The notes beneath the pieces were generated by a model. The model did no database searches. It saw only the letters and a list, made by a program, of their open reading frames with translations, and had not been told where the DNA came from. Below are positions 1 through 64,000 of a DNA stretch of 64,000 nt, in pieces; position 1 is the stretch's first letter; every line of letters starts with the position of its first letter. The stretch is from Lachnospiraceae bacterium (GTDB lineage Bacteria > Bacillota > Clostridia > Lachnospirales > Lachnospiraceae), in the NCBI GenBank assembly GCA_017441825.1, contig JAFRVD010000029.1, positions 20,738 through 84,737 on the forward strand, in the 5' to 3' direction. The position numbers and the translations under genes were made by a program.

Positions 1-149
1 ATCCTGAATTCATCGGTCTTCGCGCGAAGCTGCGCATCCGTAAGACTCATCATCTCCGGACGGAGGCTCAGGATCCTGTCAAGGAGCGGCCGGATCCTTT
101 TGATCTCTCTTTCACTGTGCGTCCCAAAGACTTTGGTCACAAGGCTCAT
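1..149 (-). CDS. secA: Preprotein translocase ATPase SecA, N-terminal fragment (runs off the window)
   Basis: Minus-strand ATG at 147-149 is preceded by AGGAGG. The translation MSLVTKVFGTHSEREIKRIRPLLDRILSLRPEMMSLTDAQLRAKTDEF matches the conserved SecA N-terminus (ERE-IKR ... LSD--LR-KT-EF) as I recall it. Confidence 0.75.
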   Translation of the reverse strand, partial: MSLVTKVFGTHSEREIKRIRPLLDRILSLRPEMMSLTDAQLRAKTDEFR

Positions 150-169
150 TTCATTCCTCCTGTAGCAAA

Positions 170-2110
170 TCAGTCAAGCCCAAGGTATTTCCTTACAATG
201 TAGAAGGGGCCGGGGCCGATCTCCAGGTATTCCCTGTAGAATTCCTTCATGTCCACGCCGCCTTCTTCCGTATAATCGTCGATGATATCCATCATCTCAA
301 ACTCACCCGCGGCATACTGCATGTACTCCGCCGGGTTGCCGACCAGATAGTTGTAAAGGTCCGTAATGGTTTCTTCGTCCTGTGCGCCGAACTGTTCCTC
401 AAGGAAGTCCCCGAGTTCTTCCTTTGACCAGCCCTGATAATGGATGCCCAGATCCATGAGGCCGTAAAGCGCCATGGTGGCAAGGTCGTTCGCATGGGCG
501 AAATCCGCGACGTTCTTATCCGCGCCTTCAAAATAGTAGGACTGATGCTCTACGTGCTGCGCCCAGCCTTCGGCATAGCCGGTGGGGTCGGTCAGGCGGC
601 GGATCGCGTATTCATTGACGCTGCTCCAGAAATTGTACTGGTAAAGATGTCCGGGATAGCCCTCATGAGAAAGCGTCTGCCAGATATCGTCCGGGATACT
701 GCCGTCCTCTTCCGGGTTGATGTAGATCTCATTCGTGGCGCCTTCGCCAAACGGCGGGATGATGTAGAACGCCGGGTTCAGGTACTCCCGGAGAGACTCG
801 TCCACGTATTTGATCTCATACTGGACTTCGGAAAGCTCCGGGAACTTCTCGTTCGCGGATTCGATGAGCATCAGCATGATCTCTTCAGGATCAGACGAGG
901 GAAACTCCATGCTGTAGAAGCTGTCCACAACGTCGGGATGCTTCCTGTAGATCATCATGAGCTCGTTGAAGGACTCGGTCTCCTTCTCCTCAAGGTAATC
1001 CCAGAGTTCTGCAGGCGACATTTCCGTGCCGACGTTGCTCTTAATGAGATATTCGTAATAGCCTTCGCCGTCCGGATAATAGCAGAGGCCGCCCTTATAC
1101 TGATTGCTGCCCATGAGTCCTTCAAGGCCCGCCTTTAAGATACGGTATGCCTCATAGAAATTGGGAGCAAGCTCCTTGTTCCGCGCGATCAGTTCATCTT
1201 TCTCCTCGTCCGTAAGGTCGAGCGCTTCCACCTTTTCACGGAAAGACACGTACAGGAAGTTGTCTTCATCCGCTTCCGTTTCCAGGAAGGAGTCGATCTG
1301 GTCAATGACCTCCTGTGCGAGATCATCTTCCATGAAGAGACCGTGGTCCGCCTTCTGCTGCTCGTAAAGAAGCAGGTCTTCGAAATGGGCGGGCATCTGC
1401 TCAAGATACGCGAGGTAATCCTCCGCGTCATCCACGGAGAAGAATTTGTACTCCGCGAACATGACCGGAAGCTGCGACTGGTAGCCCGACGTGCCGCCTA
1501 ACGGCTCATAGTAATAATCGTAAGCGCAGCCCAAAAGCTCCGTCTCGAGATAGTCCTTTAAAACGTCGTATGTGATCTGTGCCTGAAGACTGAGCTCATC
1601 AAAGCTGAACTCTTCCATTTTCGCAAGGGATTCCGTAAGGAATTCCTCATAGGAAGAATTGTATTCGTCGTCTTCGTCATATGAAAACTGCGGAAGGCCC
1701 GGTTCGTCAATGTTGATGCCGAAATCCTCCGGATGCATGAAATAGTAATGCGCGTCAAAGGTGTCGCCTTCAAAAAACGTTGGCATCAGGCTGTCCGTAA
1801 ACGCGTGGAACGCGCTTTCCGTGTCTTCCTGCCCTCCTTCGGGAACGGCTTCCTGCCCTTCATCCTCTCCCTCGGGGGCTTCCGTCTCTGCTTCGCCCTC
1901 TTCCGGGACCGCGTTCTCTTCTTCAGCCGCTTCCGCGACCTCTTCGGACGCTTCTGCCGCATTCCCGGTGCGCGCCTTTACAGAAGACACCGCCTTCTCA
2001 AGGATCTCCGAGAAAACTTCCTTCGGGTCCGTAACCGTGCCGCAGCCCGTAAACACTGCCGAAAGCGAAACCACCACCGCCAGCACCATGCTCAACAGCT
2101 TTTTATTCAT
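170..2110 (-). CDS. DUF885-family lipoprotein (putative extracytoplasmic metallopeptidase-like protein)
   Basis: 646-aa ORF. Signal peptide with lipobox (LSAVFTGC), an acidic E/A-rich linker, and a C-terminal HEGYPGH-LYQ motif typical of DUF885. AAGGAGAGG RBS. Confidence 0.7.
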   Translation of the reverse strand: MNKKLLSMVLAVVVSLSAVFTGCGTVTDPKEVFSEILEKAVSSVKARTGNAAEASEEVAEAAEEENAVPEEGEAETEAPEGEDEGQEAVPEGGQEDTESAFHAFTDSLMPTFFEGDTFDAHYYFMHPEDFGINIDEPGLPQFSYDEDDEYNSSYEEFLTESLAKMEEFSFDELSLQAQITYDVLKDYLETELLGCAYDYYYEPLGGTSGYQSQLPVMFAEYKFFSVDDAEDYLAYLEQMPAHFEDLLLYEQQKADHGLFMEDDLAQEVIDQIDSFLETEADEDNFLYVSFREKVEALDLTDEEKDELIARNKELAPNFYEAYRILKAGLEGLMGSNQYKGGLCYYPDGEGYYEYLIKSNVGTEMSPAELWDYLEEKETESFNELMMIYRKHPDVVDSFYSMEFPSSDPEEIMLMLIESANEKFPELSEVQYEIKYVDESLREYLNPAFYIIPPFGEGATNEIYINPEEDGSIPDDIWQTLSHEGYPGHLYQYNFWSSVNEYAIRRLTDPTGYAEGWAQHVEHQSYYFEGADKNVADFAHANDLATMALYGLMDLGIHYQGWSKEELGDFLEEQFGAQDEETITDLYNYLVGNPAEYMQYAAGEFEMMDIIDDYTEEGGVDMKEFYREYLEIGPGPFYIVRKYLGLD

Positions 2111-2131
2111 ATGTCCTCTCCTTGTGATCGA

Positions 2132-2842
2132 TCATCTCGTAATGATCATTTTAAAGATCGGCTTGCCGAGTGTCGCGAACCGGTCTTCATATTCGGTAAG
2201 CACGTTCCCCTCCGCGTACGGGGAGTGATAAAGATCCCGCGTCATGACGAGGACCTGCCATCCGGCCTCCCGGGCGCTTTCCAGGGAAAAGTCAAAAAGC
2301 CCTTCATTGTCAGTCTTGAATTCAATGGTCCCGCCGGGGGCGAGGACCTTGTCGTAACGCTTCAGGAACTCCGTGGACGTGAGCCTCCTTTTCCAGTGCC
2401 TGGCCTTCGGCCAGGGGTCCGAAAAGTTCAGGTAGATCCTGTCCACCTCCCGATCCCCGAAGATCTCCGTGAGCCCTTCCGCGTCAAAGCGGAGATAATA
2501 CAGGTTGTCCGCATCCATGGCCGCCCGTTTTTCGAGGGCACGGAGAAGGACGGAGGAAAACTTTTCGATCCCGAGATAATTCACCCCGGGATTCTTTTCA
2601 GCCATTTCCGAAAGGAAGCGGCCCTTTCCGCAGCCGATCTCCACGTGGAGCGGCCGGTCGTTTCCGAAGACCTCCTGCTTCCAAAGGCCTTTCTTCGTCT
2701 CCGGCTCCTGTACGACAAACGGGTTTACGAGCATCTCCTCTTTCGCGCCGGGGATGTTTCTGAGCCTCACAGGCGTTCCCTCCGTATTCCTGCGGATGTA
2801 TTGGTTTATGCCTTTTCCGGCGATAAACCCATAAACCCGCAT
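2132..2842 (-). CDS. trmB: tRNA (guanine46-N7)-methyltransferase
   Basis: 236 aa. SAM-binding EIGCGKGRFL motif and FSDPWPK motif characteristic of TrmB. Confidence 0.85.
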   Translation of the reverse strand: MRVYGFIAGKGINQYIRRNTEGTPVRLRNIPGAKEEMLVNPFVVQEPETKKGLWKQEVFGNDRPLHVEIGCGKGRFLSEMAEKNPGVNYLGIEKFSSVLLRALEKRAAMDADNLYYLRFDAEGLTEIFGDREVDRIYLNFSDPWPKARHWKRRLTSTEFLKRYDKVLAPGGTIEFKTDNEGLFDFSLESAREAGWQVLVMTRDLYHSPYAEGNVLTEYEDRFATLGKPIFKMIITR

Positions 2843-2982
2843 TTTATTATATTCTATAGGAAATCCTCTGCCGCGTCAAGCAGAGGATGCGGGCGCCGGG
2901 GCTCACAAAAACATACGGCGCCGGTACATGAACACATGCACCGGCGCCTGTATCGTTTTACTTTGGAAAGGCACAAAAAAAG

Positions 2983-3055
2983 TGCACCACCAGGGGCTCG
3001 AACCCTGGACACCCTGATTAAGAGTCAGGTGCTCTACCAACTGAGCTAGTGGTGC
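2983..3055 (-). tRNA. tRNA-Lys (anticodon CTT), no encoded CCA
   Basis: The reverse complement folds as a canonical cloverleaf. Acceptor stem GCACCAC/GTGGTGC, D stem GCTC/GAGC, anticodon stem CCTGA/TCAGG with loop CTCTTAA, T stem CAGGG/CCCTG with loop TTCGAGC, discriminator A. Confidence 0.9.
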
Positions 3056-3141
3056 ATGTGTTTCAGACACAAGCGACATTATAGACCCCGGAGCATCGAT
3101 TGTCAAGCGGTTTTTTGAAATCGCGCAGGAAAAATCGCGCG

Positions 3142-3173
3142 GCGCCGCAGGTCTTCCTTGTTCCCTGCGGCGC
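3142..3173 (-). terminator. GC-rich hairpin downstream of metG (possible terminator or processing structure before tRNA-Lys)
   Basis: Perfect 10-bp stem GCGCCGCAGG/CCTGCGGCGC with a 12-nt loop. On the minus strand the T-run (ATTTTT) starts 6 nt after the stem, so this is not a textbook terminator. Confidence 0.35.
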
Positions 3174-3197
3174 CGGCCATATTATTATTCTGAACTG

Positions 3198-5213
3198 TTA
3201 CGCGATCCCCGCGCCTGCCGGCGCGTCCGGATCTTCAGGCTTCATGAGCGTATAGCCGCCCTTTCCGTCTTCTGCAAGAAGGATCATACCCTCGGACTTA
3301 AGCCCGGCCATAGTCACGGGCTTTAAGTTCAGAAGCACCATGACCTTCTTCCCGACCATCTCATCCGGGCTGTAGCTTGCCCGGATGCCGGACAGGATCT
3401 GCCGGGTCTCGTTCCCGATCTTCACCTGCGAGCAAAGAAGCTTCTTTGACTTCGGAACAGCTTCGCAGCTTAAGACTTCGCCCACCACGAACTGGAGCTT
3501 CGCGAAGTCATCATAGGCAACTTCAGGAAGCAGCTCGACAGCCTTTTCTTCCGGCTCTTCCGGCTTCTCCGCGGTTGCTGCTTCCGCGTTTTCCTGAGTC
3601 ATGCCGGCCGCTGCCAGTGCCGCCTTCCGCTGCGCTTCCATAATAGCCTGTGCCTTCTCCATAATAGCCTTTTCGTCAAGACGCGCGAACAGCATCTCCG
3701 GCTTTTCCGCGACCTTCGTGCCTTCCGGGATGCATGCGCCGAAGCCGGTCAGTCCTTCAAAGTCCTTAAGCTCCGCGTTGAAGCCCGCTGCGATCCGCTC
3801 CGCCGTCTCAGGCATGAACGGATACAGGAGCGAGGCGCCGGTCATGATGCCTTCCGCAAGGTTGTAAAGAACGGTCGACAGGCGGTCCTGCTTTTCGGGA
3901 TCCTTCGCGAGGATCCACGGGGTCGTCTCATCCACGTATTTGTTGCAGCGGCGGAACAGGTTAAAGATCTCCGTCATCGCGTCCGCAACGTGGAGCGTCT
4001 CCATGCATTTCCGTGTGCTTTCCTTAACGTGCGCCGCGAGGTCCTTGAGCTCCTGGTCCACGGGCTCCGCTGCTCCCTTGTCGGAAAGGATCCCGCCGAA
4101 GTACTTGTTGCTCATGGAGATCGTCCGGCTCACGAGGTTCCCGAGGATGTTCGCAAGGTCGGAATTGTACCTTTCGATCACAAGCTCCCAGGTGATGGTG
4201 CCGTCCGATTCGAACGGCGTCTCATGCAGCACGAAATACCGCACCGCATCCACGCCGAATAGCGACGCAAGGTCGTCCGCGTAGATCACGTTGCCTTTTG
4301 ATTTACTCATCTTTTCCCCGCCCTGGATCAGCCACGGATGGCCGAATACCTGCTTCGGAAGCGGGATGTCGAGCGCCATCAGCATGATGGGCCAGTAGAT
4401 GGTATGGAAGCGGAGGATGTCCTTGCCGATCAAATGGACGTCCGCCGGCCAGTAACGCTTGAATAATTCATCGCTTTCCCCGTCGATGTTCACGCCCAGC
4501 CCGGTAATGTAGTTCGACAGCGCGTCGATCCAGACGTACACCACGTGGCGCGGGTCGAAATCGACCGGAATGCCCCACGAGAAGGAAGATCTGGACACGC
4601 ACAGGTCCTGCAGGCCCGGCAGCAGGAAGTTGTTCATGATCTCGTTCTTCCTGGACACCGGCTGGATAAACTGCGGATGGGTATTGATATGGTCGATCAG
4701 GCGGTCCGCATATTTGCTCATCCTGAAGAAGTACGCCTCTTCCTTCGCGGGCTGTACGGGGAATCCGCACTCCGGGCATTTGCCATCTTTGATCTGTGAA
4801 GGTGTATAGAAGGACTCGCACTCCTTACAGTACATGCCCTCGTACGCGCCCTTGTAGATATCGCCCTTTTCGTATAATTTTCTGACGAGCTTCTGGACCG
4901 TCGCCTCGTGGTCCGCGTCCGTGGTCCTGATGAACCGGTCGTAGGACGTGTTCATGAGGTCCCAGATCCTTTTGATCTCTCCCGCGATCTCGTCCACGTA
5001 TTCCTTGGGGCTCTTCCCGGCCGCTTCCGCACGGTCCTGGATCTTCTGGCCGTGCTCGTCCGTACCGGTCTGGAACCGGACGTCGTAGCCCTCCAGCCGC
5101 TTAAAGCGGGCGATGGCGTCCGCCAGGATGATCTCATAGGTGTTTCCGATGTGCGGCTTGCCTGACGTATAGGCGATAGCCGTTGTGATATAATAAGGTT
5201 TTTTTGCTGACAT
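3198..5213 (-). CDS. metG: Methionine--tRNA ligase with C-terminal tRNA-binding (Trbp111/EMAPII-like) domain
   Basis: 671 aa. Class I signatures HIGN (GKPHIGN) and KMSKS, a CPxC zinc knuckle, and a C-terminal OB-fold tail (VGEVLSCEAVPKSKKLL..KPV). Confidence 0.95.
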   Translation of the reverse strand: MSAKKPYYITTAIAYTSGKPHIGNTYEIILADAIARFKRLEGYDVRFQTGTDEHGQKIQDRAEAAGKSPKEYVDEIAGEIKRIWDLMNTSYDRFIRTTDADHEATVQKLVRKLYEKGDIYKGAYEGMYCKECESFYTPSQIKDGKCPECGFPVQPAKEEAYFFRMSKYADRLIDHINTHPQFIQPVSRKNEIMNNFLLPGLQDLCVSRSSFSWGIPVDFDPRHVVYVWIDALSNYITGLGVNIDGESDELFKRYWPADVHLIGKDILRFHTIYWPIMLMALDIPLPKQVFGHPWLIQGGEKMSKSKGNVIYADDLASLFGVDAVRYFVLHETPFESDGTITWELVIERYNSDLANILGNLVSRTISMSNKYFGGILSDKGAAEPVDQELKDLAAHVKESTRKCMETLHVADAMTEIFNLFRRCNKYVDETTPWILAKDPEKQDRLSTVLYNLAEGIMTGASLLYPFMPETAERIAAGFNAELKDFEGLTGFGACIPEGTKVAEKPEMLFARLDEKAIMEKAQAIMEAQRKAALAAAGMTQENAEAATAEKPEEPEEKAVELLPEVAYDDFAKLQFVVGEVLSCEAVPKSKKLLCSQVKIGNETRQILSGIRASYSPDEMVGKKVMVLLNLKPVTMAGLKSEGMILLAEDGKGGYTLMKPEDPDAPAGAGIA

Positions 5214-5261
5214 CTGTTCTCCTTCGGCTCTTCTCTTTAAGAGCCTGTATCTTTACCGCGG

Positions 5262-6431
5262 TCAATATTCCCTGGTGCCGTCACCGATCTCGACCACATA
5301 GAAGCTTGCCGCATAGCCGATCTTTGCTTCGTAGTTCTTCCCGACCTCTTCAATGAAGCGGTCCACCGCACCGTCTTCGACGATGCTCACCGTGCACCCG
5401 CCGAAGCCTGCGCCGGTCATGCGGGAGCCCACCACACCGCTGATCTTCCACGCTTCCTCTACAAGTGTGTCGAGCTCGATCCCGGTCACTTCATAATCGT
5501 CTCTTAACGAGACGTGGGAGTCGTTCATCAGCCGGCCGAAGCCTGCGACATCACCTCCCTTAAGAAGCTCGACCGCGCGGACCGTCCGCCGGTTCTCATA
5601 GACTGCATGGCGCGCGCGCTTTACGCGCACAGGATCCTTGATGGCGTCCTTATTCGCTTCAAATGTCTCTTCGTCAAGGTCGCCCAGGGCGTTCACGTCG
5701 ATGACCTTCTGAAGCTCTGCGAGCGCCGTCTCGCATTCCGTCCGGCGTTCGTTGTATTTGGAGTCCGCAAGGCCCCTCTTTTTATTTGTGCAGGCGATCA
5801 CGATCTTCATGCCCGAAAGCGCGATGGGCGCGTACTCGTACTCGAGCGTCGCCGTATCCAGGAAGATCGCGTTGTCCTTCTTTCCCATCGCGATGGCGAA
5901 CTGGTCCATGATGCCGCAGTTCACTCCGTTGTAGTTGTTTTCCGAGTACTGGCCGCACAGGGCGATCTCCTGGTTCGGGATATCCCAGCCGAAGAGAAGG
6001 TTCAGGACCTTGCCCATGCCGACCTCTACGGACGCCGACGAAGACAGGCCCGACGCGCTCGGGATGTTTCCCCAGAGATAGACATCCATTCCGGCGTCCG
6101 CATGAAGTCCGTACCGGACGCCGTACGCCCAGATCATGCCCATCGGATAATTCGTAAAGCCCTTGGATTTTTCATAATCGAGAGAGTCAAGCGTCCGCTC
6201 CACGGTCCCCGCCTGGGGATAGTTCCCCGAGAAGAACCGTACCTTCCGGTCCGCTCTCTTCCGCGCCGCGAAATACGTGCCGATGGTCAGCGCGCACGGG
6301 AACACGTGCCCGCCGTTGTAGTCCGTGTGTTCGCCGATCAGGTTGACCCTGCCCGGTGAAAACACATACACAGGCTCCTCGCCGGCACCGTACTGCTTAA
6401 AAAACGCCTCTCTGAGCTCTTCCTTAGTCAT
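5262..6431 (-). CDS. galK: Galactokinase
   Basis: GHMP kinase with the galactokinase signature GRVNLIGEHTDYNGG and the PSASGLSSSAS ATP motif. I chose the start at MTKEEL because of the AAGGAGG RBS; the ORF track begins 23 codons earlier. Confidence 0.9.
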   Translation of the reverse strand: MTKEELREAFFKQYGAGEEPVYVFSPGRVNLIGEHTDYNGGHVFPCALTIGTYFAARKRADRKVRFFSGNYPQAGTVERTLDSLDYEKSKGFTNYPMGMIWAYGVRYGLHADAGMDVYLWGNIPSASGLSSSASVEVGMGKVLNLLFGWDIPNQEIALCGQYSENNYNGVNCGIMDQFAIAMGKKDNAIFLDTATLEYEYAPIALSGMKIVIACTNKKRGLADSKYNERRTECETALAELQKVIDVNALGDLDEETFEANKDAIKDPVRVKRARHAVYENRRTVRAVELLKGGDVAGFGRLMNDSHVSLRDDYEVTGIELDTLVEEAWKISGVVGSRMTGAGFGGCTVSIVEDGAVDRFIEEVGKNYEAKIGYAASFYVVEIGDGTREY

Positions 6432-6489
6432 AGCGACCTCCTTGTATCCTGACGCGGGGCCTTTTAGCCTCTGCGTACATTTTCTGTAT

Positions 6490-7173
6490 TTATTCCGCAT
6501 CCTTCCCGGGTCCCGGGAGAAGCGTAAGAAGCCCGGTAAGCTTCGTGATTTTTATATCTGCCGCGGACAGGTCCTGGTCCCCCGAGCCGGGGTTCTCGAT
6601 CCCGATGCACAGCATCCCTGCGGCGCGCGCGGCCTTCGACCCGTTCTCCGAATCCTCCACGACCACGCATTCATCCGGCGTCCCGCCAAGCTTTTCCAAA
6701 GCCATGAGGAATGTGTCCGGCGCCGGTTTCGGGTGAAGCGCGTTCCTTCCGCTGAACAGCACGCTGAAGCAGTCCCTTACGCCGATGTCCTCCGTACAGT
6801 ATTCAATGTAATCCGGCGGCGATGAAGACGCGACGGCCATTCTGTATCCGCGTTCACGGAGCTCCCGTACGACCTCACGGACGTCCGGCATGGGAATGAC
6901 CCCATCTTCGCGTTCGACCGCTTTCCGGATCTTCCTGTACTCTTCTTCCAGGTCCGGGTGTTCCGTCACGTCAAACCCGTACGCATCCTGGAAGATCCGG
7001 AACAGGATCCCGTTCGTAGATCCGATGCACGGCTTGTACGTTTCGAAGTCGATCTCCACACCGTACTGCCGCATGGTCCTTCTCCAGGCCCTGAAATGCT
7101 GCGGCTCCGAGTCGATGAGCACCCCGTCCAGGTCAAACAGGATCACGTCTTTTCCGTCTGTCAGGCCAGCCAT
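6490..7173 (-). CDS. HAD-superfamily hydrolase (beta-phosphoglucomutase-like subfamily IA)
   Basis: 227 aa. Motif I FDLDGVLIDSE, and VEDSENG motif IV. Confidence 0.8.
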   Translation of the reverse strand: MAGLTDGKDVILFDLDGVLIDSEPQHFRAWRRTMRQYGVEIDFETYKPCIGSTNGILFRIFQDAYGFDVTEHPDLEEEYRKIRKAVEREDGVIPMPDVREVVRELRERGYRMAVASSSPPDYIEYCTEDIGVRDCFSVLFSGRNALHPKPAPDTFLMALEKLGGTPDECVVVEDSENGSKAARAAGMLCIGIENPGSGDQDLSAADIKITKLTGLLTLLPGPGKDAE

Positions 7174-7362
7174 TCTTCCCCCTCCGGTCTCTTGACCGCA
7201 TAGATAAATTTATTTTACAATACTATTCCTGTTTCCGCAACCGGAATGTTGCGACTATAGTATCTTCGTACACAGGCGGCCAAGGACGGCCGTATGCAGG
7301 ACTTGACAACCGTGTTCACAAGGGCTAAGGTTCAGGTAGAAGGACCGCGGAAGGGGGAAGCC

Positions 7363-8346
7363 ATGGCAGCCGGAAACAAAGTGACTCTTGAACAGATCGC
7401 CGCTCACTTCGGGGTCTCGAAGACCACGGTCTCCCGGGCGCTGTCCGGGAAAGGAAGAGTCAGTGCTGCCCGGCGCGAAGAGATCCGGCGGTATGCGGAG
7501 GAAGCAGGGTATCCCGTGGAATCGGGCCCGCCGGTCCCGGAAAACATCTGCGTGGTACTGCCGGACAACCTGCTGGACGACTCCATCTTCTTCCAGACCT
7601 GTCTGGCCGGCATCCTGGACGCCCTCCAGAAATACCGCTGCAATACGATGATCGTGCTCGAGCGCGGCAACCGGACGGACCGCCTGTCCGAGGCCCTCAC
7701 CCGCATGCGCTGCGACGGAGTGATCCTCCTTCAGAATTATATCGACGACCAGCAGATGCGGTACTTGCGGAACATCGGAATGCCGTTCGTCCTGGGCGGG
7801 ACTTCCTCGGATCCGGACGTCTACCAGGTGGACGGGAACGTGTACCAGGCCGCGGACGTCATGACCACCCACCTCATCGAAAAAGGCTCGAAGCGGATCG
7901 CGTTCGTGGGCGGCATGGAACACTATCTGGTGAACCGCGACCGCTGCGCAGGGTATCTCCGCGCGCTTCAGGACCACCTGATGCCGCAGCGGAACGACCT
8001 GGTCTTCCGGAACATCACGACGGCGGAGGACGCCGGGAACGCCGCGGATCTCATGCTTTCCCGCGGGGCGGACGCCGCGATCGCTTCCGACGATATCCTC
8101 TCCTCCCTCCTCCTGCAGGCGCTTACGGAGCGCGGCGTCTACGTACCCTCCGAGTTCCGCATCGGCTCCCTCTATGACAGCACGTACACGCAGACGGCTT
8201 ATCCGCCCATCTCGTCCATGAGTATTCCCACCCGGAAAATGGGCGCCGCCCTCAGCGAAAAGCTGGCCGCCCTCGTCCGGGGAGAAGACCCGGAACGGAT
8301 CACGAACATCGACTACCGCCTTCTCGAGCGCCGCTCCTCCGACTGA
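7363..8346 (+). CDS. LacI-family transcriptional regulator
   Basis: N-terminal HTH VTLEQIAAHFGVSKTTVSRAL followed by a periplasmic-binding-protein-like sugar-binding fold. Start chosen at MAAGNK after an AAGGGGGAAG RBS. Confidence 0.85.
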   Translation: MAAGNKVTLEQIAAHFGVSKTTVSRALSGKGRVSAARREEIRRYAEEAGYPVESGPPVPENICVVLPDNLLDDSIFFQTCLAGILDALQKYRCNTMIVLERGNRTDRLSEALTRMRCDGVILLQNYIDDQQMRYLRNIGMPFVLGGTSSDPDVYQVDGNVYQAADVMTTHLIEKGSKRIAFVGGMEHYLVNRDRCAGYLRALQDHLMPQRNDLVFRNITTAEDAGNAADLMLSRGADAAIASDDILSSLLLQALTERGVYVPSEFRIGSLYDSTYTQTAYPPISSMSIPTRKMGAALSEKLAALVRGEDPERITNIDYRLLERRSSD

Positions 8347-8575
8347 TTTCGGAAGGATCCGGCTGTTTTCGTTCATTTTGTCCGAATCTTTTGACACATC
8401 AGAATATTGTTGCGCATCAAAAAGCAAGGATTTCCACGATTTCCAAACTTTTTTTGCGCAACTTTTTCGTCCGTTCTTATGTAATCTGCACAAAAAACAA
8501 ATTGATTTTCGTTCTTTTACCTCTTGTTCCTTCTCCGAAAAAACACTACAGTAATAGCGAAGGGAGGGTCTTCGT

Positions 8576-9529
8576 ATGAAGAAATCTGCTCAAGGCGCAG
8601 CCGGCTATAAAACAAAAATGTCTTTCGGAAAAGTCATCCGGAAGCATTGGCTGCTGCTCCTCATGCTGCTTCCGGCAGTCATCTACGTCATCATCTTCTC
8701 CTACATCCCGATGAGCGGCATCATCCTGGCGTTCGAGAAGTATTCCTTCAAGGGAGGCATTTACGGCTCCAAAAAGATCGGGCTTCAGAACTTCAAGTCG
8801 CTCATGATCGCCGGGAAGCTGTGGATGACCACCCGCAACACGCTCCTCTACAACATCGCGTTCATCGCGCTGGGAGTGGTGTTTGAAATGGGCTTCGCGA
8901 TCCTCTTAAACGAGCTTGCCAGCAAGACCTTCAAGAAAGTCACGCAGTCCTTCATGTTCCTGCCCTACTTCATCAGCTGGGTCGTGGCAGGCGCCATCAT
9001 GTACAACATCTTCAACTACGAGCAGGGCGTGTTCAACCGCATCCTCCGGGCACTGGGGGCGGAGCCGTTTGACCTCTACAATACGCCGGCTGCCTGGCCC
9101 GTCGTACTGACTGTCTTAAAGCTCTGGAAATCCACCGGCTACGGCACGGTAGTCTACCTTGCGGCCATCACGAGCCTGGATCAGGAAATGTTCGAGGCCG
9201 CGGCAATTGACGGCGCGTCCGCCTGGCAGAAGATCCGGTATCTGACGATCCCGTCGCTCACCCCCACCATGATGGTGCTCGTGCTCCTCGCGATCGGCAA
9301 CATCTTCCGCGGAGACTTCGGCCTGTTCTACCAGACCGTCAAATCCAGCATCACGCTCCAGCCGGTGACGGAGATCATCGACACCTACGTGTTCAAGCTC
9401 CTCATCACAAACGGCGATATCGGCGTTGCTGCGGCTGCCGGTCTCTACCAGTCCGTCCTGTGCTTCGTGACCATCTCGCTCTGCAACGGCCTGGTCAAGA
9501 AGTTCAACCCGGACTATGCGTTATATTAA
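8576..9529 (+). CDS. Carbohydrate ABC transporter permease (LplB-like)
   Basis: 317 aa, multi-TM. EAA-type loop (EAAAIDGASAWQKIRYLTIP) typical of binding-protein-dependent sugar permeases. GGGAGGG RBS. Confidence 0.85.
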   Translation: MKKSAQGAAGYKTKMSFGKVIRKHWLLLLMLLPAVIYVIIFSYIPMSGIILAFEKYSFKGGIYGSKKIGLQNFKSLMIAGKLWMTTRNTLLYNIAFIALGVVFEMGFAILLNELASKTFKKVTQSFMFLPYFISWVVAGAIMYNIFNYEQGVFNRILRALGAEPFDLYNTPAAWPVVLTVLKLWKSTGYGTVVYLAAITSLDQEMFEAAAIDGASAWQKIRYLTIPSLTPTMMVLVLLAIGNIFRGDFGLFYQTVKSSITLQPVTEIIDTYVFKLLITNGDIGVAAAAGLYQSVLCFVTISLCNGLVKKFNPDYALY

Positions 9530-9541
9530 GGGAGGTGCGGT

Positions 9542-10465
9542 ATGGCTGAAAAGAACACTGCAGCAGTACAGACTGCACGGCACATAAAACACGGTGCCGA
9601 CGTCATCTCCATTAATATTGTCGGCTACGTCCTGATCGCGCTCTTTGCGCTCCTGTGCGTGACGCCGTTCTACCTGATCGTGGTCGCGTCCTTCACGGAC
9701 AACAGCGAGCTGATCCGTTCGGGCTACCCGCTTTTCCCGAAGAACTTCTCCGTGGAAGCGTACCAGCTCAGCATAAAAAACCCGAAGCAGATCCTGCAGG
9801 CGTACGGGACCACCATCGGCGTCACGGCCGTAGGAACGTTCCTCGCGGTGTTCCTCGCGACCATGACAGGCTACGTTCTTTCAAGGAAGGATTTCCCGTG
9901 GCGGAACGGCTTCGCGTTCTTCTTTTTCTTCACGACGCTCTTTAACGGCGGTCTGGTCCCGTGGTACATCCTCTGCACGAGGTACCTGAGCTTCAAGGAC
10001 AACTACCATGCGCTCGTCCTGCCGCTCATGTTCTCCGTGTGGAACATGATCATCTCGAAGTCGTTCATGAACGGGATCCCGAGCGCCATTACGGAATCCG
10101 CGAAGATCGACGGCGCGAACGATTTCCTGATCTACACGAAGCTGATCCTGCCGCTTTCGAAGCCGCTCATCGCGACGCTGGGCCTCTTCTCCGCGCTCGC
10201 GTACTGGAACGACTGGTACAACTGCATGCTGTTCATCGGCAAGGATTATATGTACAACCTGCAGTACTATCTGCAGAAAATGATCGGCTCCGCGGAAGCC
10301 ATGAGGATCGTGGCGGAAAAGTCCGGCCTCCCGCTTACTGCGGTACCGCTTGAATCCATGAAGATGGCCATGACGGTCATCGCAACGGGCCCCATCGTCC
10401 TTCTGTACCCGTTCGTGCAGCGCTACTTCGTAAAGGGCCTCACGATCGGCGCGGTCAAGGGATGA
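9542..10465 (+). CDS. Carbohydrate ABC transporter permease (LplC-like)
   Basis: 307 aa, multi-TM. EAA loop ESAKIDGANDFLIYTKLILP. Lies 12 nt after the preceding permease. Confidence 0.85.
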   Translation: MAEKNTAAVQTARHIKHGADVISINIVGYVLIALFALLCVTPFYLIVVASFTDNSELIRSGYPLFPKNFSVEAYQLSIKNPKQILQAYGTTIGVTAVGTFLAVFLATMTGYVLSRKDFPWRNGFAFFFFFTTLFNGGLVPWYILCTRYLSFKDNYHALVLPLMFSVWNMIISKSFMNGIPSAITESAKIDGANDFLIYTKLILPLSKPLIATLGLFSALAYWNDWYNCMLFIGKDYMYNLQYYLQKMIGSAEAMRIVAEKSGLPLTAVPLESMKMAMTVIATGPIVLLYPFVQRYFVKGLTIGAVKG

Positions 10466-10541
10466 TCGGACACATCTGTCACTCTGTTCAAAAGCGCGGG
10501 CAGTCCGCGTTTTGAAAATAAACAAACAAAGGGGAAAAAAC

Positions 10542-12227
10542 ATGAAAAAACTGATTGCACTGCTGATTGCTGCAGTAATGATCCTTTCCATGCTTTCCGC
10601 CTGCGGAACAACTCCGGCCGGCACGGATACGCCCAAGGATACCGCAGAAGCTGAAGCCGAGGCTGAACCCGAAGCGGAAGCCGGCGAGGAAGCAGGCGAA
10701 GAAGAAGCAGAAGCTTCTCCCGAAGGCGGAGCCGTCCTTCCGGACGAGCTGACACTGGGCTCCTATATCAAGGGCGACCCGAGCCTCTACCCGAACGTAG
10801 ACTTCAGTAAGGAAGAGACCATCTACATCTGCCTGATCGGCGATACGCCAAACGATTTCCAGGACATCCTGGACAAGGCAAACGAGTATCTGGCTCCCTA
10901 CAACACGAAGCTGGATTTCACCATTTGGGCTTGGTCTGACTACCAGGATCTGTATTCTCTGAACCTGGCGTCCGGCGCAAACATTGACATCATCTTCACG
11001 GCTCCCTGGAGCTATCTCTGGTCTGAAGCATCCAACGGCTCCTTCATGGCGCTGTCCGATGATTTCATCACGAACAACATGCCCCTGACCCGGAAATACC
11101 AGATCCCGGAGACCTGGAACGGCGTCAAGCTGGCCGGCGATATCATCGCTGTCCCGCAGAACACCACGAACCCGAACGGCAAGATCGTGGCTATCCGTCA
11201 GGACCTTGCGGACAAGTACGGCATCGGCGAGCTGAAGAGCTGGGAAGACTACAAGAACTACCTGCTGACCATCGCTGAAAAGGAAACGCCGGACAGCGGC
11301 ATCTTTGCCGAAGCGGCATCCTCCAGCAACGCGGAGCTCTGGGACGTGTTCCGCCAGCAGTATGACACCATGGTCGCTGCATCCACTCAGGACTACATCT
11401 CCTACCTCTTCACATACGAGAAGGGCGTCATCCCCACAAAGGACGACCTGGTCTTCACCTGGACCTCCGACTGGTTCAAGGAGTTCTGCAAGGATATGAA
11501 CGAGCTTGCGAACGCCGGCGCATGGAGCCGTTCCGCACTGACGAACGAAGTCTCCGCAGCAGACGCCTTCGGCGCGCTGCAGGGCGCTTCCTTCGCGTGG
11601 AACCTGACCGTTTTCAACTACATTAACCAGGCTGAAGCCGCGTCTGAAGACGTCAAGTGCGCAGCCTACGACATCACGATGAACAACTTCGCGATCGGCG
11701 AAGCGTACAACAACAACGACATGGCCATCACCGCTTCCACAAGTGATCCGGAGCGCGCCGCCATGGTGCTCGACCTGATCAAGATGGACACCTACTTGAA
11801 CCACCTGTTCCGCATGGGTATCGAAGGCGTCCACTATGAGATCGACGATGACAACAACTACGTAGCGCTCGACAAGGCCGGCGACTACGCGAAGGACAGC
11901 ATCTCCATGTCCTGGGCTATCAAGAACGGCGACATCAAGGAGTACATCCCGGACGAGAGAAAGAAAGCCGTTTCCGAAGCTGAAGAAGCCAAGATGGCTG
12001 CAAACCCGCTGGAAGGCTTCGTCTTTGACGATGCGAACATCCAGGCAGAGGCCGCCGCTGTCAACGCGATCCTGAAGGAGTACATCCCGAGCCTGCAGCT
12101 TGGTCTCTATGACGACTACGAAGCGAAGATCGACGAGATGATGGCAGCCTGCAAGGATGCCGGCTTCGACAAGATCGAGGAAGAGATCTTCAGCCAGTAC
12201 GAGGCCTGGTATAACAGCATGAACTGA
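10542..12227 (+). CDS. Extracellular solute-binding lipoprotein (LplA-like, large family-1 SBP)
   Basis: Signal peptide plus lipobox (LSMLSACG), an acidic E/A linker, and about 560 aa as in LplA-type oligosaccharide-binding proteins. ATG at 10542 preferred over the TTG at 10512. Confidence 0.8.
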   Translation: MKKLIALLIAAVMILSMLSACGTTPAGTDTPKDTAEAEAEAEPEAEAGEEAGEEEAEASPEGGAVLPDELTLGSYIKGDPSLYPNVDFSKEETIYICLIGDTPNDFQDILDKANEYLAPYNTKLDFTIWAWSDYQDLYSLNLASGANIDIIFTAPWSYLWSEASNGSFMALSDDFITNNMPLTRKYQIPETWNGVKLAGDIIAVPQNTTNPNGKIVAIRQDLADKYGIGELKSWEDYKNYLLTIAEKETPDSGIFAEAASSSNAELWDVFRQQYDTMVAASTQDYISYLFTYEKGVIPTKDDLVFTWTSDWFKEFCKDMNELANAGAWSRSALTNEVSAADAFGALQGASFAWNLTVFNYINQAEAASEDVKCAAYDITMNNFAIGEAYNNNDMAITASTSDPERAAMVLDLIKMDTYLNHLFRMGIEGVHYEIDDDNNYVALDKAGDYAKDSISMSWAIKNGDIKEYIPDERKKAVSEAEEAKMAANPLEGFVFDDANIQAEAAAVNAILKEYIPSLQLGLYDDYEAKIDEMMAACKDAGFDKIEEEIFSQYEAWYNSMN

Positions 12228-12442
12228 TACGGACATGAGTAACGCCGCCGTTTTCCATAGAGAATGAGCGGAGCTCTGAATGTCCCGGCACAGAACGCGC
12301 GCCAGGCCCGAAGCTGTGCGTATCATAACCCGAGGGGGCGGCCTCACCGACCGCCCTCTCTTAAAAAGGCCAATTTTGCGGCATAAAGCCGCGTCTGGAA
12401 GCGTTTTTCAGGGCGTTTCCCAAAAGAAAACGAGGAACCGGT

Positions 12443-14851
12443 ATGAGAACTGAGACCTGCTTTAACGAAGATTGGAAATTCATGCTTGAAGACCGGGAAG
12501 GCTTTGCCGACCCCGGCCTGGACGACAGCGGATGGAAGACGCTCACGCTCCCCCACGACTGGAGCAACGACTTCGCGCCTCAGGAAGATGCGCCTTCGGG
12601 CGGCGGCGGAGGCTACGGCGTGACGGGCATCGGCTGGTACAGAAAGCATTTTACGATAGAGAATCTGAAGCCCGAGGAGCGTGTATCCGTACGCTTTGAC
12701 GGCGTCTATATGAATTCGGAGGTTTACTTAAACGGCGAAAAGGCGGGCGGCCACGGCTACGGCTATACGCCTTTCACAGTGGACCTTACAGATAAGCTCG
12801 TGCCCGGGGAGAACGTCCTTGCGGTCCGGGTGAACGACAGCCTCACACCCAATTCGCGCTGGTATGCCGGCGCGGGCATCTACCGGGACGTGCATCTTGT
12901 CCGGACGTCAGGCATCCACTTTGACGAATACGGCGTGCGTGCGCTCACGAACGGGCTGTACCGGCCGCAGGACCAGGCGGGCCTCGATATCCGCGCGATC
13001 GTAAAGAATGAGACGGGGAAGGACGCGGTCATCGGCGTCACCCATGAGCTCCTGGACGCGGACGGGAACAGTGTTTCCGTGTCAGGCATCGCGCTCAGTC
13101 TCCCGGCAGGGACCGCTTCCGAGTGCATGGTCCGCCCGACTGTAGACAGGCCGATCCTCTGGACGGACAAAAGGCCGTACCTCTATACGCTGGTGAGCCG
13201 CGTCCGGATCAACGGGGAGACGGTGGACGAGGTCCGCACGAGGACCGGCATCCGCACCGCGGAATTTGACGCGGACCGCGGCTTTCTCCTGAACGGGGAA
13301 CGCGTGAAGATCAAAGGGATGTGCGTGCACCACGACTGCGGTCTGACCGGGGCAGTCGGGTACAGGGATTCCTGGGAGCGGCGCCTTAAAAAGCTCCGCG
13401 ATATGGGCTGCAACGGTATCCGCTGCGCGCACAATCCGCCGGCGCCGGCGCTTTTAGACCTCTGCGACGAGCTCGGCTTCCTTGTGATGGACGAGATTTT
13501 CGACGAGTGGCTCCTCGCGAAAAACAAGAACGACAACTATTATTCCGAGCAGATGGCGTTCGGCTCCAGCATGTTCTTTACGGAAGACGCGGAAAAGGAT
13601 CTCACTGCCATGCTCCGCCGCGATTTCAATCATCCCTCCGTTGTGATCTGGAGCATCGGCAACGAGATCCCCGAACAGTCCTCGACGGACGGTGTGCGGC
13701 TCCTTCAGTTCCTCCAGGACATCTGCCACCGCGAGGATCCGAGCCGGATGGTCACTTCTGCATGCGACAACATCGTGGCGGTCGAGCCCATCCGGACGTT
13801 CCGCGAATTCGAAAACGCGCTGGACGTGGTCGGCTACAACTACGTGGGCCGCTGGCGCGAGCGCGCGGAGACCTATTACGACGAGGACCGTGCGGAGTTC
13901 CCGAAACGGCGCATGATCGGTACGGAGAACCCGTCCGCGGGCGGCGTCCGAGGGGACTACCACCTCATGAAGCCCGACGAACCTAAACAGGACGGTTTCC
14001 GTATGCGGGACTACACGATGCTGACGATACACCACGAGCCGCTGTGGCGGTACACCGCAAGCCGCGATTTTGTGGCCGGCGACTACCTCTGGACCGGCAT
14101 CGACTACCTGGGCGAGACCCGGTGGCCTAGCCGCGGCGCGTCCTGCGGGCCCATCGACTCCGCAGGCTTTGAAAAGGATACGTATTATTACTTCCGGTCT
14201 ATCTGGAACACAGACAAAGTCACGCTCCATCTCCTGCCCCACTGGAACTTCCCGGGCGAGGAAGGCGAGTACCGGCCGGTGGTCTGCTACACGAATTGCA
14301 CGGAAGTGCGTTTGTACCTGAACGGCAGGTACGTGGGGACGCGCGGCTATGAGTGTCCGCGCTACGGCGCGACAAAGTCCTGGATGGACGGCTGGGAGAA
14401 GCACCCAACCACGAACGACCTGCACCTTCTGTGGGACGTCGTGTATGAGCCGGGCGTGCTTCGGGCAGAAGGGTATATCGGCGGCGGGCTGGTCGCCGTC
14501 ACGGAGGTGTCCACTACGGGACGCCCGGCGTCGCTCATCGCGGAGCCGGACCGGACCGAAGCCGCTCCCGGCCGCCTCTTCCAGATCGAGCTTTCCACGA
14601 AGGACGCGGACGGGCGCTTCGTCCCGGACGCATCCGAGACCGTACACATAGAAGCTTCCGGCCCTGTCCGCTTTATCGGCATGGACGCCGGTGACATGCG
14701 CGACCTCACCATCTTCAGCGCACCCTCCCGCCGCATGCTGGCGGGCCGGCTCCTCGCGGTCCTCCGCGCGGAGGCACCGGGCGACGCCCGCGTCCGCTTC
14801 ACGACGGATACCGGCCTCACGACGGAGCTCACCCTCCACGTAACGGAGTGA
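12443..14851 (+). CDS. Glycoside hydrolase family 2 (beta-galactosidase/beta-glucuronidase-like)
   Basis: 802 aa. GH2 sugar-binding N-domain (NEDWKF..LPHDW), and the acid/base region FNHPSVVIWSIGNE. Confidence 0.85.
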   Translation: MRTETCFNEDWKFMLEDREGFADPGLDDSGWKTLTLPHDWSNDFAPQEDAPSGGGGGYGVTGIGWYRKHFTIENLKPEERVSVRFDGVYMNSEVYLNGEKAGGHGYGYTPFTVDLTDKLVPGENVLAVRVNDSLTPNSRWYAGAGIYRDVHLVRTSGIHFDEYGVRALTNGLYRPQDQAGLDIRAIVKNETGKDAVIGVTHELLDADGNSVSVSGIALSLPAGTASECMVRPTVDRPILWTDKRPYLYTLVSRVRINGETVDEVRTRTGIRTAEFDADRGFLLNGERVKIKGMCVHHDCGLTGAVGYRDSWERRLKKLRDMGCNGIRCAHNPPAPALLDLCDELGFLVMDEIFDEWLLAKNKNDNYYSEQMAFGSSMFFTEDAEKDLTAMLRRDFNHPSVVIWSIGNEIPEQSSTDGVRLLQFLQDICHREDPSRMVTSACDNIVAVEPIRTFREFENALDVVGYNYVGRWRERAETYYDEDRAEFPKRRMIGTENPSAGGVRGDYHLMKPDEPKQDGFRMRDYTMLTIHHEPLWRYTASRDFVAGDYLWTGIDYLGETRWPSRGASCGPIDSAGFEKDTYYYFRSIWNTDKVTLHLLPHWNFPGEEGEYRPVVCYTNCTEVRLYLNGRYVGTRGYECPRYGATKSWMDGWEKHPTTNDLHLLWDVVYEPGVLRAEGYIGGGLVAVTEVSTTGRPASLIAEPDRTEAAPGRLFQIELSTKDADGRFVPDASETVHIEASGPVRFIGMDAGDMRDLTIFSAPSRRMLAGRLLAVLRAEAPGDARVRFTTDTGLTTELTLHVTE

Positions 14852-14913
14852 TCCCGGACGCAGTGGTAAGCTTTATATGGACGCACCGCCTGATTAAGCG
14901 CGACGCACCCGCG

Positions 14914-14950
14914 AAAAAGGGGACCCGGCCAAATGGCCGGGTCCCCTTTT
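14914..14950. terminator. Bidirectional intrinsic terminator between the GH2 gene and the convergent esterase genes
   Basis: AAAAA-GGGGACCCGGCC-AAAT-GGCCGGGTCCCC-TTTT. A perfect 12-bp stem flanked by an A-run and a T-run. Confidence 0.7.
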
Positions 14951-14959
14951 ACGTGCGGG

Positions 14960-16108
14960 TCAGATGTTCCGGAAAAGCAGCTCCGCGTAGTCGTGGAACG
15001 CGGCGCGCCAGACGCGCCACTCGTGATACCCGGGGTAGATCTTCTGGATGTAGTTGATGCCGCGGGCACGGCAGTACTCGCGCTCCTTCTCGAAGAGCGG
15101 CAGCGAGACCTCGTGGTCGCCGATCGCACCGAAGAACGGATCGACCTCCCGGTTGAACGTCTCCGCATCGTCGAGCACCCTGAGCTGGGCCTCCTGGGAA
15201 CGCGGCTCGGCACCGGGGAACACCGGGTAGGTGTAGCCGGTGAAAAGGCCTGCGGAGCCGAACAGATCGATGTGCTCCATGATCATCTCGCCCGAAAGAA
15301 GCGAGCCCATGGAAAGGCCTGCCACCGCACGGGCCTTCTTGTCACTGATCACCCGGTAGTGCGACTCGATGAACGGGATGCTGTCCCTGATCACCATTTC
15401 GTTGAATTTACTCGTGTCAAGGTGCGGATGGCCGTCCGTGTTGACCTGCATCATGGCGTTGTTCATCACGATGATGAACGGGACCGCCTTGCCCTCCGCG
15501 AGCAGGTTGTCCATGATGAAGTTCACCTTCCCGAGATGCGTCCAGCAGGCTTCGTTTTCGCCGCCGCCGTGCTGGAGATAAAGCACCGGGTATTTCTTCT
15601 CAAGATCGTCGCGGTATCCCGGAGGCGTGTAGACGTAGCAGCACTCCCATTCCCCTGTCACAGTAGAGAAGAAATAGTCTTGCGAGACCGTGCCGTGCGG
15701 GACGTTCCTGATCAGGATATAGTCCTGGTCCGGATCCGGCACCTCGATGTAATTGATGCCGTAGCCCCAGCCGTAGCCGATGGGCGCGAGCGGATTTATG
15801 ATGCGTACGCCGTCTACATAGAACAGGAGCTGCTTGAGACCCGGGTCCTCATATTGGATCGTCCCGGTCCACATGCCGTCCTCCTGCTTCGTAAGGCTTA
15901 CCAGATTCTCCGGCGGGCCGGCGGTGACTTCATTCGCCGTGGAGCCGTAAAGGCAGACAAAGACGCTGCCGTCCGGATTGACCTTGTAGCCGATATTGGT
16001 GTCGCCGTGCTTCCCGCCGTTGATCATGTTCGGGATCAGCTGCCGGTTGAAGCCGATCGCCCGGGAATCAAACGTCTGATTATTCAGGAAATTCTCAGGA
16101 ATATTCAT
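14960..16108 (-). CDS. Esterase-family protein (PF00756/CE1-like alpha/beta hydrolase with an N-terminal Ig-like domain)
   Basis: 382 aa. YLQHGGGENEACW motif and nucleophile elbow GLSMGS. The start overlaps the upstream stop by 1 nt (TAATG). Confidence 0.75.
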   Translation of the reverse strand: MNIPENFLNNQTFDSRAIGFNRQLIPNMINGGKHGDTNIGYKVNPDGSVFVCLYGSTANEVTAGPPENLVSLTKQEDGMWTGTIQYEDPGLKQLLFYVDGVRIINPLAPIGYGWGYGINYIEVPDPDQDYILIRNVPHGTVSQDYFFSTVTGEWECCYVYTPPGYRDDLEKKYPVLYLQHGGGENEACWTHLGKVNFIMDNLLAEGKAVPFIIVMNNAMMQVNTDGHPHLDTSKFNEMVIRDSIPFIESHYRVISDKKARAVAGLSMGSLLSGEMIMEHIDLFGSAGLFTGYTYPVFPGAEPRSQEAQLRVLDDAETFNREVDPFFGAIGDHEVSLPLFEKEREYCRARGINYIQKIYPGYHEWRVWRAAFHDYAELLFRNI

Positions 16109-17718
16109 TATTTCTCCTTTCTTCCGAGGCCGGGCAGGCCGTCGCCCTTAAGCTCCGCGAGAAGCTCACGGCCCTCTTTATGATAATCGGAAACCAGCTC
16201 GCTCTCCGCCTTGAACACCATGGAGAAACGGTCCTTCTGTGTATACGGCTTCCAGACAGGCATCGAACGGCCCGTGGGGTTATCGCCGTTATAGGCAAAC
16301 GCGGCCCAGGCAGATCCGCAGGTGTCCGAGCAGGCGTAGGCCGCCGCTTTGTTCGCTGCGGTGTACAGGTACGGCGCAAGCTCCGCGTTGTCAAAGAAGA
16401 ACGGGACGTCCGTGCCGTGGATGGCCTTCTGGATGGGATCCGGGCTCTCAAATGCGAAGATCGCGTTGTAGAACGGAGCGGCCCCGTTGCCGTCCTTTGT
16501 CTTCGAAACACGGTCTACAAACTGCAGCTGGTGCTGGTCGTTTAAGAGCGCGATGTACTTGTCCGCCCCGGTCGAGCCCTTCTCCAGCATGTCGGTGTAC
16601 GTCCGGATGATCCGATCCACTTCTTCCGGCGTGTAGCCTGCCTTCGCAAGCTCTCCGGGCAGCGTCTCGTCCGTGATCTCGAAGATCTCCGGGTTGAACA
16701 GCGCGATGAGCGCCATGTCGTGCTTCGTGTAGCAGATGATCAGCGGGATATCCTTGCAGTACTCCGAGCCTTCCGCACCGTCAAACGGATCATACTTGAT
16801 GACGTCGCCGTCCAGGACCACCGGGAAGTTCAGGTAATTGCCGTTCTCTCTTGTGGCGTTGACCTCGCGCATCGCCTTGATCAGGTCCTCGGGCGGGATC
16901 TTCTCGAGTTCGTCGATGTTGTCTTTTGTAATATGCAGATGCTCAAGGAACGCGTCCGTATCCGCCTGTCCGATTTTGGGATCCACTGCATGGAAGCCGC
17001 CGCTCTGGATGATCGCTTTGTGGAACAGGCCCTTCGCCTGAGGCATGCCCAGGAGCTGCGCGACCTTTCCGCCGCCTCCGGATTCGCCGAAGATCGTCAC
17101 GTTGTCCGGGTCACCGCCGAACCAGTCGATGTTGTCGCGCACCCACTCAAGCACCGCCACCATATCGAGGTTCCCGATATTCACCGTATGCGCGTACTTC
17201 TCTACGCCCAGATGCGTCAGGTCCATATACCCGAACAGGTTCAGCCGGTGCGAGAAGCTCACCATGACAACGTTGTTTTTCTTCGCCATGTTGAAACCGT
17301 CCTGATGCGGGCATTCAGCCGTGCCGGCCACATTGCCGCCGCCGTGGGCCCAGACCATGACCGGAAGCTTCTGGCCCTTCGTGAGGGACGGTGTCCAGAT
17401 GTTGAGCGCCAGGCAGTCTTCGGACTGCGGACCTTTGCCCATCTCCATGTTGCCGGTCACGAGCTCCTGGTTGACCAGGTTGTATTTCGAATTCGCGACC
17501 TCGGGCACCTCGATCCTCGGGGTATCAGTCTGCCAGCACTTCAGCGCGTACTCCTTCGCGTCCACTATAATCGGGCTCACGTCCGGAGGCACCGGCGGCA
17601 TGAACCGAAGCTCCCCTACGGGCGGCTTCGCGTATCTCACGCCCAGGAAACGGTACACTCCGTCAAAGTAATCTCCGCGGATCTTTCCGTACTTTGTCAA
17701 AGCAAGGACATCTCTCAT
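16108..17718 (-). CDS. Type-B carboxylesterase (para-nitrobenzyl-esterase-like)
   Basis: 536 aa. N-terminal G-IRG..F.G[IV]RYA, WAHGGG oxyanion region, and FGESGGG nucleophile motif. Confidence 0.85.
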   Translation of the reverse strand: MRDVLALTKYGKIRGDYFDGVYRFLGVRYAKPPVGELRFMPPVPPDVSPIIVDAKEYALKCWQTDTPRIEVPEVANSKYNLVNQELVTGNMEMGKGPQSEDCLALNIWTPSLTKGQKLPVMVWAHGGGNVAGTAECPHQDGFNMAKKNNVVMVSFSHRLNLFGYMDLTHLGVEKYAHTVNIGNLDMVAVLEWVRDNIDWFGGDPDNVTIFGESGGGGKVAQLLGMPQAKGLFHKAIIQSGGFHAVDPKIGQADTDAFLEHLHITKDNIDELEKIPPEDLIKAMREVNATRENGNYLNFPVVLDGDVIKYDPFDGAEGSEYCKDIPLIICYTKHDMALIALFNPEIFEITDETLPGELAKAGYTPEEVDRIIRTYTDMLEKGSTGADKYIALLNDQHQLQFVDRVSKTKDGNGAAPFYNAIFAFESPDPIQKAIHGTDVPFFFDNAELAPYLYTAANKAAAYACSDTCGSAWAAFAYNGDNPTGRSMPVWKPYTQKDRFSMVFKAESELVSDYHKEGRELLAELKGDGLPGLGRKEK

Positions 17719-17811
17719 AATTCTCTCCGTTCCTTGTCCTCAGGGACAATCTCATTATTCTTTGATCTTATTATACCCTTGGAGAAAAATGTTGTAAAGA
17801 AGCATAAAAAT

Positions 17812-17838
17812 GCAGCGGAGCGAAACCGCTCCGCCGCA
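17812..17838 (-). terminator. Intrinsic terminator of asnA
   Basis: On the minus strand: GCGGCGGAGCG-GTTT-CGCTCCGCTGC (one mismatch) followed by ATTTTTAT. Confidence 0.55.
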
Positions 17839-17868
17839 TTCTGTATTTGTTTTGAAAGCTCCGCACTT

Positions 17869-18876
17869 TTACAGGAGCGGGATCCCGTGGGCCTTGCAGG
17901 CCTCCCGCATGTCCGCGGGCCAGATGCTCGCCTGGACCTCGCCGATGTGCGCCTTGTTAAGGAGCAGCATGCAGAGCCTGGACTGGCCGATGCCTCCGCC
18001 GATCGTATACGGAAGCTCTCCATTAAGGAGCATCCGGTGGTACGGAAGAGACGCACGCTCGGGGCAGCCGGCCTTATCGAGCTGTTCCTTAAGGGACTTC
18101 TCATCGACGCGGATACCCATGCTGGAGATCTCGAGAGTAGTCTGGAGTGTATCGTACCAGAACAGGATGTCCCCGTTCAGCTGCCAGTCGTCGTAGTCCG
18201 GCGCACGGCCGTCATGCGGCTTTCCGTCGGAAAGCTTATCGCCGATCCGCATCAGGAAGACGCACCCGTATTCCCGGGTGATCAGGTTCTCGCGCTCTCT
18301 GGGCGTCTTGTCCGGGTAGCGCCGGAGGAGCTCCTCGGAGTCGATGAACACGATGTCTTCAGGGAGGTGGTTCACAGCTTCGGGGTACTTGTACCAGACC
18401 TCATGCTCCATATGCTTTAAGATCTTGAAGATGTTTTTCACGGTCTCCCGGAGCGTCTCTTCGTTCCGGTCTTCCTTCCGGATGACCCGCTCCCAGTCCC
18501 ACTGGTCCACGTAGAACGAGTGGAGGTTGTCCGGCTCTTCATCGCGGCGGATGGCGTTCATATTGGTATATAGGCCCTCGCCGGGCTTAAAGCCGTATTC
18601 TCCGAGCGCAAAGCGCTTCCACTTCGCGAGCGACTGCACGACCTGGACTTCCATGCCCGGGATCGAGAGCATATCGAAGGCGACGGGGCGTTCCACGCCG
18701 TTCAGGTCGTCGTTGAGGCCGGTGGCCTTGTCCACAAATAGAGGCGCGGAGATCCTTTCAAGGTGCATCTCCTGGCCGAATTCCCGCTGGAACGTGTCGC
18801 GGATGTATTTGATGGCGTCCTCGGTAGTCCGGACACTGATCTTCGGATCATAGCCTTCAGGCAGTATCAGTTTCAT
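17869..18876 (-). CDS. asnA: Aspartate--ammonia ligase (asparagine synthetase A)
   Basis: 335 aa. Collinear with my recollection of E. coli AsnA: [53 protein letters not shown]. Confidence 0.92.
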
Positions 18877-18930
18877 GGCTGTCCCTCTCCCTGCGTTCTG
18901 CAGTATGCTTTTGAAAAAAATAATACAAAC

Positions 18931-18959
18931 AATATATATAAAACAGCCGGTGAAGTCAA
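18931..18959 (-). promoter_or_regulatory. Candidate sigma-70-type promoter of asnA
   Basis: Minus strand: TTGACT, 17 nt, TATATT, about 55 nt upstream of the asnA ATG. Confidence 0.45.
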
Positions 18960-19109
18960 GAGCATATTGAGGTTTTCCGGCGCTGCCGGGGACGTAAGAA
19001 TATTGTTTTCCGATCCTGAAAGAAAAATCTTCACAAAAGAGCGCGCAAGGGGTATGATTGAAATTAAGATAGAATTGACAAGGGGCAGCACCCCTGGAGG
19101 AAAGAGAAA

Positions 19110-19958
19110 ATGAGGATAGGATGTACTGTCGATTTTCAGGGAATGGACGACCTCATGGACCGTTTCAGGGAGCTTGTGGACGAAGGCTTCCGGAGCTGCC
19201 AGCTGGTTTCCTGGAATCCCGCGGACTGGACGGACGAAAACGCGGCTAAGATCCTGGACACCATAGAACGGCTCGGGATCACGATCTCCGCGTTCTGGTG
19301 CGGCTGGACCGGGCCTGCGTGCTGGAACTTCTACGAAGGCTTTGAGACCCTCGGGCTGGTTCCTCCGAAGTACCGGGAGGCACGTGTGCAGGACCTCATA
19401 AACGGCGCGGATTTCGCGAAAAAGCTCGGTTTAAAGGACGTGGTCACGCACATGGGCTACATACCTCTGAACCCGCTGGATCCGGAATTTGAGGCCTTTT
19501 GCGATGCGGTACGGACCGTCGCGCAGCATCTGAAGGAAAACGGCCAGAACCTGCTTTTTGAGAGCGGCCAGGAAACGCCGGTGACCATGCTGCGCTGCTT
19601 TGAAACGGTGGGCACGGATAACCTTTACGTGAATCTGGACACCGCGAACCTGATCCTTTACGGCATGGCGAACCCGGTGGACGCCCTCGATACCATCGGC
19701 CGCTACGTCCGCGGGATGCACGCAAAGGACGGCTTCTACCCGACGAACGGCAGGGAGCTCGGCCGCGAGGTGCCGCTTGGCGAAGGCAAGGTGGATTTCC
19801 CCGCCCTGTTCCGGAAGCTCAGGGCCCTCGGCTATGAAGGCGACGTGACCATTGAATGCGAGATCGGCGGAGATACGGACGAAGTCCAGAAAAACGGTGT
19901 CCGGCACGCGAAGGCCTATCTTGAAAAGGTTCTTTTGGAGGTATACGGAAATGAGTAA
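19110..19958 (+). CDS. Sugar phosphate isomerase/epimerase (xylose-isomerase-like TIM barrel)
   Basis: 282 aa. Typical AP-endonuclease-2/TIM-barrel pattern (ESGQE, NLDTANL, HAKD). GGAGGAAAG RBS. Confidence 0.75.
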
Positions 19959-20922
19959 AAAACTGAGAGTTGCTGTTGTGGGCGTGGGCGGGATCAGCGG
20001 CGCGCACATCCCCTCCTGGATGGCGATGGACGACGTGGAGCTCAAGGCCATCTGCGATATCCGTCCGGAGATGATGGAGAAATATCCGGAGGTCCGCCAT
20101 TATACCGACTGTGATGAAATGCTGGACAAAGAAGAGCTGGACGTCCTGGACATCTGCCTGCCTACGTTCCTGCATGTGGAATACGCACTGAAGGGTATTG
20201 AGCACGGCCTTCACGTCATCACTGAGAAGCCGGTCTCTCTTCACGAGGACGATCCGGCGCGCGTCTATAAGGCTGCCAAAGAGCACGGCGTCCAGTTCAT
20301 GGTCGCGCACTGCCTCCGCTTCTGGCCGGCGTACTGCTACGTCAAGGAAGCCTATGATTCGGGCCGGTACGGCAAGCTGCTTTCCGCTTCCATGTGGCGG
20401 CTCGGCGACATCCCGCTCTGGACCTGGGACGACTGGATGCGCGATGAGAAGCGCAGCGGCTTCATCCCCTACGATCTTCACATCCACGACCTGGATTTCA
20501 TGATCTACGCATTCGGAGCGCCCAAGACGGTCTCCTGCCGGCGTTCGAAGGAGCCGGATCAGGATTACCTCACCGCGCTTTACGATTACGGCGACTTCTT
20601 CATCACATGCGAGTCTTCCTGGTACAAGGCGCGCTATCCGTTCACAAGCGGCTTCCGCTTCCAGTTCGAGAATGCGCTCCTCGTAAACGCGGACGACGTC
20701 TTCTCGATCTACGACACGGAAGGCAACGTCCTGCATCCGCTCGCTTCCGCCGATGACTCGAACGCCCAGGTCGAGTTCCCGACCTCGGACGCCTACTTCA
20801 ACGAGATCCTGTATTTCAAGAACTGCCTCATGGAGGGGCGGCCCGTGGACATCATGAATGAGGAGCAGCTCACAACGGTGATCCATATTCTGAACAGCTT
20901 CCCCGGTGCCATCAATAAGTAA
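19954..20922 (+). CDS. Gfo/Idh/MocA-family NAD(P)-dependent oxidoreductase
   Basis: Rossmann N-terminus LRVAVVGVGGISGAH and an EKP motif (ITEKPVS). ATG at 19954 overlaps the upstream stop (ATGAGTAA) and follows GGAGG. Confidence 0.8.
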   Translation, partial: SKKLRVAVVGVGGISGAHIPSWMAMDDVELKAICDIRPEMMEKYPEVRHYTDCDEMLDKEELDVLDICLPTFLHVEYALKGIEHGLHVITEKPVSLHEDDPARVYKAAKEHGVQFMVAHCLRFWPAYCYVKEAYDSGRYGKLLSASMWRLGDIPLWTWDDWMRDEKRSGFIPYDLHIHDLDFMIYAFGAPKTVSCRRSKEPDQDYLTALYDYGDFFITCESSWYKARYPFTSGFRFQFENALLVNADDVFSIYDTEGNVLHPLASADDSNAQVEFPTSDAYFNEILYFKNCLMEGRPVDIMNEEQLTTVIHILNSFPGAINK

Positions 20923-20963
20923 TTTTAGGTATTTCAACTGTAAACATCTCTTACCAAGTTTTC

Positions 20964-21131
20964 GGCCGCCCCATATGTCTTTTCAGACATGTCCGGGGCG
21001 GCCTGACTGTATCTCAAACCGATTCGCAGCCGCCCCGCATGAGTCTTCAGGCTTGTCCGGGGCGGTAGAAACAAGCTCATTTCTTCCTACAGGTTGACTC
21101 CGTCCGGATAACAGGCCGCCCCGCATGGGCC
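20964..21131. repeat. Three tandem copies of a GC-rich palindromic (REP-like) element
   Basis: Copy 1: GGCCGCCCC..ATATGTCT-TTTC-AGACATGT..GGGGCGGCC (20964-21003). Copy 2: CCGCCCCGCATGAGTCTTCAGGCTTGTCCGGGGCGG (21030-21065). Copy 3, left arm only: GGCCGCCCCGCATGGGCC (21114-21131). Confidence 0.6.
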
Positions 21132-21200
21132 TATCCTGAACAGACGTTTTATGAACACACAGCTCTTGAAAAGCTTTTTGATTTTTTACGGATATAATTA

Positions 21201-21250
21201 TTGACAAACGATAATTTTATGCTATACTGATTATCGCAAAACGATAATTT
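21201..21250 (+). promoter_or_regulatory. Candidate promoter with three CGATAAT operator-like half-sites
   Basis: TTGACA (21201-21206), 16 nt, TATACT (21223-21228). CGATAAT (21209-21215) and its inverse ATTATCG (21230-21236) bracket the -10 box. A third CGATAAT lies at 21242-21248. Confidence 0.45.
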
Positions 21251-21343
21251 CGGAGTGCGCAGAACAAAATACAGCGCATGAATACAAGCGCTCACAGCCC
21301 TCCGGGATCCGTAATCTATTCAACTATTCAGTGGGGTGACACC

Positions 21344-22288
21344 ATGAAAAGAAAAAGCCTGATCATGATACTGATCATTGAAACAGTACTTCTCACAGTC
21401 CTTGTCCTGCTCACAAAAAGGCTGCCGGACATGTTCTCGTCGATAGCCGCGTTCCCGTTCGAGCAGGCGGCGGACGGGCTCAAAGCTCTGTCCGGCGGAG
21501 GGAAGCTCGGGAGCGGCCTTGCGGCGGCAGTCTGGATCGGCCTTTCGGCGGTGCCGGCCATCGTCGCACTGAGGACGAAACGGGCGCCTGAGACCCTCTG
21601 GGAACGCATCGCGCTCTTTGCCCTGTCCGGAGTCCTGCTCCTCACACTGTACGGCATGGTCAACCCGGGACTCTTCCGTTCACCGGAAACGGCCGCCATT
21701 CCGAACAGTGAGAAGACCATCAAGGCAGTTTTCGGAGTCTCAGCGTGGGCCTTCATCATCCTGTACCTTGTTCTCCGGCTCATCCGCCTGTTCCGTACGG
21801 GTGAAAAGGCGCAGCTCCTCAGGTACCTTCGCGGGATCCTCGGAGTTCTGTGCGTCTTCTTTACGGGTATCGGCGTGATCTCCTCAGTGAAAGGCGTGTT
21901 TACGCTCACCGAAGTGCCGGAAGGTATCCTTGACAAAGGGCTTTACGTCCTGCGGCTCATCGCTTCACTCGTCCCCTATGCCCTCGACATCCTCGTGACC
22001 GTGAGGGCCCTCGACCTCCTGGACGCAGCCGGAACGGAAGACCAGGAAGGCCTCCCGGAGGCCTCGGAAAGGCTCAGCCGGATCGCAGGGCTTTCACTCG
22101 GCGTCACGGTAGCACTTCCTGCACTGGTGGACCTGATCCAGATCCTCGCGATGAAGCGGCTTACGGACGTTTCGATCACAGCCGACCTCCCGTTGACAAG
22201 CATCTTCTTTGTGGTCATGGTCCTGCTGTTCTCGCGGCTCCTTACGGAAAACAAGCGGCTCCGCGATGAAAGCAGCCTGTTTATCTGA
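21344..22288 (+). CDS. Polytopic membrane protein of unknown function (possibly DUF2975-like)
   Basis: About 8 hydrophobic segments and no recognisable catalytic motif. It sits immediately upstream of a YozG-type HTH gene, as DUF2975 proteins often do (recollection). Start chosen at MKRKSL. Confidence 0.6.
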   Translation: MKRKSLIMILIIETVLLTVLVLLTKRLPDMFSSIAAFPFEQAADGLKALSGGGKLGSGLAAAVWIGLSAVPAIVALRTKRAPETLWERIALFALSGVLLLTLYGMVNPGLFRSPETAAIPNSEKTIKAVFGVSAWAFIILYLVLRLIRLFRTGEKAQLLRYLRGILGVLCVFFTGIGVISSVKGVFTLTEVPEGILDKGLYVLRLIASLVPYALDILVTVRALDLLDAAGTEDQEGLPEASERLSRIAGLSLGVTVALPALVDLIQILAMKRLTDVSITADLPLTSIFFVVMVLLFSRLLTENKRLRDESSLFI

Positions 22289-22301
22289 CACGGGAGGCAC
22301 T

Positions 22302-22529
22302 ATGGCGATCAGGGTTTATCTGGAGGACGTGCTGAAAGCGCGCGGGATGACGTCCAAGGAGCTGTGCGCCCGCATAGGCATTACGGAGGCGAACCTCTCC
22401 ATCTTAAGGAGCGGCAAGGCCAAGGGCATCCGGTTCGGGACCATCAACAAGATCTGCTATTATCTGCAGTGCGACGTGGGTGATATTCTCAAATTTGACG
22501 GTATTCTGGAGGACGACGATGAAGAATAA
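22302..22529 (+). CDS. Small XRE/Cro-type HTH transcriptional regulator (YozG-like)
   Basis: 75 aa: IRVYLEDVLKARGMTSKELCARIGITEANLSILRSGKAKGIRFGTINKICYYLQCDVGDIL. This matches the YozG-type HTH family. GGGAGG RBS. Confidence 0.85.
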   Translation: MAIRVYLEDVLKARGMTSKELCARIGITEANLSILRSGKAKGIRFGTINKICYYLQCDVGDILKFDGILEDDDEE

Positions 22530-23484
22530 AAAATATATTGTGATTCTGTGCTGCATTCTGCTCGCGGCGTTTTCTTTGGGCGCGGCAGGCGTAATTAAAG
22601 TAAAGAGCGACAAGGCGGAAACCGGCGAGGGGCAGACGAAGCTCATCGGCGTGTTCATCACGCGGGAATACCTCGACCTCTTTGACAGCGACCGCTATTT
22701 TGAGGAGAATACCGCGAAGCTTGCGGAAGGCGGAGTGATCAGCGGAAAGGACATGGAAAAGTATACGGACAGGCTCTACGCAAAAGCCCTGGACAAGTCG
22801 GACGGTACGGATGAAAACGGCGAGCCCATCATGACGAAGGATTTCGTCTTCGAGGGTGTCGAGGGTATCCGCTTCTTCTCCGCGCATGTAGAGGACGTAA
22901 ACGGCTCGTACGTCACCACCATTTCGGACGACGTGGTCGCGGACATCCACCTGGATTTCCACTCCTCGGATACCGAAGAGCGGGTCGCGCTGTCCGGCTC
23001 CATCTACGTTGCGGAGGGTATGAAGCAGGCGAATTTCTACTTCAATCCGGTCTATGAGACGGCGGACGGCGAAATCTACCTGATCTCCGGCGACGGCCTC
23101 TTCTTCGGCGACGAGCTCGGACCCGGCGCCTCCATGGGACAGACCATGAGCGAGACCCGCACGGTCACAGAAGACGGTGCGGAGACCGTTTCCTCCGTAG
23201 ACGTCGAAGTCACAATCTCCGTGATCGACGCGCCGGGCGCCACGGACGTCCTGTGGTTTGACGCGGACAGCGTCCTCCTTTCGCGCACCTCCTACCCCGA
23301 GGGCACGGTGCCGGCTTCCATAGAACCGGTCCCCGGCGCGGCTTATCTCATCGCGGAGACCGCCGCACCCTCCGGCGTACGCCGCACGCTCTCTGACCCT
23401 GCGTCAGACAGCCTCGTTACCTTCACTGCCCGCCCGGACGGCCTGTGCGTAAAGCACGAAGCCGAGGTGCTGTGGGAGCACTGA
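22519..23484 (+). CDS. Membrane-anchored or secreted protein of unknown function
   Basis: N-terminal signal anchor (KKYIVILCCILLAAFSLGAAG) and an acidic beta-rich body. The start overlaps the HTH gene end by 11 nt, after GGAGGA. Confidence 0.6.
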   Translation: MKNKKYIVILCCILLAAFSLGAAGVIKVKSDKAETGEGQTKLIGVFITREYLDLFDSDRYFEENTAKLAEGGVISGKDMEKYTDRLYAKALDKSDGTDENGEPIMTKDFVFEGVEGIRFFSAHVEDVNGSYVTTISDDVVADIHLDFHSSDTEERVALSGSIYVAEGMKQANFYFNPVYETADGEIYLISGDGLFFGDELGPGASMGQTMSETRTVTEDGAETVSSVDVEVTISVIDAPGATDVLWFDADSVLLSRTSYPEGTVPASIEPVPGAAYLIAETAAPSGVRRTLSDPASDSLVTFTARPDGLCVKHEAEVLWEH

Positions 23485-23501
23485 GTACACGCAGACAGAA
23501 G

Positions 23502-23548
23502 AAAGGGAGCTGCCCGGACGTCGGTCCGGGCAGCTCCCTTTCTTTATT
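23502..23548. terminator. Bidirectional intrinsic terminator
   Basis: GGGAGCTGCCCGGAC-GTCG-GTCCGGGCAGCTCCC, a perfect 15-bp stem. An A-rich tract lies upstream and TTTCTTTATTTC downstream. It sits between convergent genes. Confidence 0.75.
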
Positions 23549-23551
23549 TCT

Positions 23552-25597
23552 TTATTCTTTTTCGACGCCGATATTCACTTCTTCCGGTTCGCGGAACGTG
23601 GGCACGCAGGCCTTCAGCGTATTTTTGGCCGCAAGGTCATCGTCGCTTATTGCGGATTCCCACAGCGCATCCAGCCTTTTCTCAAGGTCCTCTGCCGAAA
23701 GCGGGACGTCCGTTTCGGTAAAGATGAGTTCGTTGTCAGTTCTCCCAAGCGTTTCGCTCTTGATGAGCAGCTCTTCATAAAGCTTTTCACCGGGCCGAAG
23801 TCCTGTCTCACGGATCTGGATATCCCTGTAGGGCTCATACCCGGACAGCCGGATCATGTTCTCCGCAAGCTCCAGAATACGGACCGGCTGGCCCATATCG
23901 AGAACGAACAGCTCTCCGTTCTGCGCCTTCGCGCCGGACTCGAGCACAAGAGACGCCGCCTCCGGTATCGTCATGAAATAGCGGACGATCCGTTTATCTG
24001 TGATCGTCACAGGGCCGCCCCTTTCGATCTGCCGCCTGAACAGCGGTACGACAGACCCTGCGGAGCCGATCACGTTTCCGAACCGGACCGCACAGAACTG
24101 CGTCCGGGATTCCGTGATATCGGGATCGCCCGTACCGGCCTCCCGCGCTTCCGCAAAGACATTTGTGCAGTCTTCGGAATATGCCCGGACGATCATTTCA
24201 CAGACACGCTTGGTCGCGCCCATGACGTTAGTCGGATTGACCGCCTTGTCTGTTGAGATCAGTACGAACCGGCTCACGCCGTACAGGATCGAAAGCTCTG
24301 CCGTATTTTTCGTTCCGAACACGTTGTTGCGAATAGCCTCGCACACGTTATGCTCCATAAAGGGCACATGTTTGTGGGCTGCAGCGTGGAGTACGGCCTC
24401 CGGGCGGTATTTCCGGAAGACTGTTTCAAGTGAGCTCCTGTCGCAGACGTTCACGATCTCCACCGTGACGTCGAGCTCAGCCCCGAACCGGAACTGAAGC
24501 TCCCTGAGCACTTCGTACGTTGAATTTTCAGCAAAGTCCGCGATCACAAGCTTCTTCGGCTTCATCGCCGCGATCTGCCGCGCGAGTTCGGATCCGATCG
24601 AGCCGCCGCCGCCCGTGATAAGGACGGTTTTTCCCGCATAAAACGCGTCGGTCTCGCTGTTGTTGACGTTGATGGTCTTCCGGGGCATCAGCTCTTCGAT
24701 CTCGAAATTTCTGAGCATGCGCTTTCCGCTGCCCGCGGAGGACGTGACCGGGAAGTCATAGACCCGTATCTGGATGTCCGAATCCCTGTACTCTTCGAAG
24801 ATACGGCGCTTCTGCTCAGGACTCATGGACTCGATGGCGATCACGATCTCCGAGATCCCCTTCGATTTCAAAAACTCTTCCGTCACGTCGTTTTCATGGA
24901 TGACCGGAAGTCCCAAAAGCTCACGCCCGGTCTTTCTTTTGTCCACGTCGATGAAGAGCACCGGCACGAATACTGAATTTTTACGCGCGCGCATGTCGTT
25001 CACGAGAGAGACGCCCAGGCGTCCCGCGCCCATGACGGCTACATGCTGGGGCTCGATGCCGTCTGCCGCCCTGTCTTCTTCATCGTGTTTTCCGAATTCA
25101 TATCCAAAAATGTTGAGGACCTTTACCGCGTAGTTTACGAGCTCCGCGTCGCGGCTCTGCATCGCGATCCTGTAGAGGGCCGCATAGATCAGCCGCAGTG
25201 TAATGTCGACCAGAAGGTTGATGCAGAAGATGCTCAGCATCAGTGTAAAGCGGATATACGGTATGGGGGCAAAACGGTCGATCGCATAGTCCAGCACAAA
25301 CGCCACGGCGTCCGCCGCGATCATGGAAAAGATCGCTTCATAGCCGCCGTACCGGATGATATGCCGGTAGCACCCGAAGAAAAGCCTCGTGCCGAACAGG
25401 ATCACCGTCCCAAGGACGGTCTGTTCTATGATCATTTTCCAGCCGTAGCTTGATTCCACAGATGGATGCAGGAAGATCATGCCGCCGCAGATCAGTACGA
25501 ACAGGATCAGATCATAGAGCACAAGTTTCCATCGGACGGTACCTGTCGTCCTGAGTATGCCGGACACTGTCCGGCCGATCGCAGATTTCTTTTTCAT
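23552..25597 (-). CDS. Membrane-bound nucleotide-sugar 4,6-dehydratase/epimerase (CapD/WbpM/EpsC-like polysaccharide biosynthesis protein)
   Basis: 681 aa. N-terminal TM segments, two Rossmann regions (VAVMGAGRLG; LITGGGGSIGSEL), and a short-chain dehydrogenase core typical of CapD-family proteins. Confidence 0.85.
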   Translation of the reverse strand: MKKKSAIGRTVSGILRTTGTVRWKLVLYDLILFVLICGGMIFLHPSVESSYGWKMIIEQTVLGTVILFGTRLFFGCYRHIIRYGGYEAIFSMIAADAVAFVLDYAIDRFAPIPYIRFTLMLSIFCINLLVDITLRLIYAALYRIAMQSRDAELVNYAVKVLNIFGYEFGKHDEEDRAADGIEPQHVAVMGAGRLGVSLVNDMRARKNSVFVPVLFIDVDKRKTGRELLGLPVIHENDVTEEFLKSKGISEIVIAIESMSPEQKRRIFEEYRDSDIQIRVYDFPVTSSAGSGKRMLRNFEIEELMPRKTINVNNSETDAFYAGKTVLITGGGGSIGSELARQIAAMKPKKLVIADFAENSTYEVLRELQFRFGAELDVTVEIVNVCDRSSLETVFRKYRPEAVLHAAAHKHVPFMEHNVCEAIRNNVFGTKNTAELSILYGVSRFVLISTDKAVNPTNVMGATKRVCEMIVRAYSEDCTNVFAEAREAGTGDPDITESRTQFCAVRFGNVIGSAGSVVPLFRRQIERGGPVTITDKRIVRYFMTIPEAASLVLESGAKAQNGELFVLDMGQPVRILELAENMIRLSGYEPYRDIQIRETGLRPGEKLYEELLIKSETLGRTDNELIFTETDVPLSAEDLEKRLDALWESAISDDDLAAKNTLKACVPTFREPEEVNIGVEKE

Positions 25598-25624
25598 ACC
25601 AGTCCCATCTCAGTGAGAAGCGCC

Positions 25625-26770
25625 TTAAGCGCCGTATTTTTCTGCGTATCCGGCTACGATCTCCCGCATTTCGGGAAGGTGCCGGAGAATGTCCTTTGCA
25701 AGGGCGATCTGGCAGCGGGTACGGTCCAGGTTATGGGACGCATCCCGGATCATGAAATAGACATCGCCGCGCAGATAATCTTCCAGGAAGCGGATCCCGT
25801 TCTCCACGGTCATGGCGAGGACGGCGTCCGGGAGCGTCCGGATCTCCGTTTCAGTAAGAGCCTTTGCAGTCTTTTCAAGGAATCCGTCCGTAAAGGCACG
25901 GAAATTTTCGAGGTCAATGCCGGTCCTTTCAAGGTCCGTACTGTCCTCTTCGGTATAGTTGGCCCCGGTCCGTATGGCTTCGCCGAAGTCGCTGCCAGTG
26001 ACGCCGGGCATCACCGTATCAAGGTCAATAATTGCCAGAGGAGCAAGAGTCTTTTCGTCAAATAAGACGTTGTTGAGTTTGGTATCGTTATGGGTGACGC
26101 GCAGAGGAAGCTTCCCCTCATGCAGAAGGTCCGTGAGAAGGCACGCCTGGTCTTCAATCCCAAGGAGCCAGGAAAGCTCCTCCGTGACTTCCTTCTTTCT
26201 GCCTGCGGCGTCCTTTTCCGCAGCGTCCCGGAGATCCCTGAAGCGCTTCCGGGTATCATGGAACTGCGGGATCGTTTCATAGAGCTCCCGCGGATCGAAA
26301 TCCGCAAGTGCACGCTGGAAATCGCCGAAAGCCCTGCCTTCCAGGCGGAGCATCGAAGAATCTTCAGCCTGATTGAAGCTGACGGACGGAATAAACTTAC
26401 AGACACGCCAGAAGCCGTCTTCGCCTGAAGAGTAGTTTCTTCTGCCTTCCCCTTCCCCCGAATACAGGAAACGGAGCACTTTCTGTCCTGTGTTTGCTGC
26501 TTCCAGGTGTTCCGTGACCTTCTCAATATTCTTCATGAGCTCTTCCGGATCCTTGAAGACGTATGTGTTGACACACTGGAACAGGTACGGGACCGGCTCT
26601 TCCTCTTCGGGATCCGCGTAATCCGCGCGGTACGTCCGGTTGATCAGCCCGTTCTTGATCTCCTTCAATGAGACCATTTCTCCGGGGATCCGGAAAGCTT
26701 TTCCAACCCGTCTGATCTTCTCTCTGACTTCTGTATCTGCAGCTGTCTGATCTGCCATTTCCTTCTCCAA
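25625..26770 (-). CDS. nahK: N-acetylhexosamine 1-kinase-like phosphotransferase (APH/choline-kinase fold)
   Basis: 381 aa. Long collinear similarity to my recollection of Bifidobacterium NahK/LnpB: WRV.KFI, FGDFQ, FHDT..RF, PLRVTHNDTKLNNVLFD, IDLDTVMPG, FLEDYL.GD.YF, HNL.RTR.QI. Confidence 0.75.
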   Translation of the reverse strand: MEKEMADQTAADTEVREKIRRVGKAFRIPGEMVSLKEIKNGLINRTYRADYADPEEEEPVPYLFQCVNTYVFKDPEELMKNIEKVTEHLEAANTGQKVLRFLYSGEGEGRRNYSSGEDGFWRVCKFIPSVSFNQAEDSSMLRLEGRAFGDFQRALADFDPRELYETIPQFHDTRKRFRDLRDAAEKDAAGRKKEVTEELSWLLGIEDQACLLTDLLHEGKLPLRVTHNDTKLNNVLFDEKTLAPLAIIDLDTVMPGVTGSDFGEAIRTGANYTEEDSTDLERTGIDLENFRAFTDGFLEKTAKALTETEIRTLPDAVLAMTVENGIRFLEDYLRGDVYFMIRDASHNLDRTRCQIALAKDILRHLPEMREIVAGYAEKYGA

Positions 26771-26870
26771 TCCATGAACCGGCAGGTCTTATAAAAGACC
26801 TAACTGAATAATCATACTACTTTTATTGGATTTCGTCAAATATTGTTTAACACTTTTCCTGTCACGCTGA

Positions 26871-27632
26871 TCATTTTTCCTGTTTTGTTCCGATTCGGAG
26901 CACAAGAAGCTCCGTCGGGTTGCCGATCCTCGGGACGAGAGGCTGTGTATTCGTGAGTCCTGCGGAGATGACGAGCCTTCCGTCCCCATACATGCCCCGG
27001 GTGTATTTCGGGAACACACCCTGTCCGGGCGCGTAGATCCCGCGCCCGAAGATCCGCCACTGCCCGCCGTGCGCGTGCCCGGAGACCGTGAGCTCGATCT
27101 TCCTGTTATGAAGGTACTTCGGCCAGTACTCCGGATTATGTGAAAGGAGCAGATGGAAGCCCTTCTCCTCTTCAAATACCTGAAGCCAGGAAAGCTCCGG
27201 TACGGCATGCTTTTCGTAGGTGAGGCCCCAGCCGTATGCGGACGGCAGTCCGCCTATCAGAAAGTCCCCGAACCGCACAAAGCTCCTGTCCAGAAAGCAC
27301 ACGCCTGTCTCTGTAATGATCCGGATATCGTCCGTAGTCCGCCACCATTCGTGGTTTCCTGGGGAATAATACGTGGGTGCGAGCTTTGATGAGAAGTTCA
27401 GAAAATCAAGCGCCTCAAGGGGCGGCTTGTACGGCTTCGTATATTTCCGGCCGATGTGGGTCTCCTCTGTATAGCACCTTGAGGTCAGGTCCCCGGGGAT
27501 CAGGATGAAGTCCGGGCGAAGGCTTAAAAGCGCCTCCCGGACTTCAGGCGCTTCACGGTCGTGAAGGTCCGCGGCAACCGCCGCCGTTTTCACGGGGAAC
27601 GATGCGTCGATGTCATACTCAGTAATTCTCAC
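26871..27632 (-). CDS. Metallophosphoesterase (calcineurin-like, YkuE/YaeI type)
   Basis: 253 aa. Motifs AADLHD, PGDL, GNHEWW and SGHAHGGQ. Confidence 0.8.
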   Translation of the reverse strand: MRITEYDIDASFPVKTAAVAADLHDREAPEVREALLSLRPDFILIPGDLTSRCYTEETHIGRKYTKPYKPPLEALDFLNFSSKLAPTYYSPGNHEWWRTTDDIRIITETGVCFLDRSFVRFGDFLIGGLPSAYGWGLTYEKHAVPELSWLQVFEEEKGFHLLLSHNPEYWPKYLHNRKIELTVSGHAHGGQWRIFGRGIYAPGQGVFPKYTRGMYGDGRLVISAGLTNTQPLVPRIGNPTELLVLRIGTKQEK

Positions 27633-27655
27633 AGAAGCTCCTCACTCACGCCTGC

Positions 27656-28648
27656 TCATTTCTGTTCTCTCCGTTTTTCGGTCTGCCTGTCCATGAGATA
27701 GGACAGGATGATGTATCCTGTCTTCAGCGAATGGTGGCGGATGATCCCTTCGGAGGTATCCGCGATATCTCCGCTGATGATCCGCGCACCCAGTGCCGCG
27801 ACCTCTTCCGTGTCCAGAAGGACCGGCAGCTTATTCTCCGAAGCCTCATAGTTCTCAAGCACCGAGCTGTCCAACTCCCCGGTATTTGCGAGGACAACGT
27901 CCACCTTCCTCGACCGGAGATACCGGTTCAGCACTTTCACATGGTCGCTCACACTGTAATCGTCCGTTTCCCCGGGCTGTGTCACCAGGTTGGAAACGTA
28001 CATGATGGGCGCCGATGTCTTCTCAAGCGCCGCAACGACCTGGTCTGCCAGAAGGTGCGGCAGTATGCTCGTATAGAGACTCCCCGGGCTGAAGATCACG
28101 AGGTCTGCCTCTGCGATCCTCTCGAGAACCTCCGGCTCGACTTCGATCGGATGGTCGTATTCCAGCGTATCGATCTCCTTAATGTTCCGGCTGACGTCGA
28201 CCTGCCCGTAAAACACACGGTCTCCGTTCCGTCCCACCAGGTCCACTTCTTCTTCCGTGAGGGGAAGCACCGTTCCGCGGACATTCAGGATCCGGCACAT
28301 GTATTTGGTCGCTTCGGTCACGTTCCCCCTGAGGTCGATCAGCGCCGCAAGAAGGATGTTCCGGAGCGGATGATTGTAAAGAGATCCCTGCTTTTTAAAG
28401 CGGTACTGGAGGAGCTCGAGGAGCTCGCTGTCCGTGTTCGCCATGGAAAGGATGACCTTTCCCACGTCACCCACCGCGGGGATGTCCAGCTCCTGCCGGA
28501 GGACGCCCGTACTGCTCCCGTTGTCGCTCATGGAAATGACCGTGGTCACTTCAAGCGGGAACAGCTTCAGTCCGGAAAGGAGGACGGAAAGGCCTGTGCC
28601 TCCGCCAAAAACGACGATCCGGAGATGCTGGTCCGATGTATCGATCAT
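27656..28648 (-). CDS. yvcK: Gluconeogenesis factor YvcK (CofD-like UDP-sugar-binding protein)
   Basis: 330 aa. N-terminal VVFGGGTGLSVLLSGLK, and GSLYTSILP.LL motif. Confidence 0.85.
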   Translation of the reverse strand: MIDTSDQHLRIVVFGGGTGLSVLLSGLKLFPLEVTTVISMSDNGSSTGVLRQELDIPAVGDVGKVILSMANTDSELLELLQYRFKKQGSLYNHPLRNILLAALIDLRGNVTEATKYMCRILNVRGTVLPLTEEEVDLVGRNGDRVFYGQVDVSRNIKEIDTLEYDHPIEVEPEVLERIAEADLVIFSPGSLYTSILPHLLADQVVAALEKTSAPIMYVSNLVTQPGETDDYSVSDHVKVLNRYLRSRKVDVVLANTGELDSSVLENYEASENKLPVLLDTEEVAALGARIISGDIADTSEGIIRHHSLKTGYIILSYLMDRQTEKRREQK

Positions 28649-28885
28649 GGTAATAAACTCCTGTCATATATGTCCCCGGGAAGGCCGGGACAGCTTCCCG
28701 AAGGGCCTGAAAAAAACCGTTTTCGTCAAATGTGCATAGTACCACATATTACTGTCTCAGTTTAGTTCAAATTAGCGCTGAAGTCAAGAAGTGCAGGCTC
28801 CGCAGGATATACAGTGATTGCCTTGGACGGCAGTCCATGCTATCATAATCATGTCCCGGGAAGGCCCGGGCACAGGAGGATCATC

Positions 28886-30112
28886 ATGAAAAACGACCGG
28901 CCTCGATCCGCACCACGTGAAATAACCGCCGGCTGTCCCGTTTCCGGGCGCTGCGGCGGCTGTACATATGCAGGGGTTCCTTACACGGAGCAGCTTGAGA
29001 AAAAGCAGGAATACGCGGCCTCTCTTCTCGGGGAGCTTGCCAAAATTGAACCGATCCTCGCGATGGACGACCCTCTTTACTACAGGAACAAGGTCCACCA
29101 CGTCATGACGCGCGACAAACAGGGGAATATCCTGTCCGGAAGCTACGCCCTTGGGACACACCGCGTGATCCCGACGGACAGCTGCCTTTTAGAGGACGTC
29201 ACCTGCCGGAGGATCATGCTGACGCTCAGGAAGCTTGTGAAGTCGTTTAAGATCACAGTCTACAACGAAACCAGCGGGTACGGGCTTCTCCGGCATGTGC
29301 TTCTCAGGCGGGGGTATTACACCGGCGAGGTCCTGGTGGTGCTCGTGGTGACGTCGCCGGTCTTTCCGGGGAAGAACAACTTCGCGAAGGCGCTCCGGGC
29401 GGAGCACCCGGAGGTTGCCTCCGTGGTCCTTAACATCAACGACCGGGAGACCAGCATGGTTCTTGGCCCGCGAAACATTACGGTTTACGGGCCGGGCTTC
29501 ATCAAGGACCGGCTGATGGGCCTCACGTTCCGGATCTCGCCCTCCTCGTTCTACCAGGTGAACCCGGTCCAGGCGGAAAGCCTTTACCGGACGGCCATCG
29601 AATTCGCTGAACTCAACGGAAAAGAGGAGCTTCTTGACGCGTACTGCGGTACGGGCACGATCGGGCTCGCCGCGTCAAAGTACGTAAGGCATGTGACGGG
29701 AATCGAGCTGAACCCGGACGCGGTAAAGGACGCCGTCTCGAACGCCCGCGCGAACCATATCGAAAACGCGGACTTCAGAACCGGGGATGCGGGCGAATAT
29801 ATGAAGGCGCTCGCGGAGGAGACAAAGGCCGCGCAGGCAGCGTGCGGACAGCAGGGGAAGGCCGGGGTGCAGACTCCGCCGGACGTCCTCATCATGGACC
29901 CGCCGCGCTCCGGCGCCTCAGAGGCGTTCCTCTCCGCGGTGCTCCGGCTGCTGCCCGAAAAGATCGTCTACGTTTCCTGCGATCCGGAGACCCTGAAGAG
30001 AGACCTTCTGATCCTCACAAAGAAAAAATACAGGGTGACCCGCATCCGGCCCGTGGACATGTTCCCGTACACGGAGGAGCTGGAATGCGTGGCCTGCCTT
30101 GTCAGATGCTGA
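28886..30112 (+). CDS. 23S rRNA (uracil-C5)-methyltransferase, RumA/RlmD family, without a TRAM domain
   Basis: N-terminal Fe-S cysteine motif (CPVSGRCGGCTY), SAM motif DAYCGTGTIGL, DPPR(S)G, and catalytic YVSCDP. Confidence 0.85.
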   Translation: MKNDRPRSAPREITAGCPVSGRCGGCTYAGVPYTEQLEKKQEYAASLLGELAKIEPILAMDDPLYYRNKVHHVMTRDKQGNILSGSYALGTHRVIPTDSCLLEDVTCRRIMLTLRKLVKSFKITVYNETSGYGLLRHVLLRRGYYTGEVLVVLVVTSPVFPGKNNFAKALRAEHPEVASVVLNINDRETSMVLGPRNITVYGPGFIKDRLMGLTFRISPSSFYQVNPVQAESLYRTAIEFAELNGKEELLDAYCGTGTIGLAASKYVRHVTGIELNPDAVKDAVSNARANHIENADFRTGDAGEYMKALAEETKAAQAACGQQGKAGVQTPPDVLIMDPPRSGASEAFLSAVLRLLPEKIVYVSCDPETLKRDLLILTKKKYRVTRIRPVDMFPYTEELECVACLVRC

Positions 30113-30202
30113 AAAAAGCGACGCAGCGCCGTAAATATTCATGGATCAAGCCCTTTTTTGATTCAGTGAAGCCGGGATATATGGCCGAATGCGGCAGCCC
30201 GG

Positions 30203-30760
30203 TCAGATGGATTCCGACTCCGTATTGTCCTTGCAGGAGACCACGATCTCCCGGAGCTTTTCATACATCGGATAGAGCACCGGGTCGGTGTAGCGCTCCC
30301 AGGACGCGCGGTCGTCGTTCAGGAAGAATTCGCGCAATTCGGACGCGGAAATGTCTATGGACTTCGGAATGTACAGCTCTGCAATGGAGACGCCGTTCAT
30401 GCCGTCAAACCAGCTGATCCTTCTGATCTCCTTGCCGGAGATCAAAAGGTCCGGCAGCATGCCGAAGTATTTCCGGACGTTGTCGAGTACGTACTCGCCC
30501 CATCGGGAAGTGTTGCCTATAAAGATGTCCGGAAGCGGGTATACGCTCACGGAATCCTGCGGGAACACGGTTTTTAAGATGCGCTTCCGCTCTTCCCAGG
30601 TGAACGGGTTTTTGATGGTGCGGGACTCCTGCGAGGACCCTAAGAAGATACCGACCTCGTCGCAGAGATCGACGGCAGTCTGTATCATCTCCTGATGTCC
30701 CAAGTGGAGCGCCTGGAAGCGTCCTACAAGGATCCCCAGGCGGTACGGTCTCAATTGCAT
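30203..30760 (-). CDS. Nicotinamide/nicotinate-mononucleotide adenylyltransferase (NadM/NadR-type cytidylyltransferase)
   Basis: 185 aa. The N-terminal GRFQALHLGH corresponds to the (H/T)xGH motif of NadM/NadR-type NMNATs. Lies 2 nt after nadE. Confidence 0.7.
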   Translation of the reverse strand: MQLRPYRLGILVGRFQALHLGHQEMIQTAVDLCDEVGIFLGSSQESRTIKNPFTWEERKRILKTVFPQDSVSVYPLPDIFIGNTSRWGEYVLDNVRKYFGMLPDLLISGKEIRRISWFDGMNGVSIAELYIPKSIDISASELREFFLNDDRASWERYTDPVLYPMYEKLREIVVSCKDNTESESI

Positions 30761-30762
30761 AA

Positions 30763-31488
30763 CTACACCTCCGGATCGAACATCGGCATCAGCTGGAGCT
30801 TGAACAGGTTCCTCTTATGGAGCATGTCGATCCGCGCCTTCTTCTCCATGTCCCTGATCTCCCCGGTCCGGATATAGCGGTCCAGCTCCTCATAGGTAAA
30901 GCCCAGGTTGTCCTCGTCGGTCTTCCCGGACAGCCCGTCGATGGGCACCTTGTCCACCAGCTCTTCCGGAAGGCCTAAGACCCGCCCGATCGCCTTCACT
31001 TCCTGAACGGTAAGCTTCGCCATGGGGCTGAAATCGCCCGCGGCGTCGCCGTAGCGGGTGGAGTAACCGACCCAGTCCTCGGAAAGGTTGCAGGTGTTCG
31101 CGACCCGCCCGTTAAAGCACTGGGAGACCGCGTAAAGAGTGGACATACGGATCCTGGGCGGCAGGTTCGTACGCGCCTGCTCGGAAAGCTCAAAAGGCAG
31201 CGCGTTCTTAATTCCGTCCACGGCGTCCTTGATATTGACGGTATACGAACGGATCCCGAGGTGCCGGACCAGAAGCTCCGCCATGTCGATGTCCGACTGT
31301 TCGCCGTTCGGCATCAGCACGCCGATGACCCTCTCCGTCCCCAAAGCTTCCGCGCACAGCGCCGCCGTGACCGAGCTGTCTTTCCCGCCGGAAATGCCCA
31401 CCACCGCGCAGCAGCCCTTTCCGTTCTCCTCAAAAAACGCGCGGATCCATTCCACACACGCATCCTTCACCTTCTTCGCGTCAAACAT
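30763..31488 (-). CDS. nadE: NH3-dependent NAD+ synthetase
   Basis: 241 aa. PP-loop GISGGKDSS, and a C-terminal region typical of short NadE. Confidence 0.9.
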   Translation of the reverse strand: MFDAKKVKDACVEWIRAFFEENGKGCCAVVGISGGKDSSVTAALCAEALGTERVIGVLMPNGEQSDIDMAELLVRHLGIRSYTVNIKDAVDGIKNALPFELSEQARTNLPPRIRMSTLYAVSQCFNGRVANTCNLSEDWVGYSTRYGDAAGDFSPMAKLTVQEVKAIGRVLGLPEELVDKVPIDGLSGKTDEDNLGFTYEELDRYIRTGEIRDMEKKARIDMLHKRNLFKLQLMPMFDPEV

Positions 31489-31514
31489 GGCTTACTCCTT
31501 CCGTTTTATGTTTC

Positions 31515-32036
31515 TCAGACCTCTTCAGCCGTGCGTCCTGTGACCACATTAAGAAGCTCCCTTGCGACTGCGTCCGCAGCGGAGACCTTGCTTTCATGGC
31601 GTGAAACGCCCAAAGGGAGCTTCCGGAAAAACGTCCCGGAGGCGTCTTTCGTTTCGATCGCAAAATACACCTCTCCCGGCACGGATGCGTCCGGATTCGC
31701 GGGGTCGACGTTTCCGAAGGACCCTGTGATCCCAACGCCTATGTCCGTCCCGAACGCCCGCCGGCATGCGGCTGCCATGGCAGAAGCCGTCTCTTTCGAG
31801 TACACCGTATATTTTTCAATGACCTCCCGCGGAACACCCGCCCGGATCTTCGCCTCGTTCGAGTACGTCACAAAAGCCCCGGGGAGCACCGCTGATGCGC
31901 CTTCCGTATCCGTGATGAGCGACGAAAGGAAGCCCGCGGTACAGCTCTCCATGGTGGTTATGGTGAGCCCCTCTGCGATCAGGGTCTTCGTGATCTTCTC
32001 ATATGCTGCACGGACAGCTTCCTCTCCCGGTATCAT
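31515..32036 (-). CDS. pncC: Nicotinamide-nucleotide amidohydrolase (CinA C-terminal domain, PncC)
   Basis: TMESCTAGFLSS motif (family consensus TAESCTGG), and ITGSFG. ATG at 32036 follows AAGGAGAA at good spacing. The upstream GTG at 32081 has no usable RBS spacing. Confidence 0.8.
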   Translation of the reverse strand: MIPGEEAVRAAYEKITKTLIAEGLTITTMESCTAGFLSSLITDTEGASAVLPGAFVTYSNEAKIRAGVPREVIEKYTVYSKETASAMAAACRRAFGTDIGVGITGSFGNVDPANPDASVPGEVYFAIETKDASGTFFRKLPLGVSRHESKVSAADAVARELLNVVTGRTAEEV

Positions 32037-32092
32037 TCCAGTCGTTCTCCTTTTCCCGGATCCATTCCCAGCCTGCTGCACTCTCCACCGTC

Positions 32093-32764
32093 TCAGCCTT
32101 CTCCCGGGACGGCCTTTCCTCCCCTGTTCGTAAACGGGTCGAGCGGCATATTGCTTTCCATCCGTCCGTCCGGGGTATAGATCACCATGCCGCCCGCCGG
32201 GATCCCGTAACCCGTAAAGCCTTCCGCGGAAAGCTCCACTGCCTTTTTAAGCTCCGGCCAGCCCTCGTCTTCACAATGGGTGTCAAATACGGTGGGCACA
32301 AAGCCGATGCAGTCGAACAGCCATGCATTGTCAAAATCGTTGTCTTCATCGTCCCAGTGCGGCCAGGCCTTTCCCATCATGATGGTGCCCGCAGAGATGC
32401 CGATATAAAGCGCTCCTGCTTCATACTGCTCCCAGAGCGCTGCACGGACGTCCTCCGGAAGGCCCTTCATGCCGTCCTCGACCTCTCCGCCGGAAATGAA
32501 GATCACCTGCGCGTCACGGATCGCCGCCTTCGCCTTTTCCACATTTCTCTTGCGGCCGACAAGCGGCGCCAGCGTCACTTTTTCCACACCGGCGGCCAGA
32601 AGGCCTTCCTTCATCCGCTCAAAAAACATGGGATGTTCGCCGTTCGCGGTGCCAATGTAGGCGGCCGAAGCTCCTTCCATGCCGTTCTCTCTGATTACAT
32701 CCCGGATCATTTTTCCGTCATCTTCTCCATGTCCAGCAATCAGATATATATTTCTTTTTGTCAT
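32093..32764 (-). CDS. Peptidase S51-like protein (PepE/cyanophycinase family, class-I glutamine-amidotransferase-like fold)
   Basis: 223 aa. ISGGE, nucleophile-elbow-like GISAGTIMMG and FDTHCEDE, consistent with an S51 Ser-His-Glu arrangement. The motifs are degenerate, so the call is tentative. Confidence 0.55.
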   Translation of the reverse strand: MTKRNIYLIAGHGEDDGKMIRDVIRENGMEGASAAYIGTANGEHPMFFERMKEGLLAAGVEKVTLAPLVGRKRNVEKAKAAIRDAQVIFISGGEVEDGMKGLPEDVRAALWEQYEAGALYIGISAGTIMMGKAWPHWDDEDNDFDNAWLFDCIGFVPTVFDTHCEDEGWPELKKAVELSAEGFTGYGIPAGGMVIYTPDGRMESNMPLDPFTNRGGKAVPGEG

Positions 32765-32773
32765 TTCTTCTCC

Positions 32774-34084
32774 TCAGCAAAGTGACCAGTCGTCAAATTC
32801 GAATTCTGTGTGCGTTCTCCGGTATTTTCCGGCCGGTCCGGGCAGAAGCTCGTCCACGATATCCACACTGAATGTTCCTTCCGGGCCGTACAGGCGCTTC
32901 AGGCTTTCGTAGCCCGCTTCCCGCATATCGGCAGAAGCCCCGTTCCCCTGAAGCCTGAGCAGATAGGTCTTCCGGTCGATCTGGCAGACGTCGTACTCCC
33001 GGAGGCCGGGGATCCCGCATACGGCAAGGTCCGCCATGCGGGTCGTCACTAGTCTTCCGTCCGGCGTAAAGGTCGAATTTGTCACCCGCCCTTCGATGGA
33101 TTCGGCAATAAAGCCCAGGTCCCTTCCGCAGGTGCACCCGCCCCGTTTGATCCGTACGAGGTCGCCCACGTCGAACCGAAGCATCACCGCCCACGGATTC
33201 CCGAAGGTGGATACCACCATCCGCCCGAGGTCCGGTCCGCCGAATTCCTCTTTTAAGGGCAGGAATTCGATCCGGTTATACGCAAGGTTCTCATGGTACA
33301 GCCCCTTTTCACAGGTGTCCATCACAAAGGCCGTCTCCGTTGTCCCGTAGGAGCTCACGAGCGGGCTCGAAAACACCTTCCGGATGGCCGCAAGGTGGAG
33401 CTCGGACGGCAGCTCATAGGTGAACGTGATCACGTCCGGAGATACGATCTCAAGGCCGTGGTCCAGTACGTAATAGCAGAGCTTTGCGAGGAGCGACGGG
33501 TTCGCCTCGAGCACTGTCGGCCGGTAGCTGTTCAGCTCCTCGACCATCCTTTTGAAATGCGCTTCCTTCCAGCAGATAATGTTCGCTTTCTCGTTGAGGT
33601 ACAGGAGGTTTCCCATGATCCGGTGGTCAAACGGCAGGTCCTCCTCGCAGCTGATGCCCACGTTGAGGGAGCTTGCGAGAGTGGCCTGCTTTGGCGGATA
33701 GGTAAGCTTTTTAAGGTTTTCATTGAGCTCCCAGGAAGCCATTTCAGACGCGTGCCACCAGGGCTGGTTCCAGAGGTTGATCACCTTGTCGCCGGTGGTG
33801 CCGCTCGTAAAGGTGTATTCGATCTCATCGTCGTCAAGACCCTGCCGGATGCTCTTTCCGTCCGGGACCGCGCCTGCCGGGAAGTACATCCGCATATCCG
33901 CCTTCGTGAGGACGGGCATGGCCGCGAACCGTTCGTCGATGGGACAGCTCCTGCCCGGATCGTATTTCGCCCAATGCTCCCGGTAGTAGGGCACGTGGTC
34001 GAGTGCAAAGTTTAAGAGTTCTTCCGAGCGTGCATCCCTGTCCTCAGGGTACCGGAAGACCTTTTTTAAGTCCATTGCCTTCAT
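32774..34084 (-). CDS. Adenylate-forming enzyme, phenylacetate-CoA ligase/coenzyme F390 synthetase/CapK-like
   Basis: 436 aa. ANL-superfamily P-loop FTSGTTGDK, SYGTTE core motif, and a size typical of the PaaK/F390 clade. The ATG overlaps the upstream stop (ATGA). Confidence 0.7.
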   Translation of the reverse strand: MKAMDLKKVFRYPEDRDARSEELLNFALDHVPYYREHWAKYDPGRSCPIDERFAAMPVLTKADMRMYFPAGAVPDGKSIRQGLDDDEIEYTFTSGTTGDKVINLWNQPWWHASEMASWELNENLKKLTYPPKQATLASSLNVGISCEEDLPFDHRIMGNLLYLNEKANIICWKEAHFKRMVEELNSYRPTVLEANPSLLAKLCYYVLDHGLEIVSPDVITFTYELPSELHLAAIRKVFSSPLVSSYGTTETAFVMDTCEKGLYHENLAYNRIEFLPLKEEFGGPDLGRMVVSTFGNPWAVMLRFDVGDLVRIKRGGCTCGRDLGFIAESIEGRVTNSTFTPDGRLVTTRMADLAVCGIPGLREYDVCQIDRKTYLLRLQGNGASADMREAGYESLKRLYGPEGTFSVDIVDELLPGPAGKYRRTHTEFEFDDWSLC

Positions 34085-35214
34085 GTGTCACTCCTGTCTT
34101 CCGTATCGTACGGAACCCGCGGCTCAGGGTACCGGAATATCCTGCCCTGATAGTTTTCAAAAACGATCTCATGCTCGTCATGAGAGATCATGTACTGGTA
34201 GCTGAACGGCACCTTTCCGCCGCCGCCCGGCGCGTCGATCACGAACTTCGGGATCGCAAAGCCCGTAATGTTTCCCTGGAGCGCGTGGATGATATCGATC
34301 CCGGTCTGAACAGGGGTCCGGAAATGGCCGATGCCGCGTGTCAGGTCACACTGGTACAGGTAGTACGGGCGGATCCGCGCGTGGATCAGCCTGAGAAGCA
34401 GCGCTTTCATTTTCTCCGGCGTATCGTTAATGCCGCGGAGAAGGACGGACTGGTTTCCGAGCGGGATCCCCGCATCCGCGATCCTGCCGCAGGCCGCTTC
34501 GCTCTCCGGCGTGAGCTCCTGTACGTGGTTGAAATGCGTATTGATCCAGATGGGCTGGTATTTTTTCAGCATGGAGAGGAGTCCCTCATCGATCCGCATT
34601 GGGAGGACTACGGGCACTCGCGTCCCGATCCGGATAATATCGACGTGGGGGATCTCCCGGAGTCTTCTCACGATCTCTTCAAGGCGTTCCGTGGAAAGCG
34701 TCAGCGGGTCTCCGCCGGATATAAGGACGTCGCGGACCTCCTCATGATCCCGGATGTAGCCGATGGCCCGGTCCAGCGCTTCTCCCTGGATCGCGTGATC
34801 CTCTTCCCCGACGATCCTCCTCCTCGTACAGTGCCGGCAGTATTCCGCGCACTCTAACGTCACGAGGAACAGGACCCGGTCCGGATACCGGTGCGTGATG
34901 AACGGGACGGGGCTGTCCCCGGTCTCGTTTAGGGGATCCTCCCGGTCGTCCGTGTTATCAGCGAGCTCCCTGAATGAAGGGATGCTCTCGCGCCTTACCG
35001 GATCGTCCGGGTCGCTCACGTCGATCAGGGACAGATAATACGGTGTTACCGCCATCCGGAAGCGTACAAGGCACGCGTCGATCTCTTTTTTCTCTTCCGG
35101 TGACACGGGGATCCATTTTGACAACTCCTCCGCGTTCCGCACGCGGTTCCGCATCTGCCAGTGCCAGTCATTCCATTCCGGGTATTTCAGCGCCCACTCT
35201 TCTGTCTTCGTCAT
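34081..35214 (-). CDS. KamA-family radical SAM aminomutase (lysine 2,3-aminomutase-like, C-terminally short form)
   Basis: 377 aa. Near-collinear with Clostridium KamA as I recall it: WNDWHWQMRNR, AVTPYYLSLID..DP.DPVR, THRYPDRVL, radical-SAM CAEYCRHC, NTHFNH, GNQSVLLRGIND, RPYYLYQCDL, HFRTPV, and DAPGGGGK (the PLP lysine). Confidence 0.9.
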   Translation of the reverse strand: MTKTEEWALKYPEWNDWHWQMRNRVRNAEELSKWIPVSPEEKKEIDACLVRFRMAVTPYYLSLIDVSDPDDPVRRESIPSFRELADNTDDREDPLNETGDSPVPFITHRYPDRVLFLVTLECAEYCRHCTRRRIVGEEDHAIQGEALDRAIGYIRDHEEVRDVLISGGDPLTLSTERLEEIVRRLREIPHVDIIRIGTRVPVVLPMRIDEGLLSMLKKYQPIWINTHFNHVQELTPESEAACGRIADAGIPLGNQSVLLRGINDTPEKMKALLLRLIHARIRPYYLYQCDLTRGIGHFRTPVQTGIDIIHALQGNITGFAIPKFVIDAPGGGGKVPFSYQYMISHDEHEIVFENYQGRIFRYPEPRVPYDTEDRSDT

Positions 35215-35215
35215 T

Positions 35216-36241
35216 TCAGGCCTCTTTTTCTTCCGTGCGCTTCAATGCATGGAGGTAGACCGCGAACACGATGTCGTCATAGCTGTATCCTTCGGACTCC
35301 GCAGCCATCGGATAGTCGCTGTAGTCCGGCGCGAGGCCGGGCAGCGGGTTCAGCTCCAGGAAGCACGGCTCCCCGGCGCCGTTCATGCGGAAATCGATCC
35401 GCGAAACGTCCCGGCACCCGAGGACTGTAAAAAGCGTCCTCGCGGCATCCGTCATTTCCCGCTCGGCTTCCGCGGAGATCCGGGCCGGGCATTCATAGTG
35501 AACGTACTTCCTGAAATCCTTTTTGATCCTGTAGCTGTAGACGTAAAAATCTTCTTCAGTCGGCTCATGGTAGCAGATCTCCATGGGACGGAAGACGCGG
35601 ATGTCCGGCCCGTTTCCTAAAAGGCCGACTGTAAATTCACGCCCGGGAAGATATTCTTCCGCGAGCATTTTCCCGCGGTACTCGCGGAAGCACGCGGTGA
35701 GGAGCTCCGTGAATTCGTGAGCGTCCTTCGCGATGCTCCGGTCAAAGATCCCGCGGCCTGAACCCTCCGCGTTCGGCTTCAGGATCACGGGATAGGTGAG
35801 CTCTTCCGCGCGGGCAGAAAGATCGTCGTCCGGGGAGACCACGATCCCTTTCGGGACGCGGATCCCGCAGGATCCCGCAAGGCGCTTGCAGAGCTCCTTG
35901 TCAAGAGTCACTCCCATCACGGCGGCGTCGCTCCCCATGTAGGGTATATTCAGAAGTCCAAGAAGTCCGGGCACATGCGCTTCCCGGTCCCGTCCGTGCT
36001 TCCCTTCCGCAAGGTTGAACGCGAAACGGATCTCCTTTTCCTTCAGGTTCTCAGCAAGATTTTCATCAGCCTCAAGAATAACTGCCGGTACGCCGTGCCG
36101 GCGCAGGACGTCCGTGATCGCCTCTATGGTCTCCGGGCTGTCAAATTCCGCCTCGGAATCCGCGGCGCTTTCCGCATCCTCAAGCCCGCTCTTCCTGTTG
36201 CAGATCACGGCTGTCTTCGGGTATCGTCTGTCTGTCTCCAT
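35216..36241 (-). CDS. ATP-grasp ligase of the D-Ala-D-Ala-ligase-like family (non-canonical)
   Basis: 341 aa. The central and C-terminal ATP-grasp pattern is present (PVILKPNAEGSGRGI, EEYLPGREFTVGLLG, SRIDFRM...FLELNPLPG). The canonical Ddl N-terminal GGxSxEHxVS motif is absent. Confidence 0.8.
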   Translation of the reverse strand: METDRRYPKTAVICNRKSGLEDAESAADSEAEFDSPETIEAITDVLRRHGVPAVILEADENLAENLKEKEIRFAFNLAEGKHGRDREAHVPGLLGLLNIPYMGSDAAVMGVTLDKELCKRLAGSCGIRVPKGIVVSPDDDLSARAEELTYPVILKPNAEGSGRGIFDRSIAKDAHEFTELLTACFREYRGKMLAEEYLPGREFTVGLLGNGPDIRVFRPMEICYHEPTEEDFYVYSYRIKKDFRKYVHYECPARISAEAEREMTDAARTLFTVLGCRDVSRIDFRMNGAGEPCFLELNPLPGLAPDYSDYPMAAESEGYSYDDIVFAVYLHALKRTEEKEA

Positions 36242-36256
36242 GTGTTTCTGCCTTTT

Positions 36257-37048
36257 TCAGTTAGCTGTGAGTGCTGTGATCATCGACATGAGCACGTCTT
36301 TCGTAAGCGTCCCTGTGTATCCGCCTAAAATGCTTCCGTCCTTTGCGATCGCTACGGTCACCGGGATCGCGTTGATCCCGTACGTGTACGCCGCGTTGAG
36401 CTCCGTGTCGTAGTATACCGGGAAGGTGTATTCGTTGTCCGCAATGAACTCCTTCACCTTTTCCAGGGTATCCCCGCCGGTCAGGAGGTTGATCATGAGG
36501 AACTGGACCTCATCGCCGTACTCCTGTGAAAGCTCTTCAAAATGCGGAAGCTCCTGCCTGCAGGGGCCGCACCAGGTCGCCCAGAAATTCACTATGACGG
36601 GCTTCCCGAAGAATGATGAAAGGCGGATTTCATTGCCTTCTTCGTCATAAATGGTAAAGTCCGGCGCGGGCTCGGCAAGTGCATCGCCCTCCGCGTCGTT
36701 CCCGGCGAGGGCGTCTCCTTCCGCATCCATGTCGGCCATGGCGTCACCCTCCGCGTCCATGTCCGCCATCGCGTCGCCCTCCGCAGGAAGCCGTTCCTCC
36801 GTTGAAGCCTCCGATGCCTCCGTGTCCGGGGCCGCCTCAGGCTCCGAAGTTCCATCCGGAGCTGCCGTATCCGCCGGTACTTCTCCGTTATCCTGCGGCG
36901 CTGTATTCTCCGCTGAAGCCTCCGTGGACCCGCCCGAAAACCCCGGGTTCTCCGGCCTGTATTTTTCTGACAGCCACTGGTAGCCAAAATAGCCAAGCAC
37001 GAGGACCGCAAGAAGAGCGGTCACTGTCAGCACTGCTTTTTTCTTCAT
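36257..37048 (-). CDS. Membrane-anchored thiol-disulfide oxidoreductase (TlpA/ResA-like thioredoxin fold) with an acidic repeat linker
   Basis: N-terminal TM anchor, a long acidic linker, and a thioredoxin domain with [11 protein letters not shown] (CxxC). Confidence 0.85.
36671..36781 (-). repeat. In-frame 30-nt tandem repeat (about 4 units) encoding [10 protein letters not shown]-type decapeptides
   Basis: Protein segment [38 protein letters not shown]. The DNA shows the matching 30-nt periodicity. Confidence 0.7.
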
Positions 37049-37060
37049 TGCATTCTCCCT

Positions 37061-37711
37061 TTACAGGATGGACAGGAACCGGTTCAAAAGCCCTGTCATC
37101 ATCAGGACGCCTATGAGGATCAGGAAGATCCCGCAAACTAAGTCGATCACTTTATAATGCTTCTTTACAAACCCGAACACACCCTTAAGCTCCGAAAGAA
37201 GGACGGCGGAAAGGATGAACGGCACGCCGAGCCCCATCGAATACACGAAAAGAAGGGTCAGGCCCTTCACGGCGCTTCCGGACTGGGACGCGAGCATGAT
37301 GGCTGAGCCTAAGAAAGCACCCACACACGGCGTCAGGCTGACCGAATAGATCATGCCGAACAGGAACGCGGAAAAGACGCCGGTGACATTGGCGCTCTTC
37401 GTCATGCCCTTTAAGAAGTTCAGGGGGATGATCCCGAGGTACGAAAGCCCGAACACGATCACTATAAGGCCCGTCACGATGTTCACCGCAGTCTGGTACT
37501 TTTTCAGCAGCATGCCGAGCGTACCGGCAAAAACCCCCAAGAGACAGAAAACAACCGTAAAGCCGGCCACAAACGCAGCCGACCTCACGGCAGTATTCTT
37601 CCTGCCGGCGTCTCCCCCGCCAAAATATGAGACGTACATGGGGAGCATCGGCAGCATGCAGGGAGAGATGAACGAGATCAGTCCCTCCAGAAAAGTGATC
37701 AGGTACTGCAA
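37061..37711 (-). CDS. ccdA: Cytochrome-c-biogenesis-type thiol-disulfide transporter CcdA (DsbD family)
   Basis: 216 aa, 6 TM. Conserved SPCMLP and LTPCVG cysteine motifs. Apparent TTG start 6 nt after AGAGAGGA. Confidence 0.85.
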   Translation of the reverse strand: MQYLITFLEGLISFISPCMLPMLPMYVSYFGGGDAGRKNTAVRSAAFVAGFTVVFCLLGVFAGTLGMLLKKYQTAVNIVTGLIVIVFGLSYLGIIPLNFLKGMTKSANVTGVFSAFLFGMIYSVSLTPCVGAFLGSAIMLASQSGSAVKGLTLLFVYSMGLGVPFILSAVLLSELKGVFGFVKKHYKVIDLVCGIFLILIGVLMMTGLLNRFLSIL

Positions 37712-37723
37712 GCAGGTCCTCTC

Positions 37724-38608
37724 TTACCGGATGTTTTCCGTGAGCCATGCGCAATCCTCGCGCAGGCACTCGTCATGGTCCTTGTAGAAATATTCGCGCT
37801 CAACTACCCAGAACGCTTCAAACGACTGCTCGTCGAGGGCCTTCTTGATCTCGAGCCAGTCGAGGTTCGAGTGTTCATCGGCGATCGGGCACTGGCAGGC
37901 GATCTCCGGATTTACGGGACCCACGTTCTTCTGGAAATCCTCAAGGATCTTCTGACGCTCCTCGACTGTCTTTTCCATGATGCCTTCGAACGGGCTCTTC
38001 CTGGGAACTTCCTCCGCATGCCTGGACCTCGGTGTCTTTCCGGGACCGTGGACCTTGTCGTTTTCCTTCACGTGGATGGCCACGATCCGGTCCTTATACT
38101 TCCTGATGAAGTACGGCGGATACATGCCGGCGTTCATCGCCCAGCCGCAGTCCAGCTGCGAATAGATGTGCGGCGCGTTATCGAGGAGATGCTCGAGAAG
38201 CGACTTGCCGTTCACCATGTAGAATTCCCACGAGTGGTTGTGATAGCCGATCTTGATGCCGTAAGGCTCCGCGATTTTCGCAAGCTCTTCAAATTCCGCG
38301 GCAACCTCCTTCGCTTCCTCTTCGGTCGCGAACGGCGTGCCTGCACAGATGACGGCTTTCGCGCCGAGTGCGGCCACCTTCTCGATGATCTCCTTCGTGG
38401 GCATCGCATGGACGCTCAGGATCTCCACGCCTGCGTCCGCCGCCCACTTCAGGATGTCCTCCGTGCTGTTGTTCAGGTCGCCCGCAAGGAGTTCGATGCC
38501 CGAATAGCCCAGCTCCTTCGCAGTTTTGAACTTTTCCGCAAGGCTCGGGCCGAGTCCCAAAAAGCTCGCGATCCCGCCGAACGAATATGTGCCGATGTTG
38601 ATCTTCAT
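37724..38608 (-). CDS. Sugar phosphate isomerase/epimerase (xylose-isomerase-like TIM barrel)
   Basis: 294 aa. YSGIEL, HNH, HVKEND pattern. AAAGGGGA RBS. Confidence 0.75.
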   Translation of the reverse strand: MKINIGTYSFGGIASFLGLGPSLAEKFKTAKELGYSGIELLAGDLNNSTEDILKWAADAGVEILSVHAMPTKEIIEKVAALGAKAVICAGTPFATEEEAKEVAAEFEELAKIAEPYGIKIGYHNHSWEFYMVNGKSLLEHLLDNAPHIYSQLDCGWAMNAGMYPPYFIRKYKDRIVAIHVKENDKVHGPGKTPRSRHAEEVPRKSPFEGIMEKTVEERQKILEDFQKNVGPVNPEIACQCPIADEHSNLDWLEIKKALDEQSFEAFWVVEREYFYKDHDECLREDCAWLTENIR

Positions 38609-38623
38609 ACAGAGTTCCCCTTT

Positions 38624-38839
38624 CTAGTATTCTGTTTTGACTTCGCCGAGTCCGTACATTTTTTTGAATAAAGCCTCATCCTTTTCCGACCGGATCACCA
38701 TGACCTCGGTGAATTTCCGGTCCGTGCGGTTCCGGAAGCCCGCGGCCTTCTCCCCGGTGCATATGGACGACAGGAACACCGGGTACTGTGTTTCAGGGTC
38801 GTATGCGATCTCCGGGCGTACAGAACGTTTTCCAAACAT
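38624..38839 (-). CDS. Small conserved hypothetical protein (71 aa)
   Basis: MFGKRSVRPEIAYDPETQYPVFLSSICTGEKAAGFRNRTDRKFTEVMVIRSEKDEALFKKMYGLGEVKTEY. Strong AAAGGAGG RBS. I recall similar small proteins in Clostridia but cannot name a family. Confidence 0.55.
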   Translation of the reverse strand: MFGKRSVRPEIAYDPETQYPVFLSSICTGEKAAGFRNRTDRKFTEVMVIRSEKDEALFKKMYGLGEVKTEY

Positions 38840-38878
38840 CTCCGGCCTCCTTTCCTGAATGCTCCGCATTCTTTGCTG

Positions 38879-38887
38879 ATATTATCA
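38879..38887 (-). promoter_or_regulatory. Candidate extended -10 promoter element (TGATAATAT) heading the long minus-strand gene array
   Basis: Minus strand: TG-A-TAATAT, about 40 nt upstream of the 38839 ATG. The -35 region is poor (TTTTTC). Confidence 0.3.
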
Positions 38888-38902
38888 TAGCATATCCTGT
38901 TG

Positions 38903-38942
38903 AAAAAACAAGCCGGGGCGGGTACCCGCTCCGGCTTGTTTT
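38903..38942 (-). terminator. Intrinsic terminator after the histidine kinase gene (bidirectional shape)
   Basis: AACAAGCCGGGGCGG-GTAC-CCGCTCCGGCTTGTT (one mismatch), flanked by AAAAAA and TTTT. Confidence 0.7.
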
Positions 38943-38947
38943 AAATA

Positions 38948-40294
38948 TTATTTATCGAGCGGAATCTGCACGGTAAACGTGACGATGCCGTCCGCACACC
39001 CGATACTGATCTTCCCCTTGTGCGCCTCTGTAATGGCCTTCGCGATGGGAAGCCCCAGGCCGTAATGCCCGGATCCGCCAGTCCGCGCCGTATCCAGCCG
39101 GAAGAAGCGTTCGAACAGCCTGCTTCTCTGATCCTCCGGGATCTCCTCCCCGTGATTTGAGACCGCAAGGACCGCGTGCTTATGCTCGGCCGTCAGCGTG
39201 ACGTCCACACTGTCCCCGCCCGTGCTGTGGCTGATCGCGTTGTCTGTCAGGATCGAGACCAGCTGGCAGAGCTGCCCCGGATTCCCGAGGACGCAGAGCC
39301 CCTCCGTAAGCGTACTCCGAAGCTCGAGTCCATGTTCAAAGGCGACGCTCTCAAACGGCAGGATCTCCTGCGTGACAAGCCTTGAAAAGTCCACCTCTTC
39401 CGGCACGAACGCCGCGTTTTCCGCGCGGGACAGCGTCAGAAGCTCTGTCACAAGTCCGCCCATACGCTCGTTTTCGTACTGGATGTTCGAAAGCCACTCG
39501 TTCTTCCCGATCTGTCTCGAAAGAAGCTCCGCGTTCGTACTGATGACCGCCACCGGCGTCTTCAGCTCGTGCCCGGCGTCGGAAATGAACTGCTTCTGCT
39601 TCCGGTCGTTTTCTTCGAGCGGCCGGACGATGGCGCGCGCGATGAATACGGAAGCCGTGAGGAGGACCAGCACGCCGATCACTCCGGTGACCAGCGTGAT
39701 CCGGAGCACCCGGTCCATGCTGTTCTGGGTGACTGTCGTATCCAGGAACGCGACCAGGCAATACCCGTCCCGTTCCGCTGTCTCATAGAGAAGCGTCCCT
39801 TTCTTTCCTGTGGTCTTCCCGCTCTCCCGGACCTCCTCCGCGAGTGCGACGATATCCTCCGCTGAATACAGGGCGTTATTGCCGGCGTCCGCAGCGAGCA
39901 CCTCGCCGGACCCGGAAAACGCGACCGAGTAGAAGGACGACAGCCGGAACATGTCCTGGTCTCTCAGACGGTCCCGCATGCCGCCGGGGGCGGGTGAATC
40001 ATCCCGGTCGTCCCGGTCGTCCGAATCGTCCAAATCGTCAGGATCGTCAAGGTCGTCCGGATCGTCAAGGTCATCAGGATCGTCCGGATGCATCCCGTCC
40101 GGCAGCCCCGGAATCACTCCGTCCGGGCCTTTTTCCAGCCGGTAACGCTCGACGAAATCCGAAAGCATCTTCTGGTTCTGCCGCCTCGTGGACAGATTGC
40201 TGGAGACGATGATGGCCGCAAGCGTCAGCGTGAGGAACAGGATCAGTCCGCCCATGAGGGCTAATACGATATTTCGTCTGGTCCTACTGAACAT
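38948..40294 (-). CDS. Two-component sensor histidine kinase
   Basis: 448 aa. Two TM segments flank a loop of about 160 aa. H-box SDAGHELKTP. N, G1 and G2 boxes present (DNAISHS, GGSGHYGLGL). Confidence 0.85.
   Translation of the reverse strand: MFSRTRRNIVLALMGGLILFLTLTLAAIIVSSNLSTRRQNQKMLSDFVERYRLEKGPDGVIPGLPDGMHPDDPDDLDDPDDLDDPDDLDDSDDRDDRDDSPAPGGMRDRLRDQDMFRLSSFYSVAFSGSGEVLAADAGNNALYSAEDIVALAEEVRESGKTTGKKGTLLYETAERDGYCLVAFLDTTVTQNSMDRVLRITLVTGVIGVLVLLTASVFIARAIVRPLEENDRKQKQFISDAGHELKTPVAVISTNAELLSRQIGKNEWLSNIQYENERMGGLVTELLTLSRAENAAFVPEEVDFSRLVTQEILPFESVAFEHGLELRSTLTEGLCVLGNPGQLCQLVSILTDNAISHSTGGDSVDVTLTAEHKHAVLAVSNHGEEIPEDQRSRLFERFFRLDTARTGGSGHYGLGLPIAKAITEAHKGKISIGCADGIVTFTVQIPLDK
39995..40084 (-). 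repeat. In-frame 9-nt tandem repeat x10 encoding (Asp-Asp-X)10
   Basis: Plus-strand units are RTCRTCNNN x10. Protein: DDP DDL DDP DDL DDP DDL DDS DDR DDR DDS, within the kinase sensor loop. Confidence 0.75.
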
Positions 40295-40970
40295 CCGGGC
40301 ACCTCAGTTCGTAGCCGATCCCGCGGACAGCCTTGATCTCTGTTTTCGCGTCCACAAAGGCCAGCTTCTTTCTCGTGAAGGACATGTAGACCTCCACGTT
40401 GTTGTATTCCGCGTCAGACTCATAGCCCCAGATCCGGAGCGCAAGCTGCTCCCGTGAAAGGATCTGGCTCTGGTTCGCGATCATGTATTCCAGGATCTTA
40501 TACTCTTTTTCTCCAAGACGCACGGACCGTCCCGAGGACGTGCAGAAAAGCTCCGCGGTCTCCTGCCGGAGCTCAATGTCGCCGAAGGCCGGGCCGCTTT
40601 CGCGGTAGCCCTGGTTCCGCCGCGTCAGCGCGCGGAGGCGCGCAAGAAGCTCCTTAGACATAAACGGCTTCGTCAGGTAGTCGTCCGCGCCGGAGTCGAG
40701 GCCGGTCACTTTATCGTCGAGCTCACTCTTTGCGGTCAGCATCAGGATGGGTGTTTTATTCCCTCCCTTCCTGATCTCTGACGCCACCTTATAGCCGTTC
40801 ATCCGGGGCATCATGACGTCCAGGACCATCACGTCATAGATCCCGCTCTCCGCCGCCATAAGTGCGGATTCTCCGTCGGCAAAGTGGTCCACCTCATAGC
40901 CTTCAAGCGCGAGAAGCTGTGTGAGGGCGTCCGCCATTCTCTTTTCGTCTTCGGCAAGCAGAAGCTTCAT
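40284..40970 (-). CDS. OmpR/PhoB-family response regulator
   Basis: Receiver domain (MKLLLAEDE..VLDVMMP..LTAK) plus winged-helix output (..VEVYMSFTRKKL). Start at MKLLLAEDE after AGGGAGGG. The 3' end overlaps the kinase start. Confidence 0.9.
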   Translation of the reverse strand: MKLLLAEDEKRMADALTQLLALEGYEVDHFADGESALMAAESGIYDVMVLDVMMPRMNGYKVASEIRKGGNKTPILMLTAKSELDDKVTGLDSGADDYLTKPFMSKELLARLRALTRRNQGYRESGPAFGDIELRQETAELFCTSSGRSVRLGEKEYKILEYMIANQSQILSREQLALRIWGYESDAEYNNVEVYMSFTRKKLAFVDAKTEIKAVRGIGYELRCPDVQ

Positions 40971-41074
40971 ACCGTTCCCTCCCTTTAATGGTCTCAGGGG
41001 CGTTCTTCCGTCCCTGTCTGTCATTCTAAGAGTCAAAGCTTGAAAAAGGATTGAAACGAAAGGATCTTTACGGT

Positions 41075-41734
41075 CTATCTTTTGAGATACGCCGATGACA
41101 CCGGAAACTCGAAATACGTATCCGGGTACGGCTCGTCTTTGAGTACAAAGTGCCACCATTCGCAGAAAAGAGGCGCGAAGCCGTGCCGGCCCATGACCTT
41201 CTGGAGGTACATCCGGTTCCCGTACTGCTCGTCCGTGATCCCGCGGTAATCCGGGTGGGACACCGGGCTGAACATGTCAAAGGGGCTCCCCATATCCACT
41301 TCCCTGCCTGTCTCCATGGACAGGAGTGTTAAATCCACGGCGCTGCCGCGGCTGTGGCTGGACTGGCTTGCGATGTAGCCTTCCTTAAACAGGACCTGCT
41401 TTTCGAGGTCCGGGTAGAAGAACGGCTTCATCCGGAGGTCGAGGTCATCGATGCCCCACATCATGAAATGCCGGACCGCGGAGGCCGGGCGGTACGCGTC
41501 AAAGATCTTCAGCCGGTACCCGTGTACGTTCACTTCGTTCGCGACTTCCCGGAGCGCACGCGCCGCTTCCCGCGTCATAAGCGCGCAGGGCTCTTCGTAG
41601 CCGTCGATCCTGTCGCCCACGAAATTGTATGTGGAAAAGTAGCGGATCTCCTGGACGATCCCCGGGACGTAATCGGAAAGAAGGACAAATCCTGAGGGGT
41701 CCATCGTCACCTGTTTCTTAAAATCAGCCGGCAT
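41075..41734 (-). CDS. D-alanyl-D-alanine dipeptidase (VanX/DdpX, peptidase M15D)
   Basis: Zinc and catalytic motifs SHSRGSAVDLT and EWWHF. ATG at 41734 lies 8 nt after AAGGAGG. The ORF-track GTG at 41743 abuts the RBS. Confidence 0.85.
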   Translation of the reverse strand: MPADFKKQVTMDPSGFVLLSDYVPGIVQEIRYFSTYNFVGDRIDGYEEPCALMTREAARALREVANEVNVHGYRLKIFDAYRPASAVRHFMMWGIDDLDLRMKPFFYPDLEKQVLFKEGYIASQSSHSRGSAVDLTLLSMETGREVDMGSPFDMFSPVSHPDYRGITDEQYGNRMYLQKVMGRHGFAPLFCEWWHFVLKDEPYPDTYFEFPVSSAYLKR

Positions 41735-41747
41735 TTCTGGCACCTCC

Positions 41748-43505
41748 TTAAGATGCTTCTTCCCGTTCCCCGGGAAGCCTCAGCGCGAGATTGTTGAGAC
41801 TCAGTGAATACGTGTACTGTGCTTCGTCCGCCATTGCGAGCGTCAGGCGGATGCCCAGGGCGTCTTTTCCTTCTGCCGGGATGTAGTGCACCGGGTCGAA
41901 GGCGCGGCAGTCGTCGCGGAAACGGATCACCCAGCTGTCTTCCTTATGGAGCAGGCGGACGGACAGCCGGTGCGGTTTGTCATCTTTTTTAAAGCCGTGA
42001 TCGATCACGTTCGCGGCCATTTCTTCAATACAGAGCGCGATGCGCTTCGAAAGCCGGCTGCTCTGTCCGCGCTCAAGGCAGAACTGCTCCGCTTCCTGAG
42101 AAACCCGCACCGCGTCTTCAAGCGTCGCGATGTCCGTTTCCATCAGCTGGTCCGCCGGGACGCCGAAGGAATCATTGAGAAGGAGGTATGCGCCGTCCCG
42201 CCAGGGGGCGCTCTTCGTACGTTGCCGGATCAGGACAGCGATCATAAGGAGTGTCAGGAGCTCGCCCGAGACAAAGTAGAACCAGACGCCGAACGTTCCC
42301 AGGAAGCGGCTCAGGATCAGTGCCCCAACAGCCGGGAAGACCAGCTGCTCCATAACGGAAATGAGTTCGGTGAGCCTCGTCTTTTCCATGCCCTGATAGC
42401 TGCTCTTGAGCGCTGCCGTTAGGCAGATGGGGATCATGCCGGCGGAATAGAGACGGATGCCCGTGACTGCCATGTCCCTGGCCGGGCTGTCCTCCGTGAT
42501 AAAGAACCGCGCGAAAAGAGGCGCGCAGAGGATCAGGACGGCCCCAACCACTATACCTAAGAACACGCTCGAACGCGCCATCGTCTGAATCAGGACCTTG
42601 AGGCCGGTGCGGTCCTCTTCCTGATATAAAATACCGGAAAGCGTCAGGGTCACCCCGTTGATCCCGGTCGAAACACAGTTCGCGGAGTTGCCGATGGTGC
42701 TTATGACGGAGAATGCCGCAACAGCCAGGGCGCCGCCTGTCCCGAGAAGGATCTGGTTCAGGACTACCACAAGCACCACTCCCGCCGCCATATTGATGAG
42801 CGAGGGCAGGCCGCCCGCAAGCATTTCGCGCATCTTCGCGAAGGACACCTGCTTCAGCGAGAATTTAAACACGCATTTTTTCGTAAAGAAATACCAGCCG
42901 CCCACAATAAGCGCGCAGTAATAGCTGATGGCGGAGGCCAGACCCATCCCGAACATGCCGCCGTGGACCACAAAAACGTTTACGAGGTCCAGAGCGATAT
43001 CAGTAACAGTCATCGCGAGTACTGCGGCAACCAGGATGCCGCTCTGTCCGGCGATCTGCAGGAACGGCACCAGGATCAGGGCGCCCATCGTAGCCGGCGC
43101 GCCGATAACGAACGCCGTCATATAGTCCCTCGTATCCGTAAACAGAGTGCCTTCCGACCCTGCGCCGGAAGCCCTCGCAATGAACGAACGGAACAGGAAC
43201 ACGAAAAGCATCAGCGAAAACGCTACGCCGAAGCCCAGCACGATGGCAGAGGAATAGCCTCTGTTCGTCTCCTCCTGGGAGCCCTTACCGAGCGACTTGC
43301 TGCAGGCGACCTGGATGCCGGCGGCAAGCATGCTTCCGAACGCGGCAAGCACGAGAAGCACCGGACTGGCCAGCTGGTATGCGGACAGCGCTTCTACGCC
43401 TAAATATCTTCCGATGATCACACTGTCGATCAACAGGCACACGGAAACTGTGAGCGCGGAAAAGATCTGCGCGAACAGCATCTGCCGGATCAGTCTGCGG
43501 ATCAT
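41748..43505 (-). CDS. MATE-family efflux transporter fused to a C-terminal cytoplasmic GHKL/HATPase_c-like domain
   Basis: 585 aa. Residues 1 to about 430 form a 12-TM MATE-like core. Residues about 430-585 are soluble and carry an N-box-like IEEMAANVIDHG, RDDCRAFDP and ALGIRL, resembling SpoIIAB/RsbW-type ATPase domains. Confidence 0.75.
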   Translation of the reverse strand: MIRRLIRQMLFAQIFSALTVSVCLLIDSVIIGRYLGVEALSAYQLASPVLLVLAAFGSMLAAGIQVACSKSLGKGSQEETNRGYSSAIVLGFGVAFSLMLFVFLFRSFIARASGAGSEGTLFTDTRDYMTAFVIGAPATMGALILVPFLQIAGQSGILVAAVLAMTVTDIALDLVNVFVVHGGMFGMGLASAISYYCALIVGGWYFFTKKCVFKFSLKQVSFAKMREMLAGGLPSLINMAAGVVLVVVLNQILLGTGGALAVAAFSVISTIGNSANCVSTGINGVTLTLSGILYQEEDRTGLKVLIQTMARSSVFLGIVVGAVLILCAPLFARFFITEDSPARDMAVTGIRLYSAGMIPICLTAALKSSYQGMEKTRLTELISVMEQLVFPAVGALILSRFLGTFGVWFYFVSGELLTLLMIAVLIRQRTKSAPWRDGAYLLLNDSFGVPADQLMETDIATLEDAVRVSQEAEQFCLERGQSSRLSKRIALCIEEMAANVIDHGFKKDDKPHRLSVRLLHKEDSWVIRFRDDCRAFDPVHYIPAEGKDALGIRLTLAMADEAQYTYSLSLNNLALRLPGEREEAS

Positions 43506-43538
43506 ATTGTTCCTCCCTTAAAAAACCGGTATCTATCG

Positions 43539-44540
43539 TTATGCGCTGAAATTCGGCGCGTATTTGACTGCAAGGCGTATCGCTTCGATCATGCTTACGG
43601 CGCTCGCGATCCCCGTCCCTGCAATGTCCATGGCCGTCCCGTGGTCCACGGACGTCCGGAGAATGGGCATGCCGTTCGTCACGGCGATGGTCCGCTCGAA
43701 ATCGAGCGTCTTGGTGGCGATGTGCCCCTGATCGTGATACAGGGAAAGCACGCTGTTGTACCGTCCCTGAAGTGCCAGATGGAAGACGGAATCCGCAGGC
43801 ACGGGGCCTGCGACGTCATACCCCTCCGCCTTAAGCTCCTCAACAGCCGGGAAGATCTCCCGCACCTCTTCATCGCCGAACAGGCCGTGTTCGCCGCTGT
43901 GCGGGTTCAGGCCGGCAACAGCCATCGTTCCCTCCGTGACGCCAAGGCGCCGGAGTGCTTCCGTACACCGCCGGACGTAGTCTTTGATCCTGTCCTTTGT
44001 GATGAGATCGCAGGCTGCACGAAGCGACACGTGCCGCGTCAGGAAGAAGACGCGCATGCCGCGGACTTCGAACATGGTCAGAGGATCCGGGGTATTCGTG
44101 AGCGCGCCGAAGATCTCCGTGTGGCCGATAAAATCGACGCCTCCGGCACGTAACGATTCCTTGTTGATGGGCGGGGTCGCGACCGCGGCAACTCTCCGCG
44201 CATTCGCAAGCTCAATGCTCTTTTCGATGTATTCATAGGCTGCTTTTCCGCACATGCCGGAAATTTCCCCGACCGTAAATCTTTCCATATCGACGTTGTC
44301 AAGATCGATCAGGTTAAGAACGCCCGGGACGTACTCTCCGTCCTCCGGATCTTCGATCACACGGATCGCAAGCCCCGGAATGCCGGGGTACGTCTCAGCG
44401 CGGTCCATCACCTTCCGGTCGCCTGCCACAACAAGCCGGGCGGACGAAACGGTCTCCGGGTCCGCGCACGCTTTCAAAACGATCTCCGGGCCGATGCCGG
44501 CCGGGTCGCCCATGGGGATACAGATCAAGGGTCTTGTCAT
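43539..44540 (-). CDS. PdxA-family 4-hydroxythreonine-4-phosphate dehydrogenase-like NAD-dependent dehydrogenase
   Basis: 333 aa. [13 protein letters not shown]-terminus, [12 protein letters not shown] and SVDHGTA motifs. Confidence 0.85.
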
Positions 44541-44656
44541 ACGGGTACAGCCTCCTCTGGTACGTCAGACAGTCGGTTTACTGAAGAGGGTCCTGACGGG
44601 CCCCCGCGTACAACTCCGCGTGAAGCCCGAAACACCCCCGTAAACGCTTTGAACTG

Positions 44657-44685
44657 ATTATAACGGACGATTCCGCATTTCACAA
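44657..44685 (-). promoter_or_regulatory. Candidate sigma-70-type promoter of the PdxA-family gene
   Basis: Minus strand: TTGTGA, 17 nt, TATAAT. It leaves a GC-rich leader of about 115 nt before the GAGGAGG RBS. Confidence 0.4.
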
Positions 44686-44725
44686 TACGAACAGGCAAAA
44701 AACACCCAAAATCGCGCAAAAATAC

Positions 44726-44759
44726 GGGAGAATGCAGAGGCTGACCCCTGTACTCTCCC
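44726..44759 (-). terminator. Possible terminator of the maltodextrin transporter operon
   Basis: Imperfect hairpin GGGAGA..CAGAGG/CCTGT..TCTCCC, followed on the minus strand by GTATTTTTGCGCGATTTTGGGTGTTTTTT. Confidence 0.4.
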
Positions 44760-44783
44760 GCTTAACCTTAATATGATGATCCG

Positions 44784-45719
44784 TTATCCCTTGACCGCGC
44801 CGGCCGTCACACCTTCCACATAATACTGCTGCAGGAACATGAACAGCGTCACGATAGGCACAGCCACGATCACACAGCCTGCCGCGAACTGAGTGAACAG
44901 GTTGGTATCCGGGTGCGTACCGAACAGCATTGAGTAAAGGCCCACGGAAACCGTCCAGTACTTTGCGTTGTCCGCGCCTATTATGACCTTCGCGAAGATG
45001 AAGTCCATCCAGGGCCCGGTAAAGCTCATCAGCGCCTGATAGATGATGATGGGCTTACTGAGCGGCAGGATGATCCGCCGGAAGATCTTGAAATTGGTGC
45101 AGCCATCGAGCTTAGCCGATTCCACAAGCGCGTTCGGCAGGACGTCGAAGAAGCCCTTCGCGATCTGGAAGCCCAGACCGGCACCCGCGCTGTACGCGAG
45201 GATCAGGCCGACCACGGAATACTCCGGATGGGAGGGATTTCCGGTGAGGCCTACGGACTTTAAGAGGAAGTAGATCGCAATCATGCTCATGAAGCCCGGG
45301 AACAGCCCGAGGATCATGGAGATATTCATGAACGGCTTCCTCAGCTTGAATTTCAGCTTGGACATGCAGTACGCCACGGACAGCACCAGGAACGTGGAAA
45401 TGATGCAGTCGATGATCGCAATGAAAAGCGTGTTCAGCATCCACCGCGGGAACGCCTTGGGCACGCCGTAATACGTGGCGGTAAACAGGTCTTCAAAGTT
45501 TTTGAGGCCGAACTGCTTCGGGAAGAAGCTGCTCGTGACCCTTCCGATAAACGTGCCGTCCGGCTGGTATTCGCACCGGAAGGCGGAAAGCACGATCCAG
45601 ATCAGCGGGATCAGCCAGATCACGCTCAGGAGGCTAAGTACGGTATACGTAGCGCCCAGGCTGATCCGCCGGTTCCTGGACTGGCTGCTGAACTTTCTCT
45701 TTTTACCCGCTGTACTCAT
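44784..45719 (-). CDS. Maltose/maltodextrin-type ABC transporter permease (MalG-like)
   Basis: 311 aa. EAA loop ESAKLDGCTNFKIFRRIILP. The start overlaps the upstream stop. Confidence 0.85.
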   Translation of the reverse strand: MSTAGKKRKFSSQSRNRRISLGATYTVLSLLSVIWLIPLIWIVLSAFRCEYQPDGTFIGRVTSSFFPKQFGLKNFEDLFTATYYGVPKAFPRWMLNTLFIAIIDCIISTFLVLSVAYCMSKLKFKLRKPFMNISMILGLFPGFMSMIAIYFLLKSVGLTGNPSHPEYSVVGLILAYSAGAGLGFQIAKGFFDVLPNALVESAKLDGCTNFKIFRRIILPLSKPIIIYQALMSFTGPWMDFIFAKVIIGADNAKYWTVSVGLYSMLFGTHPDTNLFTQFAAGCVIVAVPIVTLFMFLQQYYVEGVTAGAVKG

Positions 45720-47176
45720 TGGAAAGTGTCCTCCTCATTATAAGCCTTGCTTCGGCGGTACGTGATGAGCGTAATGGTGGCGGTGATCAGGAAGGTGAAG
45801 ATACCGATCACGGCGCCGGTGTTGTAGGAGCCCTGGTCGATGGTCACCTTATAAAGCCACGTCACTAAGAGGTCCGTGCCGCCGGCCTGATAGCCGGTAT
45901 AGGTCGGACCGCCGCCGGTCAGAAGGAAGATCGTATTGAACGAGTTGATGTTGCCTACAAAGCTCGAGATCAGGTACGGGGTCGTAATGAAGATGACGTA
46001 GGGCAGCGTGATCTTGAAAAACATCTTCATCGTGGACGAGCCGTCCACCCGGGCCGCCTCGTAGAGGTCCGTCGGAATGTTCATGAGAATACCGGACGTC
46101 ATCAGCATCGTATACGGGATGCCGACCCACATGTTGATCAGGATGACCATGAATTTCGCGAGCGATTCACTGTCGCTCGGATGGAGTCCCAGGAACCCGA
46201 TGGGTTCCTTCGTGATCCCCCAGTCCTGAAGGAGCGAGTTGACCGGGCCGTACTCACCTAAGAGGTTACGGACCGCCAGCAGTGAAATAAACTGCGGGAC
46301 AGCGATCGTGAAGATGAAGATGGTCCGGAAGACCTTCTTGCCCTTCAGGCCCTTCTTGTTGATAAGGAGCGCCAGGATGATGCCGCCGAAGTAGCAGGTG
46401 AGCGTCGCGAAAATAGCCCACAGGAAGGTCCAGCCGAGGACCGGCATGAACCGGTTCTTGATCTCGACACCCAAAGAACCTTCGCCGGTAAAGACCGCCC
46501 GGAAGTTCTGAAGGCCGTTCCAGTGGAACAGGTTCGTGCCGAGGTCGTTCATGTCCTGAGAGTTATAGGTCGTGAACGCAAGTGCGATCATGAAGATTGT
46601 GGGCAGGATCGTGAAAACGGCCGCCGCAATGCAGGTGGGCGTCAGCATCAGCACATGGAACTTGCCGTCCAGAAGCGACCGCATGTCTTCCCTGAAGGTA
46701 TTCGGCTTTTTGCCGATCTTCAGGTCCATGTCCGTCTGGTAGGACGACTGGATGTTCATGTTCCAGACCATGAAATAGATGATGATGAGCGCAATGGTCA
46801 CAAAACCGAACAGGACCATCAGCTTGCAGTCCGAGCCCACGGTGAACTGGCCGGTCAGGGGATCGAAATCGCCGCCCTCAGTGACGTTATTGAGGGGCAG
46901 GTTCCGAAGCGCCTTCCAGCCGTACGGCGTGCCGTTGATGGACGGACAGAAGATCATTACCGCGAGTATCCCCAACTGGATCAGGAGAAAGAGCGCGCCT
47001 TTCACGTACTGTCCGTGATAAAAACTGCCTGCGCCGAAGATAAAGTGGGAGAGCTTGGTCCCGAGAGAGCCGTCGGCAAAGCGCTTTCCGAAGTTTTCGC
47101 ACTTTTTCCGAAGGCCCTCAAAGAGACCCGTCTTCTCCTGATTCTTTTTCGGAGCGTGATTTTTATTGGAAGCCAT
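45716..47176 (-). CDS. Maltose/maltodextrin-type ABC transporter permease (MalF-like, extended N-terminus)
   Basis: 486 aa, 8 predicted TM. EAA loop EAARVDGSSTMKMFFKITLP. Confidence 0.85.
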   Translation of the reverse strand: MASNKNHAPKKNQEKTGLFEGLRKKCENFGKRFADGSLGTKLSHFIFGAGSFYHGQYVKGALFLLIQLGILAVMIFCPSINGTPYGWKALRNLPLNNVTEGGDFDPLTGQFTVGSDCKLMVLFGFVTIALIIIYFMVWNMNIQSSYQTDMDLKIGKKPNTFREDMRSLLDGKFHVLMLTPTCIAAAVFTILPTIFMIALAFTTYNSQDMNDLGTNLFHWNGLQNFRAVFTGEGSLGVEIKNRFMPVLGWTFLWAIFATLTCYFGGIILALLINKKGLKGKKVFRTIFIFTIAVPQFISLLAVRNLLGEYGPVNSLLQDWGITKEPIGFLGLHPSDSESLAKFMVILINMWVGIPYTMLMTSGILMNIPTDLYEAARVDGSSTMKMFFKITLPYVIFITTPYLISSFVGNINSFNTIFLLTGGGPTYTGYQAGGTDLLVTWLYKVTIDQGSYNTGAVIGIFTFLITATITLITYRRSKAYNEEDTFQ

Positions 47177-47218
47177 CGTATTCCCTCCAGAAAATGTTCA
47201 GGAATCAATACTGTTTCG

Positions 47219-48646
47219 TCATGCCTTCTCCGGCAGAGCCGCCGGGAATTCCTTGGGAGTCACACCGTGCATCCACAGATACTCGATGAGGTAAAGGGCC
47301 TTTCTGACACCGTCTAAAGAGGTCGTCTCCTGTAAGATCACGTCGCCCGTTGTCGGGTATGCGGTCTGGTCGATCACCGCGCGGAAGACCGCCGGTGCGT
47401 TCTTGGAGTAGTAATAAGTGTTCAGCGTGCCGGTGATGAACGGCTGCGGGATGCCCCACTCCGCCATGCTGACCTGCGCCGCCGCCAGGTTGTACTGGCT
47501 CTCCGTGACCTTGCCTTCCTCAAAGCACTGCTTGATATAGTCCGCGGCTCCTACGTATGCCGGGACGTTCAGGCACTCGAGGTAGGATGCGTCCTGCACT
47601 TCCTTGCTCGAAAGGTACAGGATGAGCTCCTGCTCTTTCGCGTACTTCGTGGTTGCGGAGTTCGCGTTGATCATAAAGCACTTGCAGTCTGCAAAGGTGC
47701 CGCCGCGGTAGACGTCGCCGGCCTTGACGCCGGAGAGGCCTTCTACGGACGCGTCCGTCAGGGTAAAGGTCGGGATCAGGGTGATGCCGAGATTCGTCTC
47801 GCCCAAAGCCGCCTTCGCGGTATTGTAGTGCCATGCGCCGCCGATGACCGCGAGAACGCCCTTGTTGTCCTTGTCAAGGTCCGCGTCCCAGCCGTCCGGC
47901 GATGCCCACTTGAAGCCGTTCGGGTCTTCCGCGAACGCCTGCAGCCACCGGAAGATCGCGACGGTATCGTCGCCCTGGCAGTTGCTTTCGCCCTTTGCGC
48001 CGCCGGAAACGGATTCCGCGCCTTCAAATATCTTTACCGTGGTGCTGTGGTCGTTCGCGTTGGTCGCGAGCAGTGCGAAGGACATGTTGTAGCCGTCGTC
48101 GCCGGTGACCGTGATGGCCTTCGTGCCGGCAGCCTTCGCGGCTTCCTGAAGCCCTTCAAAGGTCTTGGCCTGCTCTTCCGTGACCAGCTCCTTATTGTAG
48201 TACATGAACAGCGCCTGAGAAATGTACGGAACGCCGTACAGATAGCTCTTGTCGTTCAGCGTGGAATAGATGACCTTCTGGAACGAAGCCGGGTTGTCCG
48301 CCTTGACCTGTGCGATCAGGGTCTCGTCCATGATGGGCTTCGCGCACTGAGTGGACGCAAGCTTGCCGATGTTGTCGTGCGCCACCGTATAGATATCCGC
48401 TGCTGCCGTCGGGTCGTTCGTGATGGTGCCGGCGATCGAGCCGGTGTCCATGCCCTTGACCTCGATCTTGTAGCCGAAGTCGCTGTGGGCGGCCACATAC
48501 TCGTCGCCGATCTTCTGGTAGAATTCCGCGGATTCTTCACCTACCCATACGCGGATGACGCCGTCGTCCGACTCTTTCTTGCCGCAGCCTGCAAGAAGTG
48601 ATACCGCCATGGCAAGTACAAGCATAATAGCTGTGATGCGTTTCAT
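47219..48646 (-). CDS. Maltodextrin-binding lipoprotein (MalE/MdxE-like family-1 SBP)
   Basis: Lipobox LLAGCGKK. 475 aa, family-1 solute-binding pattern. GGGAGGGAAA RBS. Sits within a starch-degradation locus. Confidence 0.8.
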   Translation of the reverse strand: MKRITAIMLVLAMAVSLLAGCGKKESDDGVIRVWVGEESAEFYQKIGDEYVAAHSDFGYKIEVKGMDTGSIAGTITNDPTAAADIYTVAHDNIGKLASTQCAKPIMDETLIAQVKADNPASFQKVIYSTLNDKSYLYGVPYISQALFMYYNKELVTEEQAKTFEGLQEAAKAAGTKAITVTGDDGYNMSFALLATNANDHSTTVKIFEGAESVSGGAKGESNCQGDDTVAIFRWLQAFAEDPNGFKWASPDGWDADLDKDNKGVLAVIGGAWHYNTAKAALGETNLGITLIPTFTLTDASVEGLSGVKAGDVYRGGTFADCKCFMINANSATTKYAKEQELILYLSSKEVQDASYLECLNVPAYVGAADYIKQCFEEGKVTESQYNLAAAQVSMAEWGIPQPFITGTLNTYYYSKNAPAVFRAVIDQTAYPTTGDVILQETTSLDGVRKALYLIEYLWMHGVTPKEFPAALPEKA

Positions 48647-48680
48647 TGTTTTTCCCTCCCTTTAATACAATTCCTGTATG

Positions 48681-49328
48681 TCAGCCGATCCCGTCGTAGG
48701 ATCGTTTTTCGATGATGAACACAAAGGTCACAAAGTCGCAGACCGTTTTGTTCTTTTTATTTAAGAGCATTTCGATGAGCCGGAGGACCGGTACCAGCAG
48801 AAACGTCAGGATCCCTGTCACGAGGTACAGCCCGCAGCTGTCCAGGAAAAAGATGAACAGGAATCGTGCTGTCACCTGGTACCACTTTATGCGGCTTTGT
48901 CTCTTCTCACTGAACGGCATGACCTCTGTGAGAAGCTTCCCGAGGGTCTGCCTGTCCTTCGAAAGAAGAGGCACGAGAAGAAACACGAGCGCTTCCGCGA
49001 GGAACGCAACAAGCATCTTTAAAAGATACCCGTGAAGATTTGCCGCAAAAAGCGCGTTCCGGTATTCATAGTTGTTCCTGAGTTCTTCACTGATCGCCGC
49101 TGCGTCGTTCTGAAGGCGCTCCCGGGTCTCTTCAAGGATCGCCGCCGCGCTTTCGTAATGCGCGTGATACGTGCCGGCAAGCGGCAGCTTCATGATAAGC
49201 GACGTAAAGAGCATAAAGAGCCCGAAGAGGAGCACGGTGTCAAACCCGTCCGAAAGGAGTCTCTTTATAAGGAACGGCCTGGAATTCGGCGTAAGCTCGA
49301 CTGAAGTCCCTGTGGATCCCGCCTTCAT
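48681..49328 (-). CDS. Integral membrane protein of unknown function (possibly RDD-family)
   Basis: 215 aa with about 4 hydrophobic segments. The N-terminal KRLLSDGFDTVLLFGL resembles RDD-family openings. The ATG lies 1 nt after the ATPase stop (TGATATG). Confidence 0.45.
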   Translation of the reverse strand: MKAGSTGTSVELTPNSRPFLIKRLLSDGFDTVLLFGLFMLFTSLIMKLPLAGTYHAHYESAAAILEETRERLQNDAAAISEELRNNYEYRNALFAANLHGYLLKMLVAFLAEALVFLLVPLLSKDRQTLGKLLTEVMPFSEKRQSRIKWYQVTARFLFIFFLDSCGLYLVTGILTFLLVPVLRLIEMLLNKKNKTVCDFVTFVFIIEKRSYDGIG

Positions 49329-49329
49329 A

Positions 49330-51219
49330 TCAGCAGAGCATCATGTCGATCAGCGTTGAGTACACGGATACGTCTCCGCTGTCAAAGCTCACCTTGACCG
49401 AATCCGCCTTGAACTGCGGCTCGACCTTGATCAGGAACTCCTGTCCGTCGGCCTCGACCTTCGCGAAGCGGACGTTGCCGTAGTTCAGATACTCCTTCAC
49501 CTTCGCGTGAAGACCCGGCTCCGATTCGCTTACCAGGCGGATGCGGTCCCGGTTCACCGTGTACCGGTAGGTGTTCTTATAGCAGCTGTCGCCGTCGATC
49601 GAGTTGATCTTATAGCCATGCTCCGGCGCGGTCTCCAGCGTGTAGTCGCCGATGTTGTAGAAGAAGTGGAGCACACGCTCGCCGTTCTCCTTGACCTCGG
49701 TTTTACTGAAGCGTCCGGTAAGCGCCACGTCGTCCGGTACCGCCGTAAGGACTTCCTTGTCCTTTACGGAAACGTTGAGCTTTTCATTGAGAAGCGAGAA
49801 GCTGTAAAGATCTCCCTCCTTCACCGTATCGTCCACCAGCGCGAACAGGTAGCTGTCTCCGTACTCGAGATAGGCAAGACGCTTGTCGTCCGCCTTTTCG
49901 ATCCGGGCCACTTTCAGGCTGAAATCCTTTCCGGGAACGATGGCTTCAGGCGGGATGCTGAGAGAGATGCTCTCTGCGTTTCCGACCGCCTTCTTAAAGA
50001 CCGCGGGAAGCGCTGCCTTTCCGCCAAGGAGCGTCATTTCACCGCCCGAGATCTGCGTTTCCACAGTGTTGTACGGCGGGATCTTGTTCATCAGAGTGAC
50101 TTCGGTCTCCGCGTCAAAGAAGTGGACCTTGTTCGGGTTCGGGCTCGCGTACACGATGTCGCCAACCTCGATGTCGTCCCTGTCGATGACCTTCACTATG
50201 ATGTTGTTGCCTTCGTCCTTCATCGTGAACTCGCCCAGATGGTCTCCGAGCTTCCCGTGCACGTTCGTCTCATTGCCGAGCCGCTCCACGTTGGTCACGA
50301 TGATCTTGAGGCCGCCGTCGTCCTCCTTGCTTAAGGAGATGTGCTCCGGACGGATGCCGAAGGTCACGGCGGTATCTCCGTTCAGATAGCGGCTGTGGAT
50401 CTTTGAGACCCGCTCGTACGGGATGGCCACTTCATCGTTGTTCGAGAACTTCACGAAGACCCGGTCCCCTTCCCGTTTCAGCTTTACGTCAAAGAAGTTC
50501 ATCTGCGGCGTGCCGATGAAGCCTGCCACGAACTTGTTGTACGGCTCGTTGTACAGGTTCATGGGCGTGTCGATCTGCTGGACGTACCCGAGCTTCATGA
50601 CCACGATCCGCGTGCCCATCGTCATCGCCTCCACCTGGTCGTGCGTGACGTAGATGAAGGTCGTGTTCAGGCTCTTGTGGAGCGCCGTGATCTCAGTACG
50701 CATGGTCGCGCGGAGCTTCGCGTCCAGGTTCGAAAGCGGTTCGTCCAGGAGGAAGACCTTCGGATCCCGGACGAGGGCGCGTCCCAAAGCGACACGCTGC
50801 CGCTGGCCGCCGCTCATCTCCTTGGGCTTCTTGTCAAGATACTCCTCAATGTCCAGCATCTTGGCCGCCTTCAGCACGCGGTCCTTGATCTCCGCTTCCG
50901 GCATCTTCCTGTTGCGGAGGCCGAACGCCATGTTCTCGTACACGGACATATGCGGGTACAGGGCGTAGCTCTGGAACACCATCGCGATATCGCGGTCCTT
51001 CGGCTCCATGTCGTTCACCAGCGTGTCGCCTATAAACAGGTCGCCCGCGGTGATGGTCTCGAGACCTGCGATCATCCGGAGCGTGGTGGACTTGCCGCAG
51101 CCCGAAGGACCGACAAAGACGATGAACTCCCTGTCGGCGATGTCAATGGAAAAATCATTTACCGCTTTTTTCCCGTTATCATAGACCTTGTAGATGTGGG
51201 AGAGCTTTAGATTTGCCAT
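49330..51219 (-). CDS. Sugar ABC transporter ATP-binding protein (MsmK/MalK-like) with a 253-aa C-terminal extension
   Basis: Walker A GPSGCGKST, signature SGGQRQR, Walker B LLDEPLS, and a MalK-type regulatory domain up to about residue 380. About 250 further residues of repeated TOBE-like beta segments follow. Start at MANLKL, 5 nt after GGAGGAAAA. Confidence 0.9.
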   Translation of the reverse strand: MANLKLSHIYKVYDNGKKAVNDFSIDIADREFIVFVGPSGCGKSTTLRMIAGLETITAGDLFIGDTLVNDMEPKDRDIAMVFQSYALYPHMSVYENMAFGLRNRKMPEAEIKDRVLKAAKMLDIEEYLDKKPKEMSGGQRQRVALGRALVRDPKVFLLDEPLSNLDAKLRATMRTEITALHKSLNTTFIYVTHDQVEAMTMGTRIVVMKLGYVQQIDTPMNLYNEPYNKFVAGFIGTPQMNFFDVKLKREGDRVFVKFSNNDEVAIPYERVSKIHSRYLNGDTAVTFGIRPEHISLSKEDDGGLKIIVTNVERLGNETNVHGKLGDHLGEFTMKDEGNNIIVKVIDRDDIEVGDIVYASPNPNKVHFFDAETEVTLMNKIPPYNTVETQISGGEMTLLGGKAALPAVFKKAVGNAESISLSIPPEAIVPGKDFSLKVARIEKADDKRLAYLEYGDSYLFALVDDTVKEGDLYSFSLLNEKLNVSVKDKEVLTAVPDDVALTGRFSKTEVKENGERVLHFFYNIGDYTLETAPEHGYKINSIDGDSCYKNTYRYTVNRDRIRLVSESEPGLHAKVKEYLNYGNVRFAKVEADGQEFLIKVEPQFKADSVKVSFDSGDVSVYSTLIDMMLC

Positions 51220-51258
51220 ATTTTCCTCCATGAATGATAATGTATACTTACCCGTCTG

Positions 51259-51672
51259 TTACACAAACGGAACTTTCCTCTTGTCAAGCGCAAACAGGAC
51301 CCGGTCGATCCCGGTGAGCCTTCCGTTGATGGACCCTAATACCTTGCCGCTTTTATCCAGGACGTAGTAGACGTCGTCCTTATAGGTCACGCTGCCGATA
51401 CTTTCGACCGGCACCGCCGCTTTCCTGAACATGTAGCTGATATAAAGGGTATCGTCCTCTATGTATGCCCTGTCCGTCAGCATCGCGAAGAGGACTACCG
51501 CTGCCGCCGCCGCGACGATCAGAAGAAGCACTCCCGCGAAGATCCCGAGCGGATCCTTCTTCCCGAGCACAAGGATCAGGACCGCAGCAATAAGGCACCC
51601 GGAAAGCGCCGTCACTGTAAAGATAAACGGCTTCCTGTCCATTTCCGTGCTGATCTCCCCGTGTCTCAGCAT
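51259..51672 (-). CDS. Small membrane protein of unknown function (2 TM plus a beta-rich cytoplasmic tail)
   Basis: 137 aa (127 aa if it starts at 51642). Hydrophobic segments FIFTVTALSGCLIAAVLILVLG and IFAGVLLLIVAAAAAVVLFAML. Lies 2 nt after the pullulanase stop. Confidence 0.5.
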   Translation of the reverse strand: MLRHGEISTEMDRKPFIFTVTALSGCLIAAVLILVLGKKDPLGIFAGVLLLIVAAAAAVVLFAMLTDRAYIEDDTLYISYMFRKAAVPVESIGSVTYKDDVYYVLDKSGKVLGSINGRLTGIDRVLFALDKRKVPFV

Positions 51673-51674
51673 CG

Positions 51675-54437
51675 TCAGTCCGCCTTTCTTAAGACGACCG
51701 ACTCGTTCGTCTTCACGCTGATGCTTCCGGAAACGGTTTCTCCGGAATCACGCAGATTCGAGTAGACGATTTCGTAGGTACCGTCGAGCGTGACGGTCGT
51801 CCCGGAAACGGAGTGGATGACAGTAAATTCATCCGCCGTGTAAATGATGTTTCCTTTTTCAGCGGAGACGTTCGTGACACGCTTTCCGATCTCCCCGCGG
51901 TCCGCGATCCGGAACGCGTCCGTACCGCGCCGGAACGCGACGAGTTCCCGGATCTTCTCATAAATATCCGCGTGTTCAATTTTCAGCGAATAATCCATCA
52001 CGTTGATGAAGTCGCCCACGTTGTAGGAATTCCCTTCGTACTTGCCCGTATCAGGATCGAGCTTGCTCCGCATGAATTCCTCGCCTTCCTGGATAAAGGG
52101 CACGCCTTCCGCGAGGAAGATAATGGAATCCGCCTGCGTGTAGGCTGCCGGCAGCCGGTCCTCGTTCATGGTTTGGACCAGCTGGTCGTAAAGGGTGTAG
52201 TTGTCGTGGCAGGATACGTAGTTCAGCACCTGGTTCGGGTCGATATTCTGCGTCTTTACGGTCTCCTTCGAGAACAGGCCCGAAACGCACATCGCGATCT
52301 GGGACGCGTCCCCGGAGCTGCCCTGGACGTAGCCCTTCCCGGGATTGTTTCCGCCGCGGACGGCGTTACGGATAACGTCGTTGAATGCGCCAACCAGAAC
52401 TCCGCTGCCCGCAAAGAAGTCCTGCGCGAGGGACTCCTGGACGGTGGTCTGCTCCGTGAGCTTTGAATCGCTCACGCCCGCCTTCAGCTTGGAGGCGCCG
52501 CCGGTCCACGGCTCGCCGTAGATCATGATATCGGAATACAGGGTCTTGCAGTCGTTGTAGATATCGATCATTGTCTGGTTGTCTATGAGGCCCATGAGGT
52601 CGAACCGGAAGCCGGACAGATGGTACTCGTCGATCCAGAATGCACAGGATTCCCGGAAAAACTTGTTCACCATGTACCGTTCCGAAGCGAGCTCGTTGCC
52701 GCAGCCGGAGCCGTTGTAGAAGGCGCCGTTCGCCTTCGTGCGGTAGTAGTAATACGGCACGAGGAGGTTCAGGTTCGAGTTCTCCGAGCTCGCGGTGTGG
52801 TTGTACACCACGTCCATGTAGATGGAAAGACCCGCACCGTGCATGGCCATGACCATCGTCTTGAATTCGCGGATCCGCGCGTACCCGTCGTACGGGTCGG
52901 TGGAATAGCTTCCTTCCAGGACGGTGTAGTTCTGGGGATCGTAGCCACAGTTGTAATTCTCTTGAGACAGCACCGTTTGCGACGTACGCTCGTCCACCGA
53001 GGAGTAGTCATAGAACGGCTGGAGCTGGACGTGCGTCACGCCGAGCTCCTTTAAGTGGTCGAGGCCTGTCGTGACAGTGACCCCGTCCTTTGTATAGGTG
53101 GTCCCGGTCTCGGAAAGGCCCAGGAACCGACCACGGTATTCCGGCGTCACGCCGCTGGTCTCGCTGATGGTCATATCCCGGACGTGCGCTTCATAGATCA
53201 CGGCGTCCACTGCGTTCCCGGAGAACGGCCGGACGTCTTCGTTCCACCCCGGAACAGAGGCGTCGAGCTTCGTGAAGTTCACCACCATGCCGCGCTTTCC
53301 ATTGACGCCCGCGCTTTTCGCGTACGGGTCCGTGACCTCGTTCGTGCCTTTGGAATTCGTAACTGTATAGGTATAATATTTACCGTCCAGATCCTCCGGG
53401 ACCGTGTACGAGAACACGCCTTTTTCGCCCTTTTCCATCTCGTAGACGGCCGAGGGCTCCTTTTCCTTCTCCGGATCCCCGTCGTTATAGATATTCAGCA
53501 GCAGCTTCGTGCTGGTGGGCGCCCAGACCTTGAAGGTCGTGGCGGTCACATGGGCTTCATCGTCGAAAGTGACGCCAAGGTCGTTTCCGTCATAGGCGTA
53601 CCGTTCGTTGAACTCTGCTGTATCAAAATAGTTGGTCATCATGAGCTCCGTCTGCTGGATCCAGGAGTCGTCAAAACGGTAACTGACCGTTACGGTATCG
53701 GAGATGCCGATATCATCCTCCAGGGTGAGGTCCGCGCGCATAAGCGTCGGGTCGTATTCGCCCATGGAAAAATCTTTATAAGGCTCGCCGTTCAGGGTCA
53801 TGGAAAACCTTGGTGCGTAGGACTTGAATTCCGCGTGGAGCGGCTTGAAGTAGACGCTCACCGTCCGCGCATCCCGGAGCATCGCGTAGCTCACGATGGA
53901 CTTGCAGGCGTTCTCCTCCGTGTCGAATACGGTGGATTCCGTGGTCCGTACGTATGCGTTCTGGACACCGCCGGGGGTCTCCGGCAGGATCTCTATGGAG
54001 CGGTCCCCGTCCGGGTCCTTGGACCAGTTGTCCGTCCGGACGATGAATCCTAACAGGTTGATCTCCTTTCCTTCGGAGATCACGGAAAGATCGAGGTCCG
54101 CATAGACGCCGTAGTCGTCGTAGCCCGTGAACTCATACGCCGCGCCGTTTCCGCCGTTCGTCATGTCCCACGCCCAGACGTTCCAGGGCTCGTAGCAGCT
54201 CCGGTCGTTCGTGGAATCATCGTTCCTGCGGTAATGGAGCCTTACGATCTTTGTGGCCTCGGGAGACATGGACGCGTAATCCGTGCCGTCCTTCGTATAT
54301 TTCGAAATGACGTCTCCTGCGGGCGTGAGCGCGATGGGCTCATCGTCCGGGCCTTCCTTCCGCTTCTTGCAGCCCGTAACGGGCACGAAGAGAAGGATGA
54401 GGCACAGGAACAGGAGAAGAAGTCTGAGCTTTTTCAT
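51675..54437 (-). CDS. pulA: Type I pullulanase lipoprotein (GH13 with N-terminal CBM41/CBM48-like modules)
   Basis: Lipobox VPVTGCKK. The pullulanase signature YN(C)GYDPQNY, GH13 regions DVVYNH, GFRFDLMG, YGEPW and YVSCHDN. Confidence 0.9.
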   Translation of the reverse strand: MKKLRLLLLFLCLILLFVPVTGCKKRKEGPDDEPIALTPAGDVISKYTKDGTDYASMSPEATKIVRLHYRRNDDSTNDRSCYEPWNVWAWDMTNGGNGAAYEFTGYDDYGVYADLDLSVISEGKEINLLGFIVRTDNWSKDPDGDRSIEILPETPGGVQNAYVRTTESTVFDTEENACKSIVSYAMLRDARTVSVYFKPLHAEFKSYAPRFSMTLNGEPYKDFSMGEYDPTLMRADLTLEDDIGISDTVTVSYRFDDSWIQQTELMMTNYFDTAEFNERYAYDGNDLGVTFDDEAHVTATTFKVWAPTSTKLLLNIYNDGDPEKEKEPSAVYEMEKGEKGVFSYTVPEDLDGKYYTYTVTNSKGTNEVTDPYAKSAGVNGKRGMVVNFTKLDASVPGWNEDVRPFSGNAVDAVIYEAHVRDMTISETSGVTPEYRGRFLGLSETGTTYTKDGVTVTTGLDHLKELGVTHVQLQPFYDYSSVDERTSQTVLSQENYNCGYDPQNYTVLEGSYSTDPYDGYARIREFKTMVMAMHGAGLSIYMDVVYNHTASSENSNLNLLVPYYYYRTKANGAFYNGSGCGNELASERYMVNKFFRESCAFWIDEYHLSGFRFDLMGLIDNQTMIDIYNDCKTLYSDIMIYGEPWTGGASKLKAGVSDSKLTEQTTVQESLAQDFFAGSGVLVGAFNDVIRNAVRGGNNPGKGYVQGSSGDASQIAMCVSGLFSKETVKTQNIDPNQVLNYVSCHDNYTLYDQLVQTMNEDRLPAAYTQADSIIFLAEGVPFIQEGEEFMRSKLDPDTGKYEGNSYNVGDFINVMDYSLKIEHADIYEKIRELVAFRRGTDAFRIADRGEIGKRVTNVSAEKGNIIYTADEFTVIHSVSGTTVTLDGTYEIVYSNLRDSGETVSGSISVKTNESVVLRKAD

Positions 54438-54510
54438 TGGAACCTCCCTTTAAGGTCCTTGACAGGGTGTGTCCGGTCCTGTCTTTCAGTCTGTTTCACG
54501 TAATGCCCGC

Positions 54511-56526
54511 TTAGAACCCGGACATGTCAAAGAAGCCCTGTTTCAGAACGTCTCCCTTGATATCCGCGCTTTGTTTGATCACGTTCGCATCCCACTTCTT
54601 CGGATTTGTGATCTCATAGCCTTTTTCGAACACGGCAACAAGGAAGCCGGTCATACCCGTGGTATCCACAAGAAGGACGCCGTCCCGGATCTCATAATCC
54701 TTGCTCCAGGTCCCGGGATCCCAGCTCCAGATATAGAGCTCGTAGTCTCCGTTCAGGTACTTGTCCGCAAGGTTCACTACGTTGAATTTCCCTTCGATGA
54801 GTTCGACCTCCGTATATGTGAGGTCCTGTTCAAACACATTGGCGCCTTTCCGGAGATAAATATGGAGCACCGCTTTTCCGTCACGTACGTTCCCTTGAAG
54901 CTTCACCGCAGCAGTGTCATGGATCTCAGTCTTTGTTCCTTCGTCCCCGTTAAAGTAATAATACGCTTCGTCACAGTTCCGGGTGGTCAGCGTGATCTCC
55001 TTGTCTCCAACGAACGAGCAGTCCCGTTCAGAGACCCTGACCTCCGGATGGACGTCTTTGGAACGCGTGATGACCGCCATGCCGTTCGCCTCGAACTTAA
55101 GGTACGCGGTGCCTTTTTTGACCGCAACGCGTTCTCCCGTGAGGGCGTCGTAATAATTTCCGTCTTCAAGGTGCGGAACGGCGACCTTCACTACCTTCTC
55201 CGGGTCTGTTTCGCAGGTGTTCAGGATGAGCGCACCCTGATCGTCCGGCTTGATCTTTTCAACAATGTAATACGTCTCATATACGGATTCATAGGAATCC
55301 GCGTCGTAAAAGCGGTTGTGGAAACGGTTTCCCACCGCTGTATATTCACTTTCAAACGCATAGGAGCCAATGGCCCCCACCGTAAGCTCCTCCGTAGGCC
55401 GTGCGAGATACAGGCCTCCGAGCCCTTTCTTTGCCGCGATGACGGACCAGTATTTGGCCACGCGGACGTCGGAATAATGGGTGTTGGTGGTCACGTATTC
55501 GTCGTGGCTCTCCACCCAGGCGATGAGCTCCGAAGCGTCATCCGTCTTGAGCGCGGCATTGAGGATCTTTGAAGGGTCCTGCGTGGCAAACGCGTTCTTG
55601 AACTGGGCCGCGAAGCCATCGTCGGTGATCCTCATGTATTTCGTGTATTCGGAAAGGCTCCGCCCTAAGGGAGAGTTCAGGATCTCTCCGTAGACGTAGA
55701 GGTCCTTCCCGGTCTTTTCATGATAATAGTCCTTCGCTTTCCCGAGGACGTTGTCCCAGAAGTCGCTGGGGTAGTCCGGGTCCCCGCTGGTCTCCACATG
55801 CTTCGCGGCGTCAAACCGGAAGCCGTCGATCCCTGCGTCGATGCATTCTAAAAGGAGCGCGGTCATCCGCTCCTGGACATACGGGTTTGCCGTGTTCAGG
55901 TCCGGCAGGCAGCCGTACGCGTAGTACTGCGTTTCCGCGCCGGAGCCCGACGCGTTCTTGTTGTGGTGGAATGTGACCCCGGTCCCGTCCACATCCTCAT
56001 TCCGGTTCGCATAGATGACCGGCTCGTAAGCCGCGACCTGCGGGGAGACTGTGGGCGTCCCGTCCGGCTCGCGCTGCTCATCGTCCGTGGACGCCATGTG
56101 GTTCACTACAATATCCGCAAGGATACAGATGCCGTACTTCTCCGCTTCCCGGCATAGCTCCACGAGCTCCTCTTTGGTGCCTAAAGCCGACTGGTCGCCG
56201 ATTGAAAAGCTCAGCGGCTGGTAAAACGCCCACCACGCGGAGCCGCCGCTCTTCGGCTGCTGCACCGGCATGGTCAGCACGTTCTTGAATCCGGCGTTCC
56301 GGATGTTTTCCAGATTGATCAGGATCTCATGATACGTCCAGTTGAACGCATGAAGCGTGAGCCCGTCTCCGGCGTCTTCCGGAAGCGCGTCCACGTAGCT
56401 GTCTTCAAAATCTTTAACGTCTGGGATCTTATTCTTCCCGCAGCCCGTTGCGGCAAGCGCCAGCAGCAGGGCCAGGAGAAGGCATACCGCCCTTTTCCCG
56501 AATCGAATCATGTCAGTCCTTCTCAT
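54511..56526 (-). CDS. Alpha-amylase lipoprotein (GH13) with C-terminal beta-sandwich/CBM-like modules
   Basis: Lipobox LAATGCGK. GH13 regions DIVVNHM, GFRFDAAKH, YGEILN and WVESHD. About 250 aa of extra C-terminal sequence. Confidence 0.9.
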   Translation of the reverse strand: MRRTDMIRFGKRAVCLLLALLLALAATGCGKNKIPDVKDFEDSYVDALPEDAGDGLTLHAFNWTYHEILINLENIRNAGFKNVLTMPVQQPKSGGSAWWAFYQPLSFSIGDQSALGTKEELVELCREAEKYGICILADIVVNHMASTDDEQREPDGTPTVSPQVAAYEPVIYANRNEDVDGTGVTFHHNKNASGSGAETQYYAYGCLPDLNTANPYVQERMTALLLECIDAGIDGFRFDAAKHVETSGDPDYPSDFWDNVLGKAKDYYHEKTGKDLYVYGEILNSPLGRSLSEYTKYMRITDDGFAAQFKNAFATQDPSKILNAALKTDDASELIAWVESHDEYVTTNTHYSDVRVAKYWSVIAAKKGLGGLYLARPTEELTVGAIGSYAFESEYTAVGNRFHNRFYDADSYESVYETYYIVEKIKPDDQGALILNTCETDPEKVVKVAVPHLEDGNYYDALTGERVAVKKGTAYLKFEANGMAVITRSKDVHPEVRVSERDCSFVGDKEITLTTRNCDEAYYYFNGDEGTKTEIHDTAAVKLQGNVRDGKAVLHIYLRKGANVFEQDLTYTEVELIEGKFNVVNLADKYLNGDYELYIWSWDPGTWSKDYEIRDGVLLVDTTGMTGFLVAVFEKGYEITNPKKWDANVIKQSADIKGDVLKQGFFDMSGF

Positions 56527-56550
56527 TGTGTTCAGATTCTTTTTGAAATA

Positions 56551-56586
56551 AAGCGGGGCCTCATTCGCGAAAATGAAGCCCCGCTT
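56551..56586 (-). terminator. Hairpin after the surface-lipoprotein gene (partial terminator/attenuator)
   Basis: Minus strand: AAGCGGGGCTTCAT-TTTCGCGA-ATGAGGCCCCGCTT, followed by TATTTCAAAAAG. Confidence 0.5.
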
Positions 56587-56598
56587 CCGAGGTGCCTG

Positions 56599-57576
56599 TT
56601 ACTCCTTGAGTTCAGCAGTTACCGTAGCATCGCCGTCAAACGTGATGGTTACTACATACGTGCCGTCTGCTTCCGCAACAAGGTTGTTCTCGCCGTCGCC
56701 CCAGCTGTAGGTCCAGTCGCCGTCCGCACGGACCTTGAATTCATCGCCGGCTGCAAGCTCGACTTCGCCGACCCACTTGTTTTCGCCGTCAGCTTCCATC
56801 GGGACGTCGTCGCCGTCGCTGCCCCAGCCGGATGCCGCGAAGCCGCCCACGATACCGTAGGTATGGTCAGCAGGAACGTACTCGAGAACTTCTTCGTACT
56901 CAAGACCGTCCTTCTTTTCCTTGAGGACAAGGCCGATGCCGTAGCCGGCCTGCTCCGGAGAAGAAGCGTTCTTGTACTGTGCGATCACGAGCGTGTAGAG
57001 GCCGGGACCGCCGGTCACTACCGGGTTCGAAGCCCAGGACAGGCCGAACTCATCCGGCTCTTCCTGCCAGACAGGCATATACATGGTGGCGGGCGTCAGA
57101 GACTCTGCATGAGCCGTCTTCGGGTCAGAGATCCACTGGTCTTCTGCGTAGACCTTGTTGTCCCCGTCCACGTCGACCGTGCACTGCGCGATCTTGAACG
57201 CATAAGAGCCGTTCGCGCGGAACAGCTTGCCGTCGTTTACGTAATCCGTGGTCCAGCCGGCGTCGTTCGTACCGAAGATCAGGTCGATCTTATAAAGGTA
57301 CTTGACTTCTTTGCCGGAAAGCGCCTTGTAAAGGTCTTCGTCGATGGCCTTGACGTCATCCAGCTTGATAGCGGTCAGCGCGGACTTTTCATAAAGCTCC
57401 GTGTCCTTGCCGTTCCAGCTGTTCTCCGTGCCGTCCGACAGCAGATACTGGCCGTGTGCGACCCAGGCTGCATGTCCTTCGTCAGCAAGTGCCTTGGACG
57501 ATCCGCCGGTTCCTCCGCAGGCAGCTGCCGAAAGGACCATTGCCATTACCAATAAAACTGCCAACAGTTTCTTCAT
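56599..57576 (-). CDS. Cell-surface lipoprotein, putative alpha-glucan-binding protein
   Basis: Lipobox LSAAACGG. Trp/Tyr-rich beta modules (WGSDGDD..ENKWVGEVELAAGDEFKVRADGDWTYSWGDG) resemble starch-binding CBM-type sequences. It is the first gene of the amylase/pullulanase cluster. Confidence 0.55.
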   Translation of the reverse strand: MKKLLAVLLVMAMVLSAAACGGTGGSSKALADEGHAAWVAHGQYLLSDGTENSWNGKDTELYEKSALTAIKLDDVKAIDEDLYKALSGKEVKYLYKIDLIFGTNDAGWTTDYVNDGKLFRANGSYAFKIAQCTVDVDGDNKVYAEDQWISDPKTAHAESLTPATMYMPVWQEEPDEFGLSWASNPVVTGGPGLYTLVIAQYKNASSPEQAGYGIGLVLKEKKDGLEYEEVLEYVPADHTYGIVGGFAASGWGSDGDDVPMEADGENKWVGEVELAAGDEFKVRADGDWTYSWGDGENNLVAEADGTYVVTITFDGDATVTAELKE

Positions 57577-57605
57577 TTCAGGTTCCTCCCCTTTTGTGTA
57601 CTTGT

Positions 57606-57620
57606 GGAATGTATCATTCC
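57606..57620. promoter_or_regulatory. Perfect palindrome GGAATG-TAT-CATTCC just upstream of the lipoprotein RBS (candidate operator)
   Basis: 15-bp inverted repeat, about 30 nt 5' of the 57576 start and immediately downstream of the LacI-family gene. Confidence 0.3.
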
Positions 57621-57695
57621 CCGTTTCTTATTTATTACCGCAGCGCCGTATCCCGGGCTTCCTGCCCGTCCTACGCTGAAAGTAACCGTAGTATG

Positions 57696-58670
57696 TTACC
57701 GCCGGATCCTCATCACTTCGTAAGGAAGCGTGATGTGTTCGCCCGGCCCGCCTTCGCGGAGCCGTTCCGCGGCGGACACCGCTTCTCTTCCGATCCTGTA
57801 GAAGTCCTGCCGGCACGTGATGACGTCCGGCGCAACGTAGCCCATAAGCCTGATCCCGTCAAAGCCCGAAACCTTTACGAGTGATCCTTCCGGGAGCGCC
57901 CTCTTTGCGCCGATCGCCATAAGGTCGCTCGCACATACGATCGCGTCGTATTCCTCCCGGCAGCCCTTCACGATCTCATACGCCTCAAGCTCCGAAAATC
58001 CGCCGTTCTCCACATGAAGCTCGAGTCCCTTGTCATCCGCGAGCTTCTTCATGCCGGAAAGCCGCATGTCCGAGACGTATCCGTCCGCTTTGCCCCTGAG
58101 ATACAGGACCCGGTCTCCCGGCTCGCAGATCCGGTCCGCCGTCTCGTACTGCCCGCGCTCGTGATCGATCATGACCGTGGAGACGTCATAGCCTGTAAGG
58201 AGTGCGTCCACCAAAACGATCCGGATGCTCCCCTCTTCCGCAAGATAATGGATCTTCCGGTCGTTTTTGTTGAGCCCCACCACGATGATGGTGTCCATAT
58301 GGATGGAGTGGAAGTACCGGAGGGTATCCTCGCAGGACAGGTCTTCTATGGAGACGCTGAATATCGTGAGGAGCTCCAGATTTTCTTTCCGGGCTTCGTC
58401 GTACGCACCGAGGATATACAGCATGTTGATCTCATCGATCTGCTGAAACCGGTCGTTGATATGGATAAACAGCCCGATCCGCCTGTTCTTTTTAGAGGAA
58501 AGCGCGCTTGCGACCGTGTTCGGGATATACCCTGTCTGTTCGACCACCGCCAGAATCTTCTGTTTTGTTGCTTCTGAAACTCCCGGGTAACCCTTCAGGA
58601 CCTTCGTTACCGTACCTGCGGAAACACCGGCGAGCTCAGCCACGTCTTTGATGCCTACTCTTCCCGTCAT
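57696..58670 (-). CDS. LacI-family transcriptional regulator (MalR-like by context)
   Basis: HTH IKDVAELAGVSAGTVTKVLKG plus a sugar-binding core. Start at MTGRVG after AAGAGG. Confidence 0.85.
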   Translation of the reverse strand: MTGRVGIKDVAELAGVSAGTVTKVLKGYPGVSEATKQKILAVVEQTGYIPNTVASALSSKKNRRIGLFIHINDRFQQIDEINMLYILGAYDEARKENLELLTIFSVSIEDLSCEDTLRYFHSIHMDTIIVVGLNKNDRKIHYLAEEGSIRIVLVDALLTGYDVSTVMIDHERGQYETADRICEPGDRVLYLRGKADGYVSDMRLSGMKKLADDKGLELHVENGGFSELEAYEIVKGCREEYDAIVCASDLMAIGAKRALPEGSLVKVSGFDGIRLMGYVAPDVITCRQDFYRIGREAVSAAERLREGGPGEHITLPYEVMRIRR

Positions 58671-58784
58671 TTTCTGACCTCTTGGAGTCCGCTGAATTTC
58701 TTTTGGAAAACGATTTCCATCCGTGATTGTACACGATTGTTTTTCAGAAATCAATATCTTTTTGGTAAATTGTCACAGTTTTTT

Positions 58785-60236
58785 TCAAGTTTCTTCCGAA
58801 AAGTACTTTTTTACGTATTCCGTGTTGTCCATCGTTGCGAGATTAGCCCTGCAGACCTCCTGCACATACCGGATATCCACGTCCCGTACGTCCTTTTTCC
58901 CGCTCCCTGAAAGCTCCGCCGCGGCGGCGCCGGCGGCCTGCCCGAGTGCGCAGCAGTAGGAGATGTTCCGGGCTGCAGACAACGCGGGGTGGGTAGCGGA
59001 AAAACAGCGGCCCGCCATGAGCAGGTTTGTAAAGTCCTTCGCGTAAAGCGCCCGGAACGGGATATCGTAGCCCTCCACCCCGTCGAGCTCCCGGAGCAGC
59101 AGGCTGTTCTTCTTCCCGCTGTGGATCTCCACGCCGCCGCTGTTGCTGCAGACGGCGTCGTCATGCTTCTTAAACGATTCGATGTCCTCCTGGGTGAGGA
59201 CGTACTCGCCCCTGATGCGCCTGGACTCGCGGATGCCCATCATGCTCGCGGTGTCCATCAGGAACGACTCCTCAAAGCCCGGTATGAAGCGCTTCGCGAA
59301 ACGGTGGATCAGGTGGCAGTGCTTCCGCATCTCCGCCATGGAGGCCGAAAGCTCTACGTTACTGTCTCCGCGCCACGCCGGGTTCGTGGTCGAATTCACG
59401 AGCACATGGTTCGGATACGGCTGGCTCAGGAACAGGATGCCGCGCCGGAGCAGGATCTCCTCGTCCTCCTCGGAGAATTCGTCCCGGTGTTCACTGCAGC
59501 GGAGACGGATCAGGCGCACAAAATCCGCCATGTGCGCGTAGATCTGGTTCCTGATGTTCTCCCGGCATTCCGTCCCCGTCATCAGGTGGCGCTTATACGT
59601 GTTGTATTCCCGTACGAAGAGCTCCGGGTTTTCCTCTTCATAGCGGAACATTTTCTCAAGGTCCACGTTCCCGATCCGGAACATGAGGGTAGGCGACGAT
59701 GAATAGCTCTCCCCCTGCTCGGTCATACACTCGGCGCCGGCAAGGAATGCCATCTGGCCGTCCCCCGTGCAGTCGATATAGTACTTCGCCCGGACCGCGA
59801 TCTCTCCGTCCAGGTTGCTTAAAACGACCGCTTCGATCTCCCGCCCGTTCGTGACCACGCCGGACACGACGGTCCCGTAACGGACGTCCACGTGCTCTTC
59901 ATCGATGACCATCTGCTCCAGAATGATCTTCCCGGTCTCCGGGTCCACCGGGACCTCCGGCCGGCTGTCAAGGTAATGCGTACCCTGGTACGCGTCCATC
60001 CGCGTGATGATCTCGTGTGCGAGGCCGTAGTTGCAAGCAGACATGGCCACCTTGCTCATGAGGCCCGCCGTCATCGTGCCTCCCAGGCAGAACAGCCGCT
60101 CCGCAAGGAGGACGTCCGCTCCGGACCGCGCCGCCTGGATGGCCGCGCCAACACCTGCCGGCCCGCCGCCCGCAATAAACACGTCCACGTTTTTCACAAC
60201 AGGAATCTGATGCTCTCTGATCGTAATATGCTCCAT
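58785..60236 (-). CDS. FAD-dependent oxidoreductase (PF12831-like)
   Basis: Dinucleotide-binding motif VFIAGGGPAGVGAA. Length about 480 aa. Start at MEHITI, 9 nt after GGAGGG. Confidence 0.7.
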   Translation of the reverse strand: MEHITIREHQIPVVKNVDVFIAGGGPAGVGAAIQAARSGADVLLAERLFCLGGTMTAGLMSKVAMSACNYGLAHEIITRMDAYQGTHYLDSRPEVPVDPETGKIILEQMVIDEEHVDVRYGTVVSGVVTNGREIEAVVLSNLDGEIAVRAKYYIDCTGDGQMAFLAGAECMTEQGESYSSSPTLMFRIGNVDLEKMFRYEEENPELFVREYNTYKRHLMTGTECRENIRNQIYAHMADFVRLIRLRCSEHRDEFSEEDEEILLRRGILFLSQPYPNHVLVNSTTNPAWRGDSNVELSASMAEMRKHCHLIHRFAKRFIPGFEESFLMDTASMMGIRESRRIRGEYVLTQEDIESFKKHDDAVCSNSGGVEIHSGKKNSLLLRELDGVEGYDIPFRALYAKDFTNLLMAGRCFSATHPALSAARNISYCCALGQAAGAAAAELSGSGKKDVRDVDIRYVQEVCRANLATMDNTEYVKKYFSEET

Positions 60237-60358
60237 GTGGTATACCCTCCAGTCTGTTTTGATGCCATCATAAATCATCGGGGGAATAAGTCAAGCTATT
60301 TGGCCGGAAGGCCTGGAAAAAAGGCGTCGGTTCCGGTGATCCTCCGGGGATAACCGTC

Positions 60359-60387
60359 TTGACTTTTGACATCTTCCGAGGTAATAT
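60359..60387 (+). promoter_or_regulatory. Candidate promoter of the TetR/ABC-2 operon
   Basis: TTGACT, 17 nt, TAATAT, directly followed by the AT-rich near-palindrome ATATATCAACCGTTATATAT (a possible TetR operator). Confidence 0.45.
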
Positions 60388-60433
60388 ATCAACCGTTATA
60401 TATCATCCACTATACAACCAGAAAGGACCGCCT

Positions 60434-60994
60434 ATGCCTCCCAAAGTCCGAATACAGAAGGAAGACATTATAAACGCTGCCGTAGAGATCGTCCGGCAGC
60501 AGGGAATGGAAGCCCTGAACGCAAGAAACGTGGCCGCGGCTCTCCGCTGCTCCACCCAGCCGGTATTCTCAAACTTCGCGACGATGGACGATCTCCGCCT
60601 GGAAGTGGTACGCGCTTCTGACGCCCTCTGCCGGGAATACATCCGCCGGGAGACCGAGTCCGGCCTCTACCCTGCCTACAAATCGGCGGGCATGGCCTAC
60701 ATCCGCTTCGCGCGGGACGAAAAAAAGCTGTTTCAGCTTCTTTACATGAGGGACCGTTCATCTGAGCATTTTCCTGAAGACGACTCGCTGACTGTGGATA
60801 TGGAAAAGGAAGTGCGGGACGGTACGGGCCTTAACGCCGCGGAGTCGCAGCTCTTCCATCTCGAGATGTGGGCCTTTGTGCACGGCATCGCGTCGATGTT
60901 CGCGACAGAGTTCCTCGAGCTTGACTGGGAGCTCGTGAGCCGCATGCTCACGGACGCGTATCAGGGACTCATCAAACGTTTTGAAAAGGGGTAA
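60434..60994 (+). CDS. TetR/AcrR-family transcriptional regulator
   Basis: N-terminal HTH (KEDIINAAVEIVRQQGMEALNARNVAAALRCSTQPVFSNF). About 186 aa. Confidence 0.85.
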   Translation: MPPKVRIQKEDIINAAVEIVRQQGMEALNARNVAAALRCSTQPVFSNFATMDDLRLEVVRASDALCREYIRRETESGLYPAYKSAGMAYIRFARDEKKLFQLLYMRDRSSEHFPEDDSLTVDMEKEVRDGTGLNAAESQLFHLEMWAFVHGIASMFATEFLELDWELVSRMLTDAYQGLIKRFEKG

Positions 60995-61000
60995 GATCAT

Positions 61001-61729
61001 ATGGAAGCGATTCGGATCGAATCATTGACGAAAAAATATAAAGACGTGACGGCGGTGGACCGCCTGAGTCTCACCGTAGATCAGGGCGAGCTCTTCTCTC
61101 TCCTCGGCGTGAACGGCGCGGGCAAGACCACCACCATCAAAATGCTCTCGTGCCTGACGGAGCCCACGGAGGGGGACGCGTTCCTCCTCGGGAAGAGCAT
61201 CCTTCGGGATACTGCGGAGGTAAAGCATCTGATCGCCGTCTCCCCGCAGGAGACCGCCGTGGCGCCGCTCCTTAACGTATGCGAAAATCTCGAGCTTATG
61301 TGCGGCGTGCACGGGTTTTCAAAGGAAAAGACCCGGGAAAAGACAGCCGAACTCATCGACCGGCTGGATCTCCGGGAAGTCATGAAGAAAAAAGCCGGGA
61401 AGCTGTCCGGCGGCTGGCAGCGCCGCTTGAGCATCGCGATGGCGCTCATCAGCGAACCGAAGATCCTGTTTCTGGACGAGCCGACGCTGGGACTGGACGT
61501 CCTTGCGCGGAGCGACCTCTGGGATCTCATCCGCGCGCTTAAGGAAAAGATGACGATCATCCTGACCACGCACTACATGGAGGAAGCGGAGGCGCTCTCG
61601 GACCGCATCGCCATCATGAAAAACGGCCGGCTGCTGATCTCAGCCGACGCGGAAACGATCAAGAAAAAGGCCGGTACGGAAAACTTCGAGGAAGCGTTCA
61701 TCCGGATCGTTAAAGGAGAGACTGTATGA
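61001..61729 (+). CDS. ABC transporter ATP-binding protein (ABC-2/DrrA-like exporter subunit)
   Basis: Walker A GVNGAGKTT, signature LSGGWQRRL, Walker B LFLDEPTLGLD. Confidence 0.9.
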   Translation: MEAIRIESLTKKYKDVTAVDRLSLTVDQGELFSLLGVNGAGKTTTIKMLSCLTEPTEGDAFLLGKSILRDTAEVKHLIAVSPQETAVAPLLNVCENLELMCGVHGFSKEKTREKTAELIDRLDLREVMKKKAGKLSGGWQRRLSIAMALISEPKILFLDEPTLGLDVLARSDLWDLIRALKEKMTIILTTHYMEEAEALSDRIAIMKNGRLLISADAETIKKKAGTENFEEAFIRIVKGETV

Positions 61730-62457
61730 AAATGCTGACGTTTGCAAAAAGAAATATGAGGGAGATCCTGAGGGACCCGCTCACTCTGTTCTTCGGTCTG
61801 GGTTTCCCGCTTATACTGATCCTGCTCCTTTCCGCGATCCAGGCGAACGTGCCTGTCAACCTGTTCGAGCTCACGAAGCTGACTCCCGGCATCACGGTCT
61901 TCGGTCTGTCCTTTATGACGCTGTTCACGGCGCTCATCATCGCGAAGGACCGGGGCAGCGCGCTTTTACAGCGTCTCTACACCACGCCCATGACCGCCCT
62001 CGACTTCATCCTTGGCTACACGCTGCCCGTGATCCCCATCGCACTCGCACAGTGCGTGATCTGCTACCTCGCGTCGATGCTCCTCGGCCTCCCCTGGTCA
62101 GTCAACATCCTTTACGCGATCCTCATGAACATTCCGGCAGCGCTCCTTTACGTCGCTCTCGGGCTTCTGTTCGGCAGCATTCTCACCGATAAGCAGGTGG
62201 GCGGCGTGTGCGGCGCCCTGCTCACGAACCTTTCCGCCTGGCTCTCCGGCATCTGGTTCGACTTAGAGCTTGTGGGCGGTGCATTCAAAAAGGCCGCCGA
62301 TGTGCTCCCCTTCGTCCACGCAGTTGAGATGGAACGCGCGGTCCTTGCCGGCAATTTCTCCGGCATCTTCCCGCATCTCTTCTGGGTCCTTGGCTACACA
62401 CTGGCCGCCTTTATATTAGCTGTATTTTTCTTTCTTCGGCAGATGAAGAGGCAGTGA
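61726..62457 (+). CDS. ABC-2-type transporter permease
   Basis: 243 aa, 6 TM. The start overlaps the ATPase stop (ATGA). Confidence 0.8.
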   Translation: MKMLTFAKRNMREILRDPLTLFFGLGFPLILILLLSAIQANVPVNLFELTKLTPGITVFGLSFMTLFTALIIAKDRGSALLQRLYTTPMTALDFILGYTLPVIPIALAQCVICYLASMLLGLPWSVNILYAILMNIPAALLYVALGLLFGSILTDKQVGGVCGALLTNLSAWLSGIWFDLELVGGAFKKAADVLPFVHAVEMERAVLAGNFSGIFPHLFWVLGYTLAAFILAVFFFLRQMKRQ

Positions 62458-62541
62458 CAGACGGTGCTTTCGTTGCACCAGTTGCTCCGTGAGCAGAAAA
62501 ATCCTCACTCCGCAATCTGGTGCTTCCTCAGCACCTGTGAA

Positions 62542-63486
62542 TCACTCCCCGGGGCTTCTGACACAGTCTCCCCCGCACGTCTTCGAAATAATATACTTCG
62601 GCCGCCCCTTGATCTCCTCGTAGATCCGGGAAATGTAAAACCCGATGATCCCGAGACTGATCATGATAATGCTCGAAGAAAACGTCAGAATCAGGATGAC
62701 GGTAGTGAAGCCGGGCTGGGCGATCCCCGCAATCTTCTGGATGAGCGTGATCAGGCCGAACACTACAGATACGACAAACATGATGATGCCTAAGACGGTC
62801 ACGACCTGCATCGGCGCGGAAGAAAACGACGTCAGGTTGTTGATGGCGTACCGGATAAGAGACCGGGTGGACCACTTGGATTCGCCCGCTTCCCGCTCCT
62901 GAACGTCAAACGTAACCGTGGCCGTCTCAAAGCCGATCCAAGACGAGAGGCCGCGGAAGAACGCGTTGCGCTCCCGCATATTGATAAGCACGTCCACCGC
63001 TTTCCGGTCGAGCAGCTTGAAATCGGAAGCGTTTTCCATATCAAAGCCGGTCGCCTTGCTGATGAGGCTGTAAAACGTCTTTGCCGCGAACGAATGCGCG
63101 GCGCTCTCCGTCCCGCGGTCCGCTTTCTGGCCCTCCACCACTTCATAACCCTGTTCCCAGAGCCTGTACATTTCCACGATCTTTTCCGGCGGATGCTGGA
63201 GGTCGCAGTCGATGACCACCGCACAGTCTCCGGAAGCCGCGGCAAGGCCCGCCATGATGGCTGCTTCCTTTCCGAAATTCCTTGAGAAATGAATTCCTCT
63301 CACGTGCTCATCATCTGCGGAAGCCCGGAAGATATTCTCCCAGGTCGCGTCCTTTGACCCGTCGTCCACAAAGATCAGCTCATACGGAATGCCGGCGTCC
63401 GTCAGGACACCGCCCACCGTCTGCGCCGCTTTTTCGATCATCATCTCTTCATTATATGAAGGCAAAACTACTGAAAGAAGTCTCAT
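62542..63486 (-). CDS. Family-2 glycosyltransferase (GtrB/polyprenyl-phosphate glycosyltransferase-like, C-terminal TM pair)
   Basis: LSVVLPSYNEE, DDGSKD and DCDLQHPP motifs, plus two C-terminal TM helices. Start at MRLLSV after GAGGAA. Confidence 0.85.
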   Translation of the reverse strand: MRLLSVVLPSYNEEMMIEKAAQTVGGVLTDAGIPYELIFVDDGSKDATWENIFRASADDEHVRGIHFSRNFGKEAAIMAGLAAASGDCAVVIDCDLQHPPEKIVEMYRLWEQGYEVVEGQKADRGTESAAHSFAAKTFYSLISKATGFDMENASDFKLLDRKAVDVLINMRERNAFFRGLSSWIGFETATVTFDVQEREAGESKWSTRSLIRYAINNLTSFSSAPMQVVTVLGIIMFVVSVVFGLITLIQKIAGIAQPGFTTVILILTFSSSIIMISLGIIGFYISRIYEEIKGRPKYIISKTCGGDCVRSPGE

Positions 63487-63523
63487 AGAAGTTCCTCGCT
63501 TTCCATTCGTCTGTCCTATTCTA

Positions 63524-63816
63524 TCACACTTCCGGATCCGCCGCACCGTCTTTCTTCCGGCTTTTCCAAAGCGCCACAGAAGTCGTCACGATCACCACGA
63601 TGCATGCAAACGTCCCTACGTAATTCATGATCATGAAATTGAACACGGCATACATAAGTGCGTTCGCGATGAACGCGTACCGAAGCCCGCCGCATAAAAG
63701 AACTGGGACAGAAGCTGGATCCCGAGGATCTCGTTCCGCTTCTTTCTGGTCCCGCTCACGGAATCCGACACCATCGCCGCAAGCGCACAGATATTGCCGA
63801 CTAAAATGTCATTCAT
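63524..63816 (-). pseudogene. Small 3-TM membrane protein gene apparently interrupted by a 1-nt frameshift
   Basis: The ORF MNDILVGNICALAAMVSDSVSGTRKKRNEILGIQLLSQFFYAAG leaves a hydrophobic helix mid-way near 63690. The adjacent frame continues LRYAFIANALMYAVFNFMIMNYVGTFACIVVIVTTSVALWKSRKKDGAADPEV-stop at 63524. Confidence 0.4.
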
Positions 63817-63874
63817 AAAGAATTACTTTGCCTCAAATAAACCGTATTCCTTCGGGAGGCCGAAGTCCTGCCTT

Positions 63875-64000
63875 TCACAGCTTCTCCCGGAGAAATAAGT
63901 CGACCATCGCGAGAGCTTCGTCACACTGGAAGCCGCCGTGGCCGTGATATGCCCCGTCCAGGCAGATCATTCTGACGTCCTTTCCGAGCGCCTTCATCTT
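63875..64000 (-). CDS. C-terminal fragment of an alpha/beta-hydrolase-like protein (runs off the window)
   Basis: Open minus-strand frame ..KMKALGKDVRMICLDGAYHGHGGFQCDEALAMVDLFLREKL-stop. The ..GxxHGF.. ending resembles the catalytic-His region of esterases. Weak evidence. Confidence 0.35.
   Translation of the reverse strand, partial: KMKALGKDVRMICLDGAYHGHGGFQCDEALAMVDLFLREKL

Follow-up and report, generated by a model that had tools for sequence, protein, structure and literature searches.

A recurrent, modular four-gene cluster that may make and hydrolyse a beta-lysine-derived amide or peptide

What does a lysine 2,3-aminomutase do in the company of an ATP-grasp ligase, an adenylating enzyme and a peptidase-like hydrolase? 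The question arises from a block of four minus-strand genes in the 64-kb window (the whole stretch of DNA analysed), which a first-pass annotation had interpreted as a pathway for the synthesis and breakdown of an amide of beta-lysine or a related beta-amino acid. Open reading frames and direct reading of the sequence confirm the genes and junctions it had described, and all the motifs it had named (CAEYCRHC, APGGGGK, YQCDL, IDAPGG and TSGTTGDK) are found in the translations. In order of transcription the features are:

35216-36241, minus strand: Ddl-family ATP-grasp ligase, 341 aa, first gene of the block (ORF and PF07478)
34081-35214, minus strand: short lysine 2,3-aminomutase of the KamA/LAM type (radical SAM and PLP), 377 aa (ORF, LAM_C and Radical_SAM)
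32774-34084, minus strand: PaaK-fold adenylating enzyme (ANL superfamily) of a narrow unnamed clade, 436 aa (ORF and predicted fold)
32765-32773, minus strand: 9-nt spacer ggagaagaa with a GGAG ribosome-binding site, from the adenylating-enzyme stop to the S51 start (read from the sequence)
32093-32764, minus strand: S51-family Ser/His hydrolase of a narrow clade, 223 aa (ORF and PF03575)

As read from the sequence, a single base (35215) separates the ATP-grasp TGA from the KamA ATG, the KamA stop and the adenylating-enzyme start share an ATGA (34081-34084, a 4-nt overlap), and the adenylating-enzyme TGA is followed after the 9-nt spacer by the S51 ATG. Such close packing extends beyond the block: a ResA-like gene upstream stops 15 nt short of the ATP-grasp start and a CinA/PncC ORF starts 11 nt past the S51 stop. 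Neither of these flanking genes is conserved with the block, both being absent from the related loci searched (a set that leaves out L175 and L176). Related loci also show no conserved transporter, regulator or riboswitch around the block, and hence offer no physiological clue. A VanX-type dipeptidase and a two-component system are encoded 5 kb away.

Outside the window, the four-gene set recurs in at least five gene orders, with hosts among the Bacillota, Coriobacteriia, Treponema and Dehalococcoidia, as well as a Bacteroidales-like genome and a Methanoplasma archaeon, in which the contig binned to Methanoplasma also encodes an archaeal type II GAPDH. The 80 genome loci all come from metagenome-assembled genomes; the hosts are uncultured anaerobes from gut, rumen, digester and peat samples, which we infer to ferment peptides. 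With G for the ATP-grasp, K for KamA, A for the adenylating enzyme and P for the S51 gene, the order A>P>G>K is seen in 14 loci and G>K>A>P in five loci and the window; two divergent arrangements of the four genes are also present. In the order G>K>P, the adenylating enzyme lies 10 kb or 290 kb off on the same contig; altogether, in three genomes the S51 gene has parted from the adenylating enzyme to join the ATP-grasp and KamA genes, with the adenylating enzyme still on the same contig. The occurrence of the four families together in many unrelated genomes and in several orders suggests an association beyond chance. Thus, the co-occurrence in other genomes on which the first-pass annotation had made its reading depend is indeed seen, in rearranged orders and also split within one genome.

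The order variation reflects two pairs. Of 19 evaluable metagenome loci, 17 have the KamA gene directly adjoining the ATP-grasp, and the S51 gene lies at most 2.5 kb downstream of the adenylating enzyme in 56 of 66 evaluable loci. With no trace of the other module within 10 kb, the G>K pair is found in 21 loci and the A>P pair in 37, while only 13 of the 33 adenylating-enzyme loci having at least 8 kb on both sides include KamA. Hence, the ATP-grasp and KamA form a nearly obligate pair, commonly found by itself, and the adenylating enzyme and S51 a second, also often alone, with S51 able to accompany either. The four genes therefore do co-occur but are not an obligate operon, since each module is very often found by itself within 10 kb. 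Moreover, since KamA is missing from most of those 33 loci and the modules are often solitary, substrates other than beta-lysine are possible for the adenylating enzyme and S51.

Accordingly, the pairs might be functionally separate and merely frequent neighbours, the ATP-grasp and KamA producing a beta-lysine compound, and the adenylating enzyme and S51 serving an unrelated peptide, amino-acid or sulfur metabolism. Beyond the solitary pairs, this alternative gains from other neighbours: a SufS-family cysteine desulfurase gene comes next after the adenylating enzyme in 18 loci from four phyla, a linkage explained neither by the first-pass model nor by a beta-lysine pathway; in L051 the adenylating enzyme sits inside a sulfur-metabolism supercluster; M2/M3-like and C70 peptidase genes adjoin it in some loci; and an M20 gene lies next to S51 in L004. 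We nevertheless consider such independence unlikely, given that at least five different orders unite the pairs in distant phyla and an archaeon, that S51 has switched partners in three genomes that retain the adenylating enzyme on the same contig, and that successive genes in the window lie 1 nt apart, overlap by 4 nt and lie 9 nt apart.

Turning to the individual proteins, the aminomutase scores best with the AblA model TIGR03820 (510.4, cut-off 525.4), exceeds the cut-off of the KamA family model TIGR00238 (339.7 versus 199.2) and falls well under that of the EpmB model TIGR03821 (246 versus 369), which makes it LAM/AblA-like rather than EpmB-like, a distinction that the first-pass annotation had wanted checked. 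It aligns with the C. subterminale LAM (2A5H) over 354 residues without a gap (E = 8e-144). This alignment confirms the proposed correspondence to Asp293 and Asp330, which are kept together with Lys337, whereas the zinc ligand Cys268 is replaced by Thr; the protein is also, as had been described, shortened, with neither the C-terminal CxCxxC tail nor a C-terminal domain. Across 48 cluster-linked homologues the CxxxCxxC motif, Arg134, Asp293, Asp330 and Lys337 (LAM numbering) are invariant and position 268 is never Cys. None of the 57 complete KamA ORFs listed ends in a CxCxxC tail; most stop shortly past a YPQP motif and two (L039 and L115) extend further. Judged by these residues, the enzyme retains the full lysine-specific and catalytic complement in the absence of the zinc site. 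The lysine-fermentation and ablB genes said to be missing are indeed not found next to the cluster.

KamA-family enzymes can also feed macromolecule modification: EpmB supplies beta-lysine for EF-P, and ATP-grasp enzymes such as RimK modify proteins. By analogy, the ATP-grasp could stand in for EpmA and the block could beta-lysylate a protein, such as a translation factor. We regard this as very improbable in light of the LAM/AblA-like rather than EpmB-like scores, the lack of any efp gene from the window and from 2.1 Mb of related sequence (176 loci), the dedicated hydrolase accompanying the ligase, and the acquisition of the cluster by an archaeon, archaea using aIF5A with hypusine instead.

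The ATP-grasp protein matches PF07478 (Dala_Dala_lig_C; 107.7 bits, 7e-31), and its family profile recovers DdlB structures with E = 1e-38 to 1e-42; PylC is absent from its best 60 solved-structure relatives. All NCBIfam Ddl/Van models stay under their cut-offs (best 177.7 versus 243) and profile searches detect no Dala_Dala_lig_N domain. Across 94 relatives, K155, R281, D283 and N298 never vary and the conservation of E296 is 90% or more, these residues aligning respectively with Ddl K144, R255, D257, N272 and E270. In the pocket, Ddl H63 and L282 are replaced by E79 and D309, and E32 and D34 are invariant, with EAEFDSPxT as the N-terminal motif. Hence, the earlier statement that the canonical Ddl N-terminal motif is lacking stands, and the enzyme preserves the ATP/Mg-binding and catalytic residues of Ddl with acidic replacements in its substrate pockets. 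That it is simply the host's cell-wall D-Ala-D-Ala (or Van-type) ligase amid incidental neighbours is scarcely credible: although Ddl/Van enzymes give its best matches in both family and structure searches and the VanX-type dipeptidase and two-component system are close by, it misses every Ddl/Van cut-off by a wide margin, lacks the N-terminal domain and the Ddl pocket residues, nearly always adjoins KamA and occurs in the Methanoplasma archaeon. No second Ddl gene lies within the 64-kb window. In a sister clade, the ATP-grasp has an S58 (DmpA/BapA-type) peptidase as its partner, suggesting that a ligase with a dedicated exopeptidase is a recurring design in this lineage.

The adenylating enzyme remains sub-threshold with both the AMP-binding (21.9, cut-off 29.9) and F390-synthetase-related (36.6, cut-off 251.9) models. 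Its AF2 model (pLDDT 85) is closest in fold to BT_0428, PaaK1, ClxA, AjiA1, NatL2 and HCL (TM ~0.7, 15-18% identity). TSGTT, YGxTET and the C-terminal Lys420 show no variation in a 21-sequence alignment and almost none in 83 sequences. The clade is small, with only 193 representatives at E < 1e-30 among 1.84 billion 50%-identity clusters, and has a peculiar conserved insert (WNQxWW and SSLNVGIxCEEDLP). PaaK-family enzymes include CoA ligases, and one of them, BvaA, activates a beta-amino acid as a beta-valinyl-CoA ligase (PMC4619459). The cluster might thus be a catabolic or salvage route in which KamA starts the breakdown of lysine, the PaaK-fold enzyme acts as a beta-lysine (or beta-aminoacyl) CoA ligase and S51 releases the substrate from peptides; the peptidase genes that repeatedly adjoin the adenylating enzyme and the anaerobic, presumably peptide-fermenting hosts would fit. 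However, the cluster has no conserved kamDE, kdd, kce, kal, ammonia-lyase or acyl-CoA dehydrogenase neighbour, and the obligate pairing of KamA with a Ddl-type ligase that spends ATP is a mark of biosynthesis, making this route quite doubtful.

The fourth protein matches PF03575 (Peptidase_S51; 58.6, cut-off 23.9, 9e-16) and falls far under the cut-offs of the cyanophycinase and PepE equivalog models. All 19 structures matched by its AF2 model (pLDDT 95) with E <= 0.001 are S51 structures (pseudo-CphB 7UQV, PepE, CphB and other S51 peptidases), and CphB is the best solved relative of its profile. In the profile alignment with CphB 3EN0, Ser132, Asp172 and His174 are kept as S124, D161 and H163, while in the pocket Arg178 is deleted and Arg180, Arg183 and Gln101 become G168, E171 and V95; the position aligned with the canonical third triad residue is not acidic. 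Thus, Ser and His are retained, and an acidic patch reverses the charge at the site of the cyanophycinase arginine pocket. All characterised S51 enzymes cut next to or recognise an aspartyl residue, and the family includes clades of unknown substrate with a variable third triad residue (PMC9239234). The present clade shows no conserved basic residue that could hold an aspartyl, which, like the third triad position, counts against the pathway proposed below.

Taken together, we read the four genes as an undescribed modular pathway for the synthesis and hydrolysis of a beta-lysine-derived amide or peptide, to which, on sequence evidence, we give about an even chance. We found no paper describing the set, and three of the four proteins do not reach the specific cut-off of any curated family model. 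From the first-pass interpretation, which is supported in part, the co-occurrence, the non-EpmB aminomutase and the divergent ATP-grasp carry over; the obligate four-gene unit does not, and the pyrrolysine and cyanophycin comparisons hold as analogies. In the proposed scheme, the short KamA very probably converts L-lysine to beta-lysine. The ATP-grasp would then form an acyl-phosphate with ATP and couple beta-lysine to a partner through an amide bond (yielding a beta-lysyl dipeptide, isopeptide or short oligomer), its acid-lined pockets being suited to substrates with extra ammonium groups. The PaaK-fold enzyme might, more tentatively, activate a second carboxylate via an acyl-adenylate, for CoA-independent ligation as in NatL2, AjiA1 and ClxA or for an aminoacyl-CoA as with beta-valine in BvaA. 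S51, whose pocket is acidic instead of rich in arginine, would hydrolyse the amide so formed, giving the pathway its own pair of enzymes for synthesis and mobilisation, comparable to cyanophycin synthetase/cyanophycinase or carnosine synthase/carnosinase. The ATP-grasp and KamA alone can evidently yield an end product, and the other pair would also work with no KamA nearby; since each would function by itself, the four-gene form may have arisen by fusing two modules that cooperate. As product we expect a small molecule of the cytoplasm, e.g. a compatible solute, nitrogen reserve or polycation. A zwitterionic Asp/Glu-beta-lysine isopeptide is chemically attractive, the S51 enzymes characterised so far all cleaving beside an aspartyl residue.

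Several known systems share parts of this logic. In the methanogen N-epsilon-acetyl-beta-lysine osmolyte pathway (AblA/AblB), a LAM-type aminomutase likewise makes beta-lysine for an adjacent modifying enzyme; the block, however, has no AblB-type GNAT, its partners being an ATP-dependent Ddl-family ligase, an ANL enzyme and a hydrolase, and its aminomutase lacks the zinc site and C-terminal domain. In EF-P beta-lysylation, EpmB is also a short KamA-family enzyme with no C-terminal domain that feeds beta-lysine to a ligase, but here the EpmB model fails, the ligase is an ATP-grasp rather than a LysRS paralogue, and there is no efp linkage. The earlier comparison with PylB/PylC holds for the shared logic of a radical-SAM lysine mutase followed by a Ddl-like ATP-grasp forming an amide; it is only an analogy because PylC lies outside the best 60 solved relatives, and KamA is a PLP-dependent 2,3-aminomutase rather than a PylB-type methylornithine synthase, with no PylD. 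Similarly, CphA/CphB encode an ATP-grasp ligase and an S51 hydrolase together, with two ATP-dependent ligase chemistries per system, whereas the block has separate small Ddl- and PaaK-type ligases in place of the CphA G-domain and Mur-like M-domain, a built-in beta-lysine supply, and an S51 devoid of the cyanophycinase binding pocket (Gln101, Arg178/180/183), so that here too the analogy survives and membership does not. MccG and other S51 clades share the fold and the Ser/His nucleophile pair; the present clade differs in its acidic pocket and lack of mcc linkage. The PaaK-family ligases NatL2, AjiA1 and ClxA, which form esters or amides independently of CoA, and BvaA have the same two-domain fold and adenylation motifs and provide a precedent for beta-amino-acid activation; identity is 15-18%, and the present clade has a conserved insert of its own. 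Finally, in carnosine synthase/carnosinase and the L-amino-acid ligases, an ATP-grasp that ligates a beta-amino acid likewise has its own dipeptidase, although the ATP-grasp subfamily, amino acid and peptidase family are all different from those of the block.

The first-pass annotation had described a coupled block of four consecutive minus-strand ORFs at 32093-36241, and these were found exactly there. Direct reading of the sequence confirmed its three junctions: the ATP-grasp and KamA (aminomutase) genes are separated by one base between TGA and ATG, the KamA and adenylating-enzyme genes overlap as ATGA, and a 9-nt spacer (ggagaagaa) precedes the S51 hydrolase gene. All the motifs that it had quoted are also present in the translations.

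Genes of the block, in order of transcription
35216-36241, minus strand, ATP-grasp gene (341 aa ORF)
34081-35214, minus strand, KamA gene (377 aa ORF)
32774-34084, minus strand, adenylating-enzyme gene (436 aa ORF)
32093-32764, minus strand, S51 gene (223 aa ORF)

This close spacing extends beyond the block: a ResA-like thioredoxin gene stops 15 nt upstream, a CinA/PncC ORF begins 11 nt downstream, no convincing terminator was found between the block and these flanking genes, and the G+C of the block is that of its surroundings. The block belongs to a longer array of co-directional genes separated by very short gaps, whose other members are CcdA and the ResA-like thioredoxin upstream and CinA/PncC, NadE and NMN adenylyltransferase downstream. 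As these flanking genes are all absent from the related loci searched, we regard the four genes as the conserved unit, and reject both a link to NAD through the downstream genes and a thiol-disulfide link through the upstream ones.

Other features around the block
30203-32081 and 36257-37711, minus strand, remainder of the co-directional array
36257-37048, minus strand, ResA/TlpA-like thioredoxin whose N-terminal membrane anchor is joined to the thioredoxin domain by a repetitive acidic linker ([10 protein letters not shown]-type repeats)
38905-38942, strong palindromic hairpin of 17 pairs with an A-run and a T-run on its sides, resembling a bidirectional terminator and probably where the long minus-strand array starts
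38948-41743, minus strand, VanX-type D-Ala-D-Ala dipeptidase (Peptidase_M15, 136 bits) immediately preceding an OmpR-type response regulator and a HisKA kinase, a layout like VanRS plus VanX in a window that has no VanA/VanH or other Ddl
41748-43505, minus strand, MatE-type transporter with the unusual feature of a fused C-terminal HATPase_c_2 (anti-sigma-factor-kinase-like) domain

The four genes recur together in other genomes, on which the first-pass annotation had staked its reading. Querying species-representative genomes with the adenylating enzyme recovered 80 loci from many phyla, every one of them (80/80) from a metagenome-assembled genome; hence, no cultured carrier was seen. The S51 gene lies within 2.5 kb downstream of the adenylating enzyme in 56 of the 66 evaluable loci, while 13 of the 33 adenylating-enzyme loci that extend for 8 kb or more in both directions have KamA, in each case next to the ATP-grasp. 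A second scan, of metagenome contigs queried with the ATP-grasp, found KamA adjoining it in 17/19 evaluable loci of the close clade. There are also 21 loci that have the ATP-grasp and KamA but whose recovered DNA, which reaches up to 10 kb on each side and is in some cases cut by the contig end, contains neither the adenylating enzyme nor S51.

Gene orders observed (A, adenylating enzyme; P, S51; G, ATP-grasp; K, KamA)
A>P>G>K, 14 loci
G>K>A>P, 5 loci plus the window
K<G< A>P>, 1 locus
G<K< A>P>, 1 locus
G>K>P with A 10 kb or 290 kb off on the same contig, 3 genomes, one of them not fully checked

These arrangements support the co-occurrence part of the original proposal of a single coupled unit; what does not stand is an obligate operon, in place of which we see two modules that cooperate in some lineages. 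That each gene pair is often found alone could also mean that two unrelated modules merely happen to be neighbours, a reading that we consider unlikely in view of the recurrence of the complete set. The latter has hosts as diverse as Clostridia, Erysipelotrichia, Bacilli, Coriobacteriia, Treponema, Dehalococcoidia, a Bacteroidales-like genome and Ca. Methanoplasma, with a looser form in Acidobacteria. On the Ca. Methanoplasma contig the complete set (related locus L001 / L053, 8001-12143) lies two genes from an archaeal type II GAPDH, and its KamA is sister in the tree to that of a termite-gut Eubacteriaceae genome; this relationship points to transfer of the gene set from bacteria to archaea in the termite gut. 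Carriage on plasmids was rejected, the best plasmid match being a CapK of 25.7% identity. We found no description of this gene set in the full-text literature.

The aminomutase aligns without gaps over 354 residues with the C. subterminale lysine 2,3-aminomutase (LAM; 2A5H; E = 8e-144, 57% identity). It contains the CAEYCRHC and GGGGK motifs, and the corresponding CxxxCxxC and the PLP lysine (Lys337) are invariant in 48 cluster-linked KamA homologues. Its D290, D327 and R131 match LAM Asp293, Asp330 and Arg134 in the 2A5H alignment, so that the two aspartates named in the first-pass annotation were the right ones; these lysine-specific residues and the carboxylate-binding Arg134 are kept in 48/48 of the cluster-linked KamAs. 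Judged by these positions, the window KamA is a predicted lysine-type enzyme. It lacks the zinc site (Cys268 plus a C-terminal CxCxxC): Cys268 is replaced by Thr and, as had been claimed of the C-terminal Cys cluster, the protein stops after ...YPEP... without a Cys tail. The same holds more widely, in that the Cys268 position is D/N/S/T/E but never Cys across all 48 homologues, nearly all cluster-linked ORFs end soon after '...YPQP', and none of the printed C-termini has the CxCxxC tail. The window KamA passes the family model TIGR00238 (339.7 against a cut-off of 199.2) and narrowly misses its best-scoring model, the AblA equivalog TIGR03820 (510.4 against 525.4), because the C-terminal part of that model has no match in it. 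We considered whether the short KamAs form one clade and rejected this: a neighbour-joining tree with one canonical reference sequence places the C. subterminale LAM between the sequences from Acidobacteria and the related locus L039 and the main group, and shortness is thus not established as defining a single clade.

The window KamA falls well under the cut-offs of the glutamate, arginine and EpmB aminomutase models (for EpmB, TIGR03821, 245.7 against 369.3). No efp was found in the window or in 176 related loci (2.1 Mb), and the annotated contexts have no tRNA-synt_2 gene for an EpmA-type ligase; accordingly, linkage to EF-P was rejected. Modification of a macromolecule in the EpmA/EpmB manner is very unlikely, given this lack of efp and the presence of the gene set in an archaeon. 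The first-pass annotation was also right that an ablB acetyltransferase is missing: an AblB-type GNAT is neither present in the block nor conserved beside it, L062 being the only acidobacterial locus tested with a RimI-like GNAT (about 1 kb from the ATP-grasp). No pyl genes, pylB and pylD included, occur in the contexts of the related loci.

The ATP-grasp protein belongs to the Ddl family, where PF07478 is its only match; the N-terminal Ddl domain PF01820 has none. Its N-terminus cannot be aligned to Ddl and displays EAEFDSPxT in place of the Glu15 motif, in agreement with the canonical Ddl N-terminal motif having been reported as lacking. The catalytic and ATP/Mg residues K155, R281, D283 and N298 are invariant in 94 sequences, with S161 and E296 at least 90% conserved. 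In contrast to Ddl, His63 is replaced by an invariant E79, Leu282 by an invariant D309 and Tyr216 by a Lys position. This pattern suggests a catalytically intact Ddl-type ligase with acidic pockets. An ordinary cell-wall Ddl would be consistent with the family assignment, and the 64-kb window contains no second Ddl; yet the protein fails every Ddl test that could be run, including all the curated Ddl/Van cut-offs (best 177.7 against 243, the rest far lower), which makes this identity exceedingly improbable. The 60 best matches of the family profile among solved structures do not include PylC.

The ATP-grasp has a sister clade, 38-43% identical, whose members are usually tandem double ATP-grasps of 550-700 aa from soil metagenomes, with long relatives in Myxococcota. 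A Peptidase_S58 (DmpA/BapA-type) gene follows the double ATP-grasp in 14 loci that have no KamA (13 of these are the related loci L125-L127, L130, L140, L150, L156, L158, L159, L161, L166, L168 and L169). The double ATP-grasp and S58 constitute another uncharacterised ligase-peptidase pair, and this pairing suggests that a ligase with a dedicated exopeptidase is a recurring design in the ATP-grasp lineage.

For the adenylating enzyme, no curated cut-off was reached, whether for PaaK or for any named subfamily (PF00501, 21.9 against 29.9; PaaK, 25 against 700; F390-synthetase-related, 36.6 against 251.9). Its AF2 model (pLDDT 85) nevertheless shows the PaaK fold, with BT_0428, PaaK1, ClxA, AjiA1, NatL2 and HCL as the best Foldseek matches (TM about 0.7, 15-18% identity). 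The adenylation motifs TSGTTG and YGxTE and the C-terminal Lys are invariant in a 21-sequence alignment (A1) and near-invariant in 83 sequences. The earlier assignment to a PaaK/F390-synthetase type thus survives in its two-domain fold and motifs and fails at the PaaK and F390-synthetase-related cut-offs. Model and motifs together argue for a complete PaaK-fold adenylating enzyme, of a narrow clade: E < 1e-30 is reached by 193 representatives out of 1.84 billion clusters. Two further motifs were set aside. A CxCG, proposed as a special sulfur/metal site tied to SufS, was rejected since the CxCGR motif is common to the PaaK family and is also found in ClxA, BT_0428 and AjiA1. A CEED stretch is well conserved in the KamA-linked copies and variable in the rest, a pattern inseparable from phylogeny, and was rejected as marking specificity positions.

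The S51 protein passes the Pfam threshold (PF03575, 58.6 against 23.9), its model (pLDDT 95) matches only S51 structures, and its S124 (the GxSAG nucleophile) and H163 are invariant in 73 sequences, all of which upholds the first assignment to this peptidase family. It fails the cut-offs of cyanophycinase (TIGR02069, 29.3 against 126.6) and PepE (NF003642, 25.2 against 156). Relative to the cyanophycinase CphB, Ser132, Asp172 and His174 are retained; within the binding pocket (Gln101/Asp172/Arg178/Arg180/Arg183), Asp172 is the only residue kept, Arg178 being deleted, Arg180 changed to Gly, Gln101 to Val and Arg183 to Glu (E171), which lies within an acidic stretch. E171 is invariant in the 73-sequence set and at least 90% conserved in a further alignment (A3), and D161 and E165 are invariant near the His. 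The canonical triad acid, CphB Glu201, aligns to the non-acidic P189/A190; the triad acid of S51 enzymes is known to vary and to resist alignment, and the characterised enzymes all cut next to an aspartyl residue (PMC9239234). The protein is hence predicted to be an S51 enzyme whose Ser/His pair is intact and whose pocket is acidic.

Several other genes adjoin parts of the set. One, which comes immediately after the adenylating-enzyme gene in 18 loci from four phyla, with Acidobacteria, Spirochaetota and Chloroflexota among the hosts, encodes a SufS-family cysteine desulfurase (415 bits on TIGR01979, just below its cut-off). In Acidobacteria it stands between the adenylating enzyme and S51, and in the dehalococcoidial locus L051 the whole neighbourhood is one of sulfur metabolism (CysK, MetY, ThiF, NifS, IscS-IscU, MnmA). 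The proposed pathway cannot explain this association. In Aminicenantes and in one MAG from Acidobacteria (L058), the adenylating enzyme and S51 are immediately preceded by an M2/M3-like metallopeptidase gene, and an M20 gene adjoins S51 in some lineages.

Neighbouring genes and RNA elements in related loci
L050-L052, L055, L057, L061-L066, L068, L070, L071, L073, L075, L076 and L082, at about 11.0-12.5 kb in most, SufS-family gene
L058, L059, L072 and L077, at about 8.2-9.9 kb, M2/M3-like metallopeptidase gene
L002 (one Bacillota genome), 9386-10171, C70 (AvrRpt2-like) cysteine peptidase after a lone adenylating-enzyme gene
L012, 2788-2909, minus strand, Moco/tungsten aptamer (RF01055, about 54 bits) just ahead of the adenylating-enzyme gene
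L034, 59-180, minus strand, Moco/tungsten aptamer (RF01055, about 54 bits) just ahead of the adenylating-enzyme gene

The related loci share no conserved transporter, regulator, riboswitch or defence signature. Riboswitch control was rejected: Rfam gave no cis-regulatory match in the window, and the two Moco/W aptamers, the only riboswitches in 19 related loci, lie on the strand opposite to the adenylating enzyme and so serve the divergent neighbour. A MatE exporter is found near some loci at a frequency judged, rather than computed, to be no higher than chance, and this link was rejected, as was a role in anti-phage defence, none of the four proteins having a match in PADLOC.

We propose that KamA would supply beta-lysine, which the ATP-grasp may condense into an amide via an acyl-phosphate. 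The PaaK-fold enzyme could provide a second activation, either as a CoA-independent ligation in the manner of NatL2, AjiA1 and ClxA or through a predicted CoA thioester, such as BvaA forms with beta-valine (PMC4619459). The latter chemistry would also fit a catabolic route with a beta-aminoacyl-CoA ligase; however, fermentation genes are not conserved nearby and the obligate ATP-grasp speaks against it, leaving such a route quite improbable. In the proposed synthetic pathway, the S51 enzyme would hydrolyse the product, and the acidic replacements in ligase and hydrolase might, at a guess, be suited to substrates that bear additional ammonium groups. The expectation that a compatible solute is zwitterionic, together with the aspartyl-site cutting of characterised S51 enzymes, makes an Asp/Glu-beta-lysine isopeptide an attractive guess, a beta-lysyl dipeptide or oligo-beta-lysine being others. 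The general scheme of beta-lysine synthesis and hydrolysis, drawn from sequence, appears to us about evenly poised between right and wrong, and any specific product merits far lower confidence. More tentatively, uncultured anaerobes of the rumen, termite gut, digesters and peat, including the Methanoplasma that acquired the set by transfer, may make a new beta-lysine peptide, isopeptide or oligomer, to be built by two unusual stand-alone ligases, one a Ddl-type ATP-grasp adapted to cations and the other from a new PaaK-fold clade, and mobilised by a new charge-reversed S51 hydrolase.

Three of the four proteins have no curated family model that names them. We rate the four-gene set as a real, conserved, uncharacterised pathway. 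To our knowledge, the fates of beta-lysine are few: lysine fermentation, the methanogen osmolyte N-epsilon-acetyl-beta-lysine, EF-P modification and some antibiotics. Here a true lysine-2,3-aminomutase is coupled, in a conserved and horizontally mobile gene set, to a dedicated hydrolase and two ATP-dependent ligases. This coupling points to a further metabolite, so far unstudied, in organisms that are dominant in the communities of gut, rumen, digester and peat. If the proposal is true, beta-lysine would gain a fourth physiological use after fermentation, N-epsilon-acetyl-beta-lysine and EF-P modification. Of practical interest would be the candidate beta-peptide bond enzymes, namely the cation-pocket Ddl-type ligase, the new PaaK-fold clade and the reversed-charge S51; the modular architecture makes for a clean, testable system, the 4.1 kb block being expressible as is.

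The set resembles several known systems and is a member of none of AblA/AblB, cyanophycin, carnosine and PylB/PylC. With AblA/AblB it shares the supply of beta-lysine for subsequent modification, but the AblB GNAT is missing; its KamA, too, scores below the EpmB cut-off. The first-pass annotation had compared it with PylB/PylC and with cyanophycin metabolism, and the shared logic stands while membership does not: a lysine mutase is paired with a Ddl-like ligase as in PylB/PylC, but the ligase shows no close kinship to PylC; a ligase is paired with a hydrolase as in cyanophycin synthetase/cyanophycinase and carnosine synthase/carnosinase, but the CphB binding pocket is not kept. If correct, the proposed pathway would be a small-enzyme counterpart of the cyanophycin synthesis and degradation cycle.
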